Part shown: positions 1-59,477 of the stretch, in pieces
How the letters are laid out: each line of letters starts with the position of its first letter
Numbering within the stretch: position 1 is the stretch's first letter
Source of the DNA: a virus
Length of the DNA stretch: 59,477 nucleotides
IMG/VR virus record: IMGVR_UViG_3300022851_000003
Strand: one strand, 5' to 3'
Made by a program: the position numbers and the translations under genes
Notes under the pieces: generated by a model
What the model saw: only the letters and a program-made list of their open reading frames with translations
Databases searched by the model: none
Told to the model about the DNA's origin: nothing

Positions 1-127
1 AGGTTAAATAATGGCAGACTCAGTAAGAATCCAAATCATCCGAGACGACGTCGTCGTAGACGACTCATCGGCGGTCCTCGGATCAATGCAAGACGGGACC
101 AAAGTGCTTGACGCAATGGTCGCCGCG
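1..127. repeat. terminal overlap copy 1
   Basis: Identical to 59351-59477. Confidence 0.95.
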
Positions 128-346
128 TTTGCGGACCAGTACGGTATCCACAAAGTCCCCGGTGAAACGGAGGAAGACGATCCCGTTCCAGTTAGCCTTT
201 ACCGAAACTTTTCGTTTCGCATCCGCGAGTTTGCTACCACGATTGTCAAGGCCTACGTCAGCAAGACCGCAGCAAACCAAGCAAAGGTCGCTGCCGATGC
301 CCAGTTCGACGACGCTCTATCAGCAGTAACAATCATAGAGAACTAA
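11..346 (+). CDS. hypothetical protein
   Basis: 111-aa ORF directly after the fibre-like gene; no recognisable motif. Confidence 0.45.
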   Translation: MADSVRIQIIRDDVVVDDSSAVLGSMQDGTKVLDAMVAAFADQYGIHKVPGETEEDDPVPVSLYRNFSFRIREFATTIVKAYVSKTAANQAKVAADAQFDDALSAVTIIEN

Positions 347-347
347 T

Positions 348-1904
348 ATGGCAACTCAAACGCTCGAATTCGACGCACCATCCGGCCTGACGCTCAGTTG
401 CAAGCTGTTTGCGATTGGCTCGGATACTGTCGTTGCCACAGCATCGGCAACTGAAAAGACCAACGATCTGAATCGGTACAGTGTGGCTTATACCGACTTG
501 GCCGCTGGTGCTTATCGGCTCAATGCGTTTGTTGGTGCGGTCGGTGGGTTTGCGAATGAGTTGTTTGATACCCTGGCCGCGACGGGTACTTATTATCCGC
601 GATCTGAGACTGCACCGCTCGACGCAGCCGGAACACGCACAGCGATCGGTCTGGCGGCAGCAAACCTCGATACGCAATTGGCCGACATACCAACCGTCTC
701 GGAGTTTGATGCAAGGACATTGGCATCGGCTGATTACTTTGTGGTCGGTGACTACACCGCACCCGACAACGCAAGTATTACTGCGATCCTTGCCTCCACT
801 GACGAACTACAAACGAATCAAGGCAACTGGTTGACTGCTACGGGTTTCAGTACGCACTCAGCCGCCGATGTTGTCACCGCACTCGGCACCGGCTCGACGC
901 TGACCGATTGTGCAACTGCTGACGTTTCGGGACTCGCTACCGCCGCATCAATTGCAGGACTCAATGACTTTGACCCCGCAGTCGATATAGTCGCCCGTGT
1001 CACGTTGACCGATACCACGACCGCCAATACGGACATGCGAGGCACAGACAGTGCGTTGCTTGCAGCAAACTACACTGCACCGGACAACGATAGCATCACA
1101 GAAATCCTACTCGACACCGGCACCACGATTCCAGGCACGATCACTACCGCACAGGGCACGCTGACGAAACTCGAAACGGCACTCGAAGCTGACGGATCAA
1201 GTGGCTGGCAGTACACGACGCTGGCTCTGGAAAACGGTCCTGCCGATGGCGGCGGCGGTGGTGATGCGACACTCGCGAAGCAAGAGGAAATCCTAACCGC
1301 AGTAGGCAATGTGGCGAATGTGTCTCTTACCGGACCCAATGTCGTCAACGTCAACGTCACCAACATTGCGGACGATGCGGCTATCGAGAATGCCACGGTT
1401 CGCGTCTTCAAGGCCGGTTCGTCTGAATCGAAAACGACCGACAGCGAAGGAGACATCGAACCATTTGCACTCGCTTCTGCGACTTGGACACTGGCAATCG
1501 ACGCCGAGAACTTCGGGAGCTACGTTGATACCGCGTTCGTGGTGGGCGGTGACATCTCCGAGGAAGTGCAACTCACCGTCAGTTCAATCTCTCCACCGTC
1601 CGCTGCCGATAAGTCCAACGTCGGACTTCGTGTCATCACGCAGTTTGGCGTGCCTGTGAAGTTCCAGAACGTTCGCGTGGAAATCTTCGAGAACGAATTC
1701 GGCGCGTCGAGCTACGTCGTCAATGCGGACGTTCCTTTGGCGACCGATGCAAGCGGGAACGTGCAGTTTGAGGTACTCAAGTCAACCGAGTTCACCGACG
1801 GAGCGGGCGTGTACCAAGTCACCGTCGGCACCGGACGAGACGCCAAGACGTTTAAGTTCGCGGCACCCTCGACGCCAACCTATCAACTCACGCAGAAGAT
1901 CTAG
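348..1904 (+). CDS. putative virion structural protein (Thr/Ala/Asp-rich, fibre-like)
   Basis: 518-aa ORF in structural arc; composition typical of fibre or decoration proteins. Confidence 0.5.
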   Translation: MATQTLEFDAPSGLTLSCKLFAIGSDTVVATASATEKTNDLNRYSVAYTDLAAGAYRLNAFVGAVGGFANELFDTLAATGTYYPRSETAPLDAAGTRTAIGLAAANLDTQLADIPTVSEFDARTLASADYFVVGDYTAPDNASITAILASTDELQTNQGNWLTATGFSTHSAADVVTALGTGSTLTDCATADVSGLATAASIAGLNDFDPAVDIVARVTLTDTTTANTDMRGTDSALLAANYTAPDNDSITEILLDTGTTIPGTITTAQGTLTKLETALEADGSSGWQYTTLALENGPADGGGGGDATLAKQEEILTAVGNVANVSLTGPNVVNVNVTNIADDAAIENATVRVFKAGSSESKTTDSEGDIEPFALASATWTLAIDAENFGSYVDTAFVVGGDISEEVQLTVSSISPPSAADKSNVGLRVITQFGVPVKFQNVRVEIFENEFGASSYVVNADVPLATDASGNVQFEVLKSTEFTDGAGVYQVTVGTGRDAKTFKFAAPSTPTYQLTQKI

Positions 1905-1907
1905 GAT

Positions 1908-3056
1908 ATGAAAACGCTCTACGATCTATTCTCGCACGTCCTTGATACCGAGGACGCTCACGACGACCATGTGAATCGTCGCCGTGCGTTGCGTGCTGCC
2001 GTCTGGGGATCGGAACAGACACAAAGCAGGCACCAGTGGGCGAACTACACCGTGACCACCGTGGCGAGACTCAACGCACCACTTACCGTGTTGGCAACTG
2101 TCTCGGCTACCGGCCTCGTTACACTCGATGCGGCTGAGGACGCACTGCCGGCGTGGGTGCAAGACGCCAGTGTCCAATACAGTGACCACACCTTTGTTAT
2201 CAGTCGACGAGTGTCCGATACGACGCTTCAGCTCGACGGGTGGGGTCTCGGTGCGATCGCCACCAACACCAGCATCCGAATTGTTGACGACCGATACGTT
2301 TTGCCCGATACGGTTCGCGAAATCTTCGAGGTGCGTGACGAAGACTCCGATATTGAACTTTACAGTGTCGGGCCAGAGCGATTTCGGCTGATGCAGCACA
2401 CGCAAAACGGAACACCTAGCGATCCGATCGCGGTCACCGAGGTGCGCACGACGGGACCACTGGGCCAGCAAACCGAACTGCGATTCGTACCCGCGCCGTC
2501 AAGTCAAACGGACATCGCCGTCTCCTATGTGCGTCGACCGCGCATCGCAAGTGCCCTCCACTCCTGCGGGAGCACGGCGATTGCAGGATCCACGGTGACG
2601 GTTTCCAGTTCGCTACCGTACGACCTGCTGTCTCCCGACGGTTTAATGCTTGTCGTCTCGACCACCGCAAGCGAGCCGGAACCGTCCTTTGGCTTTGGTG
2701 TTGATGAGCACGCTTCCCAGATCGGCGTGGTGCATCGTGTCAAGAGTCTCACCAGTCGCACAGAACTGGAACTCTTTGAGAGCGTCACGGCGGTCACCGG
2801 CAAAGCGGCAATCCTGACGCACGAACTCGACTTTCCCGAGGTTGCCTACAACGCGGCACAGCGATACGCCGAGGCCGAGTTTCGACGTGTCGGTCGTGGG
2901 GATGTGGGTGAGTATTGGCAAACGATCCAAATGGCAGATCGAGAATTGCGACTGGCCATGGAACAGGAATCCAAATTCACCCGACAACCGAGCGTCCCTC
3001 ACTCGCGACCGGCGACCTACAATTACCCTGAGAATGTTTCGCCGGGGGTCTCCTGA
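1908..3056 (+). CDS. hypothetical virion protein
   Basis: 382-aa ORF, 4-nt gap to upstream gene. Confidence 0.5.
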   Translation: MKTLYDLFSHVLDTEDAHDDHVNRRRALRAAVWGSEQTQSRHQWANYTVTTVARLNAPLTVLATVSATGLVTLDAAEDALPAWVQDASVQYSDHTFVISRRVSDTTLQLDGWGLGAIATNTSIRIVDDRYVLPDTVREIFEVRDEDSDIELYSVGPERFRLMQHTQNGTPSDPIAVTEVRTTGPLGQQTELRFVPAPSSQTDIAVSYVRRPRIASALHSCGSTAIAGSTVTVSSSLPYDLLSPDGLMLVVSTTASEPEPSFGFGVDEHASQIGVVHRVKSLTSRTELELFESVTAVTGKAAILTHELDFPEVAYNAAQRYAEAEFRRVGRGDVGEYWQTIQMADRELRLAMEQESKFTRQPSVPHSRPATYNYPENVSPGVS

Positions 3057-3520
3057 TGCCGGCCAACACTCTGCCCACGTACGACGACTGGACGATCGCC
3101 AAGAAGCATCGCGAGATCATCCTCGAGTTGCTGCCATCTGGAATGAGGGCGCCGATCCTGCAACGATCGATCCCTGGATTAATCAACGGACGGTTCACCA
3201 AAGACTTCAAGGCGGGCACGTACCTGATGCCACTGAAAAGCCAAATCGAGGATACGTTTTCCGATCGCCACGATGTCGCCCGCAGTACCATGCTCGTCGT
3301 CGCCGAGGGAGAAACCAGCATCCAATCCAACAGAACCCCGAACTCGATGGTCTTCATGGAACGAATCAGGAATCGTTTCGCTAGCCGACGGATCATGAAC
3401 ATCGTCGGTGAACTTTACTCGACGCACACCTCTCCCGAATACGACGTGGACGATACAATGTCGCGTCGACTCGAGATTATCCCCATTGTCCTAACCACAA
3501 CCATCCGCGAGATTCGCTAA
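3056..3520 (+). CDS. hypothetical protein
   Basis: 154-aa ORF, start overlaps upstream stop. Confidence 0.45.
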   Translation: MPANTLPTYDDWTIAKKHREIILELLPSGMRAPILQRSIPGLINGRFTKDFKAGTYLMPLKSQIEDTFSDRHDVARSTMLVVAEGETSIQSNRTPNSMVFMERIRNRFASRRIMNIVGELYSTHTSPEYDVDDTMSRRLEIIPIVLTTTIREIR

Positions 3521-3592
3521 ACAACCGACCACCCCAGGCGACCCTTTGAGATCGCCCAATCACACAATGCTTCATCACGCCCGCAAGGCGTC

Positions 3593-4588
3593 GTGGACAA
3601 CGTACTTACGGGGATGGCAGTCATGGCATGTAATTTTTGCGGCAGTTTTGGGATCAACACGAAGTTCGGTTTCGCTCCCAGCGGCGCTAACGTGGACGCG
3701 ACGCTCGTGGCGGCCACCACTCGTGAAGAAATCCTCGTCGAGAACCTGAACTACAGCGATAGTGTGGTCGGTGGACGCGGCATCACCGGATGGATGGACG
3801 CTTCCTCGCTGAAACTACGCAACGGCCAAAGGCTTGTCTCCGGTGGGTTGATTATGGAAATCGGCCCGAACCAGATCGCACCCTGGCTCAGCGCCCTCGT
3901 TGGCAACAGCGCGGCGGCGGTTGCGAACGTGTCAACGACCAAGGAGAAGTGGGACGCGATTCCGTTCGACCTCTCGGTTGAACGCGACAACGTCGATCAC
4001 GGCTACCGCTACTGCGTTGTCAACCGCGCCGTCATTCGAGGGCGATCAAACCCAAGAGACCAACAAGGCCAAATCGTCCAGATGGCATTGAGTTTCCTGG
4101 GCGTCGAAGAGGAAGACATTACGTTCCCCGGCGCGTTGGCATTGCCGAGCGACGCGCAGTACCCATGGCTCCTCGGTGACGCGAGCCTAGATTACGGTGG
4201 TGAAACCTGCTCGCTGATCTCGTTCGACATCACAATCGAAAACATGCTCAAGCCTCTGTTCCGCAACCGACTGACCCCTGGTTGCTTTCGATCGCTCGGC
4301 CGAAAAATCACGATGGACTTTGCCGTTCCCTACGGGGCCGATTCGTACGCGGGATACATCGACGACAACTCGGCGGACGCGGCAGCCGCACTCACGTTCG
4401 CGTCGACCAACCTGCCCGCTGCCGTCTCGGATTACTCAACGATCTTCACGTTCCCCCAGACGCGTCGGATTGCCCACAACTACACGACCGCGAGCAAGGA
4501 CGAAATTCCGTTGCAAATGAAACTCCAGGCTTACATCAAGGGGTCTTCGCCAGCAATGACGATTGCGAACGTGATCTCGGCCGCGTAA
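3593..4588 (+). CDS. hypothetical virion protein
   Basis: 331-aa ORF in structural arc. Confidence 0.5.
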   Translation: MDNVLTGMAVMACNFCGSFGINTKFGFAPSGANVDATLVAATTREEILVENLNYSDSVVGGRGITGWMDASSLKLRNGQRLVSGGLIMEIGPNQIAPWLSALVGNSAAAVANVSTTKEKWDAIPFDLSVERDNVDHGYRYCVVNRAVIRGRSNPRDQQGQIVQMALSFLGVEEEDITFPGALALPSDAQYPWLLGDASLDYGGETCSLISFDITIENMLKPLFRNRLTPGCFRSLGRKITMDFAVPYGADSYAGYIDDNSADAAAALTFASTNLPAAVSDYSTIFTFPQTRRIAHNYTTASKDEIPLQMKLQAYIKGSSPAMTIANVISAA

Positions 4589-4591
4589 TCC

Positions 4592-6046
4592 ATGGCATTC
4601 CAGCGGCGAAACGATGCCCCCGCCGATCAACGGCGGGAGGACGCAACCAAGTTCATGCAGGAGCTTACGGGCATTCCTGCGCGATCCATCGGTTCGCAGA
4701 TTTCCCCCATGCCTGCGGTTCCGCAGCCATCGAGCCCGCTTGCCTCGGTCGGACAGCCACCTACCGAGAATTCGCTGGAGGCTATCCCCGCAGCCGCAGC
4801 CGTGTCAACGATCGACGTGTTCGCGGGTATGGAAGATCCCGGCGATCCACCGATCACCGCATTCGATGAGTCGCCTCCTGACACAAACGAAACTGCGATA
4901 GAGCAGGTCGAATTGACGCTGGAGGACTCGGTCGCTACGGAAGCGGAGACCGCACCTGAGCCTTTGCCTGACTCTTCGATCGACACAGAGCCAGCGTCCG
5001 AACCCGCGATTGAGCAATTGCCCGAAACTGAGACGGCTCCCGAAGCGGAGATCCCGCCCGTTCCAGTCGCAGAGATGCAGCCGATGGTTGCGCCTGACGT
5101 GTCACATTCCGATAGGTCGCCCGATTTCGTGACGCCGGACCCTGTCGAGCCACAGCAACTTGATTCGCCGGATGAACCGATCGTGTCAGCGGAACCACCG
5201 ACCGCCGACATTCCATCGACGCCACAGTCCAACCAAGGCGACGACCTGCCGTTCTGGGCTCGCTATTCCGCACCCGTTGACGTGGAGGTTATTCAGGCCG
5301 GCGGCAATCCAATGATGGCCCGGCGATCGGACTTGACGCACGAACAGAAGATGGAAATCGCCGAGCGAAATACATCCGAACGGCAACAACTCCGCGAGGA
5401 ACGCCAGGAGCGATACGATCAGCGACAACCCGAACGAGACAGCCCGCCGTCGAACGCAACGAGCGATAGCACCGAAACGATCCAAGCACCCCTGTTGTTC
5501 TCCGATCCGCCTGCGAGTGATTCAGCACCAACGGAACCGACGCAACAGAGCGAGCCTGACAACGATCCGCCTGAGCAGGCACCGCAATCGTCTCAGACCG
5601 ACGAGGTGGCCGCTGATAGTGATACCGCATCGCCACCGAACATTGCTGCCAATGTGCCGCTCACTGCTGAGAATTTTGAACTGATTCGCCAGATGGTGAT
5701 GGAAGCCACAGGGCGACCACAGTCAGGGCAGCGGACGATCCCGGTCTCGCCCCAACCGTCCACGCTCAACCCGCAGGTCGCCAATGCAAGTCCAGTTGCA
5801 TTCGATCCCGAACCCACGTCGCAGATCGACACATCGCAAGACGCTCAGTACACCGAGCCCTTGGCGATGGCAAATGATTTCATCGACCGACACAATGAAG
5901 TCATCCGAATGATTATCGACGCCTTGTCCCGACTGACCGCTGGCTACACAGTCCATCGAGCGCGACTCTCAACGATCCTCGATCGACTTGACTCCGAATC
6001 GCAATCGAACGAATACGGTGAAGGAGACTCGACATGGATGGGGTAA
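4592..6046 (+). CDS. acidic Pro/Glu/Asp-rich low-complexity protein
   Basis: 484-aa ORF; long runs such as PEPLPDSSIDTEPASEPAIEQLPETETAPEAE. Confidence 0.5.
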   Translation: MAFQRRNDAPADQRREDATKFMQELTGIPARSIGSQISPMPAVPQPSSPLASVGQPPTENSLEAIPAAAAVSTIDVFAGMEDPGDPPITAFDESPPDTNETAIEQVELTLEDSVATEAETAPEPLPDSSIDTEPASEPAIEQLPETETAPEAEIPPVPVAEMQPMVAPDVSHSDRSPDFVTPDPVEPQQLDSPDEPIVSAEPPTADIPSTPQSNQGDDLPFWARYSAPVDVEVIQAGGNPMMARRSDLTHEQKMEIAERNTSERQQLREERQERYDQRQPERDSPPSNATSDSTETIQAPLLFSDPPASDSAPTEPTQQSEPDNDPPEQAPQSSQTDEVAADSDTASPPNIAANVPLTAENFELIRQMVMEATGRPQSGQRTIPVSPQPSTLNPQVANASPVAFDPEPTSQIDTSQDAQYTEPLAMANDFIDRHNEVIRMIIDALSRLTAGYTVHRARLSTILDRLDSESQSNEYGEGDSTWMG

Positions 6047-6789
6047 CGTTCTACCACGGCGACTTCACGCATCGACCTTGCGAGGTGTACCCGAAACGGT
6101 TCAGTGTCCAAAACCTTCGTGGTGCCAATGGTATCACCTGGGCCAAGAAGTACACGCTGGAGATTGGTGGTGATCTCGTCGGTGCCGATGGAACCGAACT
6201 CGATGCGAACGAGGTGGTGGCCCGCATCGCCCTCCTCGACGCGGCCTACGCGGACGAGTACCAAAACTGCGGGTTCACCATGCAGGACGGCGCGACTACC
6301 GTTCACACGTTACTGACAAACGACGCCGCGAACCTAACTGGCAACCGCATCGTCTACCGTTCATGGGAGCACCTTCACCCAGGCGAGCTTGCCAACACCC
6401 GGTCTTTTGCTGTTCGCTTTGAAGCCCTGTTTCGACACGACAACGGCCCCGTGTTTCAATACACCGAGCGAACGCGCAAGTTTGGAACCGGCGGGCCAAT
6501 GTGGAAATTGTACGAAGCCGCCAACGGAACAATCCAAAAAGTATTCGTCACCCCCAAAACCAAGGTGGTTCACATCACTGCGGGCGAACTGGTCAGTGGC
6601 GTCCCGTTGCCGCCAACCGACCCGCTCTGGCCCCTGGAAGAACAAGGGTGGCGGCGAGAGATTGAGATCGGAACGCCGGTCGACCATGGTCATCCGACCG
6701 GCAAGTTCACGCACTACCGTACCCGCTGGCAATACCACTTTGAGAGACTGGGTCCAAGCGCTCTGACCTCGACACCGAGGTACGCGTAA
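6034..6789 (+). CDS. hypothetical protein
   Basis: 251-aa ORF, overlaps upstream gene end. Confidence 0.5.
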   Translation: MDGVTFYHGDFTHRPCEVYPKRFSVQNLRGANGITWAKKYTLEIGGDLVGADGTELDANEVVARIALLDAAYADEYQNCGFTMQDGATTVHTLLTNDAANLTGNRIVYRSWEHLHPGELANTRSFAVRFEALFRHDNGPVFQYTERTRKFGTGGPMWKLYEAANGTIQKVFVTPKTKVVHITAGELVSGVPLPPTDPLWPLEEQGWRREIEIGTPVDHGHPTGKFTHYRTRWQYHFERLGPSALTSTPRYA

Positions 6790-8171
6790 TGCTCTCGATC
6801 AATCTCGCTGGGTTCCCTCCGGTTGTTCGCGCCCGCGTACGCGGCAGTTGCAATAGCACTCCCGGGCGTGCGACGGTTGAATGCGTTGTCGGAAACGGCA
6901 CCGCCCCGCCATGGCCTGACATGACGACGCTCACGATGTCTGACGGATCAACGTCGCTCTCCTGGGGTGACATGCGGGTCGTCAAATCGCCTCGCGTTCG
7001 TGGCGGTGTGATGAGGGTTGTGCTCGAAGACAGTCGTTGGAAGCTGCGAGAGACGATCCTTGGCGGCGATTACAATCAACTCGATTCGTCCGGTGTATCG
7101 CTGGTTGCTTCCCAGACGACCATGTCGGCGCTGGCTTCGACCGTCGGGTCTAAATCGTTCCTCGACGTGGTGGCTGGCGGGGTGATTCCCGCATACACAC
7201 CACCGGCTCCGTGGGGCGGATCGCTGGCATCGCAAGCACTCGACGGGTTGTTGCGGGACGCGGTTTGCCGACTTCATTACGATCCGACGACCGGACGGTA
7301 TAGCATTTGGTCGGCCGGAACCGGCAACTACCCCGCCCTCGCCAATCGCTTGTACTCGCCCTCACCCAATCGCGGAATCCGAACACTGTACGTTCGCAGC
7401 GCACCGATCCTCTACGAAGCATCCATGATCGCGGAGGCCGTGGTGGAAGATGGCACCGGGCAAATCGTCAACATCTCCGCACATGACCCCGATGAATACT
7501 TCAGCGGATTCCCCTCAATCGCCGACCCTGTCCTCCAAAGAAAACTCAAGGAGGGTGCCTTTCGATTGTGGCAAGTATCCGCCACCAACAAGCGTCTCAA
7601 GAACCACCGAGCCTTGTCGTTAATCTCCGGCAGTAACGAAGCGAAGTACATGGGAGCCAAGCTGGTTCACGCCGACCTCGCCGGGCAGATGCAAGAACTC
7701 GATGTCACACTCGTGCGATCCATCTCTCACCGCGACGAGACCGGGTACGGCATCTACTACAGTCCCACGCCGTTTCTTGAATCCTCGGGCGCCAGCCTGA
7801 AGACCACAGCGGAAATCATCGCGGCCTACAACACTGACTCAAACGCCGGACTTCAACGTGAGATCGTCACTCGAGCCGTCTCGTCCACCGGGTCTGATCG
7901 CGCAATCAATGTCCACTGGATCCGACCGATTGACTCGTCCCAACCGGACGTGCCTGCGAGCCAATGGACGACGCACCTCAATGCGGTCGCCAATGCCTTG
8001 CAAACCTCCTTCGCGAACAACCCTCACACGGTCACGCTGCCGGGACTCGTCGCATCGCCGCCTAGCGGTCACATCGGAGCCTATGAGTATTACGCACAGA
8101 TCCAACCGACCGCCACGTTGCTCACACGATTCGCTCTCGACTTCGACGCCAGCCCAGGAGACATCACCTAA
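6789..8171 (+). CDS. hypothetical protein
   Basis: 460-aa ORF. Confidence 0.5.
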   Translation: MLSINLAGFPPVVRARVRGSCNSTPGRATVECVVGNGTAPPWPDMTTLTMSDGSTSLSWGDMRVVKSPRVRGGVMRVVLEDSRWKLRETILGGDYNQLDSSGVSLVASQTTMSALASTVGSKSFLDVVAGGVIPAYTPPAPWGGSLASQALDGLLRDAVCRLHYDPTTGRYSIWSAGTGNYPALANRLYSPSPNRGIRTLYVRSAPILYEASMIAEAVVEDGTGQIVNISAHDPDEYFSGFPSIADPVLQRKLKEGAFRLWQVSATNKRLKNHRALSLISGSNEAKYMGAKLVHADLAGQMQELDVTLVRSISHRDETGYGIYYSPTPFLESSGASLKTTAEIIAAYNTDSNAGLQREIVTRAVSSTGSDRAINVHWIRPIDSSQPDVPASQWTTHLNAVANALQTSFANNPHTVTLPGLVASPPSGHIGAYEYYAQIQPTATLLTRFALDFDASPGDIT

Positions 8172-9184
8172 TGACAATGGGCGAGGGAACCGTATGGATG
8201 GTCGAGGCGAAGACGGGAGTCGGAGCAAGGGCCGCGTCGCAGGGCGAAGTCTTCCAGGCACACGCGTTGCTATTGGCCGGCAGTGATCCCGCGAGCGTAT
8301 CCAAGAACTCTAAGTGGTTCGACGTGGTCAATATGTCGATCAAAAGGGTCTGCCCCGGCGATCGAATGCCGGTTGCCAAAACACAACAAGGCCACTACAT
8401 CACCGTCGCCATGCAAGTCGGTCGTGCCATGTTCGCGAAGTTCGCCAAGAACGGCGAGTCGTGGGACGTGGTCGACTACTGGCAAGGCGAAGACCCATCT
8501 ATCTGCGACGAGCCAACGGTGGTGTTCGATTTCGATTCTAGTTGCCTTCAAGATGGTGCTGAAGTCGTGGCAAGCTACGACCCCGAGAACGATCAATACC
8601 GAGCCATCGCAACAGAATCGGCGATGCTTGGCCCGGCTTCGGATGTTACCGTCGTCGATGGTGCCGATCCTGGCATCCACTGGTCGACCGGCAACTGCGG
8701 TCAATTGGATTACGCCGTCCGAACAATCAAAGCATTCCGTTGCGGGGAAGACGAGGAAGCCGATCCTGATCCGAATTTGATCGAGAAAACCGCTCCATGG
8801 AACGGGACCATTGGCACGGTACTCGTCGGCGCTTCGATTACAACCAACGGTGCGGGGAATCCATGTTTGACATACACGACTGCCTACTCAATGATCTGCT
8901 CGGTGTCACAAGGGACACCAGATCCAATCGAGATCTGTGGACATCCTTGCTGCGATAAAGTAGTCTACTACAATCGCTACGCTTCCCCAGGAGCGATCCC
9001 AGCCGAGGCCACTCATGTCGGCCAATACACCGAAGGCTACGTGACTGATGAAGTAGCCGAACAATGCTTCCTGCCTGCCGATGCACCGGCTGGCTGGACT
9101 CAAGGATTCGCTGAGGAACTTGGTGCTGGGTTCACTCGAAACGCACTTCCCCCTGAATGCTGCCCACCCGAAGAAGGAGTTTAG
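8171..9184 (+). CDS. cysteine-rich hypothetical protein
   Basis: 337-aa ORF with clustered Cys (ICGHPCCDKV, PPECCPPEE). Confidence 0.5.
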   Translation: MTMGEGTVWMVEAKTGVGARAASQGEVFQAHALLLAGSDPASVSKNSKWFDVVNMSIKRVCPGDRMPVAKTQQGHYITVAMQVGRAMFAKFAKNGESWDVVDYWQGEDPSICDEPTVVFDFDSSCLQDGAEVVASYDPENDQYRAIATESAMLGPASDVTVVDGADPGIHWSTGNCGQLDYAVRTIKAFRCGEDEEADPDPNLIEKTAPWNGTIGTVLVGASITTNGAGNPCLTYTTAYSMICSVSQGTPDPIEICGHPCCDKVVYYNRYASPGAIPAEATHVGQYTEGYVTDEVAEQCFLPADAPAGWTQGFAEELGAGFTRNALPPECCPPEEGV

Positions 9185-11536
9185 ATGACCAGTCTAGTTC
9201 CCCAGTTCCGTAACGGCATTCCCTTGTTCGTTAAGGGCAAGCTGTCTTTTTGCGAGGAGGATTGTGATTGCCAGCCACCTAATCCGTGCGAGCCATGTTG
9301 TGGATTCATGTTCTGGCAAGACAACAAGCCAGGCGAACCTGAACCGGTAGTATGGGGCGAGTTCAATGCCAACGGCGATCTATTCGAGACATTGACATAC
9401 CCTGGTATATCAGACGCAACCGTCACAGAGACGATTACAATTGTCGTGCCAACTAAATTCAGTCGGTATATTTGCGAGGGGGAGGATATCGAAATTGAAC
9501 TGACCTACTCAACCGACTACATCCTTCCTAACATCGGTGCCGACAAGTATTTTCCTGACGTGGTTCCGGTTATCCAGTGGGATCGTTCGTGGACGGCAAA
9601 TTGCAATGTAATGCCCAACGGAGGTTGCGACCCTGGCGTCTCGATCGATGTAAACAAAAAGGGATTGATGGAGAACTGGGCTAACGATGTTGAGGAGATG
9701 TGGCTTCAGTTGACCTACACTGCTTGCTACCATGAGTACGAAAACGATCCGGCAGAACTGGTAGTAGGAAGCAGAAACTACGGCACCGCTCGGAAGTTGC
9801 GAGTCGTGCCATGCACGCCAGAAGTGACTTGCTGTCCTCATCCTTACGAGTGCGCTGATTGCTGTCTCTATTTGACGAGTTCTAAAATCCTCGCGGGCAT
9901 TCGCGGTTTGTCTGTCAGAGAGGTCATGAGCGATCCGGCCCTTGATATCAAGGAGGGCTTGGACAACATGGTAGATGAAGAGAGTATTATCTACTACAAA
10001 GAGGATCCAACAGGCGCGAGGATGTACGTGATTGCCACACCGGCTGGAGGAACAAAAAGGACAGTATGTCCGCTTGTTTCTGGGTTAGATGATCCAACGA
10101 ATGCGGGCAATTTCATTGAACTGGAAATTATCTACATCCCGTCGAGTCTTAATCCACGGATCGTGTGGAATCAAGAAATGTGCATTAGCTTTCACCCTGA
10201 CGTGTGGGAGTTAGCTGGAAGCTCCGACTCTGGGTGCGATGCGTTTGAAACAGTCTGTGTACCAACTGATCCCGATGATGTCGACGTACCTGGGTATAGC
10301 TGGACAGCCACTCTTTTACTGAAGTGCTATCCGTTCGGCGGTGCGCCACTAGACATAGCCAGAATGGCAGACATTGTCGTACAAATATCCGACCAAGACA
10401 CTAACCCAGACGGTCAGCCGTACACGTTTTTTGAGGGCATGGGAATCACGATTCCATTCGGATACTGCGGCGCAAACGACTACGAATGCTGCCCTGACAT
10501 AATCCCTGAATGCGAAGATTGTTGCATGATATTTGATTCAGCAGCCGGTCATATCTATGATTTGTCCGTTGATGGTGAAATAAATGCCACCATGCCTGTT
10601 TGTGATGATACCGGAGAATTGATTGGCTCACTAGGAATCTCTATTTTCGGGGACAAGCTATGCAAAGGTGCTGGCATGATTGTCAGTGTCGATAATGCCG
10701 GCGGCATGGAAATCGAAGTGTGCATTGAAGTCACTGGAGATTTCGAGGGGTTTGCTGATGAAGCACCGGAAGCTGACTCATTCCCTTCAATCAGCAAATT
10801 CTGCTGGGATCCCGCACCCGCAGTGATGAGTGTTACGAGAGTGGCTAAATGCAAGGATTTTTATGCGGGGGCTACGGTAGTAATTACGGCGGGTAATTCG
10901 CTAGCCACTTTTGAGTGGAAAGGATGCCCCGAGACAAGCTGCTGCTGCGAGGAATACGTTCCCTGCTGCGGCGGAAATTGCTATGTTCCTGATGCAACCA
11001 ACATTACACAACTGGAACTCATTTCTGACCTCGACGATGGCCGTCAAGAAATATACGATCAGAACGGTCCTAGTTTTTGGATCCATCCAGAATCAACGAT
11101 TGACGTGTCTTTGTGGAACTGTCCAGAAAAACTTGTGGATAAGCCGCGATGTGATTGGTATGTGCCGATCGAACAGCGGGCAGGAAGTGATACTGTATTT
11201 TTAACGGGCGTGTGGATTAATGGTATATTGGCGGCAGACTTAATCGTGGGCGCAGGAGCCAGCACAACACCACGGAACCCCCGATGGCAATTGCTAGGTC
11301 ACCTCCTGAACGCACCGCCCGGTGACGAAGATTGCTATGGAGAGATCACTGTGACCTCCCGAACCAATTCGCCTCCGGGAGATAGCGTTGCCACTTTTAC
11401 ATCTCAAGGCCCGTATCCATGGCCTACCGGAATGACGTGCTTTGATGATTGGGTCGTTTGGGAAGATGACCTTTTTGGCCCGCGTGTCTTGTTGTCGGAA
11501 TTCCCTGACGGTTTTTTTGATGGGCTGGCGATATGA
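9185..11536 (+). CDS. large cysteine-rich protein (putative virion or receptor-binding protein)
   Basis: 783-aa ORF with about 50 Cys in CC/CxC/CxxC clusters (CEEDCDCQPPNPCEPCC, ECCPDIIPECEDCC, CPETSCCCEEYVPCCGGNC). Confidence 0.55.
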   Translation: MTSLVPQFRNGIPLFVKGKLSFCEEDCDCQPPNPCEPCCGFMFWQDNKPGEPEPVVWGEFNANGDLFETLTYPGISDATVTETITIVVPTKFSRYICEGEDIEIELTYSTDYILPNIGADKYFPDVVPVIQWDRSWTANCNVMPNGGCDPGVSIDVNKKGLMENWANDVEEMWLQLTYTACYHEYENDPAELVVGSRNYGTARKLRVVPCTPEVTCCPHPYECADCCLYLTSSKILAGIRGLSVREVMSDPALDIKEGLDNMVDEESIIYYKEDPTGARMYVIATPAGGTKRTVCPLVSGLDDPTNAGNFIELEIIYIPSSLNPRIVWNQEMCISFHPDVWELAGSSDSGCDAFETVCVPTDPDDVDVPGYSWTATLLLKCYPFGGAPLDIARMADIVVQISDQDTNPDGQPYTFFEGMGITIPFGYCGANDYECCPDIIPECEDCCMIFDSAAGHIYDLSVDGEINATMPVCDDTGELIGSLGISIFGDKLCKGAGMIVSVDNAGGMEIEVCIEVTGDFEGFADEAPEADSFPSISKFCWDPAPAVMSVTRVAKCKDFYAGATVVITAGNSLATFEWKGCPETSCCCEEYVPCCGGNCYVPDATNITQLELISDLDDGRQEIYDQNGPSFWIHPESTIDVSLWNCPEKLVDKPRCDWYVPIEQRAGSDTVFLTGVWINGILAADLIVGAGASTTPRNPRWQLLGHLLNAPPGDEDCYGEITVTSRTNSPPGDSVATFTSQGPYPWPTGMTCFDDWVVWEDDLFGPRVLLSEFPDGFFDGLAI

Positions 11537-12690
11537 ATCCTTACATCGAAATGCGGCGAGCTGGCTACCTAATCACACGTCATTCCGACGATCAGATCCT
11601 CGTTCGACCAACGCCAGACGCCGAATGGCTTGAGTTTGCTAAAACACATAAACCCGAGATACTTGCATTCCTTCCCGCTAAGAAGGAAGACGAGGAGCGT
11701 GTTGAAGCCCAAGTCGCTAAGGCAATCAGCAAACCACTGGGCGGCGTCGGGACAGAACTGAAAAAGCTAATCCCCGATTGGTTTGAGAAGTCAGGCTGTG
11801 GTTGCAACGACTACGCACGAAAGCTCGATCGCAAGGGAGTTGATTGGTGCGACGAACACAGGGCCGAAATCGTTGAACACTTGGTCAAACAGGCCACCCA
11901 GACATTCCTTAAAGTCCTCGGTAAAGCATTCAACAAACTCGGCGCATCGGCGTTGCTTGCCACAGCGATTAGTCGATCGCGACTGCGGGACATCAAGGCT
12001 AACGGACTGCACCCTGCAAGCGACGCTCTCACGTTGGTCACGTCGCTGTCGACTACCTGCATTCGACGGCAATTGACATGCTTGCGAACGTGGCAATACA
12101 TGGGATTCCCGATCATTGCACAGCAAGTCGATCAAGAAGAAATCGACCAACTCGCTCCCCTGTTCCCCGACGTGACGTTCAAGATCGCGGAGGCAGTCCA
12201 CGAAAACAGGGTCACAATTCAATCACTGGCACAGGAAGCGAAAGAACAGCCCGTGCTAATCCTCAACGCTGACTTGGAAATTTATGCCGAGCAATCAATG
12301 TTCATTGAGCATTGGGCCGGTGGAACGGATTGCCGCATTGGCTTTCGCTGGAACTACGACGACATCCAATCTTGCACCCAAGAGCCCTGGGGTATTGATG
12401 CGGTGAGAATCACTCCGGCTATGGTGCCCCATATCGTCGAACCTACACTGCGACTCGGTTTCCCCGGTTGGGATTGGTGGTTGCCAACTCACTTGGAAAA
12501 AGCGGGGTTCCGTTTGTCCCGAGTGAACACTCCTGAACTCTTTCACCAGAACCATCCGACAACATGGGAGCCTCGCAGGAGCCTAGACGAACAAGCAAGG
12601 ATCGAAGCTGACTATGGGATCACAGTTGACGAGATGAGAGAGATGGCATCAAAGGACCGAAGCGGATGGAAGTGCAGTGTTACTTTTTGA
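11533..12690 (+). CDS. hypothetical protein co-operonic with sulfotransferase
   Basis: 385-aa ORF; overlaps both neighbours by a few nt. Confidence 0.5.
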   Translation: MNPYIEMRRAGYLITRHSDDQILVRPTPDAEWLEFAKTHKPEILAFLPAKKEDEERVEAQVAKAISKPLGGVGTELKKLIPDWFEKSGCGCNDYARKLDRKGVDWCDEHRAEIVEHLVKQATQTFLKVLGKAFNKLGASALLATAISRSRLRDIKANGLHPASDALTLVTSLSTTCIRRQLTCLRTWQYMGFPIIAQQVDQEEIDQLAPLFPDVTFKIAEAVHENRVTIQSLAQEAKEQPVLILNADLEIYAEQSMFIEHWAGGTDCRIGFRWNYDDIQSCTQEPWGIDAVRITPAMVPHIVEPTLRLGFPGWDWWLPTHLEKAGFRLSRVNTPELFHQNHPTTWEPRRSLDEQARIEADYGITVDEMREMASKDRSGWKCSVTF

Positions 12691-13291
12691 CCATTACCCG
12701 AAAGCCGCCGGAACGACGATCCGAACGTGGTTGCTCGAAAACTTCACCGACGCTTCCGTGGTATTCAACATCGACGACCTTGCACCGGGATTCACTAGCG
12801 GTGACTTCCGATCGCTTCCGAGGCACGAACGACACCGATTGAAATTGGTGATGGGACATGATGCCGGTGGACTCAGGAAAGAAATGCAGGAAGGCACCGT
12901 TTGCGTGACAGTCATCCGCGAACCAATCGGCCGACTTCTCAGTTTCTACCACTACGCCAAACAAACGCCGTTGATGGGAAACTTGCACGTTGATGCAAAT
13001 TACATGGACGTGACTTCGTATGCCGTCAAGCATGGCCTGACTCACGCCCTTGGGAAATACTACGGCAGCGTGGATCAAGTGCAGGCCAAATACGAGATAG
13101 TGGGTGACTCGGCAGACTTGCCTGAGTTTTGTAAACGGGTGCAAGATCGTATCTCGCTGCCCGTTGGGTTCACCGGCGAGCGACTGAACACGACACCGCA
13201 CCCGCAAGCAGCATCCTCAGAATTACAGAACCTATGCAAGTCGGATGTCGATTTCTACCAGGAATTGATGGGCCGCGTCGTCAATGCCTGA
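12677..13291 (+). CDS. sulfotransferase-family protein
   Basis: YPKAAGTT resembles the PAPS 5'-phosphosulfate-binding loop (PKxGTT); VIREPIGRLLSFY resembles the 3'-phosphate-binding motif (RxPxxRxxS). Confidence 0.6.
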   Translation: MLLFDHYPKAAGTTIRTWLLENFTDASVVFNIDDLAPGFTSGDFRSLPRHERHRLKLVMGHDAGGLRKEMQEGTVCVTVIREPIGRLLSFYHYAKQTPLMGNLHVDANYMDVTSYAVKHGLTHALGKYYGSVDQVQAKYEIVGDSADLPEFCKRVQDRISLPVGFTGERLNTTPHPQAASSELQNLCKSDVDFYQELMGRVVNA

Positions 13292-13386
13292 CAACGCCAG
13301 GAATTTCACGCTTAGTATTTTGATAGACCATTTGCGTTTGAGTGATACAATCACACCGAACTCCAGCACCTACCCAGAGAAGAACC

Positions 13387-14928
13387 ATGGATCCCAACAC
13401 TCGACAACAGCGTCCCAAGATCAAAAGAAAGATCGAAAACCCTGCTGACGTTGCAGAAGGCAGCAACATTTCGTCGCTCAGTCGGTTGATCGCCGCCAAC
13501 CCGATCACGTCCACGCCCGCTCGTGATGCGTCGGTGGCACGCACCAAGCGAACGATGGACAGTCTTCAAGGCGTGCAAGCCAATCTGGCATCTCCCACCT
13601 TCGGCATGGATACGCTCAACCGTGCTGGCAATTCCGCCAACACGCCGTCGATGATGGCACTCGGAACCGCACCGCTCGCTGTTCCCGGCCAAGCCGCCGG
13701 AGCGATGCAGTATGTCGCCAACCCGCGAAGCGCCGCCGGTGCGTTGGGCAGTACGGATCAATACAACATCACCACGCGGCGAGGTGCTTCAACTCCCGGT
13801 CCCGCAATGGGTAACCAAGGTGCGATCAGTGCCGCCTACGCAGCCCGCAATGCAAACCATGTCATGCCGTCGGTCCCTCAGGGTGACCGGGTTGCCCAGG
13901 GCATGAGCACAGATCGATTGTTCCCGAGCCCCGGCGATGCTGAAAACAAAGCCAAGTTTGAAGGGATCAAACTGGGTCGTGCCGCGCAGAAAGACAAGGC
14001 TCGCGACATGCGGATGCAACGGGCTCAGTGGCGAGGTGCGATCGGATACAACTCGCCCGCGATGGGTGGCGGTTACGCTGGTCGACGCAGCCCGATCTTT
14101 GACTCTGAGGGGAACATCGATCAGATGGCAACGACCGCGGCAAGTCAAATGGCGAGCAACCCGAAGCTCTCGGCACTGGCAACGCAGGCCAACCGCGAAC
14201 TCGGCCAAGGCGATCGGCGATTGAGCCAACTGGCGACACAGGAAGCGAACCGGGACGCATTGGCCCAGCTGCGTTTCGGACTCGACGAGACCCTTGGTAA
14301 CGCGAAGATCACCGACATGACGGAAGGTCGACGGATCGAAGAACTAAACATCGGAAATCAGTTCACGCTCGGGCAAGAACAGAATGCCAATCAGACTCAG
14401 ACGATTGAAAACCAGGGGACGTACCAAGCTGGTCAAATTGCCAACGACCAACGTCGCCTCTCTGACCTCGACGCACGGACTCAGATGGAACGCGATCGCA
14501 TGAAGTACGAAGAGGGAGAAACCGCGTCTGATCGGAAGATGCATATCAACGGAATGGGTGGATACGATGGCGAAAAGGCCGCCCGTGCCGCCATCCAGTT
14601 CGGTCAAATGCCGATCGATCAGCAAGACGCTTACACTTCCACGCTGGTTGGCCGCAGCCCAGAGGAACGTCAGGCAATGGCTTTGCAGATCCAACCGAGC
14701 CCTGAAGCCTACGCTCGCATGTACGAAGCCAATAAAGAAGACAGCACATGGTTTGGTGAGTCTCCCGAAGACAAGGCGATCCGCAAAGCACGTCGCGATG
14801 CCGGGCTCGCTGGCTTACGTGGGTACGGGATCAACCCCGAAGCGACCCCGGCCAACCCAACGCCCAAGCCGTTCCGAAATCCCATAACCTCAATGCCGAT
14901 GGTTATGAATCCGATGCTGAGCCTTTAG
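13387..14928 (+). CDS. Gln/Ala-rich hypothetical protein
   Basis: ORF 13342-14928; ATG at 13387 preceded by GAGAAG chosen over the upstream GTG. Confidence 0.45.
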   Translation: MDPNTRQQRPKIKRKIENPADVAEGSNISSLSRLIAANPITSTPARDASVARTKRTMDSLQGVQANLASPTFGMDTLNRAGNSANTPSMMALGTAPLAVPGQAAGAMQYVANPRSAAGALGSTDQYNITTRRGASTPGPAMGNQGAISAAYAARNANHVMPSVPQGDRVAQGMSTDRLFPSPGDAENKAKFEGIKLGRAAQKDKARDMRMQRAQWRGAIGYNSPAMGGGYAGRRSPIFDSEGNIDQMATTAASQMASNPKLSALATQANRELGQGDRRLSQLATQEANRDALAQLRFGLDETLGNAKITDMTEGRRIEELNIGNQFTLGQEQNANQTQTIENQGTYQAGQIANDQRRLSDLDARTQMERDRMKYEEGETASDRKMHINGMGGYDGEKAARAAIQFGQMPIDQQDAYTSTLVGRSPEERQAMALQIQPSPEAYARMYEANKEDSTWFGESPEDKAIRKARRDAGLAGLRGYGINPEATPANPTPKPFRNPITSMPMVMNPMLSL

Positions 14929-15136
14929 CTGCAAAGGCAATGATCGCCACACCGGTAGCAATAAACACTGCCGGTAGAGTTCGATTATGCAGTTGCACGA
15001 TAGCGAGCGAAGATCGATCCATGTTTGTGACGTACGAAGGACCGCTTAACGTCCTGCCGTCTTGCCGACAAGTGAAAGCGGCATAGAAAAAAACTAAGCC
15101 TGCTACCACCAAGAGAGCCCTCTTTACCATGTCCAT
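14903..15136 (-). CDS. candidate small two-helix membrane protein (antisense, moron-like)
   Basis: 77-aa ORF filling the gap between two plus genes; two hydrophobic helices; GGGAG 7 nt upstream of ATG. Confidence 0.3.
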   Translation of the reverse strand: MDMVKRALLVVAGLVFFYAAFTCRQDGRTLSGPSYVTNMDRSSLAIVQLHNRTLPAVFIATGVAIIAFAAKGSASDS

Positions 15137-18100
15137 CTACGATCTCCCTGTTGCCACTGCAACACGCCCCGGCCGTCTTCGTGGCCGATCGATCTATGAC
15201 AACGCCGGGTACGCTGCGCCGCCGATCGGTTTGGGCAATCTGCCCTCGCTTGCCGCCCCCACCATGCGAGTCGCGGGAGGGGCAGCATCGATTTACGATA
15301 CACCAAACCTGCCACCGATGCAGCCAGTTCCCGGTGCCGACCAGGCTGGACCCGCTGCGATGGGACCGCCAGTGGATCCCGACGATCCGTCTCTGTTCGC
15401 TCAAGCCCGCGACGTGGGACTCGGCGGATTGTCCATGCTTGGCAACTTACTCGACATTCCCGGTTCCATGGTTCGGGACGCTCTGACGTGGATCCCAGGC
15501 GGCATCGCGGCCCGCAATCCGTTAGACCAATTGCTCTCGCCGCTGTCCGACCAGAATCGCACGACGGGCGAGGAACTACTTCGCCTGGATGAGTGGCAAC
15601 CGGATTCGTGGTACGGATCGGTCGGTAAGTTCGGGGCTGGAATGGCTGCGGAAATTGCATTGGACCCCCTCACTTACATAACGCTCGGTGGAACCGCGCT
15701 GACGAAAACGGGTGGTCAACTGGCATCGCGGGCGGGAATGATGGGCGATGCCGCAAACGTCGCTAACCGCAAACTCGCAGCCCAAGCTGCCGAGGCCGGG
15801 ACCGACGCGGTGACCGTCGGCGCGAGAGAAGCACGGCAACTGGTCAATCCCCGCGAACTGGCGGCAAACCTCGATGAAGCCTCGCGTCGCAAGTTCCGTG
15901 ACGGAACGACCGGGGACATCCTCGACGATGCTGTCGAAACCGTTGCGCACACAGACGGCCACCCCATCGGCGTCGAAGAACTCGTGCGGTCCTACAACGG
16001 CATGAACGCTCGCGCCATCAAAGCCGGCGAGATGCCCGCTGCCAGTTTGTCCGACGACATGATCGATGCGTTCCGCACGGGAACCGCGTCGACCGATGAC
16101 CTGCTCGCTCAATCGAACATCCCGGCTGATTACCTCGACGAAGCGATCGGTGGAAACTTCCGGTTCAAGGTTCCGTTTGCGAACAAGCCGATCAACATCC
16201 CGTTCACCGACAGGGCCATCCCCGACGAATTCGTTTTCAACGACCTACGGTTGCCGATCCCTGGAAAAGCCCGCGAACTTGGCGGGTTGGGTGCGAGAGC
16301 AATTGGTGACCTTCCGATCCCGAAAACCGACAAGCGTATCCAAGACCTGATCCCTGATTTTGCGAGAGACCTGCCCGGCATGGCCGCTGACGGGCGCATC
16401 GAAGGGCGAACGATTGCGCGTGCGATGGACAAGACCGCCGATGCGGTGATGAATAACCGTCCAATGCTGACGGTGTCTTCGATGTTTGACCGAGTGGGTC
16501 GCGAAGCCAAGCACAAACTTTCCCGTGCCGCTGCCCGTGAATCGGCTCAACGTGGCGAAGAGATGGCTCGTGTTGTGCGAGAAGAAGCTGCGGGACCAAT
16601 GGCTGATGCTGACAAGAAAATGCAAGCCTACAGCCGAACCGAGGGCGTCACACAACAAGACGTACTGGACACTCAGTTCGATATTTTGGATCGCATGGAG
16701 GGAGCCTTGACCGACGATCAACTTAGTCCCGTTGCTGCTCAGTTCCAGCCTGCGATGGACTTCTTCACCAACGCCTTCCGCACGCAAGCCGATCAAGCAG
16801 AGGCGTTCGGCCAAAACCAACAACGGTTGCGTGAAGGCATCTCGTATGAAGTCCCCAAGGTCAACCCTGACGGAACCGAGGTTTTAGGCAAAGACGGAAA
16901 GCCCGAAATCGAAAAGGTTGTTCTGCAAAGTCCCATCGAGTATGTGCCTCGTAACCGGCAAAACGAATCGGGAGTAATGCGCCGCGTTGGCAATGCCATG
17001 AGCAAATCGGGACGGATGATTCAACCCGACGGATTCACCAAGGGCCGCGACGAGGCGATGCGACACCTTCGGACTTCGCAAATTCAACGCATGTCCCTTG
17101 ACAAAAAGTTCGCCGGTCGCGCTGACCGTGGAGTCCTGGGTGGAAAGCGATCGCGAGAACTCGCGGCAGGAAACACCGGGCAGTTTCCCGACACGGGCGT
17201 CATGGGAAGCTCGCTGCTTGAACGCGATACACCCGAGTGGGAACAAGCGTACTCCGCGTTCAAGAAAGCCTACCCGCCCGCAAAAGACTACATGCGACTG
17301 GCCGAACGTGGAGAACTCAAGGACATCAACGGGAACCTGGTCGAGTGGTCACCTGCGCTTGACGAAGCCCTCGACGACAAGCACCGGCAATTGTTCAGCA
17401 AGATCACACAGCTCGATCGCGCTCAGGTCGAGCGTGGTGTTCCGATGTTCGACACCAACGTCTTCCAGGCTGGATTGAACCGACTCGAGTCTGGCTACCA
17501 ATCCGCTGCCCAGGAACTCGGAACTCGAAAACTGCTATCCACGTCCGCACGATTGGCGAAACCACGTCCAGTTGCCGAACAGTCGGCCGCTCCCACAAGC
17601 AAACTTGCCTCCACCTCCGGTCGCAACATCGATTCAATGAACCTGCTTGGCGAGAACGGTGAGAACCTTGAACGTCTCGGACTCAATCACGATCGCGGAA
17701 AACAGAAACTACTGGGCGAATTGGCCGAACAGGGGCACGACATCGACGGCATGGCTGAATCGATCATGGCACCGAAGCGTGATAAAATTGCAACTGAGTT
17801 GACCGAACTGATCGCCAGGAACTCGGACACGCCCATTGCTGACCTGCAAGGACCGATTCGTGAGGCACTGGACAATGACCCCGATTCACTGCTGGCGGCG
17901 ATCACCACCGACGAAGCGATGCAGGAGCGGATCGGGAAGTTGGTTGACAAGTACACCAACGTCGAGGCCAAACCCGATGACATCTTGAAGAAATTCGAGA
18001 TCGACGCGGACTTAGGCAACGACATGATGGCCGTCAACACTCGGTTTTCCACGCCCGAGGAAATCAAAGCGTTCACCGAAGCGTTAGACGCATTCACCAA

Positions 18101-19625
18101 TATGTTCAAGACCAACGTCACCGCCGCGTTCCCCTCGTTCCATACGCGGAACTTGTTCTCGGCCATGATGCAAAACGCACTCAACGGCGTGACCGACACC
18201 TCCGCTACGCGATTGCGAGATCGATTCTTCAAGCCGTACTCGGATGCTCGAAAGGTAATCAATGGCGAGGTTCTTGCGGACGCGAATCAACTACCAGGAA
18301 TGGAAAAACTCTCACCCGAGGAAGCCACCGAAAAGTTCCGAGATGAAATCTTTGCCCAGAAAATCATTGATGCCACGGGCGACCACAACGACATCCCCGG
18401 CCTACCATCGGGTGGCGCGATCGATGCTCGGCCCGGTCAATCGCGTGGTCGTGCGGCGAACTTGCCTGAAAGCAAAGGGTGGGACTTGGTTGAAAAGATT
18501 CCATTTGCTAGGAACTTTGCCCGCAACGTTCGCGAGGCGTCATTGCCACCCAAAAAAACCCGATGGCGGGACACGTTCAACCCGCTCGAAAGTTCGGCCG
18601 TTCGTGGCACACGCGAAGGCACTGTGAAGTACGGCGGTGAGCGAATCGGTCGCGCCCTCGGTAACGAGATTGAATCCACGGTTCGGATCGCCCCGTACAT
18701 TGCCTTTCGTCGACAAGGTTTCACTGCATCAGAAGCCGCCAAAAAAGTTAAATCACTTCAGGTGGACTACAACGACCTAACCAGAACAGAACGCAAAGTG
18801 ATGCGGCGTGCTGCCCCTTTTTATTCGTTCAATAAAGGAGCCACCAAATACCTCGCGGGTGAATTATCCACTCGCCCCGGCGGCCCTGTGGCGATGACGA
18901 TCAAAGCCGCCGAGAACGCATCGGGCAACGACCCCGGCACGCCCGAGTACATTCGCGACGGACTCAACATTCCGCTTGGTGGTGCGGCAGAGGACGGATC
19001 ACGGAACTACCTGACTGGTGCCGGCCTCATGCACGAGCCTCCTGCTCAACTGCTTGGTAATAACATCCAAGAGACATTCTACAACGCAGCCAGCATGGCG
19101 CATCCGATCCCCAAAGCGTTGATCGAATACATCACCGACGAGTCCCTGTTCCTGCGGGACGGCAAGGGAGGCGGACGCGACCTGGACGACATCGACCCGC
19201 CCGTTGGCGGCACACTCCGTAATATCGGCCAATTCACGGGACTACTGGACAAGGAACGCCGTTCCCCCATTGACCTGCCGATCCCATTCGAGAAAGAGTT
19301 TGAACTGGCTGTCGCGAATTCGCCCGCTGCCCGATACCTGTCTCAGATTCGCAAGGCGACGGACAATCGAAAGAACCCTCTCGAAAAGCTGTTAAACGGC
19401 CTAACTGGATTCAATGTCGCCACGGTCGAACCGAATGACCGCGATGCGGTCCTGCGAGAACAACTGGAGCAACTTCTGCGAGACATGGGCGGTCGAACCT
19501 TCAGCCAAGCGTACATGCCCGATACGACACTCGCTGAAATGGGAATGTCGCAGCAAGACCAAGTCGCGAAGATCAAGGAAGCCCTCCGTCAGATCAACGC
19601 ACGACGACGAAACAGCAGCGATTGA
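15129..19625 (+). CDS. very large virion-associated protein (possibly tape-measure or internal protein)
   Basis: 1498-aa uninterrupted ORF ending the structural arc; no catalytic motif recognised. Confidence 0.6.
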   Translation: MSIYDLPVATATRPGRLRGRSIYDNAGYAAPPIGLGNLPSLAAPTMRVAGGAASIYDTPNLPPMQPVPGADQAGPAAMGPPVDPDDPSLFAQARDVGLGGLSMLGNLLDIPGSMVRDALTWIPGGIAARNPLDQLLSPLSDQNRTTGEELLRLDEWQPDSWYGSVGKFGAGMAAEIALDPLTYITLGGTALTKTGGQLASRAGMMGDAANVANRKLAAQAAEAGTDAVTVGAREARQLVNPRELAANLDEASRRKFRDGTTGDILDDAVETVAHTDGHPIGVEELVRSYNGMNARAIKAGEMPAASLSDDMIDAFRTGTASTDDLLAQSNIPADYLDEAIGGNFRFKVPFANKPINIPFTDRAIPDEFVFNDLRLPIPGKARELGGLGARAIGDLPIPKTDKRIQDLIPDFARDLPGMAADGRIEGRTIARAMDKTADAVMNNRPMLTVSSMFDRVGREAKHKLSRAAARESAQRGEEMARVVREEAAGPMADADKKMQAYSRTEGVTQQDVLDTQFDILDRMEGALTDDQLSPVAAQFQPAMDFFTNAFRTQADQAEAFGQNQQRLREGISYEVPKVNPDGTEVLGKDGKPEIEKVVLQSPIEYVPRNRQNESGVMRRVGNAMSKSGRMIQPDGFTKGRDEAMRHLRTSQIQRMSLDKKFAGRADRGVLGGKRSRELAAGNTGQFPDTGVMGSSLLERDTPEWEQAYSAFKKAYPPAKDYMRLAERGELKDINGNLVEWSPALDEALDDKHRQLFSKITQLDRAQVERGVPMFDTNVFQAGLNRLESGYQSAAQELGTRKLLSTSARLAKPRPVAEQSAAPTSKLASTSGRNIDSMNLLGENGENLERLGLNHDRGKQKLLGELAEQGHDIDGMAESIMAPKRDKIATELTELIARNSDTPIADLQGPIREALDNDPDSLLAAITTDEAMQERIGKLVDKYTNVEAKPDDILKKFEIDADLGNDMMAVNTRFSTPEEIKAFTEALDAFTNMFKTNVTAAFPSFHTRNLFSAMMQNALNGVTDTSATRLRDRFFKPYSDARKVINGEVLADANQLPGMEKLSPEEATEKFRDEIFAQKIIDATGDHNDIPGLPSGGAIDARPGQSRGRAANLPESKGWDLVEKIPFARNFARNVREASLPPKKTRWRDTFNPLESSAVRGTREGTVKYGGERIGRALGNEIESTVRIAPYIAFRRQGFTASEAAKKVKSLQVDYNDLTRTERKVMRRAAPFYSFNKGATKYLAGELSTRPGGPVAMTIKAAENASGNDPGTPEYIRDGLNIPLGGAAEDGSRNYLTGAGLMHEPPAQLLGNNIQETFYNAASMAHPIPKALIEYITDESLFLRDGKGGGRDLDDIDPPVGGTLRNIGQFTGLLDKERRSPIDLPIPFEKEFELAVANSPAARYLSQIRKATDNRKNPLEKLLNGLTGFNVATVEPNDRDAVLREQLEQLLRDMGGRTFSQAYMPDTTLAEMGMSQQDQVAKIKEALRQINARRRNSSD

Positions 19626-19630
19626 TCGAA

Positions 19631-19668
19631 CGTGTTACCCTGCGCCGCGCAGGGTAATTACTTGTTAG
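19631..19668. repeat. GC-rich palindromic element, copy 1
   Basis: cgtg TTACCCTGCGCcGCGCAGGGTAA ttacttgtta between convergent stops at 19625 and 19665; near-identical inverted copy at 43347-43384. Confidence 0.6.
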
Positions 19669-19874
19669 GACGACGACCGCCGACCTAGTTTGTAAATCCA
19701 CACGAATGGCCGCGACAGCAACCAAAACGCAGCATAAATCGGCCATCCGAAAATGACCGCCTCGTCCGCGAGTCCCTCGGCACCATCGCGGATTCCATCG
19801 GTACGACCAGCCGCGAACGCGCATCCAGCGACATAGATCACGAACGCGACAACGCACCACCAAAACGTGTTCAT
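19665..19874 (-). CDS. small membrane protein
   Basis: ORF 19665-19934; internal ATG (MNTFWWCVVAFVIYVAG) gives a two-helix peptide. Confidence 0.4.
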   Translation of the reverse strand: MNTFWWCVVAFVIYVAGCAFAAGRTDGIRDGAEGLADEAVIFGWPIYAAFWLLSRPFVWIYKLGRRSSS

Positions 19875-20089
19875 CGCCCCACACCTGCGTCGGCCTGCTC
19901 TACCGCTTCCATGTATCTCGCTGCTTCGCCGCAAACTATCAACGCTCGATGGAATGCGTGAGCCTGTTCGATTGTCTCAAACTTTGCCACTACCCTCGGT
20001 GAATGATTCGGCGATGACTCGCAAGTAATGAACGACGGTGCTCCGGCCACATCGAGCATCTTGATTGCGTCTACTGCTTCCTGACTCAT
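19871..20089 (-). CDS. hypothetical protein
   Basis: 72-aa ORF overlapping downstream start by 4 nt. Confidence 0.35.
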   Translation of the reverse strand: MSQEAVDAIKMLDVAGAPSFITCESSPNHSPRVVAKFETIEQAHAFHRALIVCGEAARYMEAVEQADAGVGR

Positions 20090-20183
20090 GGTCGCGATCC
20101 TAACAAGCCGTTGAAAAAGACGACGGCTTTAAGTTGGTTGGTTTGGTTTTACGTCTTCTCGCCGTCGCTTTTTAACGGCAGCG

Positions 20184-20519
20184 TTACGACGACTCTCGCC
20201 TTTGATTGCACGCATAACAAACGTCGCCCATGTGCATCGTCTTTCGCCCGCAATGCTTACAGCGTATCTCACGGAACTGCCGCAAGTTTCTGACGTTGTC
20301 GTTCATTGGTGGCTCAGGTGCTTCTAGCATCGCTGCAATCGCCTTGCGAATTGCCGTGGATTGTTTTACGCCGTGCTCATCGCACCACGCCTCAAGCGGC
20401 TGGCGAAGATCGCCGAGCCGCACTGTTGAAAAGACTGTCAACGAGGTTGTCTTTCCGATCGTTGAAAGCGTCAGCAACATTCGCGTACTAACGCTCACGT
20501 TCCTGGGTGTTCGTTTCAC
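20184..20519 (-). CDS. putative DNA-binding regulator with C-terminal zinc ribbon
   Basis: Segment LRQPLEAWCDEHGVKQSTAIRKAIAAMLE followed by CKHCGRK...CYAC. Confidence 0.4.
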   Translation of the reverse strand: MKRTPRNVSVSTRMLLTLSTIGKTTSLTVFSTVRLGDLRQPLEAWCDEHGVKQSTAIRKAIAAMLEAPEPPMNDNVRNLRQFREIRCKHCGRKTMHMGDVCYACNQRRESS

Positions 20520-20997
20520 TGCAATCGTGCCAAATATCTACGGCGGAGGGCCGAGCTACGGGGTAGCTGAACGCAGTATTTTTAACACTCAGACCTGGGA
20601 TTACTATTCGGATTCCGGGGTTGAAATCGACGCTGGCGAATATGCCGGTTTGATCGGGCCGCGAACACAAATAGAGTGGGGCGGCGGGTTTCGCGAATGG
20701 CGATTTCAACCAGTGTTTGAAACAACCACTGTCGATTTAACAACCATTAAAATGAATTTCGAACGCAAATGATTTCTAGGAAGATTGATCGGAGTCATCT
20801 ACGGCGATGTCTGCCAATTTGCCACTTATGCCAGCACTTTGCTGCATACGATTCAGACGGAAATTGTGGGTGTTTGTTACTGCGATCAAATTACAACATT
20901 TGCCCAGGCAAGATCGGCAAGCACTTGCTGCACGGCAAAGGATGCTTGGCCAATCCGCCGTTGTTCTTGTCTGCGAAAACAGAAAATCCCCAACACG

Positions 20998-21022
20998 CCG
21001 CATCACTGCGCGCAGGGGAATA
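20998..21022. repeat. degenerate copy of the palindromic element
   Basis: CTGCGCGCAGGGGAATAACAAG just downstream of the PAPS-reductase-like gene stop. Confidence 0.3.
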
Positions 21023-21042
21023 ACAAGTTCTCTGGATCTTCT

Positions 21043-21909
21043 TTACACGAAACACATGCCGAGCGTGCATTGCTGCACCTTTTCTGCCGATTCGTCGTAG
21101 TCAATATCCGCTTCGGCTAGAGGCACTCGACTGTGATGCAAGAAAACACCGCCTTGCTCGTCCGCTTCGCGAACTTCGCTGTCCGTTTCAATGGCTTTCT
21201 GCCATTGCTCGGGGTAGTTGTCACGGATGTCACGCCATTCGGCGTTGCGCTTGTGCGGGCACATCCAGCAAGACGACTGCTTAGGCAACGGCCAACCAAA
21301 CTCTTTAATGATCGTTAAACATGAGTGAGTGTTTAGCATCAAATCGACCAACGGACAAACCGTTGTCCATCGACCTTCGGTCTTGTGATGCAAGCCCTTC
21401 CATCGCTTCTTTTCTTCGATTCCAAAGCCTAGCCAACGCGTTCCGCCCTTGATTCCTTTGGCCCGCAAGTGTCGATCAACGACACGTTTCTTCCATTCGT
21501 TACTGCAATATGTTTTCAACTTTCCGGTCTGTGTGAACACAGGGAGCAACAGATCACCGTTGCCGGAATACATGTCGACCGTGGCTAGATCGTGGCTTGC
21601 CACTTCGACAGGACATCCGAGTTCGGTCATCATCGGTTGAGTGTACTTTTCGAGGTATTCCCATGTCGTCGGATTTTCTCGGCTGGTGTCTGCCATTACG
21701 ACAACATCAGGCTTCGGCAAAACGCCTTTGGCTATCATGATGCACATCGCAACGGTTTGGCGACCTCCACCGTAGTTGAAGACCAGAGAACAATTTGTTG
21801 CTGCGGATTTGCCGATTAAGTTTATTGGTTTGGTCATAGTTTTTTCTCGCGATGGCGGGACAATTCGAGCGTTACCACGACCTACGTGGCCTTCAAAAAT
21901 ACGATCCAA
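21043..21909 (-). CDS. PAPS-reductase-family protein (ATP pyrophosphatase fold)
   Basis: VVMADTSRENPTTWEYL matches the DTGxxFPET core of the PAPS reductase family; degenerate PP-loop FNYGGGRQT; Cys pair CWMCPHKR. Confidence 0.6.
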   Translation of the reverse strand: MDRIFEGHVGRGNARIVPPSREKTMTKPINLIGKSAATNCSLVFNYGGGRQTVAMCIMIAKGVLPKPDVVVMADTSRENPTTWEYLEKYTQPMMTELGCPVEVASHDLATVDMYSGNGDLLLPVFTQTGKLKTYCSNEWKKRVVDRHLRAKGIKGGTRWLGFGIEEKKRWKGLHHKTEGRWTTVCPLVDLMLNTHSCLTIIKEFGWPLPKQSSCWMCPHKRNAEWRDIRDNYPEQWQKAIETDSEVREADEQGGVFLHHSRVPLAEADIDYDESAEKVQQCTLGMCFV

Positions 21910-22388
21910 TGTGATTTGTAATGCTTCCCGTACTTGCTGCCGAAAAGCGGTTTCTCGGGTGTCAGCTTGAGGATGTCACCCACCGACACCTCGTCTTCGT
22001 TCCACTTAAAAACCAACGTTCCTTCTGGCCGCAACACTCGGAAACATTCGCGGAATCCCGACGTTATTTCCTCCCGCCAATTTTCGCCAAGCGTTCCGTA
22101 CTTTTTCGCTATCCAGCCTTTCGCACCGTTCCGGCCGAAGTGCGGCGGATCGAAAACGACCAACGCGAACGTATCATCCGCAAATGGCATGTCCGTAAAG
22201 TCCGCGATCAAATCAGGATCGACGATCAACTCACGACTGCCGCCCTTGCTGGACTTGTCCGGCAACGTGTGGCGCTCGCTTCGCTTGTCCATGAACGTCG
22301 CTCGTTCGTCGTCACGGTCGAACCAAAACATCTTGCTACCACAACATGCGTCGAGTACAGGCGTGGTAACAATTGATTGATCCGGCAT
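21882..22388 (-). CDS. putative DNA amino-methyltransferase
   Basis: N-terminal TPVLDACCGS and VVFDPPH (DPPY-like catalytic motif); overlaps downstream gene by 28 nt. Confidence 0.5.
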   Translation of the reverse strand: MPDQSIVTTPVLDACCGSKMFWFDRDDERATFMDKRSERHTLPDKSSKGGSRELIVDPDLIADFTDMPFADDTFALVVFDPPHFGRNGAKGWIAKKYGTLGENWREEITSGFRECFRVLRPEGTLVFKWNEDEVSVGDILKLTPEKPLFGSKYGKHYKSHWIVFLKAT

Positions 22389-22413
22389 TGCGGTTACGTC
22401 TTTCGGTTTGGGT

Positions 22414-23091
22414 TTAGTCTTCCGCTCGCGACCACATATCGCAAGCGTTCACAAAATCCGGTATCCACAGGCTAAAGCTACGACCTCGGTTCATTAACGC
22501 AATCGCGCGGGACGCATGGTAGATGTCGGGCCTCAATGTTCTCTCGGCGCCCATCGTAGTCCATGGCACCTCCACTGCGTAAGTCTCGCAATGAGATCGC
22601 TTGATCGCTTTCTCCGACCCAGTCTCGAACATCTTCCAGAATGGATGATTGTCTCGAACCGGGAACGCGTACGTGATCGCTGGAATCACCTTTGTTTTCA
22701 GTTCACGACGGTTCCAGTGAATCAAAAAGAAGCAAGCCGAACCGAACGACGCACGTTCGTACATGAACTTCAGTTGACGTGACCTCGCCTTTCGCATCTC
22801 AATGCGATACTTACTCAAGTCGAAACTGGCTTGGCTACAAACCTTCGCATCGAAGACAACTTCTTGCTGAGGTGTTCCGAACACGCCCTGGTAATCCGGC
22901 AACGATGCGATGAGTCTCGCACGAACTGACCCATCAGGAAACCTCTGCATCGGCACCGCAAACACACCTGGTTTATCGACTGCCATCGCCCGCTCTTGCT
23001 TCAACCATGATAATCGCGGATCGATCAAATCTTGGAAGCCGGTTCCGGTTAGATGATCTTCGCAAGTGACAAGTGGTTCTGTCTCCATCAT
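22414..23091 (-). CDS. hypothetical protein
   Basis: 225-aa ORF in the same operon as the methyltransferase. Confidence 0.5.
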   Translation of the reverse strand: MMETEPLVTCEDHLTGTGFQDLIDPRLSWLKQERAMAVDKPGVFAVPMQRFPDGSVRARLIASLPDYQGVFGTPQQEVVFDAKVCSQASFDLSKYRIEMRKARSRQLKFMYERASFGSACFFLIHWNRRELKTKVIPAITYAFPVRDNHPFWKMFETGSEKAIKRSHCETYAVEVPWTTMGAERTLRPDIYHASRAIALMNRGRSFSLWIPDFVNACDMWSRAED

Positions 23092-23723
23092 GATACCGTC
23101 CTTACTAAACCGTCCATGGAAATCCCAGCGGACTCGATAGCTGGTCGCTGAGAAGGTTTATTTGGAATCCTGGGTAAGTTTGCACGAGAGGGATCGCACG
23201 CAATACGGCGAGGCACAGGCTCTTGCAAAACACCGTCTCGCACCTCTGCTTGACCAAGGCCCGGCAAACAAGCCCCCGCCTCGCCATCGCACCCTTGCCT
23301 CCGAAACGACTGATACGCCTTCAGGAAATTCAATCGGTACCACTTCTCATCTTCGGTCGTGCCGCAACTCTCCAGCGCTGCCGGCCAGCCGCCGAGCACA
23401 CGAATCGTCGCATTGATCGCACGGTCCTCGAAATCGACGCTCTTGTACGAACCCAGCGGCATCGCCTTCAGGACTTCAGACCAAGCCGCGATCGCCAGAT
23501 CCTCCGTCGATCCGCCTTGACACGCTTGCCGAACCTCTGCCGGAACCGGCAACCGAGACGACGTGGCGATCAACGTCGCAACAGCCTGCTGAACCTCCGC
23601 GAGACCCAAGTCCTGAAGCCCGAGCCAGTAACCCAGCAACCGAGCCCGAGTTCCCTCCTGGCCGAACGTCTCGAGCATCGCTGTGATCGTCACCGCGAAA
23701 TCTTTTTTGTCTGCCTCAACCAT
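23088..23723 (-). CDS. hypothetical protein
   Basis: ORF 23088-23909; start moved to ATG at 23723, 2 nt after the upstream stop. Confidence 0.45.
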   Translation of the reverse strand: MVEADKKDFAVTITAMLETFGQEGTRARLLGYWLGLQDLGLAEVQQAVATLIATSSRLPVPAEVRQACQGGSTEDLAIAAWSEVLKAMPLGSYKSVDFEDRAINATIRVLGGWPAALESCGTTEDEKWYRLNFLKAYQSFRRQGCDGEAGACLPGLGQAEVRDGVLQEPVPRRIACDPSRANLPRIPNKPSQRPAIESAGISMDGLVRTVS

Positions 23724-24471
23724 TTGCAAAATCCTTGATCGCTTGGGCACTGTTTTCGACGCGCTGCTTGGCAAAAGTTTTGGGGCCATCGCGACTCTCG
23801 GGACGGCCACCAAAATCCCATCCGGCCCACCCGTTGGACATCGCTCGCTTGACCATGACCCGAAGCGACTCGAGACCATGTTGGTCAGCGAACTCTCGCA
23901 TCGATACACAAACAGCCCTCAGGCCGCGAGGCTTGTACCCCTGACGCCGTTCGATCTTATATCCGACCCAGTTGTCAACTATCTCCGCAAGCTCGTTAGA
24001 CGGGCACTCAGAGGCTATTATCTCGTTTGCCTTCAAATCGTCAATTTTTGGCTTGCTCGTTTTATTATTCTTAGAGTCCTTGTCCTTGTCCTTATCCTTA
24101 GCGCCTTCGGCAGACCCTTCTAAGGCGCTTGTAAGGCCCTTCTTTTCGACACCTAATTTCTCGAGTCGATTCAAGACGCTCTTGTGAACTCGGTTTTCTG
24201 GGTTCAGTTCGCCGTACTGAAAATGGCAGAACGCACGGACCCAAAATTTGCCGTCATCGAGCTTCACAATTCGGTCGCCACAGACCCCCGCAAACTCATC
24301 CCAATCGATCTCGCAACCGATCTGTAAATTGGCAATCGGCTCCACAATTTCGATGACCCCAGCGTGGTCGCATTCGTCGCAAACGAAGCCCCAAGCTAGC
24401 TTATGGCAAGGGGCTAGTGAAACGAACCAACGGTCCTTCCATTTCCCGGTTTCTGTGAATCGTTTTGCCAT
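23716..24471 (-). CDS. hypothetical protein with Lys/Asp-rich linker
   Basis: 251-aa ORF; N-terminal Cys cluster and KDKDKDKDSKNNK linker. Confidence 0.45.
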   Translation of the reverse strand: MAKRFTETGKWKDRWFVSLAPCHKLAWGFVCDECDHAGVIEIVEPIANLQIGCEIDWDEFAGVCGDRIVKLDDGKFWVRAFCHFQYGELNPENRVHKSVLNRLEKLGVEKKGLTSALEGSAEGAKDKDKDKDSKNNKTSKPKIDDLKANEIIASECPSNELAEIVDNWVGYKIERRQGYKPRGLRAVCVSMREFADQHGLESLRVMVKRAMSNGWAGWDFGGRPESRDGPKTFAKQRVENSAQAIKDFANG

Positions 24472-24503
24472 CGTTTTATCTCTCGAGAACCGCTTGAATT
24501 AGA

Positions 24504-24797
24504 TCAGAATGGGATGTCGAAAAGGTTGTCGTCGGACGCGTCGGAGTCGTGCCTCGCCCAGAGCACATTCTGTCGCACGACGGACGCCACTGACTCCATG
24601 ACCGTGAACGTTTGATGGGGATGCAGCTTTGCGAGCCTCTCCGCTTCGATGCACGCTTGGTGCTGCGTGTAGTGCCGGTACGTCGGCGGGCCTTCACCGA
24701 GGACCATCCAGAACTTGCGTTCGCTAATCATGATGGGCTCACCTGTTCTTCCATCGCTTCGCTCCATCGCACCCAGCCCCATCCGTAGACGTAACAC
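24504..24797 (-). CDS. small protein with SSB-like acidic C-terminal tip
   Basis: Ends DASDDNLFDIPF, resembling the bacterial SSB tail DDDIPF; true start may be an internal Met. Confidence 0.4.
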   Translation of the reverse strand: MLRLRMGLGAMERSDGRTGEPIMISERKFWMVLGEGPPTYRHYTQHQACIEAERLAKLHPHQTFTVMESVASVVRQNVLWARHDSDASDDNLFDIPF

Positions 24798-24906
24798 TGA
24801 ATGATCCCGCCGTGTTCTATCTGCAACGACTTGGCCGTTTTGCTATCAACGACGTAGCTCGTGCCTTCGCCGGGACCGTGAACAACGCGGAAGTTAAGTT
24901 TTGCAC

Positions 24907-25122
24907 TCACGGATTCACCTCCGCTGCCGCTTCATCGACCCTGCGTTGGATACGCTTCTGTAGTCCCGCCGCGTCGTACCACGAGAGATTGAGAGCTGGA
25001 TCGGATGCCATGCGACCAATCGAACGACGCACCTCATCAACCTGCTCATCAGTGTAGATAAAGACGTACCGATGTTCGTCTTTGACCAGCGTTAGGATGC
25101 TGAACCCGTTCATGTCGCACAC
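24907..25122 (-). CDS. hypothetical protein
   Basis: 71-aa ORF. Confidence 0.4.
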   Translation of the reverse strand: MCDMNGFSILTLVKDEHRYVFIYTDEQVDEVRRSIGRMASDPALNLSWYDAAGLQKRIQRRVDEAAAEVNP

Positions 25123-25871
25123 CCTTGCTCATCGCTCGGCGGATCGGGGTACTTGGTCACGCGGTAGGGTTCGTCCGCGAACTCATGAACGAAATTTTCA
25201 TTCCCGCCGTTTTTTTGCCAAACCGCATTGGAAGTGGTTTTATTGCGAAGAGCGTCGGCGGTCGATCGCATTTGATGTGCGACCATAGCCACAACCTTCG
25301 CAGTCACGTTGCTTCCCCTGACGTCAATCTCAGTCCCGACCGGCAGTAGGTAATTGTTCCCGCGACCAGGTCCAGCCATCCATTCACCGATCTCCGGTAG
25401 TTCTTCATACCACGGGTAATAATTAGGTGGCCCGTCGACAAACTGGTAGCCGTTTTTGCAGCGAACCCAACGGCCCGCCTTTGGCTCGACGCGACGACGG
25501 TAGTGCGAGTCCTTTAAGTAGTCCGTGTCGCAAGGGTACATTCTCCCGGCCCAATCTTTAGAGATGGGTCGCCAAATCTCATCGCCTTGCTGGGGCGTGT
25601 CGGTTGCTTGGTCGATCAATCGCCAACCTTCACCTGGATCGGGTATCCGACGTTTATCCACCCCTTCCTTTTCATTCACCAAAAACGGTTCAACGCCATT
25701 CACCGGAAAACGAACGCCCTCCGCCATCAGGTCAAGGAACTCGTTGATCCATATACCCGGCACAGTTTTGCCAGCGATCTTATACAGTCGCATGGCCGCT
25801 AACAGTTCTTTCCGTCGGTGCTCGAGCCAAATGTGCCTTGGCATCAGTCCCAGCGGTGCATTGTTACTCAT
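25110..25871 (-). CDS. hypothetical protein
   Basis: 253-aa ORF. Confidence 0.5.
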   Translation of the reverse strand: MSNNAPLGLMPRHIWLEHRRKELLAAMRLYKIAGKTVPGIWINEFLDLMAEGVRFPVNGVEPFLVNEKEGVDKRRIPDPGEGWRLIDQATDTPQQGDEIWRPISKDWAGRMYPCDTDYLKDSHYRRRVEPKAGRWVRCKNGYQFVDGPPNYYPWYEELPEIGEWMAGPGRGNNYLLPVGTEIDVRGSNVTAKVVAMVAHQMRSTADALRNKTTSNAVWQKNGGNENFVHEFADEPYRVTKYPDPPSDEQGCAT

Positions 25872-26107
25872 TTCGCTTTCTTCCTTTTTGAAACACGGAT
25901 ATTCTCACCTTCGACTGGGTACGCCACTCGTGCCCAATACCTCATCTTTTCCATCTTCATACCTGACCCGTTGCTGTAGAGTCGCGGGCCGTTGCGCCGG
26001 ACGACTGTGAAGTAACCGCCGTCGCGAAGGGTGGCGAGAACGTGCTCCTTGTCAGGAGGCAATTCGTCTTCGATTAACACCCACTCGATCGTTGATGACT
26101 TGCTCAT
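25868..26107 (-). CDS. DUF551-like small protein
   Basis: N-terminus EWVLIEDELPPD resembles the DUF551 WISVKDRLPE signature. Confidence 0.45.
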   Translation of the reverse strand: MSKSSTIEWVLIEDELPPDKEHVLATLRDGGYFTVVRRNGPRLYSNGSGMKMEKMRYWARVAYPVEGENIRVSKRKKAK

Positions 26108-26109
26108 GA

Positions 26110-26673
26110 TTAGAATTTCTTCCCGCCATCGGCCAACCGATGCTCTGCCTTGTGGTCGGCACGCTGCGCATTGAACGCCATCTTCTCCCGGTAGGCTCCT
26201 TCCAGATCCAATCCGTGACCGCCGCAGTAATCCAGAATGCGAATCACCGCGTCGGCCATCTCGACCTCTTCCATCTTGCGGTGCGGGAGCTTGTCATCCA
26301 TCAAGTCTTTGCGAGCTCCTTCCATCGCCTCGGCGATCTCGCTGACGATCAACATCATCTGCTCGCCTCTGTTGCGTTCGATCCGCTCCCCGGTCTTGGG
26401 ATCGTGCCACCATTTCAAGTTGGCTTCATGAGCCTCGGCCGCGTAGTCATTGAGAGTCATTCCCAGTTCTTCTTCCGATGCAACGTCTACGACACACTGC
26501 TGGCAAACAAAGTCGTATCCATCCCCGTAATCGTGATAGGGCTTGATCCGCCGCATCTCGTCTTCGTATTGGCACCGACCGCAGTTTCGGCACGTCCTAA
26601 TAGGTACGTCGCCGTCGATGTCGCTCGGCATACGACCGGGGCTTGCCAATCGTTTCTCTGGGATTGAATTCAT
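26110..26673 (-). CDS. MazG-like nucleotide pyrophosphohydrolase with N-terminal zinc ribbon
   Basis: EVEMADAVIRILD...AYREKMAFNAQR helical NTP-PPase motif; CRNCGRC...CQQC at N-terminus. Confidence 0.55.
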   Translation of the reverse strand: MNSIPEKRLASPGRMPSDIDGDVPIRTCRNCGRCQYEDEMRRIKPYHDYGDGYDFVCQQCVVDVASEEELGMTLNDYAAEAHEANLKWWHDPKTGERIERNRGEQMMLIVSEIAEAMEGARKDLMDDKLPHRKMEEVEMADAVIRILDYCGGHGLDLEGAYREKMAFNAQRADHKAEHRLADGGKKF

Positions 26674-26695
26674 CCGTGTGTCCTTTCAATTGGGT

Positions 26696-26947
26696 CTAAA
26701 ACAGGGAGGGTTGTTCCGACGAGCTTTCACCGCGATCGCGCCGGACGATCTGGACTCGCTCACCCGCAGCGATCACGTCGCCTGATTGGATGAGCGCGTC
26801 CAGGCCGTCCTGCCAATCAGACCGCTTGCCCTTGGGAGCATCGGGGCTAACCCGACAGATTCGCACCACTTCATTGAGAAGTGTTTCACGGTGAAGCGGT
26901 GCCGACTCGTGGGTCAGGTAATCAGCGAGGAATTGCTCGATGCTCAT
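26696..26947 (-). CDS. hypothetical protein
   Basis: 83-aa ORF. Confidence 0.4.
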   Translation of the reverse strand: MSIEQFLADYLTHESAPLHRETLLNEVVRICRVSPDAPKGKRSDWQDGLDALIQSGDVIAAGERVQIVRRDRGESSSEQPSLF

Positions 26948-27228
26948 TAGCCGACGATGCTGTGGATGTCTGCCGATCCGAACACGAGCAACGTCCCATC
27001 TGGGAGCTGCGATTGTAGGCGTTCGCCGATCACCGGGATGGTGGCGATTTCCAGGTTGATCTTTCGTGGCCGGTCATCGCCGGGACGATCGTCCATGTCC
27101 TGAGCGATACGCTTGAGGGCTTGCTTCCTCGCCTCCCCAATCCGCCCGCCGTCCATCTCCGCGATAGCCGACAGTGTCAACTCTTCCATTCCGTAAACTT
27201 GTCCCATCACATCAGTCCTCTTTTCCAA
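26947..27228 (-). CDS. hypothetical protein
   Basis: 93-aa ORF. Confidence 0.4.
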   Translation of the reverse strand: MEKRTDVMGQVYGMEELTLSAIAEMDGGRIGEARKQALKRIAQDMDDRPGDDRPRKINLEIATIPVIGERLQSQLPDGTLLVFGSADIHSIVG

Positions 27229-27264
27229 TTGGTTGAAGTAACATCCTCACCGCCACGCCGGCGG

Positions 27265-28233
27265 TTAATCCTTCTTGGCTAGCTCGTTGAGCAACTCGCC
27301 CAACTGCTTGCTTTCCGCCGGGCTCAAATCTTCATCGCCATCGAACTCGCCGCCGATCTCGATCAACGCGTCGTGACTCGATGCGGACAGGAGACGACGT
27401 TCGTACGATGCGAATGCTTCGCTCTTGCCGTCCGCTGATTCGGCGATCAGTGGCGATTCTTCTTGCATCTCTGTCGACAAGTCCAAACCGCTTCCCATGT
27501 CGCCGAGTTTGCGTCGTTGAATCCCGGTCGATCGGACGTGTCCTTCAAACACAACATCCTCGTCGTCCTTCTCAAACGCATCGCGAATCTCTGCCGACAA
27601 TGGCAACCACTTGGACACACGACGGAACACCGTTTTTTTAGCCATTTCGCTCCAATCGGTTTTCCATGGCCCGTTGTTGCCAGACTTGGACCGATTGCGG
27701 ATTGCCTCAACGGCATCCTTGGACATGACCTCGCACTTGGGTTCGCGGTCCTTCATTCGGACTTCGCAATACACCGCGATCACATCACCCTCGCTTTCCG
27801 GCTTGTCCTCGTCCCGTCGCAAATACCACGGGACATGATCGGCCACGATGCCTTTGCTGTACTCAAACAGGTCGCCTTCATGGACAACGTCGGCATGGAT
27901 CGACGACACAACACCGGATCGGTACGCCAGTTCCACCAATCCCTTGTAGTCAATGATGAGCTGGCAAGTGGTTCCATAGGGAATCAAGTGCGCCCTGCGA
28001 CCATCGGGCTCGAGTCCCCATTGGCTCAAGCTCATCATCGCCTCGAAGAACGAAGCCTGAGAACACTGGGCCAGTTTGGGAGTGCGGGTCAGTGCCGTAA
28101 TAGCAACCCGCACCATCCGCTCGGGCGTCATGTGGTCAGGGAGTATCTTGGCGATCTCGTTCTTAAAATGTTCACCCGAAAGATGATCGCGAATCGTTGG
28201 GGCGGACTTCGCAATTTGTTTGTCTTGACTCAT
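27265..28233 (-). CDS. recT: RecT-family single-strand annealing protein
   Basis: FKNEIAKILP...RMVRVAITALTRTPKLAQC...GLEPDGRRAHLIPYG...IIDYKGLVELAYRSG matches the RecT core. Confidence 0.8.
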   Translation of the reverse strand: MSQDKQIAKSAPTIRDHLSGEHFKNEIAKILPDHMTPERMVRVAITALTRTPKLAQCSQASFFEAMMSLSQWGLEPDGRRAHLIPYGTTCQLIIDYKGLVELAYRSGVVSSIHADVVHEGDLFEYSKGIVADHVPWYLRRDEDKPESEGDVIAVYCEVRMKDREPKCEVMSKDAVEAIRNRSKSGNNGPWKTDWSEMAKKTVFRRVSKWLPLSAEIRDAFEKDDEDVVFEGHVRSTGIQRRKLGDMGSGLDLSTEMQEESPLIAESADGKSEAFASYERRLLSASSHDALIEIGGEFDGDEDLSPAESKQLGELLNELAKKD

Positions 28234-28282
28234 ATCAATTTGATTTCTGTGGAAAGGAAGATTAGTTCGTCTTAGGTCGGAT

Positions 28283-29290
28283 TCAGCTTGCCTCCCATTC
28301 TTTCTTGTAGTTCAGGTAATTCGGCATTGGCAGCGACAACACATCTCCGTAATGTTCGTGCTTCCAGATACCGCTCGACTCGCATCGACGCAGACCACGG
28401 AACGCCTTCTCGATCTCTTCGACCGCTTGATCGATCCAAGCCGGTTCCAATTCGTAGACCTCCACGCGATAAGGTTTCTTTTTCTCAACGCAGACGAAGT
28501 GAAACGGAACCTCGCGACCCAGCAACGCGTTGACCATGCTGCCGTACAAGACTCGTTGCCGGGCATACCCGAAGTCGGCGACCGCGTTGGCAAACCCTTT
28601 CGGTGATGCACTCCGCACGGTCTTCAAGTCGGCAACGAAACCGCCCATCGCCGTCTCGCTATATCGATCCAACTTGCATCGCGTCAGAATGCCGGTGCCC
28701 GCGTGCTCGCCGATCAACGGAACCTCGCTTTCACCTTCACCGAACAGCAGACGATTGGCCGAGTCGTGAGCACGCAAGGCGTCCTCCATGTCACGAAGCT
28801 GATCGTACGTCTCGTTCGACGTGACAACCTGGCCCTCGGGAACAACGACCGACGATCGAACCTTTTGCTCGAGCTGATCGAACTCCTCGCTTTTCATCAA
28901 CACGCTGCCCTTATGCAACTTGGCCCAATCCGTGTAAGGCTTGCCACGGCAATAACCTTGCTCGTTCAACACATGATCGGGAATCCGAGTCGCGATCCGA
29001 AACTTCGAGGCGATCTTCAAATACTCATTACGCGAAACCCCGGTCACTTCGGGATCCAGCACGGTCGACGTTTGCAGCCCACCCTCGAGCGTCATCTCAT
29101 GAAGGGCGGTGCCGAGCAATCTATCCGGCGTATCGCCACTGGGTTCGATCAGACCCGTGTTGTAAAGACCGTCGTACAGAGCCGGGTCATCGAGGAACCT
29201 GCTCATCTTCGAGTTACTGACGCCTGGCCCAGCGTGATACTCTTCGTTGGTGCCAGCATCAAAACGTTCAATAGCGGTGAACTGAATCAC
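28283..29290 (-). CDS. RecE/YqaJ-like PD-(D/E)xK exonuclease
   Basis: N-terminal EEYHAGPGVSNSKMSRFLDDPALY typical of exonuclease VIII-like proteins; directly upstream of recT; GTG start overlaps csrA stop. Confidence 0.6.
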   Translation of the reverse strand: MIQFTAIERFDAGTNEEYHAGPGVSNSKMSRFLDDPALYDGLYNTGLIEPSGDTPDRLLGTALHEMTLEGGLQTSTVLDPEVTGVSRNEYLKIASKFRIATRIPDHVLNEQGYCRGKPYTDWAKLHKGSVLMKSEEFDQLEQKVRSSVVVPEGQVVTSNETYDQLRDMEDALRAHDSANRLLFGEGESEVPLIGEHAGTGILTRCKLDRYSETAMGGFVADLKTVRSASPKGFANAVADFGYARQRVLYGSMVNALLGREVPFHFVCVEKKKPYRVEVYELEPAWIDQAVEEIEKAFRGLRRCESSGIWKHEHYGDVLSLPMPNYLNYKKEWEAS

Positions 29291-29466
29291 TTATCATTAC
29301 TTTCATTCTTGGGTTGGGTTTGAATAATGTCATCCCGATGGATGTCGATGGTCCGATCCGCGTCGATACCGATACGAACCTTGTCGCCACGAATGTCAAC
29401 GACAACGACCTTGATGTCCTTGCCAATCATGATGGCTTCACCAATGCGTCTACTAAGAACCAACAC
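29287..29466 (-). CDS. csrA: CsrA/RsmA-family RNA-binding regulator
   Basis: VLVLSRRIGEAIMIGKDIKVVVVDIRGDKVRIGIDADRTIDIHRDDI aligns with CsrA ([46 protein letters not shown]); GTG start 6 nt after GGGAG. Confidence 0.7.
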   Translation of the reverse strand: MLVLSRRIGEAIMIGKDIKVVVVDIRGDKVRIGIDADRTIDIHRDDIIQTQPKNESNDK

Positions 29467-29509
29467 GCCACACTCCCTTTGGTGTTGAAGAACAGGACTT
29501 TCAAAACAT

Positions 29510-29594
29510 TCGAGGCGATCGGAATCGAACCGACGCACGCCACCTTTCCGCAAACGCTTCTTAAATGGCCGCTCTACCAGTGAGCTACGCCTCG
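29510..29594 (-). tRNA. tRNA-like element with non-canonical anticodon region
   Basis: Acceptor CGAGGCG/CGCCTCG, D-arm GCTC-ACTGGTA-GAGC, T-arm GTCGG-TTCGATT-CCGAT; a 4-bp stem with a 23-nt loop replaces the anticodon arm. Confidence 0.4.
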
Positions 29595-29703
29595 ATGGGT
29601 CACAATGGGGTGGCAAATCCCCGGTTCCTACCTTTCGGTAACGTCGCTTGCTTCACCACGACGCGCCGCCATGCCTATCTACAAATCCTTGATTGGTTCG
29701 ACC

Positions 29704-29976
29704 TCAGCTAGACAGTGGGATCAGGACTTCAAAGGTGGGGACGCATTCGACCTTGCTGACCTTCAGACCGTAGAGACTGTCGAGTTCCATCACCAAGTTG
29801 CCGGTGCGAATCTTGTCTCCGTGCTTAAAAGCGACGTTATGTCCCTTGAGCGTTTCCTTGATGGCGTCGCAAACAATCTTGCGTCGCTTCATCGCATCGT
29901 CCTGGGTCTTGTCGATCGAGGCGATCTCGTTGAGGGCTTCATCCAACATCAACGATTCATTATCACGAACATTCAT
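29704..29976 (-). CDS. hypothetical protein (first gene of early operon)
   Basis: ORF 29704-29994; ATG at 29976 preceded by AAAGGA. Confidence 0.4.
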   Translation of the reverse strand: MNVRDNESLMLDEALNEIASIDKTQDDAMKRRKIVCDAIKETLKGHNVAFKHGDKIRTGNLVMELDSLYGLKVSKVECVPTFEVLIPLSS

Positions 29977-29994
29977 CTCATTCCTTTCGAGCAC

Positions 29995-30043
29995 AAAAAA
30001 ACCCCGGTTCGTTCTGGAGTGTGCGGCCGAAACGAAACGGGGT
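29995..30043 (-). terminator. intrinsic terminator-like hairpin plus T6
   Basis: Minus-strand stem ACCCCGTTTCGTT/AACGAACCGGGGT with 17-nt loop followed by TTTTTT, 16 nt upstream of the next RBS. Confidence 0.45.
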
Positions 30044-30266
30044 AGGCCGAAGCCTTCAAAAGTTGAGTTGTCGACCGCACGAGTGGAAGATTAAGCGAGC
30101 GGCTGCGTGATTCCAGATCGGTGACCACGGACAATCACCGGCACCCGGCTAGCCAAGGATGGCGACGGCGCACCGAGGCTGACCGCAGGTAAAAGTTTCG
30201 GATTTCTTTGCAAACCGACAAATATCCATTTCCCCCGACTCAGGTGTCTCGATCCCCATCCATGTC

Positions 30267-30290
30267 GTGGTCACCAAATTGGTCACCAAA
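30267..30290 (+). repeat. candidate integrase arm-type site (GGTCACCAAA x2)
   Basis: GTGGTCACCAAATTGGTCACCAAA; second copy at 30516-30539. Confidence 0.45.
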
Positions 30291-30419
30291 CGGCGTGCGA
30301 ACCAACGCTCACGCCACGAAACGCAGGAATCCCCTTGCCTCCTATACGCAAAACAGCCCACGCGAATCAGGTTCACGAAGGCTGAGAGACGGCTAGCGTA
30401 AGACAAAGGGATTTAGGAT

Positions 30420-30463
30420 CCAGTTCCTTTACTGGAGTGCAGGTTCGATTCCTGTCAGCCCTA
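30420..30463 (+). other. tRNA 3' fragment (candidate attP core)
   Basis: T-arm GCAGG-TTCGATT-CCTGT plus acceptor 3' strand CAGCCCT-A; no complementary 5' acceptor strand upstream. Confidence 0.45.
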
Positions 30464-30515
30464 CTTATAAGAAATGTTTCACTTTTCAAAACCAATCAAA
30501 GTCAGGAAGACTCCC

Positions 30516-30539
30516 GTGGTCACCAAACTGGTCACCAAA
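30516..30539 (+). repeat. candidate integrase arm-type site, copy 2
   Basis: GTGGTCACCAAACTGGTCACCAAA overlapping the integrase 3' end. Confidence 0.45.
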
Positions 30540-31706
30540 TCACGATTGTTTGTACGGCGATTCATCGAAGTCGATCTTCCCTTGCAGATCACCGACGTAG
30601 AATTTCCGCGTCGTTGTCTCGCTCGAATGCCGCAGGATCTCCTGGCACAGTTGGATAGGCATCCCACGCAGGCTCCATCGCGTGACCATGCTCGACCGGA
30701 AGTGTTTGGCCGTGGCCGTCTTCGGTGGCGACCCGGGTTCGGCGATCACCTCGGCCTTGGCTCCGATCGCGGAGATCAGCTTGGACAGAGCGGTTCGGTC
30801 TTTCACTTCGCCGGTCTCGCAACGCGGCTGGTAAATCGCTTCCGTCCGATCCGCCCGCTCCCGCAGGTGCGATGCGAAGTCGTTGGTAATCCTGGCGACC
30901 TGCGCACGCCGGTTCTTCTGGGCGGAAGTCCACGACATCATCGGTGTCGGCGTGTCGAGTCCGATCGGGTAATGCCAGTCACGGCGGGTTGCGTGCATCC
31001 CCAACGGCTCTCGCATCCGACAACCACTGAGCCAAAGAGCTTCCAGGTATTCCTGAACACTCGCCGCCGACCGGGATCCAACCAGGCCCGGGCAAACGTC
31101 CTGCATCTTCCGCAGCGATTCCTCACTGATCGGGATCAACCGCATCGCAGGAAGGTTCTGCTCTTGTCGGCCACGTCTTCGATTCGGCGGCATGTATCGC
31201 ATCAACTCCAGGGAAGCCGCCCACGAAAGACCGCTTCGGAGCGTTGCCATGTAACTCGGGATCGATCCGACCGCGATCGGCTTAAAGCCATCAATCCCCC
31301 GTCGAAGCGCAGTTTCCACCGAGGCGAGGAACAGAGGGGACACGTCCGAAAGAACGAACTCCCCTTGAATGTCCCGGCCCGCAACGGCATCGACGCGTTT
31401 ACAGACGGCAGACCACTTGTATCGGTTGTCGCTCGATGTGTCACTGAGATGGTCAGTCAGGTAGCGATCGCAGAAACGATCCCACGTCCATCCCTCGTTC
31501 CCCGAATTCAGCTTGGAATTCAGTTTGCTCTGAAGCTCGTCGGCCAGTTTATCGGCCGCTCGCTTCGATCTCTTGGAACGGGTGATGATTTCGGTCTTCT
31601 GGGTCTTAACAGACCGCGAGCCGAAGGGCCGCCACTTCAAGTAGTAGCAGCCCTTCGACGATTTCCAAAACGCGCTCACCCGCACAGTGGGCGCACAATG
31701 ATTCAT
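30540..31706 (-). CDS. int: tyrosine integrase
   Basis: C-terminal catalytic region KHFRSSMVTRW ... LRHSSETTTRKFYV (HxxR, H, Y); next to tRNA-derived att core. Confidence 0.8.
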   Translation of the reverse strand: MNHCAPTVRVSAFWKSSKGCYYLKWRPFGSRSVKTQKTEIITRSKRSKRAADKLADELQSKLNSKLNSGNEGWTWDRFCDRYLTDHLSDTSSDNRYKWSAVCKRVDAVAGRDIQGEFVLSDVSPLFLASVETALRRGIDGFKPIAVGSIPSYMATLRSGLSWAASLELMRYMPPNRRRGRQEQNLPAMRLIPISEESLRKMQDVCPGLVGSRSAASVQEYLEALWLSGCRMREPLGMHATRRDWHYPIGLDTPTPMMSWTSAQKNRRAQVARITNDFASHLRERADRTEAIYQPRCETGEVKDRTALSKLISAIGAKAEVIAEPGSPPKTATAKHFRSSMVTRWSLRGMPIQLCQEILRHSSETTTRKFYVGDLQGKIDFDESPYKQS

Positions 31707-31981
31707 GGGGTTTTCGACGATTCCTTTGTCCGAGATGCCGCGCCCGACTTCCGCCGACGCTCGGCCTTAGCTTCCACTGTATCCACTTTGGTCGCGCCGA
31801 TGACCGCATTCTTGAAGTCCAGACCCAGAACCATTAGGCATCCTTCCCAGGGTTCGGAGTGGACACATTGCTCGCGAACGAATCGCTTCACCTCGGCCAT
31901 CGACTTCCCGAGGATCTCCCGTAGTTCATCGCAGGTGTATAGAACGTCGTCTTCAATTGCTCTAAATCGGGCTTTTGCCAT
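31703..31981 (-). CDS. excisionase-like DNA-binding protein
   Basis: ORF 31703-32026; ATG at 31981 gives MAKARFRAIEDDVLYTCDELREILGKSMAEVKRFV; stop overlaps int start. Confidence 0.4.
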   Translation of the reverse strand: MAKARFRAIEDDVLYTCDELREILGKSMAEVKRFVREQCVHSEPWEGCLMVLGLDFKNAVIGATKVDTVEAKAERRRKSGAASRTKESSKTP

Positions 31982-32129
31982 TTCAAATAATCCTTGACTT
32001 AGCCGCTGGCAGGCACTATCGTGCATCCATACCGGTAACGGCCACCCTCACTGGGTTGGTTTGTAATCTGGAAATAGCTGATTGGGAACTTTCTTAGGGT
32101 ATAACAATCAGCGACGAAAACTTGGAACA

Positions 32130-32155
32130 AGCACGCCTGCCAGCGTGCTTTTTTT
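32130..32155 (+). terminator. intrinsic terminator
   Basis: AGCACGC-ctgcca-GCGTGCT followed by TTTTTT. Confidence 0.5.
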
Positions 32156-32577
32156 TATGCGCGGTCAGTTCATCGACTCGCCTCCTTTCTGCGTGAGCGC
32201 GTGAATACACTTGTATTTCTGAACTTTGTTCTCCGCGCAGCTTCCCAGATGACTAATATCTGAGTGCGGAGGAAGCGCCATTGAAGTGAATCCATTCTGA
32301 GGGATTGGCTTAGATGGTCCGGCATCTGTGTCGTTAGCACATTCGCCGGCCTTCGTTTTTGTTCGGGGATCATAGCGGCAATTGGTCGACGATCAAGGGA
32401 GTTGGTGGAAAACATCCACTAAGCAGCGAGTGCGGGTGCCCAAAATACACCGCCTGGTGACACGTTTGGTCCCAGATCGCCCAGCAAGAAAAGAGAAAAC
32501 CCAGAGCCTCGGGACTCAAACCCGCTTGGTTGAAAGGATGTGTCTCACCCTGGGTTCTCTCTTGGGGAATCGCAGGA

Positions 32578-32931
32578 CTATCCCTGATCCTGCTTCTCCC
32601 GAAGGCGTTTGGCCGCCCACCCACGGCGCTGAGCTGTTGCTCGTTTATCCCGAACCTCCCTTTCCTCTTGCGTCCATTCCGCCAAGCGGATCGTGACAGC
32701 TCCGTTCTTGCCGACGTTCCTGAGAACCTTGTAGTCGTGCCCTTGATTGCGAAGCCATCCTTTGAGGCGATCGATCAAAGACCTGGGGGTTGCCCCCTTC
32801 GCAAAATCAACGCCGGGCTCAAATGTCCAGTCAGTGCCGATATCCATGAGACAGTCCCACATCGACTTCTTGCTCTGCTGTTGGCTCTTGTAAAAAGCCT
32901 CTGGCGTCTCAACCCGTACTTGCTTTGGCAT
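32578..32931 (-). CDS. hypothetical protein
   Basis: 117-aa basic ORF in a low-coding region. Confidence 0.4.
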   Translation of the reverse strand: MPKQVRVETPEAFYKSQQQSKKSMWDCLMDIGTDWTFEPGVDFAKGATPRSLIDRLKGWLRNQGHDYKVLRNVGKNGAVTIRLAEWTQEEREVRDKRATAQRRGWAAKRLREKQDQG

Positions 32932-33043
32932 GTTCCATCACTCCCATTGACCTGTGACTAACTCGAAATCGGTAAACATCGTCTCATTTTGAGACACAAT
33001 CTCATTCTGAGACAGCCAGAGTACAGGAAACGCGAACCAAAGT

Positions 33044-33060
33044 GAACGAAGTTGCGACAC
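33044..33060 (+). promoter_or_regulatory. TTGCGACAC motif, copy 1
   Basis: GAACGAAGTTGCGACAC; related copies at 44797-44817 and 54991-55021, all intergenic. Confidence 0.3.
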
Positions 33061-33632
33061 TTTTGATTTTTTTCCTTCCAATTGGTTGACGTTTACTGAA
33101 GAATCCGTAGGTCGGGTGTCGAGAACCGATGAAAGTTTTGAAACATCTCGACCAGGGGAACAGACGAAGCGGTCCCCGCGCCACCATGAGCTAGCACCTC
33201 AGCACCAACCGCTTCACCAAAGTCTGAAAGCTCAGGCCGGGTGAGAAACCCATAAGTCAGCCCTGAGCCAGCAAACCCCTTGCAAATGACTGACGGCGTG
33301 GACTGACAGGTAACCCCTGAACAGCGAGTGTGAGCCGGTGATTAACCTTAATCACAAATCTGGATCACTGGAAACCGTTCTGTAAACGCAGAAGCAAAGC
33401 GATAATCCCCCCTTATAAGTCACAGTCTACCCAGCTTCCCCAGTTCAACGACCGTTGGCCCTGTGGGGGACTAAATAGTTTGGGTGGGATATATAGTATA
33501 CAGCGGGGCCGGTCGGGGTCGGGCCACCCCCATCGACGTAACTCCTTGCTGCTGCTTGACTTACGCACGGCGAACGCGAACGAAAAGGATCAGGCATCTC
33601 GTTTCCACCATAAAACCGAATGCATGTCCCTG

Positions 33633-34060
33633 TTACGAGTTCTTGGCGAGTGCCTCGTCGGTAGTGGATTTGCCAGCGTTCACTGCTTGCTTGGCCTTCT
33701 CCACGCGATAGCTCGGCACGTTCAATTCGATGCTCACGCTGTGATGCACCAACAAGCTGCATGTCGTGAAGAGAACACTGCGTCCCGATAACACCAACTG
33801 CTCCGCCAACGCACATAAGGCATGGCTCTTCCCCGAGCCCGGTTTGCCGAACAGCAGAAGATTCTCTCGGCGATCCAAGAACGATCCCAGGAGATTCCCA
33901 GGAATACTTATCCACAATTGCTGCAGCGGTTTGAGTAGGCGAATCGTTGGATCTGAGCGTCGGTAGCGTGTTCGGAATTGCGCTTGTGGAAAATATTCTT
34001 GCGAGAATCGGAATTGACTTGCTGCAACGAGCTCGCGTAACGTCTCGCCAGACGTTTGAC
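33633..34060 (-). pseudogene. DnaC/IstB-like AAA+ ATPase fragment
   Basis: LLLFGKPGSGKSHALCALAEQLVLSGRSVLFTT (Walker A) but only about 55 aa follow and no Walker B; N-terminal region also short. Confidence 0.4.
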
Positions 34061-34107
34061 ACTTTGTCAGACGCAAACGCAATCCCGATAACCTAAAGGA
34101 TCGGATT

Positions 34108-35061
34108 ATGAAAGTTGCTGAATTAGACCTGTGTGGTGGCGTACGCGCTGCTTTTCCGTTTGCCTGCCCTTGGCGAACTGACCGGGAGTTACCTGAGACA
34201 ATGCCGCAGGGCTCGGTGGTGCGGCGATTGGAACCGTTTGACGATGGCGATGATGCCATCGTTGGCGATGATACCAACGATGGCATCATAACCGCGGGGC
34301 GCAAGCACGATAGGACGGGGCGTGATGATGCGCGGGGCGTCGGTGATGATTCGGAGCGATACGCAGCTCTGGCGGACGTGCTGGGTGATGATGACGCGAC
34401 GATGGATGAGCTGTGCGCCGCATTCCTCAGCGCATCGCGGGACGCTGTGCGTGGTGCCCTGGACGATGCGGAATCGGCCCTGCTTGCGGAGTCGTTCCAA
34501 GAGACCCTGCCCGCGCTCGAGAAGGCGTTGAAGCGATACTATCATAACAGAACCGGTAATGTCGACGATGCGGTGTCTTGGTGCGTGTCCGAGCTGTATA
34601 CGAGCGTGGTCGATGCGGTGTTGCGGGGTCGTCTTGCAGTCCCGGCCAATGCTAGCCAATGGATCGGCAGCGCTCGCAAAATTCGAGGTGGCTATTGGAG
34701 CTCCAACCAGATCGTGATAGATGGAATGCCCGTAGCGCTGTTCGGGTGTGATGACACGGCTAACGATCACTACGAAAGTAGCCACCTCGATAGCGATGAC
34801 ACAATCCGCGTCTCTCGCCTGCGTCTGGATAACGAGCAGTTTGCTAAACATCTCGTTTCGTTGTACGAACTCGGTGCGCAGTGTGACGACGCACCGGGCT
34901 GGGTAGTCGAATCCCTTTGCCTGCTAGTGGAGCATCCTACCGCTACGCAGTCAGAATACGCCGCACAACGTGGAGTCACGGTGGCATGGTGGAAGCGGTC
35001 GCTAGTCGACATCCGCAAAGCAATCCGGTTCGGCGCGTTGCTAGGCGTATTGGATTGCTAA
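34108..35061 (+). CDS. hypothetical acidic protein
   Basis: 317-aa ORF with AAAGGA RBS; followed by a strong terminator. Confidence 0.5.
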   Translation: MKVAELDLCGGVRAAFPFACPWRTDRELPETMPQGSVVRRLEPFDDGDDAIVGDDTNDGIITAGRKHDRTGRDDARGVGDDSERYAALADVLGDDDATMDELCAAFLSASRDAVRGALDDAESALLAESFQETLPALEKALKRYYHNRTGNVDDAVSWCVSELYTSVVDAVLRGRLAVPANASQWIGSARKIRGGYWSSNQIVIDGMPVALFGCDDTANDHYESSHLDSDDTIRVSRLRLDNEQFAKHLVSLYELGAQCDDAPGWVVESLCLLVEHPTATQSEYAAQRGVTVAWWKRSLVDIRKAIRFGALLGVLDC

Positions 35062-35073
35062 GAAACGAGAAAA

Positions 35074-35105
35074 CCCCGCGTGACACACAATCACGCGGGG
35101 TTTTT
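35074..35105. terminator. intrinsic terminator (bidirectional)
   Basis: CCCCGCGTGA-cacacaa-TCACGCGGGG followed by TTTTT; A-run upstream. Confidence 0.6.
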
Positions 35106-35134
35106 ATTTGCCTTGACCTGATCGGATCGGCGCA

Positions 35135-35181
35135 CGAAAAAACCGCTCGCCCCAATTGTTGAGGCGAGCGGTTGTGTTTTT
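35135..35181. terminator. intrinsic terminator (bidirectional)
   Basis: AAAAAA-ACCGCTCGCC-loop-GGCGAGCGGT-TGTGTTTTT, just downstream of minus gene 35193-35666. Confidence 0.5.
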
Positions 35182-35192
35182 CCTTGTGGAAC

Positions 35193-35666
35193 TCAACGGT
35201 TCAGTTGAGCCTTGACTCGATCGCCCATCGTTGATGCCGATTTAGCGGGCGTCTTGGCCTGCTTCGCGGGTTGAGCGGCCGCCGACGCCTCGTTTGACGG
35301 CGCCCCCCCCTGCGATGATATGAACTGGGCGAACATTGCGAGCATCTCGGCCGGCATGGCCGGCATGGCCGGCATGGCAACTGTCGGCGCTTCCACTGTC
35401 GGCGCTTCCACTTTCGGCGCTTCCACTTTCGGCGCGGCCTGCTGTGCCGTGGCTGCGTCCATCGCGTCGAGCATCTTTTGGAACGTCTTAGCGTCGCCAA
35501 GAATCGCGTGCAATTCGTCGCGATAGATGGAGCGGAAGCGCCCCCGGGCACCAGCCTGCAATTGCAGAACTGGTGTAGCATCGGATCGTCCACCGAACGT
35601 GGTGAGCTGTGCTGTAAAAGTCGTTTTGCCATGGACGACTTCCGAAATGATCTGATTCGTGGTCAT
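35193..35666 (-). CDS. hypothetical protein with internal tandem repeats
   Basis: 157-aa ORF containing APKVEAPKVEAPTVEAPTVAMPAMPAMPA. Confidence 0.5.
   Translation of the reverse strand: MTTNQIISEVVHGKTTFTAQLTTFGGRSDATPVLQLQAGARGRFRSIYRDELHAILGDAKTFQKMLDAMDAATAQQAAPKVEAPKVEAPTVEAPTVAMPAMPAMPAEMLAMFAQFISSQGGAPSNEASAAAQPAKQAKTPAKSASTMGDRVKAQLNR
35351..35440. repeat. in-frame tandem repeats (9-bp x3 and 15-bp x4)
   Basis: CGGCATGGC x3 then GTCGGCGCTTCCACT x4 inside the CDS. Confidence 0.6.
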
Positions 35667-35793
35667 TGTGATTCTCCAGTTTGTGAATCAAGTGAACGTC
35701 TTGCCCCGGTCTGTCGCCGGGTTCGTTTCAAGGTGCCGAGGGGGGTGGTTGGTCATGGATGCGTTGCGATGCGAACGCGATACGTCTATCGAA

Positions 35794-35833
35794 ATCCGCC
35801 AGTCGCGTTAAATCGCAATCCGTCAGTCGCGTT
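35794..35833 (+). promoter_or_regulatory. operator-like direct repeats in divergent intergenic region
   Basis: ATCCGCCAGTCGCGTT and ATCCGTCAGTCGCGTT spaced 24 bp apart between divergent operons. Confidence 0.35.
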
Positions 35834-35872
35834 TCCATTGCATCGATTGACTTGAATTGAATTCCGCCAGCC

Positions 35873-35894
35873 ACCACCCCCCTGCCCACCTTGG
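35873..35894 (+). promoter_or_regulatory. 22-bp ACCACCCC...CCACCTTG motif, copy A
   Basis: ACCACCCCCCTGCCCACCTTGG, 59 nt upstream of the ATG at 35953. Confidence 0.4.
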
Positions 35895-35952
35895 ACCGAC
35901 AGCACCGGGCACTTGGCTCGGTAGCACCTGGTTCATTCTGGAGATTGATACA

Positions 35953-36939
35953 ATGCCCGCTTACTTCGATAAGGGACTCATGGTCGGACAGTCCGCATGG
36001 CACAAAGAGGGAACGGTGATTCCCGAAGACGATGATCGACGATTCGACATTGCCGCCTGCATCGGACTCGCCGACATGGACGATACGATCATCAAAGGCC
36101 GCTGCTTCTACGTTCTCGATGAAGAGGACGGACAACCGTGTGACGAAGTTGAAGGGTCTTACGTCACTGTGCGTAGGTATGCCGATGGGTCTTACAAGGC
36201 CCTTGGGACCGTCGGCAGCAAGTACCAGCCATTGCAACCTCGGGAGGCGTTCGATTGGTTCCAACCGTGGCTCGAAACTCGGGAAGTGTCGATCGAGACC
36301 GCCGGGACTCTGCAAGGGGGCCGCGTTGATTGGGTGATGGCTCGCATCCTTCGGGACAACGTGGATGTCGGTGGGGGCGACGAGATCGCCAAGTATCTCA
36401 TGCTCTCGACCGCTCACGATGGGTCACAAGCGACGTATTTGGGGTTCACGCCTCAACGGGTCGTTTGCAGCAACACGTTGGCGATGGCCACGAGCAACAA
36501 CGCATCGAAGTTACTTCGTGTCCGTCACACCAAAGGGCAAGAGCAAGCGTTGTCGACGATTCGAGAGACCATCGACCTGATCGACCGCGAATTCAATGCG
36601 ACTGGCGAGCAGTATCGCACGATGATGGAATGCAAAGTCAATCTGTCGGACATTCGAGCGTATGTCAAAATGGTCAACTCGGTCGATCCTGACATTGACG
36701 ACGATGCGATCGGCAAGAAGATCGGCAAACGCATCAACGACATGGTGGGGATGGCCGTTGACGGTTTGGGGCAATCGCCAAACGATCTAACGGCATGGTC
36801 AGCGTACAACGGGGTCACTCAGTATTTGAGCCACAAGTACGGATCGGATAACGAGAAACGTGTCGTTTCGATGATGCGAGGGACCGCTGCCGATATGGGT
36901 CGTCGTGCTTACGATCTTGCGTTGCAATTGGCCAGCTAA
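35953..36939 (+). CDS. DUF932-family protein
   Basis: ORF 35857-36939; ATG at 35953 after GGAG; STAHDGSQATYLGFTPQRVVCSNTLAMA resembles the DUF932 core. Confidence 0.55.
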   Translation: MPAYFDKGLMVGQSAWHKEGTVIPEDDDRRFDIAACIGLADMDDTIIKGRCFYVLDEEDGQPCDEVEGSYVTVRRYADGSYKALGTVGSKYQPLQPREAFDWFQPWLETREVSIETAGTLQGGRVDWVMARILRDNVDVGGGDEIAKYLMLSTAHDGSQATYLGFTPQRVVCSNTLAMATSNNASKLLRVRHTKGQEQALSTIRETIDLIDREFNATGEQYRTMMECKVNLSDIRAYVKMVNSVDPDIDDDAIGKKIGKRINDMVGMAVDGLGQSPNDLTAWSAYNGVTQYLSHKYGSDNEKRVVSMMRGTAADMGRRAYDLALQLAS

Positions 36940-36960
36940 CCACCCCGGTCACCACCTTGC
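36939..36960 (+). promoter_or_regulatory. 22-bp motif, copy B
   Basis: ACCACCCCGGTCACCACCTTGC at the upstream gene stop. Confidence 0.4.
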
Positions 36961-36964
36961 TACA

Positions 36965-36997
36965 AGCCCTCAGTCTTCGGACTGGGGGCTTTTTTTG
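36965..36997 (+). terminator. intrinsic terminator
   Basis: AGCCCTCAGTC-ttcg-GACTGGGGGCT followed by TTTTTT. Confidence 0.5.
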
Positions 36998-37031
36998 TAG
37001 ACAGACCGTTCACTCACTTTGGAGATTCAAG

Positions 37032-37202
37032 ATGCTTGAGGAACTACATCCACTGATCGCAGCAAGAGTGCTGCAAATGATGGGAGAGCCCATTGAAGAC
37101 CTGGCCCCTTTCAATGATGAACATCGTGAGATTGTTATCAAGTCTTTGCGAGTTGCATCTGACAAACGTCGGCCACTCACCACCCCCCTCACCACCTTGT
37201 AG
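37032..37202 (+). CDS. small hypothetical protein
   Basis: ATG at 37032 preceded by GGAG. Confidence 0.35.
   Translation: MLEELHPLIAARVLQMMGEPIEDLAPFNDEHREIVIKSLRVASDKRRPLTTPLTTL
37179..37200 (+). promoter_or_regulatory. 22-bp motif, copy C
   Basis: ACCACCCCCCTCACCACCTTGT overlapping the last codons of the upstream gene. Confidence 0.4.
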
Positions 37203-37236
37203 CGGACAAACCGCCACACAAACCTGGAGAACAATC

Positions 37237-37485
37237 ATGGACCCCAACGCATGTCTTGCTCGCATCTTTGAAGCACTGGAAGATGGCGGTCACGAAGAGG
37301 CATTTTACGCTTGCCTTGATATGAAGGGCTGGCTCAACAAAGGCGGCTTCACGCCGACGCCCTACATGACACTCAAGAACGCTGACGGCGAAACGGCTTA
37401 CAACATCGACGATCTCAAGGGCTTCTTGAAGATCACGATGGACAACTGCAAGCGTCGTTCGTCTCTCAACCCAGCCAACGGATAG
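37237..37485 (+). CDS. hypothetical protein
   Basis: ATG at 37237 preceded by CTGGAGA. Confidence 0.4.
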   Translation: MDPNACLARIFEALEDGGHEEAFYACLDMKGWLNKGGFTPTPYMTLKNADGETAYNIDDLKGFLKITMDNCKRRSSLNPANG

Positions 37486-37498
37486 GAATCAAACGATC

Positions 37499-37879
37499 AT
37501 GACCACCGCAACACTCAAAGCCAAGCACGGCGACGACCCGACGTACCTGAAGTTCCGACGCGATCTTGCCCAACGCAAATGGGCCAAGCGGAAACGAGCA
37601 CGCAATGCGTTGTTCATCACCGCTGGGGCCAAGGCCGTTCGCCTAGTCAACGAATCTGGGGGCCAGTTGTTAATCCACCGGGCCACCCGAACCGACCGGA
37701 CGAGCGATTGGCAACTCACAACGGTCAGCGCTCACGATGGACGACCGTTCGGCCACAATAACCCGCCGACGTTCCAAGAGGCCGTCCTGCGAGCTGTGGG
37801 GGCCTCGGAGGATTGTTACTGGAACGAACACGGATACGAAATCGTCGAAGTCATCTCAAGCGAGGTGGTCGATGCTTGA
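37499..37879 (+). CDS. hypothetical protein
   Basis: 126-aa ORF with AGGAA RBS. Confidence 0.45.
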   Translation: MTTATLKAKHGDDPTYLKFRRDLAQRKWAKRKRARNALFITAGAKAVRLVNESGGQLLIHRATRTDRTSDWQLTTVSAHDGRPFGHNNPPTFQEAVLRAVGASEDCYWNEHGYEIVEVISSEVVDA

Positions 37880-38000
37880 TCTGTTCAACACAGCCTGCGA
37901 TTGGATCGGCCCCGAGTGGGTCGGTTCGATCATCGGGATCGTTATCGTCGTGCCGTATGCGGCATGGCTGTTTTCACCAACTACAAAGCAACGAGGATAG
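37872..38000 (+). CDS. small membrane peptide
   Basis: 42-aa ORF with GAGGTGG RBS; hydrophobic core SIIGIVIVVPYAAWLF. Confidence 0.3.
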   Translation: MLDLFNTACDWIGPEWVGSIIGIVIVVPYAAWLFSPTTKQRG

Positions 38001-38020
38001 CCCAGCTATCAAGTGGGCTG

Positions 38021-38042
38021 ACCACCCTGCGGTCCACCTTGC
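38021..38042 (+). promoter_or_regulatory. 22-bp motif, copy
   Basis: ACCACCCTGCGGTCCACCTTGC. Confidence 0.4.
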
Positions 38043-38188
38043 TTCGGCCCATCAGGCTGCTTACACTCCACTACAGAGGCGTAACCGCCGTGAACACGAG
38101 AGTCCCTGTAAGGGGCTCGACTGCCCGCGACGCTTGCGGTACCGACGCAACACGGTTTTCATGTTGCAACACATCTACAGGTTTCACG

Positions 38189-38599
38189 ATGTCAAACACA
38201 AGAACAATCACGCTCACCGGCCGTCCACCCGTGACGATCAATGAGGAAAACTGGCCGATGTTTGCCTCGGCCAGCGACAAGTCCCATGATGGACAGATCG
38301 AGTGTCAAGCTAACCGAATGACCAGATGGTTTATCGGTGTTCGCAAACACAAAGACGGCCGAGCGATCGTCAACGCAACTTACAGTTACACGTCCAACTG
38401 GCAGGGGGCGCGGGACTATTCCGCCAAGCGAGGCGTCTTGCTCGATGGATCGCCGGATGTATCACAGATCATCGACGCGATCCACGAAGTCGCCAACGAG
38501 ATTGCGGAAGCAGAGCACAACAGCGAGGAGCACATCGCAAGATGGCCGACACTCGTTGCCGAGGTGATCGCTGACATGCCAGCCGAAAATTTGGAATAA
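38189..38599 (+). CDS. hypothetical protein
   Basis: ORF 37901-38599; ATG at 38189 (MSNTRTITL) chosen because the upstream part overlaps the motif and intergenic sequence. Confidence 0.45.
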   Translation: MSNTRTITLTGRPPVTINEENWPMFASASDKSHDGQIECQANRMTRWFIGVRKHKDGRAIVNATYSYTSNWQGARDYSAKRGVLLDGSPDVSQIIDAIHEVANEIAEAEHNSEEHIARWPTLVAEVIADMPAENLE

Positions 38600-38612
38600 C
38601 CACCGTCTCTCC

Positions 38613-38658
38613 AGAGCCCCCTTTCCCGTCACTTCGGTGGCGGGTCTGGGGGTTTTTT
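38613..38658 (+). terminator. intrinsic terminator
   Basis: CCCGTCAC-ttcg-GTGGCGGG then GGGGGTTTTTT. Confidence 0.4.
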
Positions 38659-38673
38659 CGTTTCTGGACTCGA

Positions 38674-39309
38674 TCAACCGCGAGTATCGCACAGAAGCGA
38701 GACCGAGTAGATCACCGGTGTGACCGCCGTCCCCGTGGCCGCGTCGTTACAAGCGACCGCGATCCGCACGTCCAAGAGATCGCCAGGGTCAACGCCACTG
38801 GCATCAATGGTGAAGTCGACATCGGCCGGCGTCAGGCTGTTCATCGTCGCCGCTGCGGTCGTTACCAACTCCGCGCTGACACTGCCCGCCCCATCGCTCT
38901 TACGCGCCTCACAGTCCACCGTGCAGGTCGTGTCGGCAACGGTGGTTTCCATCGCACATCGCAGCCGCAACTGGATCGTCTCGCCGTCCTGATAGTGATC
39001 CGGCACCGGGATCTGGAACCTTGCGTACCGGGTGGTCGCCCCGGCTGCCTTGAGGTCTCCCGCTAGGAGTTCTGGGCAGTTAGTGCCAAACGATCCCGCG
39101 TCGATTCCCAGGTCATCGGATGCCGCTGAAGCTGGCAAGAGAGAGGTGATCGCATCGTGAACGCGACCATTGGTCAGTGCAACAGGGATCTCCTGCAACA
39201 CCCTTTGCGCTAGCTTCTCGACGCCGATCGCAGCCTGGGAACTGATACATCGATCAGTGACAAAGCTGTCAGGAAGGATAATTGTGGTTGACTCGACAAT
39301 GGTGGTCAT
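38674..39309 (-). CDS. hypothetical protein
   Basis: ORF 38674-39342 on opposite strand, fitting the gap between plus genes; ATG at 39309. Confidence 0.4.
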   Translation of the reverse strand: MTTIVESTTIILPDSFVTDRCISSQAAIGVEKLAQRVLQEIPVALTNGRVHDAITSLLPASAASDDLGIDAGSFGTNCPELLAGDLKAAGATTRYARFQIPVPDHYQDGETIQLRLRCAMETTVADTTCTVDCEARKSDGAGSVSAELVTTAAATMNSLTPADVDFTIDASGVDPGDLLDVRIAVACNDAATGTAVTPVIYSVSLLCDTRG

Positions 39310-39408
39310 TGAACTGATCTCAAATACGGGTAACTGATCCACTTAGAGGGTAAAGCGATGCCATATCGTATCGCCTCGAATCGAAAAACCAAGTCTATTT
39401 ATCGGCAG

Positions 39409-39430
39409 ACCACCCCGCTAACCACCTTGG
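39409..39430 (+). promoter_or_regulatory. 22-bp motif, copy D
   Basis: ACCACCCCGCTAACCACCTTGG, 59 nt upstream of the dnaN-like ATG. Confidence 0.4.
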
Positions 39431-39488
39431 TTCGACCGAGCAGCACACCGCTGCCAACCATGTTCCTTTCACTTCACTGGAGAATCTT

Positions 39489-40559
39489 ATGTCCGCTGCA
39501 ACATCGAGCGTCGTCTCACAAAAACGACTCGCCACCTTCCTGCGTTTGTTCAAGCCAAAGACGTGCCGTATCTCGTCCGACGGCGGATTGATCTGGGCCT
39601 TCCATCCCATCGAAGGCAGCCCGTGTCTCGTCGCACCCGCCATCTGCATCGGCGAAGGTGACGCCAAGGGGGCCATCGAGATCGACGTGAAAAAGTACGG
39701 CAAGTTCATCCGCTCATCGGGAACCAATGCCGACATCGCCGCGACCTACGATGGCAAGTCCCTGTCACTGGAGTCCGACAAGCTCGGCAGCATGGAGTTC
39801 GAGAAAGACGCCAAGCACGTCAGTGAGTACGCACCACTGGATGAACGGGGCGAATACCTCGTCACCATCCCGGCCGACGTGGTGAAGCAGATGGCGGGCT
39901 ACGCTGACCGAACTGATTCCGAGTCCAGACGCTACGCATTGAGCGGGTTCCTCGTCGAGCAAGAACACTTCATCGCCACCGATGGTCGTCGGTTACTGGT
40001 AGGCAAGATCGACCACCTCGGGGCTCAGGAGTTTGCCATCGGCGCCAAGGAAAACAAACCGGGAGACGAACTGGTTCCGTTTTCGGTCAATGTCCCCGCC
40101 GATCTGGTCCGCTACGCTGCCATGCTGGGCGAGTCGATCGACGTGTTCCAACAACGGCTGATCGCCGGCGACGTGGTGGCGGCTCCGGTCGATGGGCGCT
40201 TCCCAACCTGGCGGCAAGTGCTCGTGGAAACCGACACCGAAACGCCAGTCGACATTGACGATATGATCCAACGATGCGATAAGCAACTCGCCATTTCCAA
40301 GATCAACAATGGGGAGGAGATGGGGCTGGAACTGGTAATGAGCCACGACGATGAGGAATTCAAGGCCACGTTTGACTGCCGTTACCTGGCCGCCGCAATC
40401 AAGGGGCGATCCGCTGCGACGATCAACTACGCCAGCGACGGGGTTCAGTCGAAATACAACGAACGGTGCTTTGAATCGCCCATTGTGGTGACCAACGCCG
40501 ACGAGCCGAACGTCCAAGAGGTTATCATGGCAATGTCCCGCAATCCGAAGCGGGAATAA
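39489..40559 (+). CDS. dnaN: DNA polymerase III beta sliding-clamp homologue
   Basis: RRYALSGFLVEQEHFIATDGRRLLV aligns with E. coli beta RYYLNGMLFE...ATDGHRLAV; GRFPTWRQVL aligns with FPDYRRVLP; length 356 aa. Confidence 0.7.
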   Translation: MSAATSSVVSQKRLATFLRLFKPKTCRISSDGGLIWAFHPIEGSPCLVAPAICIGEGDAKGAIEIDVKKYGKFIRSSGTNADIAATYDGKSLSLESDKLGSMEFEKDAKHVSEYAPLDERGEYLVTIPADVVKQMAGYADRTDSESRRYALSGFLVEQEHFIATDGRRLLVGKIDHLGAQEFAIGAKENKPGDELVPFSVNVPADLVRYAAMLGESIDVFQQRLIAGDVVAAPVDGRFPTWRQVLVETDTETPVDIDDMIQRCDKQLAISKINNGEEMGLELVMSHDDEEFKATFDCRYLAAAIKGRSAATINYASDGVQSKYNERCFESPIVVTNADEPNVQEVIMAMSRNPKRE

Positions 40560-40565
40560 TCCTCA

Positions 40566-40587
40566 ACCACCCCCCTCCCCATCTTGT
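40566..40587 (+). promoter_or_regulatory. 22-bp motif, copy E
   Basis: ACCACCCCCCTCCCCATCTTGT just after the dnaN-like stop. Confidence 0.4.
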
Positions 40588-40710
40588 ACCGGGCGGCATC
40601 CGTGTCGCCCACCCTCGGCCCTCTATCTCGCTCGCCTGCTCGTTGGCGGGGGCTGCACAATCCAAGCGGTTTGGGTTGACTAGGAAGCGATACCATTCTG
40701 GAGAATTAAG

Positions 40711-41034
40711 ATGACCAAACTAATTGAATCCGTATCCGTCGAACGAGACTACGGAAGGACCGGAACCGATGCCATTGTCGAAGCGAACGACGGGGAGCGA
40801 TACCTGATTCGAGACGGGTTCGGCGGCGTCGATTCGCTCGAAGGCGGGGCGGTGCGTTGGAGCAATGGCGCGATGTACCATCTGCAACCAGAGGACACGA
40901 TCGCGTCACTCCAGTCGGAAGCGTGGAACGAGACCACTAGCGTTTGGGACGCAGTGGTCGCCGGATTCGACGGATCGCGACCAGTTGTTTTGATCGACCC
41001 AACAAACATGGCGAAGGCAGTCGGCCTCACCTGA
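40711..41034 (+). CDS. hypothetical protein
   Basis: 107-aa ORF. Confidence 0.45.
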   Translation: MTKLIESVSVERDYGRTGTDAIVEANDGERYLIRDGFGGVDSLEGGAVRWSNGAMYHLQPEDTIASLQSEAWNETTSVWDAVVAGFDGSRPVVLIDPTNMAKAVGLT

Positions 41035-41062
41035 AAACCACAACCACCCACCAAGGAACATC

Positions 41063-41593
41063 ATGGACATTCCCAATCTAATCAATCGGATGCGTAGCGG
41101 TGACACACTCGCTGCCCGTGGATTGATCGAGGCACAACGACACGGACGGGCGCTGCGATTGTATCCCGACGGACGCAACGGACCCAACGACGAAGGCGTC
41201 GCACCAATCCTGCTGGAACAAACCGAAAACCTGCTCGTCCATCTGCGACTAGGGCGACCCTGCATTGTCGTTCTCCGACGCGACCAACTCGGCCCGGTCT
41301 TGATGTTCCTGTTCCGCTGCTCTGCCCGTATGATGGCGAACCTAGATCGGTACGATGAATCATCGATCACGCCAGGCATCGGATACCAGACCGGATGCAC
41401 CAACGATCCATGGAAAATCGTGATTTCCTTTTCACCACACGGGCGAATCGATTACGATCTCGGCATCGAGGACTGCATCAGTATCATTACTTCATGGCTT
41501 ACGTTCATCGACCAGCACGAGTGGGAAATCGACGACTGCTCGCTGACCGACGAAGAATACATGGCCCTTTCCCATATCGCCAATCATGTGTGA
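41063..41593 (+). CDS. hypothetical protein
   Basis: 176-aa ORF. Confidence 0.45.
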   Translation: MDIPNLINRMRSGDTLAARGLIEAQRHGRALRLYPDGRNGPNDEGVAPILLEQTENLLVHLRLGRPCIVVLRRDQLGPVLMFLFRCSARMMANLDRYDESSITPGIGYQTGCTNDPWKIVISFSPHGRIDYDLGIEDCISIITSWLTFIDQHEWEIDDCSLTDEEYMALSHIANHV

Positions 41594-41717
41594 ACGCTTG
41601 CGATAACCGGTCGGCTTCGTGGCACTCATTGATCCTCAAAAGACAAAACCAAAAACCAATTTTACAACCCTCCCCAGATGATCGCCGATCCGCGTTCATC
41701 GCATTGTTACTCGTCTC

Positions 41718-42047
41718 ATGCACAAAATCACAGCAACGTCATTCAGTGAAATAGCTGAACTGTCAGCATCATCAGAGTGCGAGTCGTACTCACAAGCATC
41801 GTACAATGTCTTTTGTGCGTTAAATCAGCGGGCGAATACGCTCATGTTTGTGGGCGAACACGCCATCGTAGGAATTGAGCAAATCGTTTGTCACGACACC
41901 GATGGTTGCGACGAATACGAATTGAGAGAGGCTTGTGAGAATCTCCGAGCGATCGTCATATTTCTCAAAAGTACGAAACTTGAAACCGCTGTCAAATATG
42001 CCAGAGCAGTAGCGAAGGCCGAGAAGTTCCTGAAAGAGTACGAGTAA
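41718..42047 (+). CDS. hypothetical protein
   Basis: 109-aa ORF. Confidence 0.4.
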   Translation: MHKITATSFSEIAELSASSECESYSQASYNVFCALNQRANTLMFVGEHAIVGIEQIVCHDTDGCDEYELREACENLRAIVIFLKSTKLETAVKYARAVAKAEKFLKEYE

Positions 42048-42142
42048 CGCTTTGATTATCCCGTTTTGCGGCGGGAAAACTAAACCTAACCGATTGATCT
42101 TGACCGCAAACGGGATCAATCAATTGTTCGTGCGGTGCGATT

Positions 42143-42361
42143 ATGTGGGATGACATTGACGACGAGGGAATCGTTGCGGGCCGAGAAATCGAAACGCACT
42201 GGAAGTCATGCGGCGGGTTCGGGATCGACTGGGATCGAAACGTGTTTATCGTCGAAGGCGACGGCGGGCATGTGAATCTTGAAATTCGGATACCGCTATC
42301 GGATCTTGTAGACGCTGGATTTACCCTGCCAGACAAAGGCAGCAGCAAGAGCAATGGGTAA
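42143..42361 (+). CDS. hypothetical protein
   Basis: 72-aa ORF. Confidence 0.35.
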   Translation: MWDDIDDEGIVAGREIETHWKSCGGFGIDWDRNVFIVEGDGGHVNLEIRIPLSDLVDAGFTLPDKGSSKSNG

Positions 42362-42575
42362 AATTAAGGGCCGACCACGAAAGTCAAACGAGCCTGTTTA
42401 TGTCGTCAAAGGTTGCCCAGCAGACGAACGCCGCAGTGTCATTCGGACACTCGGCAAGTTTGCGAAACGCCAGCAAGCAAGGCAGTGGTGCCGCAACCAA
42501 GGCAGTTGGGAATATGCAGAATTGATAATCATCCACCCTGATGGAACGAGAGAGGAACACCAATGGCAGAGTTAA
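42354..42575 (+). CDS. hypothetical basic protein
   Basis: 73-aa ORF. Confidence 0.35.
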   Translation: MGKIKGRPRKSNEPVYVVKGCPADERRSVIRTLGKFAKRQQARQWCRNQGSWEYAELIIIHPDGTREEHQWQS

Positions 42576-42901
42576 AAGTTGGCGACCAAGTGGAAGTGAT
42601 AGACGAAGGGCTGGCGATGCTTCGCCGATTGTGTCCGGGGATGCCCCCGAACCATCGCGGAAGGATCGAGGAAATCGACGGCGAAGATGGCAAAGCACAA
42701 CGGACGGCGATACATCGGGATCGAAGTGAACCCGGAGTATTGCGAGATTGCAGAGAAACGCTTAGCGCAACAAGTGCTGTTCTAGGTCAGGGGAACGCTG
42801 CCGATAAAAAGCGACGGCGAGAAAACGTAACCATCACCAACCAACCCAAAGCCGTCGTCTTTTTCAACGGCTTGTTACGATCGCGACCAGTAAAACCATG
42901 A
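42563..42901 (+). CDS. hypothetical protein (reading frame uncertain)
   Basis: 112-aa ORF; a methyltransferase-like remnant is encoded in another frame inside it. Confidence 0.3.
   Translation: MAELKVGDQVEVIDEGLAMLRRLCPGMPPNHRGRIEEIDGEDGKAQRTAIHRDRSEPGVLRDCRETLSATSAVLGQGNAADKKRRRENVTITNQPKAVVFFNGLLRSRPVKP
42603..42785 (+). pseudogene. C-terminal remnant of an N6/N4 DNA methyltransferase
   Basis: 60-codon open frame ending GSRKSTAKMAKHNGRRYIGIEVNPEYCEIAEKRLAQQVLF, resembling the FxGSGTT...GRxFIGIE C-terminus of amino-methyltransferases; no N-terminal half. Confidence 0.4.
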
Positions 42902-43203
42902 TTACGAAAACCCGGAAAGAAGTGACGGAAGCGGTGTTGTCAGCATTGCACCAAGAGATCGGCGGTGACGTTTTGTTCCGCGAAGTTTACTACGGGCTGT
43001 TTTGGAACGGTCCGGAGAAAGAGCGATCGCCGGAGCAGTGGTTTGACGACTTTCAGTGGTTCACGAAAAAGTTCATTCACATCGCGGCAGCGAAAGACTT
43101 GCTGTTCGCGTGGCATACGTGCAATCCCGATAGCGACATCACGCCGACAGGATTCAGTGATGATCAGATGACGATGCACTTCAAGCGGAAGTCGTCGTCG
43201 TAA
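42898..43203 (+). CDS. hypothetical protein
   Basis: 101-aa ORF. Confidence 0.4.
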   Translation: MITKTRKEVTEAVLSALHQEIGGDVLFREVYYGLFWNGPEKERSPEQWFDDFQWFTKKFIHIAAAKDLLFAWHTCNPDSDITPTGFSDDQMTMHFKRKSSS

Positions 43204-43346
43204 CGCTTCCAATCAACCGGTTGCGGCCAGTTGATTTCCCACTTCAAAAACCTTTACCCGCAACTCGGTTGCATTGGATTGTTACGTTCGGGCACAAGTC
43301 CGGCAAGGCAGCAACAACGCACTGGGTGACGTTCATCAAGTGCGGA

Positions 43347-43384
43347 TAACAAGTAATTACCCTGCGCCGCGCAGGATAACACAC
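43347..43384. repeat. GC-rich palindromic element, copy 2 (inverted relative to copy 1)
   Basis: taacaagtaa TTACCCTGCGCcGCGCAGGATAA cacac; about 230 bp upstream of the serine recombinase operon. Confidence 0.6.
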
Positions 43385-43407
43385 CAGACTGTCATCAAAA
43401 GAATACC

Positions 43408-43617
43408 ATGCCTCTTCCCGATCTGACGACTCGCCAGCAATCCACTCTCATCAACAAGGTGGATCACAACTGCCGTCGAAATGGCAAGAGATTCCTGCGT
43501 GATCTCGGCGGAACTGGGCACGCCGCTGAACTCGACGCGCAATTACAAATCGCCCGTAACAATCCCGATGCGGTGAAAGCCGCCGAACTCTTTACGAAGG
43601 AGAAAGATCGGAAATGA
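43408..43617 (+). CDS. small protein co-transcribed with serine recombinase
   Basis: 69-aa ORF; stop overlaps recombinase start. Confidence 0.4.
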   Translation: MPLPDLTTRQQSTLINKVDHNCRRNGKRFLRDLGGTGHAAELDAQLQIARNNPDAVKAAELFTKEKDRK

Positions 43618-44438
43618 AAGTCATAGGATATGGTCGTGAATCGACCGCCGACCAATCGATTTCTGCCGAAGTGCAGCAGCGACAATGCCGCGAGTGGTTT
43701 GACCGAACATTCAAGGACAATCCTGACGCGAAGTTTGTGCGAATGCTCAACGACGAGTCCGTCTCAGGCAAGACACGCCTGTTCCAACGTCCGCAGGGGA
43801 GTCTCCTGTTGACCATGCTCGAACGAGGCGACACCGTCGTCGCGTCCAAAATGTCACGGATGTTTCGATCCATGCCCGACACGGTCAACACGCTCGACGT
43901 GTTCAATGAAGCCGGCATCAAGGTCGTGCTGCTCGACATCGGCATGGACTTCGACACGCCAGTGGGCAAACTAATCTTCCACATCCTCGGGGCAGTCAAT
44001 CAGTTTGAACGCGAACTAATCTCCGAGCGGACCAAGGAAGCTCTCGCCCAGCTCCGTGAACGTGGCCAATACCTCGGCTCACCACCGCCGGGGTGGAAGT
44101 TCGACAGCAAGCGGACCAACGGGATTCGGGAACTGATCCCTGACATGGACCGCCGCACCTTCGGGGAATACTCCCTCGATCAACTGGTCGAAGGCCGATC
44201 CGCCAAGTCGATTGCCTGCGAGATCGAAGCACTATTGCGGCGCGAGCACATCCAACGACACGGCACCAACCTGAAGGAAAAACGAGAGAAGATCGCGTTC
44301 TCCGACACCGATGTCGTTCGACTCGCCGCCTTTGCAGTGGCCGGGTTCCCGCCGATCAATAGCACGGCGCTGAAAAAAGTCCTCGGTGTCAATCCATTCC
44401 GAGTTGAAACCCTGCGGCAACTGGCAGCGTCCGCCTAA
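43614..44438 (+). CDS. serine recombinase (resolvase/invertase family)
   Basis: N-terminal VIGYGRESTADQS with catalytic Ser context; resolvase-like core through QFERELISERTKEAL; C-terminal extension. Confidence 0.75.
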   Translation: MKVIGYGRESTADQSISAEVQQRQCREWFDRTFKDNPDAKFVRMLNDESVSGKTRLFQRPQGSLLLTMLERGDTVVASKMSRMFRSMPDTVNTLDVFNEAGIKVVLLDIGMDFDTPVGKLIFHILGAVNQFERELISERTKEALAQLRERGQYLGSPPPGWKFDSKRTNGIRELIPDMDRRTFGEYSLDQLVEGRSAKSIACEIEALLRREHIQRHGTNLKEKREKIAFSDTDVVRLAAFAVAGFPPINSTALKKVLGVNPFRVETLRQLAASA

Positions 44439-44725
44439 CCGGACTTCGAGCCGATGAATTCTTTCGCCCAGCGGATCGTGCTGTAGCGGACGTTGCCGAT
44501 CCACTGGATCTTCAGTGTCTTGGAATGCTTCTTCTTCTTCCGTGAGAGCCCGCCGGTTGCCCATCGCTGATACGTGCGATACGTGCAATTGATGACACCC
44601 GCCTTCTCCATCGCTTTCGCAAGCTGCGGTAGCGTCATCAGGGTTGTCTCCTCAGCGACATCCTGATCGCCCCAAATCTCTTGCGCCTCGTGGCTTGTAG
44701 CCACCGTCTTCTTCGTCGCAGTCAT
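44435..44725 (-). CDS. HTH DNA-binding protein (excisionase/MerR-like)
   Basis: ORF 44435-44776 begins with TTG; ATG at 44725; segment MTLPQLAKAMEKAGVINCTYRTYQRWATGG. Confidence 0.45.
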   Translation of the reverse strand: MTATKKTVATSHEAQEIWGDQDVAEETTLMTLPQLAKAMEKAGVINCTYRTYQRWATGGLSRKKKKHSKTLKIQWIGNVRYSTIRWAKEFIGSKSG

Positions 44726-44796
44726 GCGATCATTCCCACCATGGTGTGCTGAAACTGCCCTTCCGTGAGCAAACAAAACTGTACAAATCTTAACGA

Positions 44797-44817
44797 CTTT
44801 ATACGAAGTTGCGACAC
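44797..44817 (+). promoter_or_regulatory. TTGCGACAC motif, copy 2
   Basis: CTTTATACGAAGTTGCGACAC in the divergent region before the structural arc. Confidence 0.35.
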
Positions 44818-44916
44818 AAACACCGAAAAACTATTGCTGCTTTACCACTCGTCGGTTTCATTGCAAAAGCTGAACTGCCTTTACAGACGCAATGAATTCT
44901 TGGGAAAGCCGACGCA

Positions 44917-46068
44917 ATGCCTGTCGAAGACACCACCAACGACGACGCGATTGACAACGAAACCGATGTCGTAGTCGACGATGCGATCGATCAAACCGAC
45001 GTGGCCTCGGTCGATGACCAAGCGGTCGATGCGGTCGACGACAACGCGATCGATGAAGTGGGTGTTGGCGCAAACGCTACCGATGATTCCGCCGCCGATG
45101 ATTGGCAAGCGCCCTATCGCGAACTCGGTTTTGAAAACCTGGAGTCGCCCGAGCAGGCCCAGCAACGCGTCATGGAATCGCTGCGTCAAGAGCGGATGCG
45201 TGCCCAGGAAGCCGTTCAACAGGCGCGTTACTTCCAAACCGCCTACACCAATCACGTCGGGCAAGCCTCTCCTGCGCAGCCCGATACGCCGACCGCTCCC
45301 GAGCAACCCTCTTCGTTGTTCGCCCAGATGGCATCCGATTGGCCCGAGATTGCCCAAGACGAGATCGATCCGTTCATCGAAAAGGATGACAACGGACGGG
45401 CGACCGGATGGAAGAACGGCACGCCCCCGAGTCTGATCGAGAAATCGAACGCTTACATTCGCGCCCGTGCCAAGTGGGACGAAGTTGTCAGCGATCCACG
45501 ACGCCTCTCCGAAGCGATCGAGCAACAGTTCCAAACGATGCTCGACTCACACCTCGATGGTCGACTGGAACAACGCGAGCAGGTCACCACCGAACAGCGC
45601 GCCGAACAGGAATTCCTCACCAGCAACTCGGATTGGCTGTACGAAAAAGACCCGTACTCCGGCCAGCCATCGAACCAACCGACCGCCGCCGGCCGCCAGT
45701 TCCATTCGATCTTCGAGTCCACGAAGGAGCAGTACGGCGTGACCAACATGGCCAAACGGATTCAACTCGCCACGCAGTTATTCCAAGCACAACAAGCCGC
45801 CGCCGGAATCACACCCAACCAACCTGCCGCTGCGCCAGTTCCCGCTCGCCCCGCTACGGTGCCTGCCGGTCAACAACAACCCGCTGCGACTCAAACCACC
45901 GCCGCCGATGTCCGCCGTCAAATGCTCGGTCAACGCAACGGCGCTCCCGCTCGACCAACTTCCGCCGCCGGTGTGAACGATGGACCGGGCGGTTCACCCG
46001 CTGGCGCATCACGCATGTCCTATGGGCAATTGGTCGCAAGCGGAATGAAACAAGAGGGCACGTTATAG
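44917..46068 (+). CDS. hypothetical acidic protein (possible scaffolding protein)
   Basis: 383-aa ORF, very acidic N-terminus, Gln/Ala-rich helical middle; first gene of late arc. Confidence 0.45.
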   Translation: MPVEDTTNDDAIDNETDVVVDDAIDQTDVASVDDQAVDAVDDNAIDEVGVGANATDDSAADDWQAPYRELGFENLESPEQAQQRVMESLRQERMRAQEAVQQARYFQTAYTNHVGQASPAQPDTPTAPEQPSSLFAQMASDWPEIAQDEIDPFIEKDDNGRATGWKNGTPPSLIEKSNAYIRARAKWDEVVSDPRRLSEAIEQQFQTMLDSHLDGRLEQREQVTTEQRAEQEFLTSNSDWLYEKDPYSGQPSNQPTAAGRQFHSIFESTKEQYGVTNMAKRIQLATQLFQAQQAAAGITPNQPAAAPVPARPATVPAGQQQPAATQTTAADVRRQMLGQRNGAPARPTSAAGVNDGPGGSPAGASRMSYGQLVASGMKQEGTL

Positions 46069-46139
46069 CGAGACGCCACGGCGGACTTTGAAGCCGTCGC
46101 CTCCACATCTCCGATTACGAATCACAGAGGAACGTTACG

Positions 46140-47303
46140 ATGCCCGAACAGGTACTCGGACTTTTTGACGGGCGGCTAACCGAACGCCAACTCCAGTCAA
46201 ACCGCACCAACATTCTCGAGGGCATCACCGATGCCTGTACCCGCAACCTGCAAATGATGGCCCTGCTTCAGCAATCGGGCAACATTTTGTACGGACAAGG
46301 TGGGTTCGGAATGTTCTGGAAGATCAAGCACAAGTTGCACCGACTGATTGGCAGCAACGGCGAACGTGCGCGTAACTACAACCAGGTCAACCAGTACAAG
46401 ACCGCTCGGTTGGACTATCGCGGTTACGAAGTCAACGACACGATCAGCCGCAAGGAACTCAAGCAGAACCGTGGCGACTCGGCGGTCATTAAGATCTTCG
46501 ACGACTTCGAGCAAAACCTCATCACGTCCATGGAACAGGGGCTCGGCCCGCAGTTCTACGGCGATGGTGACAACGTCGCCAATCCCGATAGCTGGCACGG
46601 TCTGTTGTCGATGGTTCGCCAGAACGGGGAAACCATCAACGCCGCGACCAATACCGCACGGGCTCGCAACGGTGCCGACAAGGTCGTCTCGCCGACGGGA
46701 ACCTACGCCGGATTGGAATGCGGTCTTGGTGAATACGGGGGCGCTCAAAACGAGACCAACGTGACCTGGCCGGAAGGAACCGCTGGCACCGAGTACGACT
46801 TCTGGTCGCCGCTCATGCTGCAATGGGACGGAACCGGATTCGGCACGTCCGCCTCGCCGACCGATGGGGAGAAACTTGTTGACGCGCTGCAGTATGGATT
46901 GATCCATGCCCAACGCAACACCAACAAGAACGGTGCGATCTCCAACTTCTGGACCGATCGCACAAGTTTCTTCTCGCTCAAACGCCACGCCACTTCGTTG
47001 CAAACGATCGAAGTCACCACCGGCGGCGACCTCTACAAACTCGGCTTCAAAAACACGATTGAAGTCGACGGCGTGACCTGCTCATTCGAGAACGCGATCC
47101 CCGTTGGATACGGTTTCGGAATGAACATGGCCGACATGGAACTGCGATGCCTCGATGACCAGATGTTCGAGATCGACGGGCCGGAATGGGACATGGATCT
47201 GCAACTCTGGAAGACCGCCGTTCAAACGAACAGCAACCTCGTCTTCCGCAGCCCTCGCAACTGCCTGTTCCTGTTGCCGGCGTCGGCCATCGTCGCTGCC
47301 TAA
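46140..47303 (+). CDS. hypothetical protein (possible major capsid protein)
   Basis: 387-aa ORF; assignment by size and position only. Confidence 0.4.
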   Translation: MPEQVLGLFDGRLTERQLQSNRTNILEGITDACTRNLQMMALLQQSGNILYGQGGFGMFWKIKHKLHRLIGSNGERARNYNQVNQYKTARLDYRGYEVNDTISRKELKQNRGDSAVIKIFDDFEQNLITSMEQGLGPQFYGDGDNVANPDSWHGLLSMVRQNGETINAATNTARARNGADKVVSPTGTYAGLECGLGEYGGAQNETNVTWPEGTAGTEYDFWSPLMLQWDGTGFGTSASPTDGEKLVDALQYGLIHAQRNTNKNGAISNFWTDRTSFFSLKRHATSLQTIEVTTGGDLYKLGFKNTIEVDGVTCSFENAIPVGYGFGMNMADMELRCLDDQMFEIDGPEWDMDLQLWKTAVQTNSNLVFRSPRNCLFLLPASAIVAA

Positions 47304-47395
47304 GCCTCGCTGTTGATTGTCGCCACGCCCGCACACCGGGCGTGGTTGTTTGCCCTCCATCCTGAACCAATCCAAAACCTTCCGCGAGGAATCCT

Positions 47396-47986
47396 ATGTC
47401 AGTTATCAAAGACGGTGTCACCGTCATCCGCCCAGGCGAAGCGCTCATGGGCACCCATGAAACACGCTTGGTCAACTCCGATCTGGAAGGCCGCGAAGTC
47501 GTTATCTCTCACGAGAACGTCATCGACGCCTCCGATCCCAAGCTGGTTGCCACCGCGATCGGTCGACGGACCCACGCTCGCATCATGCGAAACACCACCG
47601 GCTCCAAGCTCAACCCCGGTGAGATCGTCACGATCGACCTCAGTGCGGGGCTTGCTGGAACCGGCAAGGCATCGTCGCTCGGTGGTGCAGAAGACCGCTT
47701 CTGTTATGTGGTCGACCCGTTGTTGCCTACTGCGACGGGCTGTCCCGACGACGACCTGTTCCTGGCTTACTACCGAGGCCCGGCCAAGGTGTTGATGAAC
47801 GGCACCGGGATTGACCTCAGCGCCGGCGAGGGGATTCAGTTCACGTCCGGCGCCAGCGGTCACCCGGCCATCGTTGACGGATCGCCAGTCGATGGGACTC
47901 TCATGGGCACCTTCCTGGTGGACTCGCTTGCGGCGGCCAACCTCGACCAACTCGTTGAAGTGATCTTGCATCCCGAGTGGGAATAG
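47396..47986 (+). CDS. hypothetical protein
   Basis: 196-aa ORF. Confidence 0.45.
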   Translation: MSVIKDGVTVIRPGEALMGTHETRLVNSDLEGREVVISHENVIDASDPKLVATAIGRRTHARIMRNTTGSKLNPGEIVTIDLSAGLAGTGKASSLGGAEDRFCYVVDPLLPTATGCPDDDLFLAYYRGPAKVLMNGTGIDLSAGEGIQFTSGASGHPAIVDGSPVDGTLMGTFLVDSLAAANLDQLVEVILHPEWE

Positions 47987-47995
47987 GAAGCCGCC

Positions 47996-48586
47996 GTGCC
48001 CCGCCCTGCTGACGAACCTGCTTTCACGCCCGAGCATCCGCCGGGCGACGAAAAGTTCTGCACGCTATGCGGGGAAGAAAAACCCATCGACGAATTCCAC
48101 GTCGATGAGTCGGCTCATGACGGACGCAAGTCCAATTGCAAGGCGTGCCGATCACTTCAGCACGCCGAAGATGTGGAGTCTAAGGTCGACCCCCGCCTCG
48201 CCAAGATTGAAGAGGCAGGACTCGAAGCGCTCGACGCCTTCGCGGGTGGCGGATCATTCAACCCGCACACCCAAGAGCTGATCGACGGGTTTATGAGATT
48301 CCTGGGCGGTCACTACGGCCTGGTGAAACTGACGATGGCCCACTACCACGCGGCCAAACCAGGCAGTGCCGAGCGAGGGAAGACACTCGATAAAATCTAC
48401 CGGCTGATCGCCGCTGAGGACAAGCAGGATGGCTCGCTCGACAAACTTGACCGACGCCAACTCGAAGCCCTCGTCGTCAGCATCGGCACCAAAGCCGGGA
48501 TGCTGCCCAAGCCGAACGACACGCTGTCTCTCGATCACCCCGAAACCGTCAACGCGATCGCCCGTTCCAAAGGCGACGCACTATGA
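47996..48586 (+). CDS. zinc-ribbon protein (possible terminase small subunit)
   Basis: CTLCGEEK...CKAC; directly upstream of and overlapping the large terminase start. Confidence 0.35.
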   Translation: MPRPADEPAFTPEHPPGDEKFCTLCGEEKPIDEFHVDESAHDGRKSNCKACRSLQHAEDVESKVDPRLAKIEEAGLEALDAFAGGGSFNPHTQELIDGFMRFLGGHYGLVKLTMAHYHAAKPGSAERGKTLDKIYRLIAAEDKQDGSLDKLDRRQLEALVVSIGTKAGMLPKPNDTLSLDHPETVNAIARSKGDAL

Positions 48587-51441
48587 TTGACGACATCGAA
48601 TTCAGTGACATCGATCTTTCGACACACCTCGACACCGCCAACGAGATGCAGTCGGGCAGCGAAGCCAACGACTACGTGATCGACGAGTATCACCTGCACA
48701 AGATGCACTCCGCAGCGTCGGAGATCCAGCGCCGGGACATGGAGGCGATGCGGATCTATCGCCCCTCCAAAATCCAAGAGCAGTACCACGCATCCACTGC
48801 CAAGGAGACCGTGTTCGTTGCCGGGAACCAAATCGGCAAATCCATTGCCGGATACTCGGAAGACGGACGAGCTGCCGGTGGATGCGACCCGTACGGCAAG
48901 TACCCCGAGAAAGATGGCATCCTGGCCATCGTGGTCTACAAGGAATCGCAGATCAGGCTGAACACCTATCGGTATCTCCTCAAGCCCGGTGCGTTCGACA
49001 TCATCCAAGACGAAGAGACCGGCATCTGGAAACCCTATTATCCCTGGGTTCCCTCCGATGTTGCTCGCGCCGATCAACGGCGGCCCGCCCCACCGATCCT
49101 TCCACCGCGAATGATTAAGAGAATCCACTGGAAGTCCAAGATGGGCAACGTCCTGTCTCGGATCGACATGGAGAACGGTTGGGAGATTCACGTCTTCTCG
49201 TCGACCGCGAAACCAGATGCCGGGTTCCAAGCCGACCTCGTTCATATCGATGAAGACATCGCCAACGAAGAATGGTACGTCGAGATGATCGCCCGTCTCT
49301 CGATCCGCAAGGGACTCCTGCGATGGACCGCCCTACCGCTGTTCGATAACGACGCGCTGCCTCGTATCGTCGAACGGGCCGACGACGAAGCGGAGAAGCA
49401 CGCACGCGGCGGACCTGTGCCTACCACGACGGTCGTTCGCGGAACCATTTTCGATAACCCGTACCTGACCGACGATACCCGCGAAGAAAACATCAAGCGA
49501 TGGAAGGACGCGGGCGACGATGTCTACCGGCAACGTGCCCTCGGAGAACTCATCACCGACACGGTTCGGATGTACCCGACGTTCACGCCGGAAATCCATG
49601 CCGTCCAACGTTACGGCGAATCGCATCCTGAGTTGTTCGGCGAGTACCTTCGCACCCGTCGAATCCCCGACGATTGGTGTCTGAGATTGTTTGTTGACCC
49701 TGGGTTCTCCACCTGTGCCGCGTTGCTGTTCGCGACCCTGCGACCCGAGGGCGGCGACGACTCCGAACCAATGATTCACGTTGCTGTGCGTGAAATCTAT
49801 CGCCAGCAATGTGACGCCTCGATCTTTGCCCAACTCGCCTCGCAAACCGTTGGCGATCGATGGTTGCAAGCGATGGTCATCGACGCCCACGGTGGTCGAC
49901 TCACCGGCATCGGCGATGGTCGGCGTCCACAAGAGATCTACGAAAGCGAACTGGCCGAACGAAACGTCGTGTGCGTGGAGACCGGCTCTCGCTTCCGTGC
50001 TGGCTGCGACGACATCGTCTACCGGGAAACCGCACTGCGACAACGGTTGATCGTCTCGCCAGTCACCGGGCTACCGGAGTTTATGTACGACGAGGAGATG
50101 TGCCCGAACCTTGAAAAAGAAATGGTGCGGTTCCGAAAGCTGAGAACCCGTGGCGTCATCACCGATAAAGGCAACCGCAAAGCATTTACGCACGCTGTCG
50201 AGTGTTTCTGTGACCAAACCGAAGTCCTTACTGAAAGTGGCTGGAAGCGTTTTGCAGACGCCAGTATCAGCGACCGTTTAGCGACCGTGAACTTGGATAC
50301 CGATACGCTTGAGTTTCAGCATCCATCTCGAATTGTTGAAAGACCTCACAACGGACCGATGGTTCATGTTCACGCACAGAAGCTCAATGCGATGGTCACT
50401 CCTAATCATCGGATGGTTTACTACTCCGACACCGCAAGGCGAAAAAAGACAGGTCCATCTATCTGTTTCGCGGGCGACCTGTCTCCAAGCTATGCGTTAA
50501 AGCTGGCGGCAAAAAACTGGAACGCAGTTTCACCAAAGACATTCGTGCTGCCTGCGGTAGAACTGGATTCGCGACCAGGTAAGCCTGCCGAATTAAACAG
50601 ACTCGACTTCGCCCGGTTCATGGGATGGTACATCGCCGAAGGCTCTGCGGACAAAACAGTGCGTTGCCCTGGAAAGGGCTATCGCGTGTGCATTGCACAG
50701 AGAAAAGAACACGGCATCAACGCGATTCGCGAAATGCTTTCAAAGCTACCGTTTCATTTCGTTGTATCGGGCGACTGCTTCGTGATCTCCAACAAGCAAC
50801 TGTGGTCGTACCTTCGCCAGTTCGGAGACTGCTACACCAAGTTCGTTCCAGACTGGGTGCGACACGGAAGCAGAGAAGTCATCGAGTCGTTTATGGAAGG
50901 CGCTATGGCTGGCGATGGGTGGGTACAAAAGAACGCTCGACGATACGGAACCTCCAGCCCCCGCCTCGCCGACGACATCCAAGAACTATTCCTCAAACTC
51001 GGTTGTTCTGCATCTGTCACTGTTCGGTCGGCAGAGACGGCCGTGTCAAGGATGGTGAGAGGAAAGCCCTGCAAATCTACCTGTGATTTCTTCACGGTAA
51101 TCGAGAGGCTTGTTCCGAGCGTCCGCCTTAGTGACGCACACGACAAGCCGAATTTCAGCACAACGAACTACACCGGAAAGGTGTTCTGCGCAACCGTCCC
51201 CAATGGGACTCTTGTTGTAAGACGCAACGGCCAACCGCTCGTCGCTGGCAATTGCTATGAGTACGCAGCCGCCGACGAACTCAAGTACCACGCACCTCCC
51301 GCCCGTCGAACCCGCGAAACCCCCGGCGAACGTCGTGTTCGGATGTGGCGGGAACGCCAAGCGAAGCGACGAAAACAAATGGGTGGCGCTCTCGGCGTCA
51401 TCCATGGCGGCATCGACCTGTCTGCTCCCATGCCCACTTAA
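48583..51441 (+). CDS. terL: terminase large subunit interrupted by an intein
   Basis: P-loop-like VFVAGNQIGKS, Walker B-like ADLVHIDE, nuclease-like RLFVDPGFS and AMVIDAHGG; 350-aa intein in the C-terminal region. Confidence 0.65.
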   Translation: MIDDIEFSDIDLSTHLDTANEMQSGSEANDYVIDEYHLHKMHSAASEIQRRDMEAMRIYRPSKIQEQYHASTAKETVFVAGNQIGKSIAGYSEDGRAAGGCDPYGKYPEKDGILAIVVYKESQIRLNTYRYLLKPGAFDIIQDEETGIWKPYYPWVPSDVARADQRRPAPPILPPRMIKRIHWKSKMGNVLSRIDMENGWEIHVFSSTAKPDAGFQADLVHIDEDIANEEWYVEMIARLSIRKGLLRWTALPLFDNDALPRIVERADDEAEKHARGGPVPTTTVVRGTIFDNPYLTDDTREENIKRWKDAGDDVYRQRALGELITDTVRMYPTFTPEIHAVQRYGESHPELFGEYLRTRRIPDDWCLRLFVDPGFSTCAALLFATLRPEGGDDSEPMIHVAVREIYRQQCDASIFAQLASQTVGDRWLQAMVIDAHGGRLTGIGDGRRPQEIYESELAERNVVCVETGSRFRAGCDDIVYRETALRQRLIVSPVTGLPEFMYDEEMCPNLEKEMVRFRKLRTRGVITDKGNRKAFTHAVECFCDQTEVLTESGWKRFADASISDRLATVNLDTDTLEFQHPSRIVERPHNGPMVHVHAQKLNAMVTPNHRMVYYSDTARRKKTGPSICFAGDLSPSYALKLAAKNWNAVSPKTFVLPAVELDSRPGKPAELNRLDFARFMGWYIAEGSADKTVRCPGKGYRVCIAQRKEHGINAIREMLSKLPFHFVVSGDCFVISNKQLWSYLRQFGDCYTKFVPDWVRHGSREVIESFMEGAMAGDGWVQKNARRYGTSSPRLADDIQELFLKLGCSASVTVRSAETAVSRMVRGKPCKSTCDFFTVIERLVPSVRLSDAHDKPNFSTTNYTGKVFCATVPNGTLVVRRNGQPLVAGNCYEYAAADELKYHAPPARRTRETPGERRVRMWRERQAKRRKQMGGALGVIHGGIDLSAPMPT
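50203..51252 (+). mobile_element. intein with LAGLIDADG homing endonuclease
   Basis: Block A CFCDQTEVLTESG, block B TPNH, LAGLIDADG motifs FMGWYIAEGS and FMEGAMAGDG, C-terminal VAGN followed by Cys +1. Confidence 0.7.
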
Positions 51442-51464
51442 CCCTCTTCCTCGATTGGAAAACC

Positions 51465-51803
51465 ATGCCAAAGCCCGCGATCAACCCAACCGCCACCGAC
51501 ACCACCGATACGCCGTGGAAAATGCCACAGCCCCACCGTGGGCAAACGGTCATCTTCCATCGCCTCGGACTCAAGAACGAAGTCACTGACGTGCTCGCCA
51601 TCGTGCTCGCCGTCAGCCCGGTCAACGTCGAAATGTCGATCAACGGAATCGTTTACGAATCCATTCGGCACTGCGACGACCCTCGCGCAAAGGGACGGCC
51701 GGAACTGCGAGACCCTGGAACCTGGGACTTCAGTGACCACGAGAAGGAACTCTGGGATCGCATCGCCAAGCTGGAAGAACAGATGGCGGAACTCCTGAAG
51801 TAG
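51465..51803 (+). CDS. hypothetical protein
   Basis: ORF 51345-51803 overlaps the terminase end; ATG at 51465 chosen. Confidence 0.4.
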   Translation: MPKPAINPTATDTTDTPWKMPQPHRGQTVIFHRLGLKNEVTDVLAIVLAVSPVNVEMSINGIVYESIRHCDDPRAKGRPELRDPGTWDFSDHEKELWDRIAKLEEQMAELLK

Positions 51804-51837
51804 ACACCACCACCCCCTACGCCTGTACCACGCAACC

Positions 51838-53994
51838 ATGACCGACTTCGATCCCATCACCGCCGACGGCAATAACTCGAAACGACGATTCGCCCCATTG
51901 GTGGAGCGTTGGAAGGGGGCCATCAAGGCTGCCACAGAGCACCGTAAAAAGGAATTCGATTGCGTGGCCGATGAGGCACGTCGGTTCTTCGACGGCAAAG
52001 CGTCGGACTTTTGGGAGGGCATGGCCAAGCAGGCGTCCGAATCCACGGACCAAGGATTCCTGGCGGGATCGTCGCTCGTTCCTCAGTTCAAGATCTCACT
52101 CAACCGGATGTTCGATGCGGTCGCCATGTTCGGCCCCGCACTGTACCACCAAAACCCAACGATCGCGGTCACGTCGCGGCCGTCCACTGGCGTCTCGATC
52201 GACACGTTCTACGCGGGCAACCCGCAAGCGACTCAGATCCTCGATCTTATCCCGGCATTGCAGTCGGGACAGATCCAAGACCCTAACGTCGGATTCATGG
52301 TCACGCAGCTCCAGCAGCAGTACGACAATGCCATTCGAGCGAACCAACGACGCATCGACATCAACAACGATCACGCGATCTTGATGCAGTCGCTCTCCAA
52401 TTACTACCAAAACGAAGGGCACAAGCAGGATGAAGCACGCCTCGCGATCACCGAGGCCATCGTCACCGGGCTCGGACTGCTCGAACCCATCCTTGAGTCT
52501 TCACCCGCTGGCGGACCACGTATCCCCGCTTGTCGCTTCATCTCCAACAAAGACTTCATCATCGATCCCGATGCGTGCTACTGGCGTGACGTGACCTGGA
52601 TCGCTGTCCGTCGCGCCAGCCCGCGAAACGTCGTCGAACAGAAATTCAATTTGCCACCGGGTTCACTCAAGGGAAAGCACGCCTCCAACACGGCACTGAC
52701 CGGCGAAAACCCACGGCAAAAGAAACGCCACGGCAACGGCAAGGTCGTCAACCGATCGCACGAAATCGTGGAATACTACGATCTCTTTTCCAAGAACGGC
52801 GCAGGCCAGAACCTCCAAATCCTCGAAAACCAAAAGGGACTCTCGCCAGAACTGGAACTGCTCGGTGACTTCGTCTACTTGGCGATCTGCCCGGGCTGCC
52901 ATTACCCGCTGAATTTGCCTGACGAACTGCCACTCGTCGCACCTCCCGAGATGGTGATCGGGGAAGACGGTCTTCCAATGATGCCGGAGATGTCGGCGCC
53001 TCCCGAACCCAACCCGGCGGCACTCGAAGCGACCGCTTGGCCCGCTCCGTTCTGGGATGACGTTCACACCGATGGCGGTTGGCCTATCTGTCGACTGACG
53101 TTCTACGAGAACCCGGGCAAGACCTGGCCCCTGTCCATGGCCGCGCCGTGCATCGGCGAAATGAAGTTCATCAACTGGTGCATGTCGTTCCTCGCCGATG
53201 GGGTCGCTGCCGGATCCAAGATCTACGTCGCCTGCCAGAAGTCCGCTGCGGAGAACCTCAAGTCCCAATTGGTCGGTGGCGGCGGACCCTTCACGACGAT
53301 CGAACTGGAAGCAATCACCGGCAAGAACATCAACGAGATCATCTCGTTCTTGACCGCTCCCACGTTCAACGTCGACATCTGGAACATGATCGCCCAAGTC
53401 AACGACCAGATCGACAAGCGACTCGGACTCAACGAGCTGATGTACGGGTCGTCGTCACGACAAATGCGATCGGCCGCCGAGGCCCAGTACCGTCAATCCA
53501 ATATCAACATCCGTCCCGACGACATGGCGTCCCGCGTGGAGGATTGGTTGTCCATCACTGCGGTTCGTGAGATTCAACTACTGCGATGGGACGGAACGTA
53601 CGAAGATGTCCAACCGATCATCGGGGACATCGGAGCCCGCGTCTTCGCCGAACAGATTCAAACCCGCAGCGTCTCCGATGTGACACGAGAGTTTCACTTC
53701 CGAGTCGAAGCCGGCACGGCACGCAAGCCGAACAAAGACACCCGAATCGCACAACTCAACGAACTCTCGCAATACCTCCTGCCGACCGCCCAACAAGCGA
53801 TGTCCATGGGACTGCCGGGGCCGTTCAATGCGTTCATGGAAGACCTCGGTCGTGCGATGGACATTGATCCAACACGCTACATGATCGACGCGGAAGACCA
53901 AGCCATGATGCAAGCCCAGGCGATGCAGCAGGCCACCATGAACCAGCAAGCGATGCAAGCCAACGAGGCAAACGCTCCAGCGGAGGCGGCATGA
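51838..53994 (+). CDS. putative portal protein
   Basis: 718-aa ORF just downstream of the terminase; assignment by size and position. Confidence 0.45.
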   Translation: MTDFDPITADGNNSKRRFAPLVERWKGAIKAATEHRKKEFDCVADEARRFFDGKASDFWEGMAKQASESTDQGFLAGSSLVPQFKISLNRMFDAVAMFGPALYHQNPTIAVTSRPSTGVSIDTFYAGNPQATQILDLIPALQSGQIQDPNVGFMVTQLQQQYDNAIRANQRRIDINNDHAILMQSLSNYYQNEGHKQDEARLAITEAIVTGLGLLEPILESSPAGGPRIPACRFISNKDFIIDPDACYWRDVTWIAVRRASPRNVVEQKFNLPPGSLKGKHASNTALTGENPRQKKRHGNGKVVNRSHEIVEYYDLFSKNGAGQNLQILENQKGLSPELELLGDFVYLAICPGCHYPLNLPDELPLVAPPEMVIGEDGLPMMPEMSAPPEPNPAALEATAWPAPFWDDVHTDGGWPICRLTFYENPGKTWPLSMAAPCIGEMKFINWCMSFLADGVAAGSKIYVACQKSAAENLKSQLVGGGGPFTTIELEAITGKNINEIISFLTAPTFNVDIWNMIAQVNDQIDKRLGLNELMYGSSSRQMRSAAEAQYRQSNINIRPDDMASRVEDWLSITAVREIQLLRWDGTYEDVQPIIGDIGARVFAEQIQTRSVSDVTREFHFRVEAGTARKPNKDTRIAQLNELSQYLLPTAQQAMSMGLPGPFNAFMEDLGRAMDIDPTRYMIDAEDQAMMQAQAMQQATMNQQAMQANEANAPAEAA

Positions 53995-54356
53995 GAAAGC
54001 GGACGCAACGAATTCACGATGGTCGTGTCGAGCTAACAATCAGCCGACATGCCATCGATCGGTTCCGCTTTCGGGTTGCCAAGATTCGGCCAGATCTCAT
54101 TCCCGCCGAAGTCGCCAGGATGATGCGGGACGTGACGCCCATCCACCGAAACAGCCACGACGACAACAAAATCTACCTGTCTCACAAAGAATGTGTCTTC
54201 GTCATTGCCCGTCGATCCGGTGTGCTCGTCACCGTTCTCCCGCCCGATGGTGAAAGCACCTCGCGATTCTCCAAGTCCTACAAGGACCAACGTTCTGAAC
54301 GACGCACTCGAAAGCTGCGTTCATTCGCTCCCCATCAACGCCCCCGACAGGAATGA
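53991..54356 (+). CDS. hypothetical protein
   Basis: 121-aa ORF. Confidence 0.45.
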   Translation: MRKRTQRIHDGRVELTISRHAIDRFRFRVAKIRPDLIPAEVARMMRDVTPIHRNSHDDNKIYLSHKECVFVIARRSGVLVTVLPPDGESTSRFSKSYKDQRSERRTRKLRSFAPHQRPRQE

Positions 54357-54362
54357 TCCACC

Positions 54363-54980
54363 TTGACTATCAAGCAGACCATCGACGCCTTCGACGCCGC
54401 ATGTGACAAGCACGGCATCTCGCTGACGCAACGTGAATCCATGCTGCAAGAATCACTCGACAAGAATGTGACCGGTCGGATGCTCGACATGGTTCTCAAT
54501 GGCGAGTCGCCGCGAATGGCACTAATGCTCGCGATGCAGCAACCACCCGGCACCAAGGGAACCGATTCCGTGTTCAATGCTGCCGAAAATCGACGCGTCG
54601 GCCAACAGTACAGTGACGAATACATGAGCAAGATCACCGCGATCGCCAAGCGGGCAGGCGTCGACACCACCGGCAAAACCTACAACGGGCAACTCGGAAA
54701 GTATCACGACCCGCACGCCTGGGTATCAGGACTCGGCGACGTTCGCGCCGCAGCCAAGGCCAAGGGCTACCGAATCGAGGGCGCGGTCAACGTCGATCAC
54801 CTCGATGAGAACGCACCGCCCAAGCCTGCCCCGAAATTGTCCGAGAGATTGATTCGCGAGCAAACCGAAAACGTGGTGGCTCAGAACCCAGGGATCGCCG
54901 CTAAGGTTGCACAGTCACCCAGGGCGGCGAAGACCCTGCGAGAGCAGATCATCGACCGGCACGGCTCCAAGCGAACCTGA
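54363..54980 (+). CDS. hypothetical protein
   Basis: 205-aa ORF. Confidence 0.45.
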   Translation: MTIKQTIDAFDAACDKHGISLTQRESMLQESLDKNVTGRMLDMVLNGESPRMALMLAMQQPPGTKGTDSVFNAAENRRVGQQYSDEYMSKITAIAKRAGVDTTGKTYNGQLGKYHDPHAWVSGLGDVRAAAKAKGYRIEGAVNVDHLDENAPPKPAPKLSERLIREQTENVVAQNPGIAAKVAQSPRAAKTLREQIIDRHGSKRT

Positions 54981-54990
54981 TCGCTTACCA

Positions 54991-55021
54991 AACTGAACGA
55001 ATTTATACGAACTTGCGACAC
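54991..55021 (+). promoter_or_regulatory. TTGCGACAC motif, copy 3
   Basis: AACTGAACGAATTTATACGAACTTGCGACAC. Confidence 0.35.
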
Positions 55022-55112
55022 TTCGGAGTTCTTGTTCTTCCCAGAGCCAGATGGGTTCTTATCTTCGAGTGGTCTGACTCACGGTGCCTATTCCTGTTTT
55101 CACGGCGACCCC

Positions 55113-55469
55113 ATGCCCCACCCACCACTCGGCCTGACTGCTCGCGCAACGATCGACCGTGTAATCGACGGCGATACGGTAGTCTTATCGCATCCGTGGC
55201 CGATGACGCTCCGGCTGAAGGATTGCTGGGCACCCGAGCTGCGTGGCGAGCAATCGGAAGCTGGGGTTGAATCCCGCGATGCTTTGGTTGACATGCTCGA
55301 CCCGCCTTGTGAAGTCGTGGTGCATATCCCGACTGGCGAGGCTCGCTCATTGTCGGATGTGATTTCTTTCGGTCGGCCCGTGGCAAATATCTGGCGGCTG
55401 GGAATCGATGCGACTTTGAGCGACGAGTTGATCAACCTCGGATTTGCGACAGCGGAGAAGGAATCTTGA
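55113..55469 (+). CDS. staphylococcal-nuclease-like (SNase/thermonuclease-fold) protein
   Basis: ORF 55032-55469; ATG at 55113; TIDRVIDGDTVVL matches the SNase signature. Confidence 0.5.
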   Translation: MPHPPLGLTARATIDRVIDGDTVVLSHPWPMTLRLKDCWAPELRGEQSEAGVESRDALVDMLDPPCEVVVHIPTGEARSLSDVISFGRPVANIWRLGIDATLSDELINLGFATAEKES

Positions 55470-55690
55470 TCCAACTCCCTTGGCAAATCATTGCCGCGTC
55501 CATTGCGTTGTTCGGCCTGCATTTAATCATCGGCTACCTCCGCCGGACCAACTGCGACGAGCGGATCGAAGTTGCCAAGCGGCAACAGCACCGCGATTCG
55601 ATAAGCATCTATCGCGAAGCCTATCTGGCGGGATGGGTCCACGGGGACCAGGACTCAACCAAACTCACAGAGGAGATCGACCGTGCGTGA
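55466..55690 (+). CDS. small membrane protein (holin- or spanin-like candidate)
   Basis: 74 aa with N-terminal helix WQIIAASIALFGLHLIIGYL and charged C-terminus. Confidence 0.45.
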   Translation: MIQLPWQIIAASIALFGLHLIIGYLRRTNCDERIEVAKRQQHRDSISIYREAYLAGWVHGDQDSTKLTEEIDRA

Positions 55691-56927
55691 TTTTATCCTG
55701 ATTGTCTTGCTTTTTTTGCCGGTGCCTGTATTTGCGCAACCGCAGACGTCATTGGGTCGCATCTCGCAATCCAACATTGGCCGGCAGACCGACGCATCAA
55801 TCGGGCTAGTCCGGCTGAAGTCGGACCAACCGATCCCGGCGGCAGTGAGAGAGGCGGCGAAGTCAGTCTGCCGCGTGAATATCCGTGGCCGTGACGGCGG
55901 CGGTTACGCAGGATCGGGAACGTACATTGGCGAACGAACGATCGTCACAGCTCGGCATGTTGTCGCCGAAGGCGTTTTGACCACGACCACTGTTGACTTC
56001 GCAGGTCAGGTTTTCTCCGGTCGCGGATTCCTGGCGAACAAGACGGCCGATCAGTATTTGATTCAGATTGCCGAGACGCCCAACGTTCGGCCGATCCCGC
56101 TTGCCAGCCGACAGCCCGAACCGGGTGAAGTCGTCTTCGTCATGGGATTCGGCCACAACAAGTTTGACATTTGGTCGGCTCGTCTCACGTCCTACGGCTC
56201 AGCGGTTAGCCAACAAGACTCAGGGTTTTACACAGGCCGACGAAGCCGATCGGGCGACAGTGGCGGGGCGGTACTCAACGCGGCTGGCGAATACGTAGGC
56301 ACGATTTGGGGCGGAGGCAAGAACGACGCTGTTGCGGTCACGTACACACAGACTCGATCGTTTTTTCAGCGGTCAGGATTGCTCGGTCGATTGTTCGGCA
56401 GACGTGGCACGCCGGTGACCGAGGAGCAAACGATCACCGCAGGATGTTTCGGTGGCCAATGCACGCCACGCCCAAGACAACCATCACCGCAGCCATCGCC
56501 GCAGCCATCAACGAACGATCAAGGCTACGTGCCTGGGCCTGACTACTTTGGACAGCCGCCATCTAATCCGCCGGTGGACGCGCCGGCACCTTCTCTTGAT
56601 GTCGACGGACTGGTCGACGCGATCGCGGATCGAATCGGCACTCCGAAGTGTGAGTGTGATTGTGAATCAAAGCCGGGGGCACCTGGGCCGGTTGGCCCCA
56701 AGGGCGATGCCGGGCCACGCGGGCCGCCCGGTGATTCGGCAAGCATCACGCAAGAGCAACTCGAACAAGTTGCGGTCATGGTTCTTAGGCAGATGCCGAA
56801 GCCATCTCCGCAACGAGTCATGCTCGTCAATGGTGCAACCGGCAAAGTACTCGACGACGAAACATACCAAGATGGCGAACCGATCGTGATCGATTTCCAA
56901 AGGGTCATCAATGCCGCAACCAAATGA
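55683..56927 (+). CDS. secreted trypsin-like serine protease with collagen-like repeat
   Basis: Signal-peptide-like ILIVLLFLPVPVFAQP; His motif TARHV; Ser motif GDSGGAV; GAPGPVGPKGDAGPRGPPGD and QPSPQPSPQPS repeats. Confidence 0.65.
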   Translation: MRDFILIVLLFLPVPVFAQPQTSLGRISQSNIGRQTDASIGLVRLKSDQPIPAAVREAAKSVCRVNIRGRDGGGYAGSGTYIGERTIVTARHVVAEGVLTTTTVDFAGQVFSGRGFLANKTADQYLIQIAETPNVRPIPLASRQPEPGEVVFVMGFGHNKFDIWSARLTSYGSAVSQQDSGFYTGRRSRSGDSGGAVLNAAGEYVGTIWGGGKNDAVAVTYTQTRSFFQRSGLLGRLFGRRGTPVTEEQTITAGCFGGQCTPRPRQPSPQPSPQPSTNDQGYVPGPDYFGQPPSNPPVDAPAPSLDVDGLVDAIADRIGTPKCECDCESKPGAPGPVGPKGDAGPRGPPGDSASITQEQLEQVAVMVLRQMPKPSPQRVMLVNGATGKVLDDETYQDGEPIVIDFQRVINAATK

Positions 56928-56988
56928 AGAAGCGTGCAAAACCCCCGAACAATTATTGCACTTAGTCACCGCGCTGAAAGGTGAATAA

Positions 56989-57294
56989 GTGCCAGCCGAG
57001 CAATTGCCAGAAAGCCCCGTCATTGGCGATGGGGTTGTAACGTTACCTCCAATCGAAAGAGAAATTGCAATGGACATTTCCCCAGGCTTCGGAACCTTGC
57101 TGATGAATGAATCGGCGGGCAACGTGCAAAACACCAACCTCAGCGGCCGAAACATCGCGAACATCGCAATGGGTTCGCTTCAAGCCGGTGTGGCCCGGAC
57201 TCATAACGAAATGGGCACGGAAGAAAGTCGTGCGATCAGTGGTGTGATGGCCACGCCGATTGCCCCGCCTTCGATGCAACCCGCTGGCGCTTAA
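56989..57294 (+). CDS. hypothetical protein
   Basis: 101-aa ORF. Confidence 0.4.
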   Translation: MPAEQLPESPVIGDGVVTLPPIEREIAMDISPGFGTLLMNESAGNVQNTNLSGRNIANIAMGSLQAGVARTHNEMGTEESRAISGVMATPIAPPSMQPAGA

Positions 57295-57564
57295 GTGAGT
57301 GAGTTTGACGACGCCGCACAGGCGATCATCAAAGCAAACCAACAAGCTCGTGAGGGTTTCCATGCGAAATCCTTGCAGCTTGTTTCTTCCATTCTTGCAG
57401 ACACGGAGAAAGAACTTGACGACTTCAACGCCGGACTGGAAGAAGAGATTCGAGACATTTTTGCACGGTCGGGGGAAGATCCAACAGCTAGCGGAACTGA
57501 CGGCAGTGGAGTCGATGCAAGCGACAGCGGAGGAGCAACGCAAGAATCAGGAAGCGGAATCTAG
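57295..57564 (+). CDS. hypothetical helical protein
   Basis: 89-aa ORF. Confidence 0.4.
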   Translation: MSEFDDAAQAIIKANQQAREGFHAKSLQLVSSILADTEKELDDFNAGLEEEIRDIFARSGEDPTASGTDGSGVDASDSGGATQESGSGI

Positions 57565-57883
57565 CAAAGTAAGAAAACAGCTTTGGGATTGGGATGAGTC
57601 CGTGAAAGACGATGACGAAATGAGGCAAACAATCTTGGGCGATACCAACACGACATACCCCGCGCCGATCATCATGCAATCGCCGCCTCAGCAGGAAAAG
57701 CAATCACTGTTGCCCGCCGTAGCGATGGCCGCAGTCGCCGGTCTCGGCGGATACCTACTCGCGAATCACGATGACTCGCCGACACCAACGCCGCCCCCAG
57801 TGGCCCCGGTCAACTACACGGACGAAACAATCTCAGTCGGCCTTGGTCGCATTGAGGACTACCTCAAGAGCGATCCCAGATGA
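57515..57883 (+). CDS. membrane protein (start uncertain)
   Basis: Frame of ORF 57299-57883; internal ATG at 57515; helix LLPAVAMAAVAGLGGYLLA. Confidence 0.35.
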   Translation: MQATAEEQRKNQEAESSKVRKQLWDWDESVKDDDEMRQTILGDTNTTYPAPIIMQSPPQQEKQSLLPAVAMAAVAGLGGYLLANHDDSPTPTPPPVAPVNYTDETISVGLGRIEDYLKSDPR

Positions 57884-58278
57884 CAGTTTCAGAAGTAATC
57901 GAAAAGGCTTTCAATTACGGACTACCGACAGTTTTGTTAATCGGACTTGTATTCGGGATCGTGAAAGCAGTCGCATGGCTGGGGCCGAATTTCCTGACGC
58001 CGATCAAAGATCAGATCGTTATCCACCTTTCTAAGTTGGACTCGGCGATTGACTCAATGATGTTACTGATTCGTGGCCAAACGGACGCACTCGAGAAACA
58101 AAACCACGTTCTGCACCGGGTCGAAACGAGCATCGAGGAAGCAGGCAACGACGCTCACAGCAACACCGAAGTGCTCAACAGGATCGATCGCAACGTGCAA
58201 GACATCAAGCGAAACGCGACACGATTTTTTGAAGAATCACATACTGACTTTGAGCGGCATCACGACGACGAAGATTGA
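57880..58278 (+). CDS. membrane protein with N-terminal TM helix
   Basis: GLPTVLLIGLVFGIVKAVAWLG then coiled-coil-like region. Confidence 0.45.
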   Translation: MTVSEVIEKAFNYGLPTVLLIGLVFGIVKAVAWLGPNFLTPIKDQIVIHLSKLDSAIDSMMLLIRGQTDALEKQNHVLHRVETSIEEAGNDAHSNTEVLNRIDRNVQDIKRNATRFFEESHTDFERHHDDED

Positions 58279-58337
58279 ACCCGCACCAGCCTCCTTAGCC
58301 CACTACGCATCCAAAACCGCCTACTCCGACTTTTCTA

Positions 58338-59357
58338 ATGTCTGGCACATCCCTCGATCTATCGCAAATTCGCACCGACGCTCTCACGAGCGCCGCGACG
58401 TTTCGGACGTTGATCGGTGTGTACTCGACTGCGGACGTCGATGGGCTGATCGCTGCGATTACAGCGTTGACAAGCGAGGACATTGACACCCTTGCTGAAA
58501 TCAACGCGATCATTGGAGATGCCGATGTTGCGTCAGTGTCTTATGTCGATGGACTGGCAGCGAACTACGCCACAGCGGCACAGGGGGCACTTGCTGACAC
58601 CGCGTTGCAATCCGCCGACATCACAAGCGGTGCGATCACGGCGGGGACGGGAGACATTGATTTTGACGCTCTAGGTGGTGCAGGGTCGCCTCTTGTTTTG
58701 ACTGCTTCACTAGCGACTGAAGTCCCTCTAACAGTCAAAGCCGCAGCAAGTCAAACGGCCAACTTGACTGAGTGGCAGGATAATGCTGGGACTAATCTGA
58801 CTTGGGTCGACAAACTCGGTAATATCTATCTACAAGGTGCAGCCAGTAGATTATTTCGAATTTATATGGAAGGTTCTAACCCGGTACTAGATGCCACTGT
58901 CGGAGCTGCGTCTGCGAGGATAAGCCTAAAAGGCGCGCCTGTTAGACTGATGGGAAACGTGGAGTTTAGCAACGTAACAAACCAGATAATGGCTCAAATA
59001 ATCACGAGTAGTTTTGACGTCCAACTGATCGGTAATACCGCTGGTAGTTTCTCTATATCTATTCCACAATCGAGCAACGGAAACCAAGGCAATGAAACTC
59101 TCTCGATCACTGGACAAACAGCCGAGGAACTTTCTACCAATGTAATTGTTGGCGGCGATGTCGTGATAACGGCTGGTGACGGAGCATCAGCTAGTGCCGG
59201 TGCTGCTGACGGAGGTGATTTAATTCTCCAAGGTGGTACAGGATACGGGACCGGGAGACAAGGGCTTATACTGGCTAGCAATTTACCTACGTCTGATCCC
59301 ACCGTTGCCGGAGCACTTTGGAACGACAGCGGCACTCTTAAAATATCAGTAGGTTAA
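58338..59357 (+). CDS. tail-fibre-like protein
   Basis: Ala/Thr/Gly/Ser-rich 339-aa ORF ending AGALWNDSGTLKISVG; stop lies in the terminal overlap. Confidence 0.5.
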   Translation: MSGTSLDLSQIRTDALTSAATFRTLIGVYSTADVDGLIAAITALTSEDIDTLAEINAIIGDADVASVSYVDGLAANYATAAQGALADTALQSADITSGAITAGTGDIDFDALGGAGSPLVLTASLATEVPLTVKAAASQTANLTEWQDNAGTNLTWVDKLGNIYLQGAASRLFRIYMEGSNPVLDATVGAASARISLKGAPVRLMGNVEFSNVTNQIMAQIITSSFDVQLIGNTAGSFSISIPQSSNGNQGNETLSITGQTAEELSTNVIVGGDVVITAGDGASASAGAADGGDLILQGGTGYGTGRQGLILASNLPTSDPTVAGALWNDSGTLKISVG

Positions 59358-59477
59358 ATAATGGCAGACTCAGTAAGAATCCAAATCATCCGAGACGACG
59401 TCGTCGTAGACGACTCATCGGCGGTCCTCGGATCAATGCAAGACGGGACCAAAGTGCTTGACGCAATGGTCGCCGCG
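59351..59477. repeat. terminal overlap copy 2
   Basis: Identical to 1-127. Confidence 0.95.

Follow-up and report, generated by a model that had tools for sequence, protein, structure and literature searches.

A divergent phage homolog of the bacterial beta sliding clamp without the canonical dimer-interface hairpin, in a genome with no recognised replicase

The 356-aa protein studied here is a genuine three-domain homolog of the bacterial beta sliding clamp (DnaN). It is encoded on 59,477 nt of viral DNA, hereafter the window, which is one strand of the IMG/VR virus record IMGVR_UViG_3300022851_000003. Judged from the sequences, it represents a new, rare and unannotated clamp lineage that has neither the R24 loop nor the hairpin of the canonical dimer interface and that is linked to a small serine recombinase. 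We give about an even chance to the reading that the gene encodes a working bacterial beta-type sliding clamp that has long evolved within the phage lineage, its function and oligomeric state being predicted. The positions of the features discussed below are collected in Table 1.

Table 1. Features of the clamp gene and of related genes in the window.
Feature	Position (nt)	Strand	Basis
Shine-Dalgarno GGAG	39479..39482	+	Read from sequence; 6-nt spacer to clamp ATG
Clamp-like gene, 356 aa, pI 4.94, divergent three-domain DnaN (PolIII beta) homolog	39489..40559	+	ATG-to-stop ORF
Domain I, aa 1-115, canonical beta-alpha-beta-beta-beta x2	39489..39833	+	DSSP of model
Domain II, aa 121-233, with RYAL (148-151) and IATDGRRL (162-169)	39849..40187	+	DSSP, pLDDT
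Inter-domain linker motif DGRFPTWRQVL, aa 235-245, part of peptide-binding subsite 1	40191..40223	+	Alignment
Domain III, aa 248-346, non-canonical	40230..40526	+	HMM, MAFFT and hhalign alignments agree; DSSP
C-terminal cleft motif VIMAM, aa 345-349	40521..40535	+	Family consensus VIMPM; E. coli VVMPM
176-aa protein, conserved downstream of clamp in relatives	41063..41593	+	blastp: 53%, 37%, 27% identity
Small serine recombinase, 274 aa	43614..44438	+	Pfam Resolvase E=2e-33
RecT-like annealase	27265-28233	-	PHROG 148 E=9e-73; Pfam RecT on sister contigs
ExoVIII/DUF3799-like exonuclease	28283-29290	-	PHROG 412 E=7e-53; Pfam DUF3799 on sister contigs
Holliday junction resolvase (RecU-like)	22414..23091	-	PHROG 843 E=3e-10; weak Pfam RecU match, sister contigs

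Results

The homology of the protein to DnaN extends over its full length. The initial annotation had described a 356-aa ORF aligning with DnaN at the ATDG(H/R)RL region and at a FPDYRRV-like motif. The ORF was found exactly at 39489-40559 on the plus strand, and phmmer aligned residues 53-286 collinearly with residues 58-287 of solved beta clamps (E about 1e-3) with both motifs in register (IATDGRRL against VATDGHRL and DGRFPTWRQVL against DGRFPDYRRVL in E. coli). The profile of an 18-sequence family matched the PDB beta clamps with an E-value of 2.3e-20, and hhalign aligned it to canonical clamps with a probability of ~100%, an E-value of 1.2e-38 and 306 aligned columns covering E. coli residues 2-366. 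The AF2 model, built from a 33-sequence alignment, is confident and has the three tandem beta-alpha-beta-beta-beta x2 domains of the DnaN superfamily. The profile, the hhalign alignment and the model thus speak against a similarity limited to a short segment with no three-domain architecture. On the other hand, the HMM check proposed in the initial annotation came out negative, as the Pfam models DNA_pol3_beta, _2 and _3 gave no match to the window protein even at E<=10. The Pfam clamp domains were matched by at most two of the 18 close family members, and TIGR00663 (NCBIfam dnaN) reached 15.6 bits where its cutoff is 137.65, over residues 61-248 only. With Pfam silent and the TIGR00663 score far under its cutoff, the protein is not an ordinary DnaN.

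With the DnaN proteins of E. coli (1MMI/2POL), Enterobacter (6AMQ) and Thermotoga (1VPK) the phage protein shares the three-domain fold and the collinear homology, the equivalents of R152, Y153, L155, T172, G174, R176, L177, P242, V247, V360 and M362, the acidic pI, the basic inner helices and the C-terminal V-I/V-M-P-M motif. It differs from them in its low identity to cellular clamps (about 17%), in its location in a phage genome and not beside dnaA and recF, and in several structural elements. In domain I, nine residues of the loop bearing E. coli R24 are deleted in all 18 members of the family. Domain II contains an inserted loop at aa 174-198, which is of low confidence by pLDDT. Domain III is without the beta3''-beta4'' hairpin, which carries the acidic dimer-interface strand; the gap falls between aa 286 and 289, an extra hairpin is present at aa 319-328, and DSSP assigns three strands before and five after helix alpha2''.

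The missing hairpin bears directly on ring closure. In the E. coli dimer, strand beta4'' of domain III (E298-D307) together with I272/L273 packs against strand beta8 of domain I (R103-L108) (PMC12269063). According to the HMM, MAFFT and hhalign alignments, the equivalent of E. coli residues 287-312 is deleted in 16 of the 18 members. The hydrophobic interface residues are not conserved either: the equivalent of I272 is A, K, T or D, that of L273 is R, E, I or K, and that of L108 is not hydrophobic. The sole interface position retained is the equivalent of F106 on the edge of domain I, which is F, I, Y or L in 17 of the 18 members. The family therefore lacks the canonical head-to-tail homodimer interface, and ring closure is in doubt because both the domain III interface hairpin and the R24 DNA-contact loop are missing.

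The peptide-binding cleft, in contrast to the lost interface, is strictly conserved in sequence. The cleft set comprised the equivalents of E. coli R152, Y153, L155, T172, G174, H175, R176, L177, P242, V247, V360, M362, P363 and M364; P242, R246 and V247 are among the residues of subsite 1 and the cleft (PMC3335792). In the alignment the set is kept in 14-18 of the 18 members. Of the 11 positions that are near-invariant in the family, seven lie among the 21 that make up the cleft (P=2.5e-7). Invariant in 18/18 are R148, L151 and G166 of domain II and M347 of the C-terminal motif; T164 and R167 are found in 16/18, P239 and the equivalent of P363 in 17/18, and V244 of the linker in 15/18. The window protein is itself exceptional in having Ala348 in place of the otherwise conserved cleft Pro, and population variants carry Ile in place of M349. 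The cleft, which the initial annotation had singled out for comparison, is by these alignments the most conserved region of the family, and this fits the use of host proteins that bind clamps through the cleft.

The window protein is acidic (family pI 4.8-5.5), and the helices that line its interior are positively charged. Its six main helices carry a net charge of +8 and the remainder of the protein -23, and the same sign pattern was seen in all 18 members. A low pI is associated with ring-forming, loader-dependent clamps and an elevated pI with non-ring clamps (Kazlauskas & Venclovas, PMC3201878). The clamp gene is under purifying selection, with a dN/dS of 0.30-0.41 against orthologs of 29-51% identity, and relatives from many samples have kept the ORF intact. 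Population variant P0006 has an apparent frameshift in a G4 run; its contig also has single-base indels scattered over other genes, and the frameshift is probably an artefact of assembly.

The window is a complete circular assembly of ~59.35 kb with a 127-bp terminal overlap (direct repeat), and sister contigs measure 59.5-60.2 kb. It carries a terminase large subunit, a portal, a head-protein-like gene and tail genes, which bears out that the clamp is phage-encoded. The clamp gene lies in a middle-gene block immediately upstream of a late structural operon of ~35 kb. Searches of Pfam, PHROGs, NCBIfam and PDB sequences and motif scans of the large ORFs recognised neither a polymerase nor a helicase, a primase or a clamp loader in the window, and for the first three of these proteins the initial annotation had come to the same result; more than 20 ORFs match nothing, orphans of 1498, 783, 528, 518, 484, 460 and 317 aa included, and an overly divergent polymerase could sit among them. 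The absence of a recognisable replicase extends to the whole genome, since the 127-bp terminal repeat is typical of a circular assembly and the sister contigs are of 59.5-60.2 kb. No AAA+ clamp loader was found in the genome, where convincing P-loops are present only in TerL and in an IstB remnant.

This IstB/DnaC-like ORF (33633-34304, -) was considered as a helicase loader and rejected, as it proved to be an IS21-type remnant with an internal deletion rather than a functional AAA+ protein. A 507-aa ORF at 30474-31997 (+) is a shadow ORF that was never called as a gene; the opposite strand holds a 388-aa ORF found on 11 contigs. Sister contig L011 encodes a Mu-transposase-C protein, which raised the possibility of replication by Mu-like transposition. 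For the window this mode was dismissed, as L011 diverges at position 33887 and the window, which assembles as a circle, does not contain the sequence in question. The annealase and exonuclease genes form the phage's own recombination module (27265..29290, -), which is likely to supply primed ends for replication. Many small orphan early genes are present in the window as well. Scans for promoters and terminators gave hits at chance level only.

The position of the clamp gene is conserved across a syntenic phage lineage. A small serine recombinase lies downstream of the clamp, and on its strand, in six of the seven contexts examined, and clamp-recombinase synteny was seen in L001, L006, L009, L014, where the two genes are 20 bp apart, and L015. 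The 176-aa protein had no match in Pfam, PHROGs, NCBIfam or the PDB. The ORF of ~107 aa that directly follows the clamp resembles the 108-aa ORFs of the relatives in length and is not homologous to them. Motifs at protein termini that resemble clamp-binding motifs number 4 in the phage proteome against 4.6 +/- 2.3 in shuffles, and this lack of enrichment makes host clients the simplest reading. The sequence QLPVF at the N-terminus of a divergent upstream ORF was rejected as a client motif, as it needs a GTG start without a Shine-Dalgarno sequence that the gene callers did not choose.

Named or annotated members of the clamp lineage were absent from the sources searched, including a second large search with the family profile. 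In IMG/VR only the same phage was matched, there was no nucleotide match among annotated phages, and no relative of the clamp was found in the GTDB genomes. In GTDB only the portal was matched, with 40% identity, on a small Pirellulaceae-binned contig, which is a faint hint to the host.

Discussion

Stand-alone homologs of PolIII-beta in polymerase-less phages have been described before, and their role has been flagged as an open question (PMC4889955, PMC3201878). Some cases, with high similarity to host proteins, were attributed to horizontal transfer (PMC3201878, 2011), and mycobacteriophage Corndog of Cluster O, in which a beta clamp is annotated (PMC4351075), is a possible example. The window protein resembles these homologs in being a beta-type clamp of low pI in a genome with no recognisable polymerase among its ORFs, many of them orphans, and no AAA+ loader. 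It differs from them in that its lineage is far more divergent than recently host-captured clamps and has the interface deletion in domain III. With the BFVD models of annotated phage beta clamps (Ralstonia phage Heva, Caulobacter phage Sansa, and Gordonia, Nodularia and Achromobacter phages) it shares the fold, with Foldseek E-values of 1e-17 to 1e-12 and a TM of about 0.6, but the identity is 9-16% and none of them was matched by tblastn.

The sole tblastn match among 50,697 phage records was to the gp15 fragments of Burkholderia phages Bcep781/Bcep43 (27% identity over aa 102-245), and PHROG 3007, to which gp15 belongs, matches aa 136-251 of the clamp (E=8e-7). Gp15 is a partial clamp of 193 aa encoded inside a head-gene cluster, whereas the window protein has all three domains in 356 aa and falls outside the class of truncated fragments (~190-250 aa). 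The depositors described gp15 as a 'DNA Pol III b subunit fragment', and the label 'RusA-like Holliday junction resolvase' given to it in RefSeq and PHROG is probably a mis-annotation. T4 gp45 and PCNA are two-domain trimers, unlike the three-domain window protein, and gp45 is always accompanied by a phage polymerase and loader (PMC4889955). The non-ring processivity factors of the UL42/UL44-like and Bacillus phage 0305phi8-36 types have an elevated pI and a basic face, by which they can bind DNA directly with no need of a loader; the window protein does not share these features.

Because the conserved cleft is combined with an acidic protein having basic inner helices, we judge the most likely role, as predicted from these features, to be that of a ring clamp that would be loaded by the host loader and would tether host Pol III or other cleft-binding proteins to phage DNA. 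As the phage is without a recognised polymerase, helicase, primase and clamp loader, replication of its DNA would fall to the host Pol III holoenzyme, probably from recombination intermediates of the phage RecT, exonuclease and resolvase. We infer that the host clamp loader would open and load the phage clamp via the conserved hydrophobic cleft and that the ring would close despite the deleted hairpin. Once loaded, the clamp would tether its presumed clients, host Pol III alpha and other proteins with clamp-binding motifs; it might serve with the host replisome or, as the initial annotation proposed, 'redirect' host polymerase or repair factors. What the phage gains may be an extra supply of clamps in burst replication or, alternatively, a clamp that escapes host control (Hda/RIDA, clamp-targeting toxins, inhibitors). 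Several observations argue against this reading. The ring-closing elements and the R24 DNA-contact loop are missing, an identity of ~17% is low for a protein that needs to fit the host loader and polymerase, and in the cleft itself A348 replaces the Pro and population variants have M349 changed to Ile. The part assigned to the host replisome is further weakened by the more than 20 orphan ORFs, which could hide an unrecognised replicase. The selective advantage of a phage clamp is also unclear, since a clamp cannot distinguish viral from cellular DNA (Kazlauskas et al., PMC4889955).

The clamp could instead be a mobile DNA-tracking platform for a process other than copying DNA, linking late transcription to replication or aiding the linked recombinase or the 176-aa protein, which would explain why a polymerase-less phage retains it. 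A clamp is used in late transcription both by T4, where gp45 acts with gp33/gp55, and by Mu, where MuC acts with the host clamp (PMC12867686); Mu encodes no clamp of its own, and both are precedents for the use of a clamp by a phage outside replication. The location of the gene just ahead of the late operon, the downstream recombinase and the conserved 176-aa orphan nearby are in line with this idea. However, neither a sigma-like nor a Mor/MuC-like factor was detected, the 176-aa protein and the recombinase have no terminal clamp-binding motif, and there is no enrichment of such motifs in the proteome. No convincing inverted repeats pointing to an invertible switch were found around the recombinase, and the linkage is explicable by common ancestry in one syntenic lineage. 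A role in transcription would still require loading of the clamp and hence overlaps with the ring-clamp explanation. On balance, we regard the tracking role as unlikely.

The loss of the hairpin, the interface residues and the R24 loop could mean that the lineage has found a new way of closing the ring or a new oligomeric state, or that the protein is an open mimic with a cleft that captures the delta subunit of the host clamp loader and other clamp-binding proteins, maybe in partnership with the linked recombinase; we offer this only tentatively and think it somewhat unlikely. Taken by itself, the second of these possibilities would be a tool of host takeover, monomeric or capping host beta protomers, that sequesters delta, Hda, repair polymerases or MutS/MutL and so disturbs replication control or mismatch repair. 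The combination of a lost interface with a strictly conserved cleft is what such a protein would look like, and it could be an effective trap, as the delta subunit prefers monomeric beta far over the dimer (PMC12269063). Truncated beta-like fragments such as the 193-aa gp15 of Bcep781 are known in other phages (PMC3201878), and mimicry would answer what a stand-alone clamp is for. Against it, a phage that has no replicase depends on the host loader and Pol III and would do itself harm by trapping them. Inner helices that are basic, in a protein that is acidic, are present in 18/18 members and argue for DNA passing through a channel. Purifying selection has kept all three domains, although a decoy consisting of the cleft could dispense with domain I, and the F106-equivalent position on the domain I edge is kept in 17/18. 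Mimicry therefore seems improbable to us.

A replacement clamp, insensitive to an attack on the host clamp, is very unlikely. The phage itself might inactivate the host clamp, as Staphylococcus phage Twort does with Gp168, or the host might have clamp-targeting toxins. The extreme divergence outside the cleft (~17% identity) would suit this idea, the complex of a phage inhibitor with its target has been solved (7evp, Gp168-beta-clamp), and the small orphan early genes could encode an inhibitor. No candidate inhibitor was identified among them, nor any homology indicating one, and the idea is circumstantial, a refinement of the ring-clamp explanation rather than a separate mechanism. That the gene is a decaying, functionless relic of a captured host dnaN, as its failure against the curated DnaN models, its two lost structural elements and the apparent frameshift in P0006 might suggest, is effectively refuted by the dN/dS of 0.3-0.4 across orthologs down to 29% identity, the intact ORF in relatives, the conservation focused on the cleft and the confident model, the frameshift itself being a probable artefact.

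As a rule a clamp implies a polymerase, and stand-alone viral clamps are an exception that has been flagged as lacking an explanation (Kazlauskas et al., PMC4889955). The curated DnaN models (Pfam, TIGR00663) overlook whole phage clamp lineages such as the present one, which offers a clean test case: a complete small genome with no recognisable replicase, in which the cleft is kept, the classical ring-closing elements are lost and the clamp is partnered with a recombinase. Its oligomeric state and clients would tell whether such a clamp boosts or re-routes the host replisome, couples other processes to DNA or acts as a decoy. If the clamp has indeed been remodelled in one of the ways considered above, it would provide a first mechanistic answer to why polymerase-less phages carry a PolIII-beta homolog.

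Identification of the Clamp Homolog

The open reading frame that the initial annotation took for a beta sliding clamp was confirmed, with a GGAG sequence 6 nt 5' of its ATG, and both motifs quoted for it are present as IATDGRRL (aa 162-169) and DGRFPTWRQVL (aa 235-245). A single-sequence phmmer search against PDB aligned aa 53-286 collinearly with residues 58-287 of the E. coli-type beta clamp (E ~1e-3), and PHROG 947 ('DNA polymerase processivity factor') matched residues 56-349 (E=1.9e-8). The DNA_pol3_beta domain search that had been suggested as a check was negative in Pfam even at E<=10, and the score against the curated dnaN equivalog TIGR00663 was 15.6 bits, the cutoff being 137.65. By direct searches alone, the similarity is thus weak yet nearly full-length.

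Apart from a 99%-identical cluster, a word-indexed search of 5.8 billion clusters returned a single relative, at 51% identity. Exhaustive HMMER searching of 1.84 billion representatives gave 110 proteins at E<=1e-3, among which the 18 at E<=1e-10 (320-376 aa) were defined as the close family, while the weaker tail consisted of canonical DnaN-like proteins of ~365-385 aa. Of the 33 sequences aligned in the mixed set, 14-17 were matched by Pfam clamp domains, and these were essentially the canonical clamps. The close family aligns end to end and shares the motifs RYAL, ATDGRRL, GR(F/Y)PxW(R/Q)xV(I/L)P, and a C-terminal VIMPM. A profile of the close family only matched solved beta clamps with E=2.3e-20, and its comparison by hhalign with a canonical-clamp profile, having E. 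coli DnaN as reference row, resulted in a probability of ~100% and an E-value of 1.2e-38 over 306 columns (E. coli 2-366).

The AlphaFold2 model based on the 33 sequences reached a pLDDT of 90.1 and a pTM of 0.89 (pLDDT just 33 from 3 sequences), and Foldseek matched it in PDB with beta clamps only (E ~4e-20, probability 1.0, TM 0.62-0.67). Since the similarity is not limited to a short segment and the predicted fold has three domains, the protein is, as modeled, a three-domain beta-clamp homolog. In the predicted model the order of secondary structures is canonical in domains I and II and non-canonical in domain III, with 3 strands before helix alpha2'' and 5 after it. An extra hairpin is located at aa 319-328, and the window protein, like its closest relatives, also has a low-confidence loop at aa 174-198.

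Genome Organization and Gene Content

The window carries an exact terminal direct repeat of 127 bp (1-127 = 59351-59477), a signature of circular assembly, and its sister contigs are 59.5-60.2 kb long; therefore, it is a complete genome of ~59.35 kb. No nucleotide-level relatives were found among 50,697 phage records. In agreement with the initial annotation, no polymerase, helicase or primase was recognisable in the window by Pfam, PHROGs, NCBIfam, PDB sequence search, tblastn or motif scans, and neither was a clamp loader; as many of the ORFs are orphans, this absence holds at the sensitivity of these tools. The only convincing P-loops are those of the terminase and the IstB-like remnant.

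Main features and gene blocks of the window
Feature	Position	Strand	Description
Late block	~44.9 kb through ends to ~19.6 kb	+	Head-protein-like gene, HNH nuclease, TerL, portal, trypsin-like/collagen protein, tail genes, 1498-aa orphan
Second block	~21-34 kb	-	PAPS-reductase-like, DNA methyltransferase, RecU-like resolvase, MazG, RecT, ExoVIII/DUF3799 nuclease, CsrA, probable tyrosine integrase
Clamp block	~35.9-44.4 kb	+	DUF932, small orphans, clamp, conserved 176-aa orphan, 274-aa serine recombinase
1498-aa orphan	15129-19625	+	End of tail module; no Cys; rich in Ala, Gly, Arg, Asp
PAPS-reductase-like protein overlapping DNA methyltransferase	21043-22388	-	PHROG 424 E=2e-34; PHROG 954 E=7e-71
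MazG-like pyrophosphatase	26110-26673	-	
CsrA homolog	29287-29616	-	Pfam CsrA E=1e-18; ~50-aa N-terminal extension; adjoins exonuclease and RecT genes
388-aa gene	30540-31706	-	Weak tyrosine-recombinase signatures: Pfam Phage_integrase E=1e-3; XerA-like E=1e-4
IstB/IS21-like ATPase remnant	33633-34304	-	Internally deleted; P-loop GKPGSGKS, then almost at once C-terminal SYR motif
Clamp ORF	39489 (ATG) to 40559 (stop)	+	356 aa
TerL with LAGLIDADG-type intein	48583-51441	+	952 aa; intein ~aa 460-920
Trypsin-like serine protease domain with short collagen-like repeat	55683-56927	+	Pfam Trypsin E=1.6e-13; within structural block

TerL owes its length to the intein, the intein-free TerL proteins of relatives being 582-600 aa; the intein region has matches among inteins hosted by methylases, thymidylate synthase and terminases from unrelated phages. 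The 1498-aa orphan, for which Pfam, PHROGs, NCBIfam, PDB and annotated phages gave no match, probably functions in the virion or in ejection. The PAPS-reductase-like protein, the methyltransferase and MazG may have functions in DNA modification or the nucleotide pool. The only genome-side relative of the portal (40% identity) is on L016 (JBIKVL010000704.1), a 3.3-kb contig binned in a Pirellulaceae (Planctomycetota) MAG, a faint hint of Pirellulaceae as host.

Just 3' of the 388-aa gene, TGGTCACCAAAY occurs four times, as two pairs separated by 249 bp (30266-30290, 30515-30539), which may be arm-type sites or attP. The 507-aa ORF that overlaps this gene (30474-31997, +) does not appear in any gene call and probably represents a shadow ORF. 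Up to 33887 the window and sister contig L011 agree at 100% identity; beyond this point L011 diverges over 2.1 kb (L011 1-2147), which encode the N-terminal portion of a Mu-transposase-C protein of 768 aa. The divergence reflects either polymorphism of a mobile element or chimeric assembly of the contig. Compared with the 98.9%-identical sister contig L010, a 317-aa orphan ORF (34108-35061), which contains an 18-nt tandem repeat at 34241-34284, is a hypervariable hotspot with 87 mismatches (91 per kb), the other genes between 22.4 and 41.6 kb having 0-8 per kb. A cluster of tandem repeats (9-mer x3.3, 15-mer x3.7, 24-mer x2; 35349-35435 and 35788-35833) lies at the junction of the minus-strand block and the DUF932-led plus-strand block and may have a regulatory function or serve as an origin of replication.

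Conservation of the Cleft and Loss of Interface Elements

Functional residues of E. coli DnaN were placed on the family by MAFFT alignment, and the placement was confirmed by hhalign. Some of the residues of the peptide-binding cleft were assigned from the E. coli peptide complexes. The other part of the cleft list is from PMC3335792. The cleft is the best-conserved region of the close family: R148, L151, G166 and M347 are kept in all 18 members, P239 and the P363 equivalent in 17, and T164 and R167 in 16, while the Y153 equivalent is always Tyr or Phe (18/18). Of the 11 family positions that are near-invariant, seven coincide with one of the 21 cleft positions (hypergeometric P=2.5e-7).

On the other hand, a 9-residue loop, which in E. 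coli carries R24, a DNA contact in the clamp-DNA structure, is deleted in all 18 members. The beta3''-beta4'' hairpin (E. coli residues 287-312), carrying E298, E300, E301, E303, E304 and D307, is deleted in 16 of 18. Together with I272/L273, these six residues make up the dimer interface with K74, R103 and R105 (PMC12269063). The equivalents of I272, L273 and L108, conserved or hydrophobic in the canonical set, are non-hydrophobic or unconserved in the close family, and only that of F106 is retained. That the clamp closes non-canonically or acts as a clamp mimic is therefore conceivable, though we consider it rather unlikely.

Loci of the Relatives and Candidate Clients

Family members at 27-51% identity are located in syntenic phage contigs with the gene order DUF932, small ORFs, clamp, small ORFs, serine recombinase (274-310 aa), head genes, terminase and portal. 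The clamp and the recombinase are on the same strand in six of the seven contexts, the seventh contig being too short to judge, and in L014 the gap between them is 20 bp. Three relatives have a conserved counterpart of the 176-aa protein. The linkage of these three genes may reflect lineage synteny or a functional link. In Burkholderia phage Bcep781, gp15 (L004 9067-9648; NC_004333.2 10433-11014) aligns with aa 102-245 of the window clamp and carries the depositors' note 'DNA Pol III b subunit fragment'; its label in RefSeq and phrog_3007, 'RusA-like Holliday junction resolvase', is probably an annotation error that has been propagated.

The phage proteome shows no enrichment of terminal clamp-binding-like motifs (4 observed vs 4.6 +/- 2.3 in shuffles). 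The one suggestive case, QLPVF at residues 3-7 of a divergent upstream ORF (38674-39342, -; MDQLPVFE... from GTG), was rejected as a client, as it needs a GTG start without Shine-Dalgarno sequence, gene callers place the start 11 codons downstream, at an ATG, and relatives do not conserve the ORF.

Possible Role of the Clamp

The clamp has a pI of 4.94 (close family 4.8-5.5). The net charge is +8 on its six main helices and -23 on the remainder, and the signs are the same in 18/18 members; this pattern is the electrostatic mark of a clamp that encircles DNA. Kazlauskas & Venclovas (PMC3201878) give a criterion that separates ring-forming, loader-dependent clamps from basic non-ring factors, and it places the clamp with the former.

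With moderate confidence, we favor a functional beta-type clamp. The host clamp loader would place it on phage DNA, where it would tether host Pol III or other cleft-binding proteins; the RecT/exonuclease/resolvase module would make recombination intermediates, from which replication would probably start, and the phage would benefit from additional clamps or from evading host control. The initial interpretation is partly supported: the analysis establishes homology, fold, cleft conservation, charge pattern, selection and the absence of recognisable replicase genes, whereas loading, ring closure, clients and the advantage to the phage are what we infer.

Alternatively, the clamp could serve late transcription or the linked recombinase as a platform that tracks along DNA, for which T4 gp45 and Mu MuC offer a precedent (PMC12867686); we regard this as unlikely. 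A similarly low probability is given to an open mimic trapping host delta or other cleft-binders: the canonical interface is lost and delta binds monomeric beta tighter (PMC12269063), but the phage itself depends on the host replisome and the basic channel is conserved. A replacement clamp resisting a phage or host inhibitor is less probable still. A decaying relic is extremely improbable, being contradicted by dN/dS values of 0.30-0.41 against orthologs at 29-51% identity (dS saturated), and therefore by purifying selection on the gene.

A frameshift in the population variant P0006 was rejected as natural variation; it is most likely an artefact, because the indel sits in a G4 run on a contig where several genes are hit by scattered indels of one base. 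In L010 (JGI 3300028222, 60,063 bp), scattered single-base indels shorten several genes (clamp 333 aa, RecT 261 aa); these are probably assembly or sequencing errors, so the protein variants of L010 should not be taken as natural frameshifts.

Structure databases commonly contain beta clamps encoded by phages, and Cluster O mycobacteriophages have another annotated one. A polymerase accompanies the processivity factor in 85% of cases, and PolIII-beta homologs sometimes occur without a viral polymerase (Kazlauskas & Venclovas 2011, PMC3201878; Kazlauskas et al. 2016, PMC4889955); therefore, the stand-alone clamp belongs to a known, unexplained category. New here are a rare clamp lineage without a name in any source searched, which escapes curated DnaN models, its constant linkage to a small serine recombinase, and the loss of the canonical dimer-interface hairpin and R24 loop with strict retention of the cleft. 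While a stand-alone phage clamp is no surprise to the specialist, the remodelled interface makes the role of such clamps directly testable.

Follow-up and report, generated by a model that had tools for sequence, protein, structure and literature searches.

Why a phage that carries a tyrosine-integrase-like gene should also encode a serine recombinase, and what this second enzyme does, are the questions raised by the locus at 43408-44438 of IMG/VR record IMGVR_UViG_3300022851_000003. The window, meaning the whole stretch of viral DNA analysed, comprises 59,477 nt. Its bases 1-127 recur at 59351-59477 and it is therefore read as a circularly assembled phage genome of ~59.35 kb. Head, terminase, portal and tail genes occupy the + strand, starting at 44.9 kb and continuing across the circle junction to 19.6 kb; among 50,697 GenBank phages, nothing matches the major capsid protein or the portal. 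The non-structural region (19.7-43.4 kb) encodes RecT, a PDDEXK exonuclease, a RecU-like protein, a DUF932 protein and the tyrosine-integrase-like gene. With the RecU-like protein, a RecU-like junction resolvase is already encoded by the phage, an observation that speaks against a resolvase role for a further enzyme. The genes that frame the question are the following.

30540-31706, - strand: tyrosine-integrase-like gene, 388 aa, matching PHROG_1 'integrase' (E=3.4e-10)
41063-41593, + strand: 176-aa gene of the 'RLYPDGR' family, 53% identical to a 174-aa ORF of contig L016
43408-43617, + strand: 69-aa ORF, ATGA overlap with the recombinase gene, product family not assigned
43614-44438, + strand: serine recombinase gene, 274 aa, PF00239 match over residues 3-153
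44435-44776, - strand: convergent small gene, its 3' end overlapping the recombinase stop codon

The original prediction described a tyrosine integrase together with a 274-aa serine recombinase preceded by a 69-aa ORF. A tyrosine-integrase-like gene does exist, with the PHROG match given above and PF00589 at 19 bits (E=1e-3), under the 27-bit cutoff; an Rfam tRNA match lies near it at 29510-29594(-). Both ORFs of the locus are found exactly where they had been placed. The convergent small gene measures 96 aa from ATG 44725, the version called in every metagenome contig, or 113 aa from TTG 44776; its transcription diverges from that of the head-gene operon. It shares 27% identity (E=4e-12) with a homologue in contig L023. 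Neither this gene nor the 176-aa gene, which has no annotation, gives an informative family or PDB match. DUF1580 appears through weak matches only, in two homologues of the convergent small gene; the origin of this family is presumably linked to planctomycetes, and these matches give a hint of a planctomycete host.

The recombinase gene and the 69-aa ORF appear to form a unit. They are translationally coupled by a 4-bp overlap (ATGA), with AGGAG 11 nt 5' of the second ATG, which bears out this part of the original prediction. Compared with the 73%-identical homologue in L016, the recombinase shows pN=0.18 and pS=0.78 (with pS saturated), and the 69-aa ORF has a dN/dS of ~0.11 against its 78%-identical counterpart, an 80-aa ORF at the equivalent position in L016. 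Both are therefore considered genuine genes, and these substitution patterns indicate purifying selection on the recombinase. Between the window and L016, high nucleotide conservation at synonymous sites forms a single island (43588-43650), which covers the ribosome-binding site, the start codon and the catalytic N-terminus of the recombinase. An identical recombinase protein occurs on 20 metagenome contigs from many samples. The distribution of the 69-aa ORF is narrow: it is common to the window and L016 only, being missing in L017, L023, L105 and L106, and has no family match in Pfam, NCBIfam and PHROG searches.

What kind of enzyme this is can be stated with confidence. PF00239 (Resolvase) matches residues 3-153 over its complete profile (1-145/145) with E=2e-33 and a score of 116 bits (cutoff 23.3). 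In a pairwise alignment with gamma-delta resolvase, the active site displays Y6, R8, S10, Q14, Q21 (Q19), D47 (D36), R59 (R45), R82 (R68) and R85 (R71), where brackets give Tn3 resolvase numbering. This set covers all residues whose mutation kills Tn3 resolvase activity, and the catalytic columns are invariant in a 9-sequence alignment including homologues down to 35% identity. A full PF00239 domain with its catalytic residues thus makes this a genuine second recombinase, as had been claimed. Loss of the catalytic serine or arginines had been named beforehand as the mark of an inactive remnant; all are present, and the recombinase is therefore not such a remnant. Collectively, the 274-aa product is an intact serine site-specific recombinase belonging to a rare clade, and from these residues it is probably catalytically competent.

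The sole departure from the canonical active site is at the D67 position, occupied by Ser81 ('KMSRMFRS'). Ser or Thr is also found there in nine other clade members (P0002, P0003, P0053, P0055, P0056, P0058, P0059, P0065 and P0082), and the change is therefore regarded as a lineage feature, not decay; the sister cluster P0004 retains Asp. In Tn3 resolvase, D67A and D67N retain substantial cleavage and recombination in vitro, the side chain being judged "not essential", and both abolish resolution in vivo (PMC2794168). Since these mutants fail in vivo, Ser81 might reduce activity. This leads to a different reading of the protein, as a weak or inactive recombinase-derived DNA-binding regulator kept for repression or architectural binding. 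Clade member P0054, which has lost S10, R68 and R71, would fit such a regulator, since it shows that the scaffold can survive without catalysis, and the overlap with a convergent gene hints at an interplay in regulation. Invariance of the other catalytic residues across homologues of 35-73% identity would be pointless without catalysis, however, and the D67 side chain is dispensable in vitro, which makes a purely regulatory protein very unlikely.

Beyond the catalytic domain the enzyme departs from the better known families. The domain begins at residue 3, leaving no room for an N-terminal HTH as in IS607-type serine transposases. The long alpha-E helix spans residues 116-149, and residues 154-274 have no match in Pfam, NCBIfam or PDB sequences. 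In particular, Pfam detects neither HTH_7 (PF02796) nor the recombinase domain (PF07508) after alpha-E, and indeed nothing beyond residue 153; the zinc ribbon (PF13408) and coiled coil are absent from both the Pfam results and the model, the protein ending at residue 274. No NCBIfam model comes near its cutoff for the recombinase. AlphaFold models reach a pLDDT of 83 for the full length and 90 for the C-terminal part alone, in which a domain of ~120 aa is predicted to consist of a beta-hairpin and five helices following alpha-E. For the whole protein the best structural match is Bxb1 (268 aligned columns), and for the C-terminal domain alone the nearest folds are also those of large serine integrases (Bxb1, SPbeta and phiC31). 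Because the fold is Bxb1-like in spite of the missing Pfam match, the C-terminal part is read as a DNA binder resembling the recombinase domain. The models thus lend moderate support to an architecture made of a catalytic domain, alpha-E and a recombinase-domain-like binder, without zinc ribbon or coiled coil. Such proteins are rare: run against 1.84 billion proteins, a profile of the C-terminal domain recovers only 47 cluster representatives, with lengths of 250-305 aa in nearly every case. Searching the literature for enzymes that have a recombinase domain and no zinc ribbon returned nothing relevant.

This fold makes it tempting to see the protein as a reduced serine integrase or excision enzyme, the tyrosine recombinase then performing another task such as Xer-like dimer resolution. 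PHROG 95 'integrase' matches with 9e-40, many tblastn matches are annotated phage serine integrases, and the convergent small partner might serve as a directionality factor. On the other side, the enzyme lacks the zinc-ribbon and coiled-coil domains, which confer attP/attB discrimination and directionality on large serine integrases; the phage has a tyrosine integrase with a tRNA-like sequence near it; and every contig found looks like free or circular phage, none showing a host junction. A scan of 185,579 species genomes gave no full-length relative among the best 80 loci, but the list was dominated by catalytic-domain matches, and since the full-length alignment keyed on the generic 'FERE' catalytic motif it is uninformative on prophage junctions. 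On balance, integration or excision by the serine enzyme is unlikely.

The genomic setting in relatives is more informative. Recombinase homologues of 73%, 40%, 37% and lower identity stand at the end of the same early block as in the window, and L016, L017, L023, L105 and L106 share this position. The full order is seen in L106 (DUF932, a ~340-aa clamp-like gene, a ~190-aa gene, then the recombinase), and the shorter contigs L016, L017, L023 and L105 display parts of it. In the window, ~2 kb of inserted small genes separate the 176-aa gene from the recombinase; in relatives, the gene of the 176-aa family lies directly 5' of the recombinase gene or overlaps it. The N-terminal stretch of the 176-aa gene is found again in the L023 ORF just 5' of the recombinase, as read directly from the translations, and L017, L105 and L106 carry ORFs of 189-194 aa at the same place, matched by position alone. 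On the 3' side, a small gene of ~100 aa converges on the recombinase and overlaps its 3' end in the window, L017, L023 and L105, with head genes next; the arrangement holds for four of the five lineages with an available downstream flank, the window included. In L106, other early genes, not head genes, follow. Cousins of the Asp type (D67) reside in integrative elements with a tyrosine integrase and, by Pfam match, a DUF3987-family gene, which we take to be a primase/helicase. From this stable place in the early block and the accompanying tyrosine integrases, the recombinase is read as part of the conserved early core, found time and again together with a tyrosine integrase. The suggestion that it might be a remnant of another element does not survive this comparison, the gene holding an equivalent early-block place in five diverged phages.

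Among the candidate target sites considered were the repeats around the early region.

19632-19667, + strand: palindrome copy 1, a 36-nt repeat with its palindrome at 19635-19657, terminator-scan match
20089-20185, - strand: left copy of a ~97-nt inverted repeat, directly 5' of a minus-strand 72-aa ORF
21816-21847: third, partial copy of the ~97-nt repeat
42794-42889, + strand: right copy of the ~97-nt inverted repeat, directly 5' of a 101-aa ORF
43347-43382, - strand: palindrome copy 2, a 36-nt repeat with its 23-bp palindrome at 43357-43379, terminator-scan match, T-rich tail

The palindrome, TTACCCTGCGC-C-GCGCAGGRTAA, measures 23 bp and occurs in two near-identical copies, where chance would produce none. 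It lies inside a 36-nt element that is inverted between the two sites, copies 1 and 2 being complementary at 34/36 positions. The hairpin of copy 1 stands 7 nt past the stop codon of the last late gene (a 1498-aa ORF), and in both palindromes the T-rich tail TTACTTGTT is directed into the early region. As minus-strand RNA, copy 2 folds with -20.2 kcal/mol, its single mismatch becoming a G.U pair; folding predicts no hairpin on its plus strand. In contig L015, a variant palindrome retains the hairpin through a compensatory C>T/G>A pair. The G.U pair and this compensation therefore fit an RNA hairpin. The L015 palindrome is flanked by unrelated small genes with no recombinase near, and no palindrome was found beside the recombinase in L016, L017 or L023, the homologues of 73%, 40% and 37% identity. 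In addition, serine recombinases make a 2-nt staggered cut centred between base pairs. The dyad has an odd length with a single central base, and is therefore a poor fit to such a cut; the 36-nt site is also asymmetric, its T-rich tail being one-sided. Rejected on these grounds as a res or crossover site, the palindromes look like transcription terminators at a module boundary, and proximity to copy 2, which had been taken as a pointer to a site-specific role, loses its weight.

Searches for a site next to the gene lead to the same result. Scanning 43204-43640 and 44700-44920 for dyads yields two hairpins and the palindrome only, without a shared 12-bp motif array, and the search for a res-like site with three subsites, which had been proposed for 43200-43400, finds no such array within 43204-43407. 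In relatives, the recombinase gene has no non-coding DNA on either side. An early-region motif, ACCACCCCCCTCnCCAnCTTG, present in six to seven copies of which one is inverted, was also considered. Recombination between its direct copies would delete essential genes; it is therefore not taken as a recombination site, and a promoter-like or gene-boundary reading is preferred. Likewise, 36-nt inverted repeats around 519 bp located 5' of the L023 recombinase were set aside as the fossil of a paralogue N-terminus, and no open frame arises in this 519-bp segment after inversion.

Inversion of a larger segment calls for separate attention. The 36-nt and 97-nt inverted repeats bracket the entire 23.7-kb early region, and the recombinase lies immediately beyond one of the arms. 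This layout resembled that of an invertase, and inversion was therefore tested. At the copy-1 junction, 10/10 contig crossings have the window orientation (L107-L113, L115 and IMG/VR L011; L110 is identical to the window). At copy 2, seven contigs are of the window type, two have unrelated flanks and none is inverted. The inverted arrangement is thus seen in 0/19 crossings of both junctions, with power limited by assemblies that give the majority form, so that minor isoforms could be missed; one predicted inverted junction, searched as a pattern in IMG/VR, has no match. Inversion of the 19.6-43.4 kb segment was rejected on this evidence, and the inversion role among the earlier suggestions finds no backing in the junctions.

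A DNA invertase that flips this region, or a smaller switch that escaped detection, nevertheless has points in its favour. The best PDB sequence matches are to Gin invertase (4m6f, E=2e-17), with gamma-delta/Tn3 resolvase also aligning, and among PHROGs 'DNA invertase' ranks first. Placed outside the 36-nt inverted repeat, 230 bp from one of its arms and with the 97-nt pair just inside, the gene recalls a gin/G-segment layout. Set against these points are the uniform junctions, the odd dyad, the missing HTH_7, the search of the tail-fibre region, in which no inverted repeats were found, the lack of the palindrome beside the gene in relatives, and an adequate explanation of the repeats as a terminator and a fossil leader. 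An invertase is therefore improbable.

The explanation of the ~97-nt repeats as fossils comes from their content. The pair lies ~450 nt inside each 36-nt copy. The middle of the repeat aligns with the ribosome-binding site and 'MTKPINL' codons of a 288-aa gene and of a 178-aa gene in L005, the ATG being destroyed. The left copy folds well (z=-3.8), and Rfam gives no match at the ~97-nt repeats. Contigs L107-L109 and L111-L113 are without the 1.66 kb between the leader-like copies, and several carry a C5-methylase gene there. On account of this deletion, the codon alignment and the partial third copy, the ~97-nt repeat was rejected both as a structured RNA and as a site for the recombinase. Similarly, L005 carries an intact gene whose 3' end survives in the window as a fossil, at 100% identity, in the 61 nt preceding copy 2. 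On this reading of the sequences, the 36-nt repeats are terminator-like hairpins and the ~97-nt repeats fossil 5' leaders; neither would be a recombinase site.

The repeats do have a meaning at another level. In L005, L007 and L013, an arm composed of the recombinase and structural genes is 99.4-99.8% identical to the window and then gives way to unrelated sequence. The switch point is the inner edge of the 36-nt element, at 43347/8 for L005 and L007 and at 19666/7 for L013. Judged from these alignments, the repeats mark mosaic boundaries where related phages swap early regions, and RecT with the exonuclease, or host homologous recombination, is plausibly the agent. It might be argued that the recombinase itself acts on the inverted 36-nt sites, swapping or inverting early regions between co-infecting phages. 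Divergence exactly at the inner edges of the repeats, the terminal place of the gene within the arm and the closure of the arm by perfect terminal inverted repeats would all fit. The same pattern is predicted, however, by homologous recombination at a common terminator, for which the phage has RecT and an exonuclease; the site is asymmetric with an odd-length dyad and is missing near the recombinase of the relatives, and other boundaries in these genomes are plainly fossil-homology junctions. Exchange by the recombinase is accordingly highly improbable.

The context, weighed as a whole, favours another function: the recombinase most likely resolves multimers or cointegrates of the replicating phage genome, at a probability of roughly 0.4. 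Confidence in the identity of the enzyme is far higher. A tyrosine integrase is present in the window and in the integrative elements of the Asp-type cousins, so the serine enzyme is not needed for integration. With RecT, the PDDEXK exonuclease and the RecU-like protein, the phage encodes genes that would generate recombination products of its own. The recombinase would act like a simple serine recombinase, bound as a dimer to a short dyad site. Once two dimers synapse, Ser10 would cleave the four strands, leaving a 2-nt stagger, and rotation of the subunits would then swap the DNA ends. It would act on dimers and multimers of the circular phage genome formed during replication, or on cointegrates arising from recombination, chromosomal integration being left to the tyrosine integrase.

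As things stand, the outcome is an ordinary annotation, that of a second recombinase with predicted activity, retained among the early genes of an uncultured and possibly planctomycete-infecting phage group that lacks cultured relatives and in which modules appear to be swapped very sharply at common terminator-like elements. If the clade is active, it would provide a minimal enzyme of the serine-integrase type without the zinc-ribbon/coiled-coil directionality apparatus, together with a naturally tolerated D67S change in the active site. It could then clarify which parts of large serine recombinases are needed for site recognition, and possibly offer a compact tool. Should the enzyme instead exchange modules at the 36-nt elements, this would be a natural case of recombinase-mediated cassette exchange, explaining the nucleotide-exact breakpoints in the three variant contigs.

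Comparison with known systems places the enzyme between two families. With Tn3/gamma-delta resolvase, Gin and Hin it shares a catalytic domain that aligns end to end (1gdt residues 1-141), Ser10, the R8/R68/R71 triad, the long alpha-E and a similar size class; like Gin, it is the second recombinase in a temperate phage. It differs from them by a C-terminal domain of ~120 aa in place of the 40-50 aa HTH_7, by Ser in place of D67 and in that no adjoining res site or invertible segment was found and its gene is not beside tail-fibre genes. Bxb1, phiC31, SPbeta SprA and A118 differ in the opposite direction: the window enzyme has only 274 aa, lacks zinc ribbon, coiled coil and PF07508 detection, and is accompanied by a tyrosine integrase. 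The surrounding repeats find their likeness in the mosaic boundaries and 'moron' cassettes of temperate phages, where short conserved intergenic elements stand at gene or module borders; as in the 'moron' cassettes, varied cargo lies between identical flanks and is replaced exactly at the elements. Unlike these mosaics, the window uses one 36-nt element, inverted at both ends of the 23.7-kb region, and the conserved 35.6-kb arm therefore looks as if it were closed by terminal inverted repeats.

The boundaries of the arm, which unites the recombinase gene with all structural genes over 35.6 kb, are set by two 36-nt terminal inverted repeats:

19632-19667 (+), 36-nt repeat containing palindrome copy 1
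43347-43382 (-), 36-nt repeat containing palindrome copy 2

Three variant contigs (L005, L007 and L013) carry an arm 99.4-99.8% identical to that of the window, joined to early-region sequence that is unrelated. At either boundary the switch to unrelated early sequence occurs at one and the same nucleotide (L005 5205, L007 154 and L013 5249).

At the 3' end of the recombinase gene, a small minus-strand gene is always convergent with it, and their 3' ends overlap by 4-68 nt (44435-44438 in the window; also in the homologue-bearing contigs L017, L023 and L105). The first terminator-like signal met by the minus-strand transcript of the window is palindrome copy 2, ~1 kb downstream, so that this transcript would be antisense to the whole recombinase gene. 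Control of the recombinase by antisense RNA or transcriptional interference from the convergent transcript is therefore possible. Within the recombinase clade, the 283-aa member P0054 retains the C-terminal domain and has lost three catalytic residues (S10 to T, R68 to S and R71 to G, Tn3 resolvase numbering); judged from its sequence, this protein is a recombinase scaffold inactivated in nature.

Differences at the strain level concern a cassette at 20161-21815, placed between two leader-like repeat copies, in which the window departs from L107-L109 and L111-L113. A PAPS-reductase-like gene of 288 aa and small ORFs occupy the cassette in the window and L110. Strains L108, L109, L111 and L112 are devoid of this 1.66 kb cassette and encode upstream a C5 DNA methylase, 422 aa long but 265 aa in L112.

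The large terminase gene carries an insertion:

48583-51441, large terminase, 952 aa, with LAGLIDADG-type insertion

This insertion is probably an intein. Homologous terminases measure 948 aa in L023 and only 586 aa in L017, and the L003 gene is called in two parts (519 + 439 aa). Separately, in one variant, L013, the late, tail/tape-measure-like gene of 1498 aa is interrupted by ~1 kb of extra sequence (3418-4406, corresponding to window position 18823-18825), on both sides of which L013 matches the window at 99.4-99.7% identity. Candidates for this insertion are a homing element, an intein and a mobile intron.

Between the exonuclease and tyrosine integrase genes, Rfam calls a tRNA, and an ARAGORN scan of the window found no tRNA:

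29510-29594 (-), tRNA call, 85 nt, 48 bits

This tRNA-like sequence may represent a tRNA gene of the phage or an attP that derives from a tRNA.

Short motifs recur at several places, among them two in the window:

35723-35749 (inverted), 35873, 36936, 37176, 38018, 39406 and 40563, ACCACCCCCCTCnCCAnCTTG; also L016, about 1215-1240
33046-33060, 44803-44817 and 55007-55021, same strand, three exact copies of ACGAASTTGCGACAC

The six to seven copies of ACCACCCCCCTCnCCAnCTTG mark early-gene boundaries, one of them in opposite orientation within the divergent region upstream of DUF932, and probably constitute a class of early promoters or operators; equivalent positions in L023 (613-648 and 5188-5223) hold another motif of 36 nt, unlike ACCACCCCCCTCnCCAnCTTG. 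The three copies of ACGAASTTGCGACAC, preceded by a conserved AACGA, are possible late or middle promoters or regulator sites, and one lies just upstream of the head operon, in the divergent region adjoining the convergent partner gene of the recombinase. Downstream of an Asp-type cousin recombinase, a member of the sister cluster, and just ahead of genes for an HTH_17 protein and a DUF3987-family protein, three direct TCTTTCGG repeats stand opposite three inverted CCGAAAGA repeats over ~110 bp (L021 5490-5650 and L022 1550-1710). This array may serve as an origin of the iteron type or as an accessory site for the recombinase.

Follow-up and report, generated by a model that had tools for sequence, protein, structure and literature searches.

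The gene for the large terminase subunit (TerL) in the stretch of viral DNA analyzed here (59,477 nucleotides, IMG/VR record IMGVR_UViG_3300022851_000003; referred to as the window) very probably carries a mobile bipartite intein at nucleotides 50203-51252. The element combines a Hint splicing domain with a LAGLIDADG homing endonuclease domain, and both protein splicing and endonuclease activity are predicted for it. We found that the segment is inserted precisely, that its predicted model has the fold of known inteins, that its catalytic residues are intact, that its distribution is sporadic and that its relatives occur in unrelated host genes. A preliminary description of the window had proposed a 350-aa LAGLIDADG intein within a large terminase, and the precise insertion, the Hint plus LAGLIDADG fold and the intact residues all agree with it. 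The carrier is a tailed phage known only from metagenomes.

The intein-containing TerL precursor gene corresponds to an open reading frame at 48583-51441 (+ strand, as are all features of this gene given below), which codes for 952 aa plus a stop codon. According to the translation, the intein spans residues 541-890 (350 aa), starts with CFCDQTEVLTESG and ends with NGQPLVAGN; the following codon (51253-51255) codes for Cys, after which the chain continues as YEYAAAD. The N-extein (48583-50202, residues 1-540) comprises the ATPase domain together with the larger part of the RNase H-like nuclease domain, as defined by the alignment with intein-free homologs. It is followed by the intein (50203-51252), in which profile, fold and alignment reveal a Hint splicing domain split by the endonuclease domain, and by the C-extein (51253-51441; CYEYAAAD...), whose first residue is the putative Cys+1 nucleophile. 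The C-extein consists of 62 aa plus a stop codon and the spliced protein of 602 aa, so that the approximate lengths given before were reproduced by recomputation; for annotation, this means a mature TerL of 602 rather than 952 aa. The motifs quoted earlier were likewise all located (intein numbering): TPNH at 66-69, FMGWYIAEGS at 138-147, FMEGAMAGDG at 230-239 and VAGN at 347-350. The identical 952-aa protein is present on at least 10 metagenomic contigs (JGI, Logan and NCBI) of about 25-60 kb, which come from several samples and keep the full packaging module. The gene product has no name in any source. Split TerL gene calls on some JGI contigs were considered as natural split forms and rejected; these calls result from frameshifts or faulty assembly within the N-extein, in one case at an A5 run.

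The assignment of the flanking extein to TerL, previously suggested from Walker-like and nuclease motifs, holds at the level of sequence, structure and gene order. The host ORF matches PHROG_2 (TerL) with an E-value of 3e-14, and the N-extein shows a weak match to Terminase_6N. The model of P0002, an intein-free homolog with 82% identity, matches the full-length TerL structures of D6E, Sf6, T4 gp17 and HK97 as well as the isolated nuclease domains of P22 and SPP1. The gene is located within a head-packaging module, with a major head protein (46140-47303) upstream and a portal (51838-53994) downstream. The protein has the TerL combination of an ATPase with Walker A and B and a C-terminal RNase H-like nuclease. 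The Walker A motif or P-loop, GNQIGKS (residues 81-87; 48823-48843), aligns by profile with the P-loop GRQSGKS of P74-26 TerL. This P-loop site is intein-free here, and ten homologs bear a class-3-type intein there. DLVHIDED (residues 218-225; 49234-49257), in which I222, D223, E224 and D225 are invariant in homolog alignments, probably represents Walker B, judging by the TerL motif pattern. Within the nuclease domain, LFVDPGF (49687-49707) contains the invariant D372 and is paired by hhalign with the DVGW motif of P22-type nucleases, and VIDAHGG (49876-49896) contains D434, also an invariant alignment column; D372 and D434 would be the first and the second catalytic carboxylates, respectively. 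The host TerL belongs to a distant Terminase_6N-like family, all of whose known members are metagenomic.

The insert is missing from more than 100 TerL homologs of 550-610 aa, and most of the 120 matches listed are 510-614 aa long. Excision of residues 541-890 yields THAVE-CY-EYAAA, compared with THxVE-Cx-EYAAA of intein-free proteins, with no residue gained or lost. Only with the boundaries E540/C541 and N890/C891 are VE and EY again separated by two residues, as they are in these proteins. At the DNA level, the junction between GAG and TGC corresponds to the uninterrupted GAG^TGC of the nearest intein-free homolog (82% identity). Alignment with intein-free terminases, recommended earlier for defining the insertion point, thus gave exactly the excision boundaries that had been proposed. 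The observation that would have spoken against an intein, namely homologous terminases having the segment as a contiguous conserved domain, was not made, as most homologs lack precisely this segment. Its distribution is sporadic: the closest TerL relatives (82-63% identity) are intein-free, and P0025 and P0091, with 40-48% identity to the host TerL, have a homologous intein at the same motif. A search for a co-conversion tract against the 82%-identical intein-free allele revealed none (DNA identity of 0.63-0.72 near the junction versus 0.76 overall). GC3 is 0.574 in the intein versus 0.697 in the extein (0.497 versus 0.753 in P0025), but this is weak evidence for a foreign origin, because GC3 varies this much from gene to gene within the window (mean 0.645, sd 0.076).

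The insertion point directly follows THAVE (50188-50202), the H537-x-x-E540 nuclease motif, in which H537 is invariant and E540 is conserved in at least 90% of sequences (D in P0013). The motif appears to match His400/Asp403 of SPP1 G2P, which bind metal (PMC2685612), the correspondence being one of motif and profile alignment; E540 may have a catalytic role. Sequence comparison did not place the site directly on a solved TerL nuclease: the profile of the full-length family matched only the P74-26 ATPase P-loop, and the profile of the nuclease domain alone produced no meaningful match in PDB. The site was linked to a solved nuclease indirectly, through the spliced hosts of the closest intein relatives, which match the P22 nuclease at 4e-32, and through hhalign, which joins the window and P22-type terminase families with 92.8% probability. 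In these alignments THAVE is paired with DHLMD of P22-type TerL, and DHLMD in turn aligns with DDVLD of P22 and DHQLD of D6E. The insert breaks the first turn of a nuclease helix predicted at P0002 residues 530-540. With the insert placed immediately behind the H-x-x-E motif, the nuclease active site would not be expected to assemble properly in the unspliced precursor, and DNA packaging would then require splicing. We searched the literature for an intein in the TerL nuclease domain and found nothing specific, which is not proof of novelty. The element is of a known kind, at a nuclease-domain site that has no description in the literature searched, and adds a nuclease active-site motif to the TerL insertion sites.

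Over their whole length, the 350 aa of the intein align with inserts in unrelated proteins, namely ThyX, methylases, C1 peptidases, NrdD and other terminases; tblastn against phage records gave E-values down to 7e-31 with alignments over the full length (1-350). The relatives include more than 110 metagenomic proteins of many families, as well as methylase, ThyX, RNR and TerL inserts in cultured phages. The window intein represents a large family, mostly borne by phages, whose members number more than 110 and are spread over at least eight kinds of host protein.

An alignment of 110 family members was used to assess the conservation of splicing motifs. Block A (CFCDQTEVLTESG, 50203-50241) begins with Cys1, the putative N-terminal nucleophile, which is present in all 110 sequences, and contains T6 (108/110). 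Block B (AMVTPNHRMVYY, 50389-50424), which aligns with PNHRM of the AceL NrdHF intein, has Thr B:7 and His B:10 (both 110/110), Arg B:11 (103/110) and Met B:12 (94/110). Block F (GKVFCATVPNGTLVVRRNG, 51175-51231) has Cys329 at F:4, again conserved throughout the family (110/110), and lacks the block-F His; position F:13 is Y, V or I in the family, with His in a single member out of 110. Block G (QPLVAGN, 51232-51252) consists of Ala G:5, the penultimate Gly G:6 (107/110) and the terminal Asn G:7 (110/110), and every member has S, C or T at position +1. The features of a class 1 intein are thus present: a nucleophile at position 1 (Cys541 of the precursor), TxxH, and a terminal Asn followed by Cys+1. 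The penultimate His, common but not obligatory in class 1, is replaced by Gly349. The concern that this Gly may impair splicing was not borne out, as Gly is the family norm and published inteins with Gly are active. A penultimate-Gly phage intein splices, and its G-to-H change slows splicing (Kelley et al. 2016, PMC5050341). In AceL NrdHF, which also has PNHRM, Cys F:4 and Gly-Asn, splicing takes minutes, and the G145H variant is inactive (Hoffmann et al. 2020, PMC7891396).

The AlphaFold (AF2) model of the intein (pLDDT 95.6) indicates a Hint fold. The top Foldseek matches, aligned over the full length, are crystal structures of intein-endonucleases (TliVMA, PhoVMA, PI-PkoII, PI-SceI and PI-PfuI; E 2e-17 to 3e-12). 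The intein-family profile matches PI-PkoII (1.4e-20), the TliVMA intein (5e-16) and the AceL NrdHF intein (7e-9), and PHROG_85 and PHROG_12229 match through their intein-containing members. In contrast, curated Hint HMMs (Pfam Intein_splicing PF14890 and Hom_end_hint PF05203, NCBIfam intein N/C models) gave nothing at E<=1, the Pfam and NCBIfam libraries matching the endonuclease domain only, so the splicing domain is supported by the profile of the family, by the predicted fold and by its pattern of motifs. The intein HMM search envisaged in the preliminary description was therefore successful in part: LAGLIDADG_3 scored above its cut-off and the family profile matched solved inteins, whereas the Hint models remained silent. 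The LAGLIDADG_3, tblastn and family-profile scores lie well beyond what chance would give. That standard intein HMMs miss this intein is relevant for annotation.

The only solved structure that matches the splicing domain at the sequence level is the AceL NrdHF-1-1 split intein (PDB 6ZGQ), which originates from a phage-like metagenomic contig (phmmer with the N-terminal splicing region, E 0.0096). Both inteins have PNHRM with Arg B:11 and Met B:12, Cys F:4, a Pro four residues past that Cys, a C-terminal Gly-Asn and no His at F:13 or G:6. However, AceL NrdHF is a proven class 3 intein that starts with Ala, has Ser B:7 and Thr G:5, is inserted in an RNR beta subunit and occurs naturally as two halves, separated by a GIY-YIG endonuclease gene. 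The window intein is a contiguous element of TerL that starts with Cys, carries Thr at B:7 and Ala at G:5 and includes a LAGLIDADG domain. Its active site mixes class 1 hallmarks (Cys1, TxxH) with an AceL-like set (F:4 Cys, Arg B:11, Met B:12, Gly G:6, no assisting His; PMC7891396). Because Cys F:4 is invariant, the first nucleophile could be either Cys1 or Cys329. It is conceivable, if unlikely, that Cys329, instead of or besides Cys1, attacks the N-terminal junction in a class-3-like route or two-cysteine relay, forming a branched thioester as in AceL NrdHF, from which the acyl group would pass to Cys+1. The conservation of Cys F:4 and the similarity to an experimentally established class 3 intein are consistent with such a route; according to published work, class 3 inteins need no nucleophile at position 1 (PMC5222942), which leaves room for one. 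Against it, Cys1 and Thr B:7 of TxxH are both invariant, and Thr B:7 is described as priming the position-1 nucleophile in class 1 and as generally absent in class 3 (PMC6195587). Class 3 inteins do not depend on a position-1 nucleophile and usually lack one, and the operational definition of class 3 in PMC7891396 leaves out inteins with an N-terminal Cys. Of the WCT triplet (Trp B:12, Cys F:4, Thr G:5), the window intein has only the Cys, with Met at B:12 and Ala at G:5 (Ser, Cys or Ala in the family), although, as AceL NrdHF illustrates, class 3 also admits an MCT variant (PMC7891396). Finally, Cys is reported to rank second in frequency among the F:4 residues of inteins (PMC4031507). We view as unlikely the ideas that the family uses a thioester relay from Cys1 through Cys F:4 to the +1 residue or links class 1 to class 3 in evolution, perhaps with the Cys pair as a redox switch on terminase maturation. 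The family is well populated and its C-terminal catalytic set (Gly-Asn, Arg B:11, Cys F:4) is non-canonical; AceL NrdHF, the one relative that has been characterised, splices fast and cleanly. Contiguous Cys1 members of the family, such as this one, are ready material for studying Asn cyclisation without either His and the role of the block-F Cys, both for mechanism and for protein engineering.

The endonuclease is of the LAGLIDADG type, as had been suggested. The first LAGLIDADG motif (FARFMGWYIAEGS, 50608-50646) includes Glu146 (intein numbering), which is catalytic according to the PI-PkoII alignment; the acidic residue is conserved in 106 and the adjacent Gly in all of the 110 members. The second motif (FMEGAMAGDGW, 50890-50922) provides the catalytic Asp238 (107/110), so that an acidic residue followed by Gly is found twice (YIAE146G and AGD238G). 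Pfam LAGLIDADG_3 (PF14528) covers intein residues 226-275 with 42.9 bits against a cut-off of 22.5, the family-profile match to PI-PkoII (1.4e-20) extends to its endonuclease domain, and the predicted model matches I-DmoI in Foldseek (TM about 0.6-0.68 on the target), consistent with a pseudo-dimeric LAGLIDADG fold. Both catalytic acidic residues are kept in the window allele, and the near-identical alleles P0247 and P0249 have E146K in the first motif. The latter substitution might be taken as endonuclease decay starting in the population and, together with the missing penultimate His, as a sign of a decayed intein that has lost splicing or homing, leaving either a dead TerL gene or just a dead endonuclease. 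We consider such decay very unlikely, since every family-invariant splicing residue is intact, the penultimate Gly is the norm, the window allele retains both acidic residues, and the identical protein recurs on at least 10 contigs from several samples alongside a full packaging module. A non-splicing allele would not persist, because TerL is essential for a tailed phage.

The intron reading was rejected, as a search of Rfam for an intron RNA family gave no match at E<=1 and the reading frame is continuous. That the segment is an accessory domain specific to this terminase lineage, or an in-frame fusion of an intron or a free-standing homing endonuclease gene, without protein splicing in either case, would account for the silence of the standard splicing-domain HMMs but is extremely improbable, given that the nearest homologs lack the insert with the conserved motif exactly restored, that the segment has Cys1 and Asn-Cys flanks, an internal TxxH and a predicted Hint plus LAGLIDADG fold, that homologous inserts in many unrelated proteins always end in GN followed by C, S or T, that Rfam revealed no intron RNA, and that an unspliced domain would disrupt the nuclease helix mentioned above.

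For the favored reading, a mobile class 1-like intein, the following course can be proposed. The 952-aa precursor would be translated, and Cys1 would undergo an N-S acyl shift at the E540-C541 bond with the help of Thr B:7 and His B:10. The thioester would be passed to Cys+1 (C891), whereupon cyclisation of Asn350 would release the intein. The scissile carbonyl would be polarised by Arg B:11 (Arg70), not by a penultimate His; in AceL NrdHF, the equivalent Arg69 contacts the C-scissile carbonyl (PMC7891396). An S-N shift would then produce a 602-aa TerL with the native ...THAVE-CYEYAAA... sequence. The freed intein would act as a site-specific endonuclease that cuts intein-less alleles during co-infection at about ACGCACGCTGCGGAG^TGCTTCGAGTATGCAGCC, the candidate substrate derived from the empty site (L001), and the cut allele would receive an intein copy by recombinational repair (homing).

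Among known inteins, those of structurally characterized intein-endonucleases (PI-PkoII, TliVMA/PhoVMA, PI-SceI and PI-PfuI) share the two-domain architecture and the fold with the window intein, and their LAGLIDADG catalytic residues align. They are nevertheless archaeal or yeast inteins of other host proteins, with 10-16% identity. The family signature itself is found in cultured phages: in the ThyX intein of Corynebacterium phage P1201 (CYSSDTEVLT...TPNHKM...VYCATVPNHTLYVRRNGKPVWSGN followed by S), in the DNA-methylase intein of mycobacteriophage StressBall (C...TPNHRV...VWCIGVP...ITGN followed by S) and in the TerL intein of Gordonia phage GMA6 (C...TKNH...VYCVETP...MSGN followed by S). 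The P1201, GMA6 and mycobacteriophage methylase inteins have a LAGLIDADG domain and align with the window intein over the full length, but differ in having 23-27% identity to it and Ser at +1. The P1201 and methylase inteins reside in other host genes, and the GMA6 intein is located in the TerL ATPase domain, just upstream of Walker B. The P1201 record already carries a 'hypothetical intein' remark.

TerL is the commonest intein host in phages, and mycobacteriophage TerL inteins splice and have active endonucleases; phage class 1 inteins with a penultimate Gly occur, and insertion sites one residue apart are documented (PMC5050341; bioRxiv 10.1101/2025.01.02.630785). All seven sites reported for mycobacteriophage TerL in 2016 are in the ATPase domain (PMC5050341), whereas the window intein interrupts the nuclease domain of a TerL from a different family, with 62 residues remaining up to the C-terminus. 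Its closest relatives (38-46% identity) are metagenomic inteins in P22-type (Terminase_6C) and GpA-type terminase nucleases (P0121-P0130, P0136, P0138-P0140). These proteins are unnamed predictions from metagenomes that have not been described as elements, and their terminase lineages differ; the inteins are inserted after the equivalent acidic residue (DHLMD before C.RY and NEPLD before CYVYA, compared with THAVE before CYEYA in the window). Related inteins thus occupy the equivalent position between an acidic residue and Cys in three terminase lineages, which provides a clear-cut example of homing that targets a catalytic site whose structure is conserved among divergent hosts.

Every detail that the preliminary description had given for the terminase large subunit (TerL) precursor ORF (48583-51441, + strand, 952 aa), for its 350-aa inserted segment and for the quoted motifs proved accurate on re-translation. 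The segment (50203-51252, + strand) translates to CFCDQTEVLTESG...NGQPLVAGN and is followed by a Cys codon and then YEYAAAD. In intein numbering, TPNH occupies residues 66-69, FMGWYIAEGS 138-147, FMEGAMAGDG 230-239 and VAGN 347-350. Removal of the segment leaves 602 aa, including a C-extein of 62 aa, as had been proposed. JGI, Logan and NCBI metagenome assemblies contain the identical 952-aa protein on 10 or more contigs of about 25-60 kb, so the allele is real and circulating. Some JGI contigs carry TerL split over two called ORFs, of 519+439 aa or 489+452 aa (P0241, P0242, P0243, P0245). These calls arise from N-extein frameshifts around window positions 50118-50135 (CTTGAAAAAGAAATG), one of them at an A5 run, and look like assembly indels rather than natural split genes.

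The host had been taken for a terminase large subunit, and this assignment holds. With the intein removed, the sequence hits PHROG_2 (terminase large subunit) at 3e-14 and gives a weak match to Pfam Terminase_6N. A search yielded 161 relatives, the best 120 of which are described here; all of these are unnamed metagenomic proteins, mostly of 510-614 aa. The AlphaFold model (pLDDT 88.7) of the closest intein-free relative among the matches listed (P0002, 595 aa, 82% identity) resembles the full-length TerL structures of D6E, Sf6, T4 gp17 and HK97, and is also matched by the isolated P22 and SPP1 nuclease domains. The neighbouring genes code for the major head protein (46140-47303) and the portal protein (51838-53994). 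A 196-aa ORF (47996-48586, + strand) overlaps the TerL start (ATGA overlap). Its Cys-rich N-terminal segment (residues 12-61) is matched by PHROGs annotated as Lar-like, endonuclease VII and HNH endonuclease (E 6e-11 to 1e-7), and the ORF may encode a zinc-ribbon small terminase or a terminase partner of HNH type. The largest ORF in the window (15129-19625, + strand, 1498 aa) had no PHROG match at E<=0.001.

Alignment with intein-free terminases, which the preliminary description had called for, places the junctions at E540/C541 and N890/C891. Intein-free homologs read ...THxVE-[C/A/T]x-EYAAA..., and joining E540 to C891 gives THAVE-CY-EYAAA, restoring both length and consensus. If the intein started at the second Cys, two residues too many would remain after excision. 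At the DNA level, the window reads ...ACGCACGCTGTCGAG/intein/TGCTATGAGTACGCAGCC..., and the uninterrupted 82%-identical allele reads ...ACGCACGCTGCGGAG^TGCTTCGAGTATGCAGCC.... Homologous inteins interrupt the same motif in two more distant TerL homologs, P0025 and P0091 (48% and 40% intein identity, respectively). In P0025 the intein lies one codon downstream (HAVET/.../CEYAAA versus HAVE/.../CYEY at 50200-51258 in the window), in agreement with HAIETCEY in its intein-free relative P0030. In both subfamilies the intein directly precedes the only Cys of a two-residue linker; insertion thus follows the available Cys. The nearest TerL relatives listed (82-63% identity) all lack the intein, and such a sporadic distribution is as expected of a homing element.

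The search with intein profiles gave a divided result. Pfam LAGLIDADG_3 scores 42.9 bits (cut-off 22.5), whereas the curated HMMs for the splicing domain in Pfam and NCBIfam give no score, which is probably why the protein is unnamed in every source; this invisibility to standard intein HMMs is of some specialist interest. A phmmer search of PDB sequences matched the endonuclease part to PI-PkoII and the N-terminal splicing part to the AceL NrdHF intein. When 48 family members were combined in a profile, it hit PI-PkoII (1.4e-20), the TliVMA intein (5e-16), AceL NrdHF (7e-9), PI-SceI and I-DmoI. The best Foldseek matches of the AF2 model (pLDDT 95.6) are crystal structures of endonuclease-containing inteins, TliVMA first (1.9e-17), then PhoVMA, PI-PkoII, PI-SceI and PI-PfuI; I-DmoI covers the central domain. 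Cultured-phage inserts in methylases, ThyX, ribonucleotide reductase and a TerL align over residues 1-350. More than 110 metagenomic proteins also align, their hosts including ThyX, C1 peptidases, NrdD, MCM, methyltransferases, a ferredoxin-like family and three kinds of terminase. This census is biased toward short or fragmentary proteins, because no hit exceeded 612 aa in length, even though the intein is present in P0001, P0025 and P0091 (901-952 aa). Every full-length relative starts with C-[YHF]-x-x-x-T-E-V-L-T and ends with [S/C/A]-G-N followed by Cys, Ser or Thr. An intron was ruled out, as no RNA family was detected in the region. Given the exact insertion, the LAGLIDADG_3 score, the intein fold and the relatives in unrelated hosts, the segment is, as first proposed, a genuine intein with a LAGLIDADG endonuclease, located in a phage TerL and most likely active.

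At the end of the N-extein stands T-H537-A-V-E540; H537 does not vary, and E540 is conserved to at least 90% and otherwise replaced by Asp. The P0002 model puts the junction in the first turn of helix 530-540, after the last nuclease-domain strands. Mn2+ in SPP1 G2P is bound by His400 and Asp403 (H-x-x-D spacing), and nuclease activity is disrupted in the D403N and H400A mutants (PMC2685612); comparable roles fall to His427 and Asp429 in G20c (PMC5389553). Judged by this motif similarity, the intein appears to follow directly a putative metal-binding carboxylate of the nuclease active site, so that the precursor would be unable to cut DNA until spliced. The closest intein relatives (38-46% identity) reside in host proteins that match the P22 TerL nuclease domain (4DKW, 4e-32) once the intein is removed, and their junction, kNDHLMD/C.RY, aligns with P22 NDDVLD-ATRY and D6E NDHQLD-ADRY. 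An hhalign comparison of the window family's nuclease domain with these P22-like hosts (92.8% probability, E 3.9e-7) pairs H-A-x-E/C with H-L-M-D/C. In GpA-type terminases the intein follows NEPLD/C, close to the end of the GpA_nuclease profile. A nuclease-motif insertion site common to three terminase lineages is of some specialist interest. In mycobacteriophage TerLs, 7/7 insertion sites are in the ATPase domain (Kelley et al., PMC5050341); the literature searched gave no description of a nuclease-domain TerL intein, a limited scope that does not in itself prove novelty.

Ten TerL homologs (P0004, P0012, P0013, P0020, P0052, P0057, P0063, P0082, P0104 and P0056) have their Walker A motif interrupted between Lys and Ser by a different intein (GNQxGK/...THN/S), which in P0056 takes a mini form of about 160 aa. 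This intein bears the class 3 WCT signature: its first residue is not a nucleophile, block B reads DxxHxW, block F has Cys, and the end is Thr-His-Asn. The equivalent window site (48823-48843) has an uninterrupted P-loop, and none of the TerL homologs listed carries both inteins.

Both LAGLIDADG acidic residues are intact in the window allele. At GC3 0.574 the intein is below its extein (0.697) but inside the gene-to-gene spread of the phage, and P0025 shows a wider gap (0.497 versus 0.753). Comparison with the 82%-identical empty allele revealed no co-conversion tract. Two near-identical alleles from ENA and JGI (P0247 and P0249; 952 aa and 776 aa) carry E146K at the first LAGLIDADG catalytic residue (YIAKGS versus YIAEGS, window codon 50635-50637) and a D-to-Y change in AHDKPN. 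Part of the population may therefore have an inactive endonuclease, and E146K fits the decay phase of the homing cycle.

Across 110 full-length family members, Cys1, Thr B:7, His B:10, Cys F:4 and Asn G:7 occur in 110/110, Arg B:11 in 103, Met B:12 in 94 and Gly G:6 in 107. Position F:13 is Tyr, Val or Ile (one His), position +1 is Ser (52), Cys (47) or Thr (11), and the LAGLIDADG acids are Asp/Glu in 106 (first motif) and 107 (second motif). The window intein conforms to the family at all of these catalytic positions, including the class 1 set of Cys1, TxxH, Asn and Cys+1. Of the three residues of the class 3 signature it lacks two (B:12 Met not Trp, G:5 Ala not Thr), and the invariant Cys1 also counts against class 3. 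The only characterised relative, AceL NrdHF, nevertheless belongs to class 3, with an atypical MCT triplet, and Cys F:4 does not vary across the family, both of which would suit a block-F-Cys-dependent or relay mechanism. We consider this route improbable, however, because Cys1 and Thr B:7, which primes the position-1 nucleophile (PMC6195587), are invariant too; canonical class 1 chemistry is predicted as most likely.

The penultimate Gly had been regarded as a possible obstacle to splicing. This concern is unwarranted: Gly is a conserved family trait, and published Gly inteins splice. Mycobacteriophage class 1 inteins often have Gly, Lys or Ser in place of the penultimate His, and replacing the native Gly of the RDF intein by His dramatically slows splicing (Kelley et al., PMC5050341). 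AceL NrdHF splices within minutes, G145H abolishes its activity, and its Arg69 (B:11) lies 2.5 Å from the C-scissile carbonyl (Hoffmann et al., PMC7891396). By analogy, Arg70 of the window intein may fill the role of the penultimate His. The intein is one more example of a known element type, a LAGLIDADG intein in a phage TerL. Like AceL NrdHF (PMC7891396), it has PNHRM, Cys F:4, Gly-Asn and neither assisting His, and its place in a large phage intein family that has the Cys F:4/Arg B:11/Gly-Asn catalytic set and is linked to this atypical intein is also of some specialist interest.

Follow-up and report, generated by a model that had tools for sequence, protein, structure and literature searches.

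Introduction

Members of the HtrA family (DegS, DegP and DegQ; S1C) are proteases whose basic functional unit is a trimer. MarP of Mycobacterium tuberculosis (Rv3671c) is a PDZ-less S1C enzyme that is anchored by N-terminal transmembrane (TM) helices and acts outside the cytoplasmic membrane; it reportedly activates the peptidoglycan hydrolase RipA. Signal-peptide endolysins, exemplified by Lys44 of the Oenococcus phage fOg44, are Sec-exported and have their catalytic domain at the N-terminus, joined by a linker to a C-terminal targeting module, and in the LysA/LysB pair of mycobacteriophages a lipid-directed esterase stands beside a wall-directed enzyme. Phage fibres commonly contain collagen-like trimers, and in SPP1 gp12 and HylP of streptococcal prophages a short run of GXY triplets presumably brings about the trimerisation of a protein that is unrelated in other respects. 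To our knowledge, the way in which tailed phages breach the unusual Planctomycetota envelope has not been worked out, and we know of few or no cultured phages of these bacteria.

Here we describe a protease gene found in a viral DNA stretch of 59,477 nucleotides (IMG/VR record IMGVR_UViG_3300022851_000003; the window), which is the nearly complete 59.5-kb genome of a temperate tailed phage that carries a resolvase and an integrase. As a conserved, predicted exported enzyme with fixed partners, this protease can be put forward as a concrete candidate for an enzyme that breaches or remodels the envelope.

Domain architecture of the protease

The protease gene contains the following features:

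55683..56927, plus strand: protease ORF, GTG start, 414 aa; S1C-like domain with N-terminal signal, Cys pair, Pro-rich linker, GXY run and C-terminal module
55683..55736, plus strand: aa 1-18 (MRDFILIVLLFLPVPVFA), predicted as a Sec signal peptide with the cleavage site ahead of Q19
55830..56402, plus strand: S1 chymotrypsin-fold domain (aa ~50-240), from Pfam, alignment, PDB profile, AF2 and Foldseek
55956-55958, plus strand: catalytic His92, within TARHV (aa 89-93, nt 55947-55961)
56049-56051, plus strand: catalytic Asp123, from the family alignment
56259-56261, plus strand: catalytic Ser193, within GDSGGAV (aa 191-197, nt 56253-56273)
56445..56462, plus strand: Cys pair CFGGQC (C255 and C260, both invariant in the family alignment)
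56478..56510, plus strand: Pro-rich linker QPSPQPSPQPS (aa 266-276), inside the disordered region aa ~241-305
56676..56738, plus strand: collagen-like run GAPGPVGPKGDAGPRGPPGDS, seven GXY triplets (aa 332-352)
56739..56924, plus strand: C-terminal module (aa 353-414), RVMLVNG..VLDDETYQDGEPIVIDFQRVINAA; confined to this collagen-stalked protease family

The catalytic domain matches the Pfam families Trypsin (1.6e-13, 51.5 bits; cut-off 20.6) and Trypsin_2 (1.9e-12, 48.6 bits; cut-off 27.6), and its residues H92, D123 and S193 follow the order His-Asp-Ser, with a GDSGG motif, and are unchanged in 20 homologues of the family alignment. A profile search of the PDB returned MarP as the best match (3k6z, 4.3e-12), together with DegQ (6e-12) and DegS (4e-10). 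The AF2 model of the domain is confident and all-beta, only one 10-residue block within aa 51-230 having a mean pLDDT below 80, and Foldseek searches with this model retrieved DegP and DegS (best structural matches 8f0a, 2rce and 3cs0, E~1e-12 to 1e-13, 20-24% identity), with a probability of 1.00 to DegP, DegS and MarP. By sequence and modelled fold, the protein is assigned to peptidase family S1 (clan PA), with a predicted double beta-barrel, and this predicted protease comes nearest to HtrA, DegS and MarP (S1C).

In the N-terminus, MRDFILIVLLFLPVPVFA-QP, a hydrophobic core of 14 residues is accompanied by a single basic residue and a V-F-A site; the Kyte-Doolittle value reaches 1.92 in the 19-residue window at aa 1-19. 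An n-h-c layout with an AxA-type site was found in 25 of 26 homologues (a check by manual rules, not by SignalP); with this layout and small residues at -3/-1, Sec-dependent export is predicted. In the protein P0195, an SNase domain, a hydrophobic segment and the protease follow one another in one fused polypeptide.

No PDZ domain was detected by Pfam scan; the C-terminal half of the protein is made up of the linker, the GXY repeats and a novel module. The AF2 pLDDT falls below 50 at aa 241-254, 262-266, 270-297 and 300-305. Among 20,000 shuffles of the protease, one contained seven or more consecutive G-x-x triplets, and G332, G335, G338 and G341 are unchanged across 20 homologues. The Pfam Collagen score of the protease itself is 16.2 bits, under the cut-off of 27.2, and its homologues carry 4-20 GXY triplets as well as precomputed Pfam Collagen matches, a coiled coil taking the place of the GXY run in some relatives. 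The C-terminal module, modelled by AF2 as two strands and a helix (pLDDT about 65-76), has conserved columns at R378, D391, T394 and D404. An exhaustive phmmer search with it returned 46 representatives. Each of the 25 full-length proteins that this search newly brought up also contains an S1 domain and GXY repeats, and hydrophobic N-terminal signals could be read from their listed N-termini.

The original prediction, made from the DNA letters, had described a signal-peptide-like N-terminus, the His and Ser motifs of S1 proteases, a Pro-rich linker and six collagen-like triplets. The signal layout, the linker and both motifs, at their exact positions, were recovered, and the collagen-like run is real, although it counts seven triplets and not six. 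The catalytic triad, whose incompleteness had been foreseen as an argument against this description, is complete and invariant.

Comparison with described proteases and phage proteins

The likeness to the HtrA family extends to the fold, the catalytic order, the GDSGG motif and the predicted periplasmic export, and a collagen-like stalk would also give a trimer. Differently from HtrA proteins, the protease lacks a PDZ domain, possesses the Cys pair, the Pro-rich linker, the GXY repeats and the novel C-terminal module, and is encoded by a phage in a fixed cassette. Its architecture may thus represent a new natural route to trimerising an HtrA-like protease without PDZ domains. Strict membership of the HtrA/DegP family was considered and rejected (TIGR02037, 19.1 versus 416 bits; DegS models, 16-19 versus 408-423 bits; no PDZ). 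MarP is likewise PDZ-less and acts outside the membrane, but it is held by its TM helices and has neither a collagen-like segment nor the C-terminal module. Membership of the MarP family was also rejected (39.9 versus 250 bits, NCBIfam), the protease having a single signal-type hydrophobic segment at its N-terminus.

The order of catalytic domain, linker and C-terminal module behind an export signal is a concept shared with the signal-peptide endolysins. These are, however, peptidoglycan hydrolases, whereas our protein is a predicted S1 protease in which no peptidoglycan hydrolase domain was found, S1 and Collagen being the only matches in Pfam, PHROGs and NCBIfam. SPP1 gp12 and HylP are virion proteins without export signals, whereas here the GXY run joins a predicted exported enzyme to a C-terminal module.

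A conserved cassette around the protease

The genes next to the protease in the window are:

55113..55469, plus strand: SNase-type nuclease (phrog_452, 1.3e-08); ORF open from TTG at 55032
55466..55690, plus strand: 74-aa protein with one N-terminal TM segment
56989..57294, plus strand: p101, soluble, helical, 101 aa; second cassette gene
57295..57564, plus strand: p89, small acidic, soluble, about 89 aa; third cassette gene
57362..57883, plus strand: TM173, single TM close to the C-terminal end (aa 116-134), short conserved tail DETISVGLGRIEDYLK; start uncertain
57880..58278, plus strand: TM132, N-terminal TM followed by a hydrophilic region, helical-looking by eye

The cassette runs in the order protease, p101, p89, TM173 and an N-terminal-TM protein, which is TM132 in the window. 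The gene for p101, whose start was set at GTG 56989 because the N-terminal extension PVIGDGVVTLPP is conserved, lies directly 3' of the protease gene in the window and in the related loci L004, L008, L009, L010, L011, L014-L016, L018, L019, L020 and L021, and three of these loci, chosen via p101 alone, all have a Trypsin_2 gene upstream. The window p101 is 78-80% identical to the L004 copy, as against 30-32% between the proteases. Its family comprises at least 491 clusters, none of them named, and could be used as a metagenome marker for the cassette. PDB sequence searches with p205 and p101 gave no match. The model of p101 is a single long helix (aa 32-73), uninformative for a fold search.

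Homologues of p89 occupy the same position in L004 and L008, and ORFs are present at that position in L011, L012, L014-L016, L018, L019 and L021. The TM173 gene overlaps that of p89 in the +1 frame. A programmed frameshift between the two was considered; as their reading frames are offset by +1 and the L019 genes lie without overlap, plain overlapping genes are likelier. In relatives, the place of TM132 is taken by proteins of the same architecture without detectable homology.

The strict pairing of the protease with p101 suggests that the latter is a partner or a substrate, and this bears on the idea that the protease is an indirect lysin, which would activate host autolysins, destroy their inhibitors or process p101 or TM173, much as MarP acts on RipA. 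That MarP ranks best both among solved structures (3k6z) and in NCBIfam (2.6e-10), and that no phage endolysin is recognisable, would agree with it. However, the score of 39.9 bits against a MarP cut-off of 250 indicates a likeness generic to S1C. Moreover, no export signal was found in p101 or p89, and p101 would therefore not meet a periplasmic protease until the membrane is breached. We regard such an indirect action as rather doubtful.

On the upstream side, the start of the 74-aa gene overlaps the stop codon of the nuclease gene and its stop overlaps the protease start. A 62-aa protein of similar layout is seen at the same place in L020 (visual comparison). Genes for SNase are found near the protease in L004, L009, L011, L012, L019 and L020, a DUF1353 gene lies immediately upstream of it in L004, L014 and L016, and a Lipase_3 gene does so in L019. 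This arrangement recalls LysA/LysB, with the DUF1353 or Lipase_3 protein beside the protease (L004, L014, L016, L019), but there is no homology between the systems and the window phage has neither a lipase nor a DUF1353 gene. TtaP, an experimentally shown phospholipase A2, belongs to the DUF1353 family and gave no envelope phenotype in Salmonella (PMC11525133). L016 also encodes an Endonuclease_NS protein, whose N-terminus looks hydrophobic and signal-like by eye, and multi-TM proteins, likewise holin-like by eye, follow the cassette in L011, L018 and L021. The window is without homologues of the relatives' DUF1353 protein, of their signal-bearing 146-aa protein and of these holin-like proteins.

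In L007 and L018, the proteins of 185-218 aa whose genes precede the protease resembled, by eye, NlpC/P60-type hydrolases. This assignment was dropped, as Pfam, NCBIfam, PDB and homologue searches did not bear it out; nor was any relationship detected between the L007 and L018 proteins. We would like to point out that the placement of the protease between membrane proteins, as originally described, applies to the upstream 74-aa TM protein, but not to the adjacent downstream p101 and p89, which are soluble; on that side, membrane proteins are encoded by the third and fourth genes.

Genomic position and mobility of the cassette

In the window, the protease gene lies between portal and tail genes, four genes downstream of the portal gene, in a translationally coupled plus-strand block that also holds the terminase and tail-tube genes and extends from the portal gene up to the gene of a fibre-like protein of 339 aa and the tail genes. 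In a promoter and terminator scan of the window, with promoter models from outside the likely host phylum, sites were no commoner than in shuffled sequence and none belonged to the protease alone. The position of the cassette varies among relatives: it lies between TerS and TerL in L021, just before the terminase genes in L012 and L015, and elsewhere after the portal gene or after recombination genes; it is distant from structural genes in L004, L008 and L020, and in L010 structural genes are absent around it. The cassette is conserved, and its genes travel together between temperate tailed phages. The original prediction had placed the protease where lysis genes would be expected; this does not hold for the window, with its flanking portal and tail genes, and terminase adjacency is found in the relatives L012, L015 and L021. 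Such placement recalls that of the lysis genes of lambda and T7.

The surroundings in the window would suit a virion fibre or decoration protein, a collagen-like trimer whose protease head digests a proteinaceous surface layer at adsorption, and weak PHROG tail-fibre matches were indeed obtained over the GXY segment (phrog_10972, 8e-4; phrog_366, 9e-3). These matches, however, are confined to the 20-30-residue GXY run, the conserved Sec-type signal is ill-suited to virion assembly in the cytoplasm, and the cassettes remote from structural genes (L004, L008, L020), or with none around them (L010), do not fit; we consider a virion component very unlikely.

A position downstream of the portal gene is also that of the prohead (capsid maturation) protease in many tailed phages, and the window yielded no second recognisable protease. 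In the relative L009, however, an S49 prohead protease is encoded after the portal gene and directly upstream of the cassette protease, and the variable position (e.g., between TerS and TerL or after recombination genes), the occurrence without phage structural genes in a bacterial genome (L010) and the predicted cleavable-type export signal all speak against it. The role in virion maturation that had been suggested originally is accordingly hardly credible. The prohead proteases that we know of belong to S49, S78/S80 or U9/U35, and not to S1; membership of these families was rejected for the window protein, which has an S1 fold and a predicted export signal.

L010 is a 164-kb contig of a Planctomycetota metagenome-assembled genome (MAG), in which a four-gene copy of the cassette stands alone beside a tRNA-Phe gene, with host-type genes on both sides and with reading frames and triad motifs that appear intact by eye. 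No tRNA genes were found in the window, the window shows no match to the L010 tRNA-Phe region of the kind that might indicate an attachment site, and the tRNA end is not repeated in L010. A lone intact copy fits a function useful to the cell, such as envelope remodelling, in which the exported protease would trim or remove surface or periplasmic proteins, for instance the phage receptor, and thereby block superinfection, keep progeny from sticking to debris or bring about lysogenic conversion. The predicted export, the docking-type C-terminal module and the temperate nature of the phage (resolvase, integrase) are consistent with this. On the other hand, the gene has no promoter- or terminator-like site of its own (with the same caution about models for the host phylum) and is coupled into the terminase-portal-tail block, and both the terminase adjacency and the lipase, phospholipase A2 and nuclease neighbours in relatives fit a destructive late function better. 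On balance, we find remodelling conceivable, albeit unlikely.

Search for lysis genes

No lysozyme, amidase or peptidase lysin family was found among about 77 window ORFs with Pfam and PHROG, nor any lysis PHROG. Because PHROG scans of 20 ORFs at 11-25871 (the structural block and its neighbours) gave nearly no matches, the lack of lysis PHROGs is of limited weight, and since most window ORFs have no family match, the absence of an endolysin is weak evidence. Profiles of holins, spanins and endolysins matched neither in the window nor within ±6 kb of the cassette in ten relatives (best 25 of 35 families), none of the small TM proteins flanking the protease fits a holin or spanin profile, and no lipoprotein o-spanin or lipobox ORF emerged as a candidate. 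At the level of Pfam and PHROG, the earlier remark that the window has no recognisable lysozyme or amidase thus stands; a canonical endolysin elsewhere, whose presence had been named as a finding that would make a lysis role unnecessary, did not come to light either. Taken as a whole, the original interpretation of the protease is partly supported.

Proposed role

The reading that we prefer, with a confidence somewhat short of an even chance, is that of a three-chained protease of periplasmic envelope proteins that acts late in infection and probably contributes to lysis and virion release. The enzyme would be exported by Sec and its signal cleaved; the GXY or coiled-coil segment would join three chains, as in the trimeric unit of HtrA, and the C-terminal module may dock the protease on a component of the envelope or on the TM173 tail in the periplasm. 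It would then cut host envelope proteins late in infection, possibly in concert with the membrane proteins and the lipase or phospholipase A2 whose genes adjoin it in relatives, and thereby aid host lysis and virion release. Where no peptidoglycan hydrolase is recognisable, it may be the main wall-directed enzyme.

The S1C fold, which points to protein substrates and not to peptidoglycan, runs counter to a lysis role, and so does the L010 copy: an intact lysis module standing alone among bacterial genes would not be expected, except as a recent remnant.

A bolder version, which we hold to be distinctly unlikely, is that the cassette (exported trimeric S1 protease, p101, p89, TM173 and N-terminal-TM protein, frequently accompanied by a phospholipase or lipase) constitutes a previously undescribed protease-based lysis system, which phages that infect Planctomycetota, and perhaps also those of other bacteria, would use. 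The protease would then replace the endolysin or be its main partner, because the host envelope would owe its strength to protein. The link of this phage group to Planctomycetota is a clue that comes from the relative L010 and not from the window phage itself. No relative was found in INPHARED (50,697 records) by tblastn with the protease and p101 or by megablast with 19.5 kb. Alignment searches of GTDB genomes gave no confirmed match with the protease and did give matches with p101, one p101 match lying in a contig binned as Woeseia.

The protease and its family

The ORF described in the original prediction is present at 55683..56927 (+ strand, GTG start, 414 aa), and its gene is real and recurrent: three IMG/VR contigs and several assemblies made independently contain the same sequence or one 98-99% identical. 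The claimed His (TARHV, aa 89-93) and Ser (GDSGGAV, aa 191-197) motifs and the Pro-rich linker (QPSPQPSPQPS, aa 266-276) were all recovered, and both Pfam Trypsin (1.6e-13) and Trypsin_2 (1.9e-12) exceed their cut-offs at aa 63-217, in agreement with the proposed S1 domain. The collagen-like run GAPGPVGPKGDAGPRGPPGDS (aa 332-352) is likewise present, with seven triplets instead of the six first counted; when the protein was shuffled 20,000 times, a GXY run of this length appeared once, and the Pfam Collagen score is under cut-off.

A database search gave 26 homologues with the same layout. An alignment of 20 family sequences shows no variation in the complete triad (H92, D123, S193), in C255 and C260 or in four glycines of the GXY run, and strong conservation of the C-terminal block RVxLVDG..VIDDETYxPGEPIVLDxQRxINAA. 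At the N-terminus a basic residue precedes a hydrophobic core, and the small-x-small site after the core leads into Q, D or E; this predicted signal-peptide layout, also noticed originally, is kept in 25 of the 26 homologues.

Profile searches against solved structures matched Mycobacterium tuberculosis MarP (4e-12) as well as DegQ and DegS, and the AlphaFold model of the protease domain (aa 51-230), in which only one 10-residue block has a mean pLDDT <80, was superposed by Foldseek on DegP, DegS and MarP with E~1e-12 to 1e-13; the domain is therefore S1C-like. The fold itself is an ordinary one. The protease lacks a PDZ domain and falls well short of the cut-offs of the DegP, DegS and MarP families, and membership of any of them was thus rejected. 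By sequence and model, the protein is an S1C-like protease of exported type whose triad is complete.

An exhaustive phmmer search using the final 63 residues as query retrieved 46 representatives. All of the newly found full-length proteins with this C-terminal module (25/25) also have an S1 domain and between 4 and 20 GXY triplets, and, judged by eye, the N-termini listed for them resemble signal peptides. The module is thus specific to the protease family, and its interpretation as a shuffled binding domain was rejected. A coiled-coil-like stretch is added or substituted near the GXY repeats in some distant relatives, for example in L014, L015 and L018 (members of the set of related loci compared with the window). 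The family combines a conserved oligomerisation-type segment with a private C-terminal module.

A conserved cassette

Neighbourhood comparison revealed a conserved gene string headed by the protease, whose other members in the window are:

56989-57294, +, p101, soluble 101-aa protein; second gene
57295-57564, +, p89, acidic protein; third gene
57362-57883, +, TM173, one TM segment near the C-terminus and a conserved short tail; fourth gene
57880-58278, +, N-terminal-TM protein, TM segment, then a hydrophilic region that looks helical; fifth gene

The linkage of the protease to p101, p89 and TM173 is strict. The pairing with p101 holds also when contigs are picked solely for encoding p101, a Trypsin_2 gene lying directly upstream in 3/3. 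Of the two, p101 is much the better conserved: between the window and L004 it is 78-80% identical and the proteases 30-32%. The p101 family (protein handles P0038-P0157) comprises at least 491 clusters at 90% identity, none of them named, with no relatives in Pfam, PHROG, NCBIfam or PDB; p101 is modelled as a single long helix (aa 32-73).

The p89 and TM173 frames overlap by tens to ~200 nt in the window (57295-57883, +) and in L008, L011, L012, L014-L016, L018 and L021, TM173 being read in every case in the +1 frame with respect to p89; the pair in L019 is free of overlap. This suggests conserved overlapping genes and disfavours a frameshift.

The cassette is mobile as a unit. It follows the portal gene in the window, the S49 prohead protease gene in L009, and replication or recombination genes in L004, L014, L016 and L020; in L021 it is flanked by TerS and TerL, and in L012 and L015 it immediately precedes the terminase genes. 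Such varying positions, together with the export signal and the S49 protease that L009 already has, make a prohead protease hardly tenable. That the protease forms the head of a virion fibre is very doubtful, given its signal peptide and the cassette copies located away from structural genes.

Lipase, phospholipase A2 (PLA2), nuclease and small-membrane-protein neighbours are frequent. Directly 5' of the protease lies a DUF1353 gene in L004, L014 and L016, a Lipase_3 gene in L019, and a small TM protein gene in the window, L009 and L020; the DUF1353 family includes TtaP, for which PLA2 activity has been demonstrated experimentally (PMC11525133). Nearby nucleases recur as SNase genes, and L016 encodes an Endonuclease_NS protein whose N-terminus is hydrophobic and resembles a signal. 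P0195, a metagenomic protein of 569 aa, ties the SNase neighbour to the protease, since a single frame contains SNase, a hydrophobic segment, S1 protease, GXY repeats and the C-terminal module. In the window, the stop and start codons of the nuclease, TM74 (the upstream 74-aa TM protein) and protease genes overlap, and no promoter-like or terminator-like sites separate them from neighbouring genes of the + strand block. Small multi-TM proteins, holin-like by eye, are encoded 3' of the cassette in L011, L018 and L021, none of them matching a holin profile.

The SNase homologue of L012 (1295-1837) has an N-terminal hydrophobic segment with a lipobox-like end (...MVASC), and may therefore be an exported lipoprotein; the window's copy differs.

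Host link and possible function

A search with the p101 alignment led to three MAG contigs, of which two carry the label Planctomycetota or Planctomycetaceae and the third Woeseia. L010, a 164-kb Planctomycetota contig (MAG QQVO01000019.1), has the following feature:

3734-6020, four-gene cassette copy (protease, p101, p89-like ORF, TM173-like gene) directly after tRNA-Phe

Its G+C content is 66% vs ~61% in the flanks, where translations resemble, by eye, host genes (sulfatase, LuxR-type regulator, dehydrogenases, DUF1501-like protein). No further phage-like genes were evident among ORF translations of the 15-kb stretch, and no repeat of the tRNA-Phe end was found in L010. This copy ties at least one cassette-family member to Planctomycetota, which does not thereby establish the window phage's own host. 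Standing alone, it favours a role of the protease in envelope remodelling or superinfection exclusion, which we nevertheless consider unlikely.

Our tentative preference, which may well be correct, is for lysis or envelope degradation. The protease chains would trimerise, the C-terminal module would dock the enzyme, and late in infection it would act upon host envelope proteins within lysis. An indirect action via host autolysins or phage partners seems improbable. As originally noted, no lysozyme or amidase was recognised among ~77 window ORFs, nor were transglycosylase or peptidoglycan-peptidase families or a lysis-category PHROG found. No endolysin is thus recognisable, and since most of these ORFs are without any family match, this absence is weak evidence.

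What appears undescribed is, first, an architecture in which a signal peptide and a PDZ-less S1C domain are followed by a Pro-rich linker, a collagen-like stalk and a C-terminal module private to the family; second, the constant partnership with the uncharacterised p101 family of ~500 clusters; and third, the phage and Planctomycetota setting. No description of such a protease was found in the literature on phage lysis proteases, collagen-like plus trypsin-like phage proteins, or Planctomycetes phages.

The phage genome

Comparison with another assembly of the same phage shows the window to be a circularly permuted genome of ~59.49 kb. TerL, a P22-like portal and a Phage_tube_2 tail tube identify a tailed phage, and a resolvase, a tyrosine integrase and RecT indicate that it is probably temperate. 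No relative was found in a 50,697-record phage collection, and most structural ORFs have no PHROG match. Its features include:

48583-51441, +, large terminase TerL, 952 aa, with an intein-like LAGLIDADG insert (Pfam LAGLIDADG_3, 7.6e-10, aa 766-815)
21043-22388 (-) and the 24-48.5 kb block, a PAPS-reductase-like gene, DNA methyltransferase, CsrA-like regulator, serine recombinase and tyrosine integrase

TerL seems to contain a homing-endonuclease intein, and the matches of its aa 537-633 to PHROG families of ribonucleotide reductase and thymidylate synthase appear to reflect shared intein sequence. In the 24-48.5 kb block, which precedes the terminase gene, one ORF matches a major-head-protein PHROG (5.8e-09). 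The proteins encoded at 348-1904 (+, 518 aa) in the window and at 14090-17179 (1029 aa) in L004 share stretches of 44-50 aa that are 84-86% identical and are otherwise dissimilar, a mosaic pattern as is typical of fibre-like proteins.
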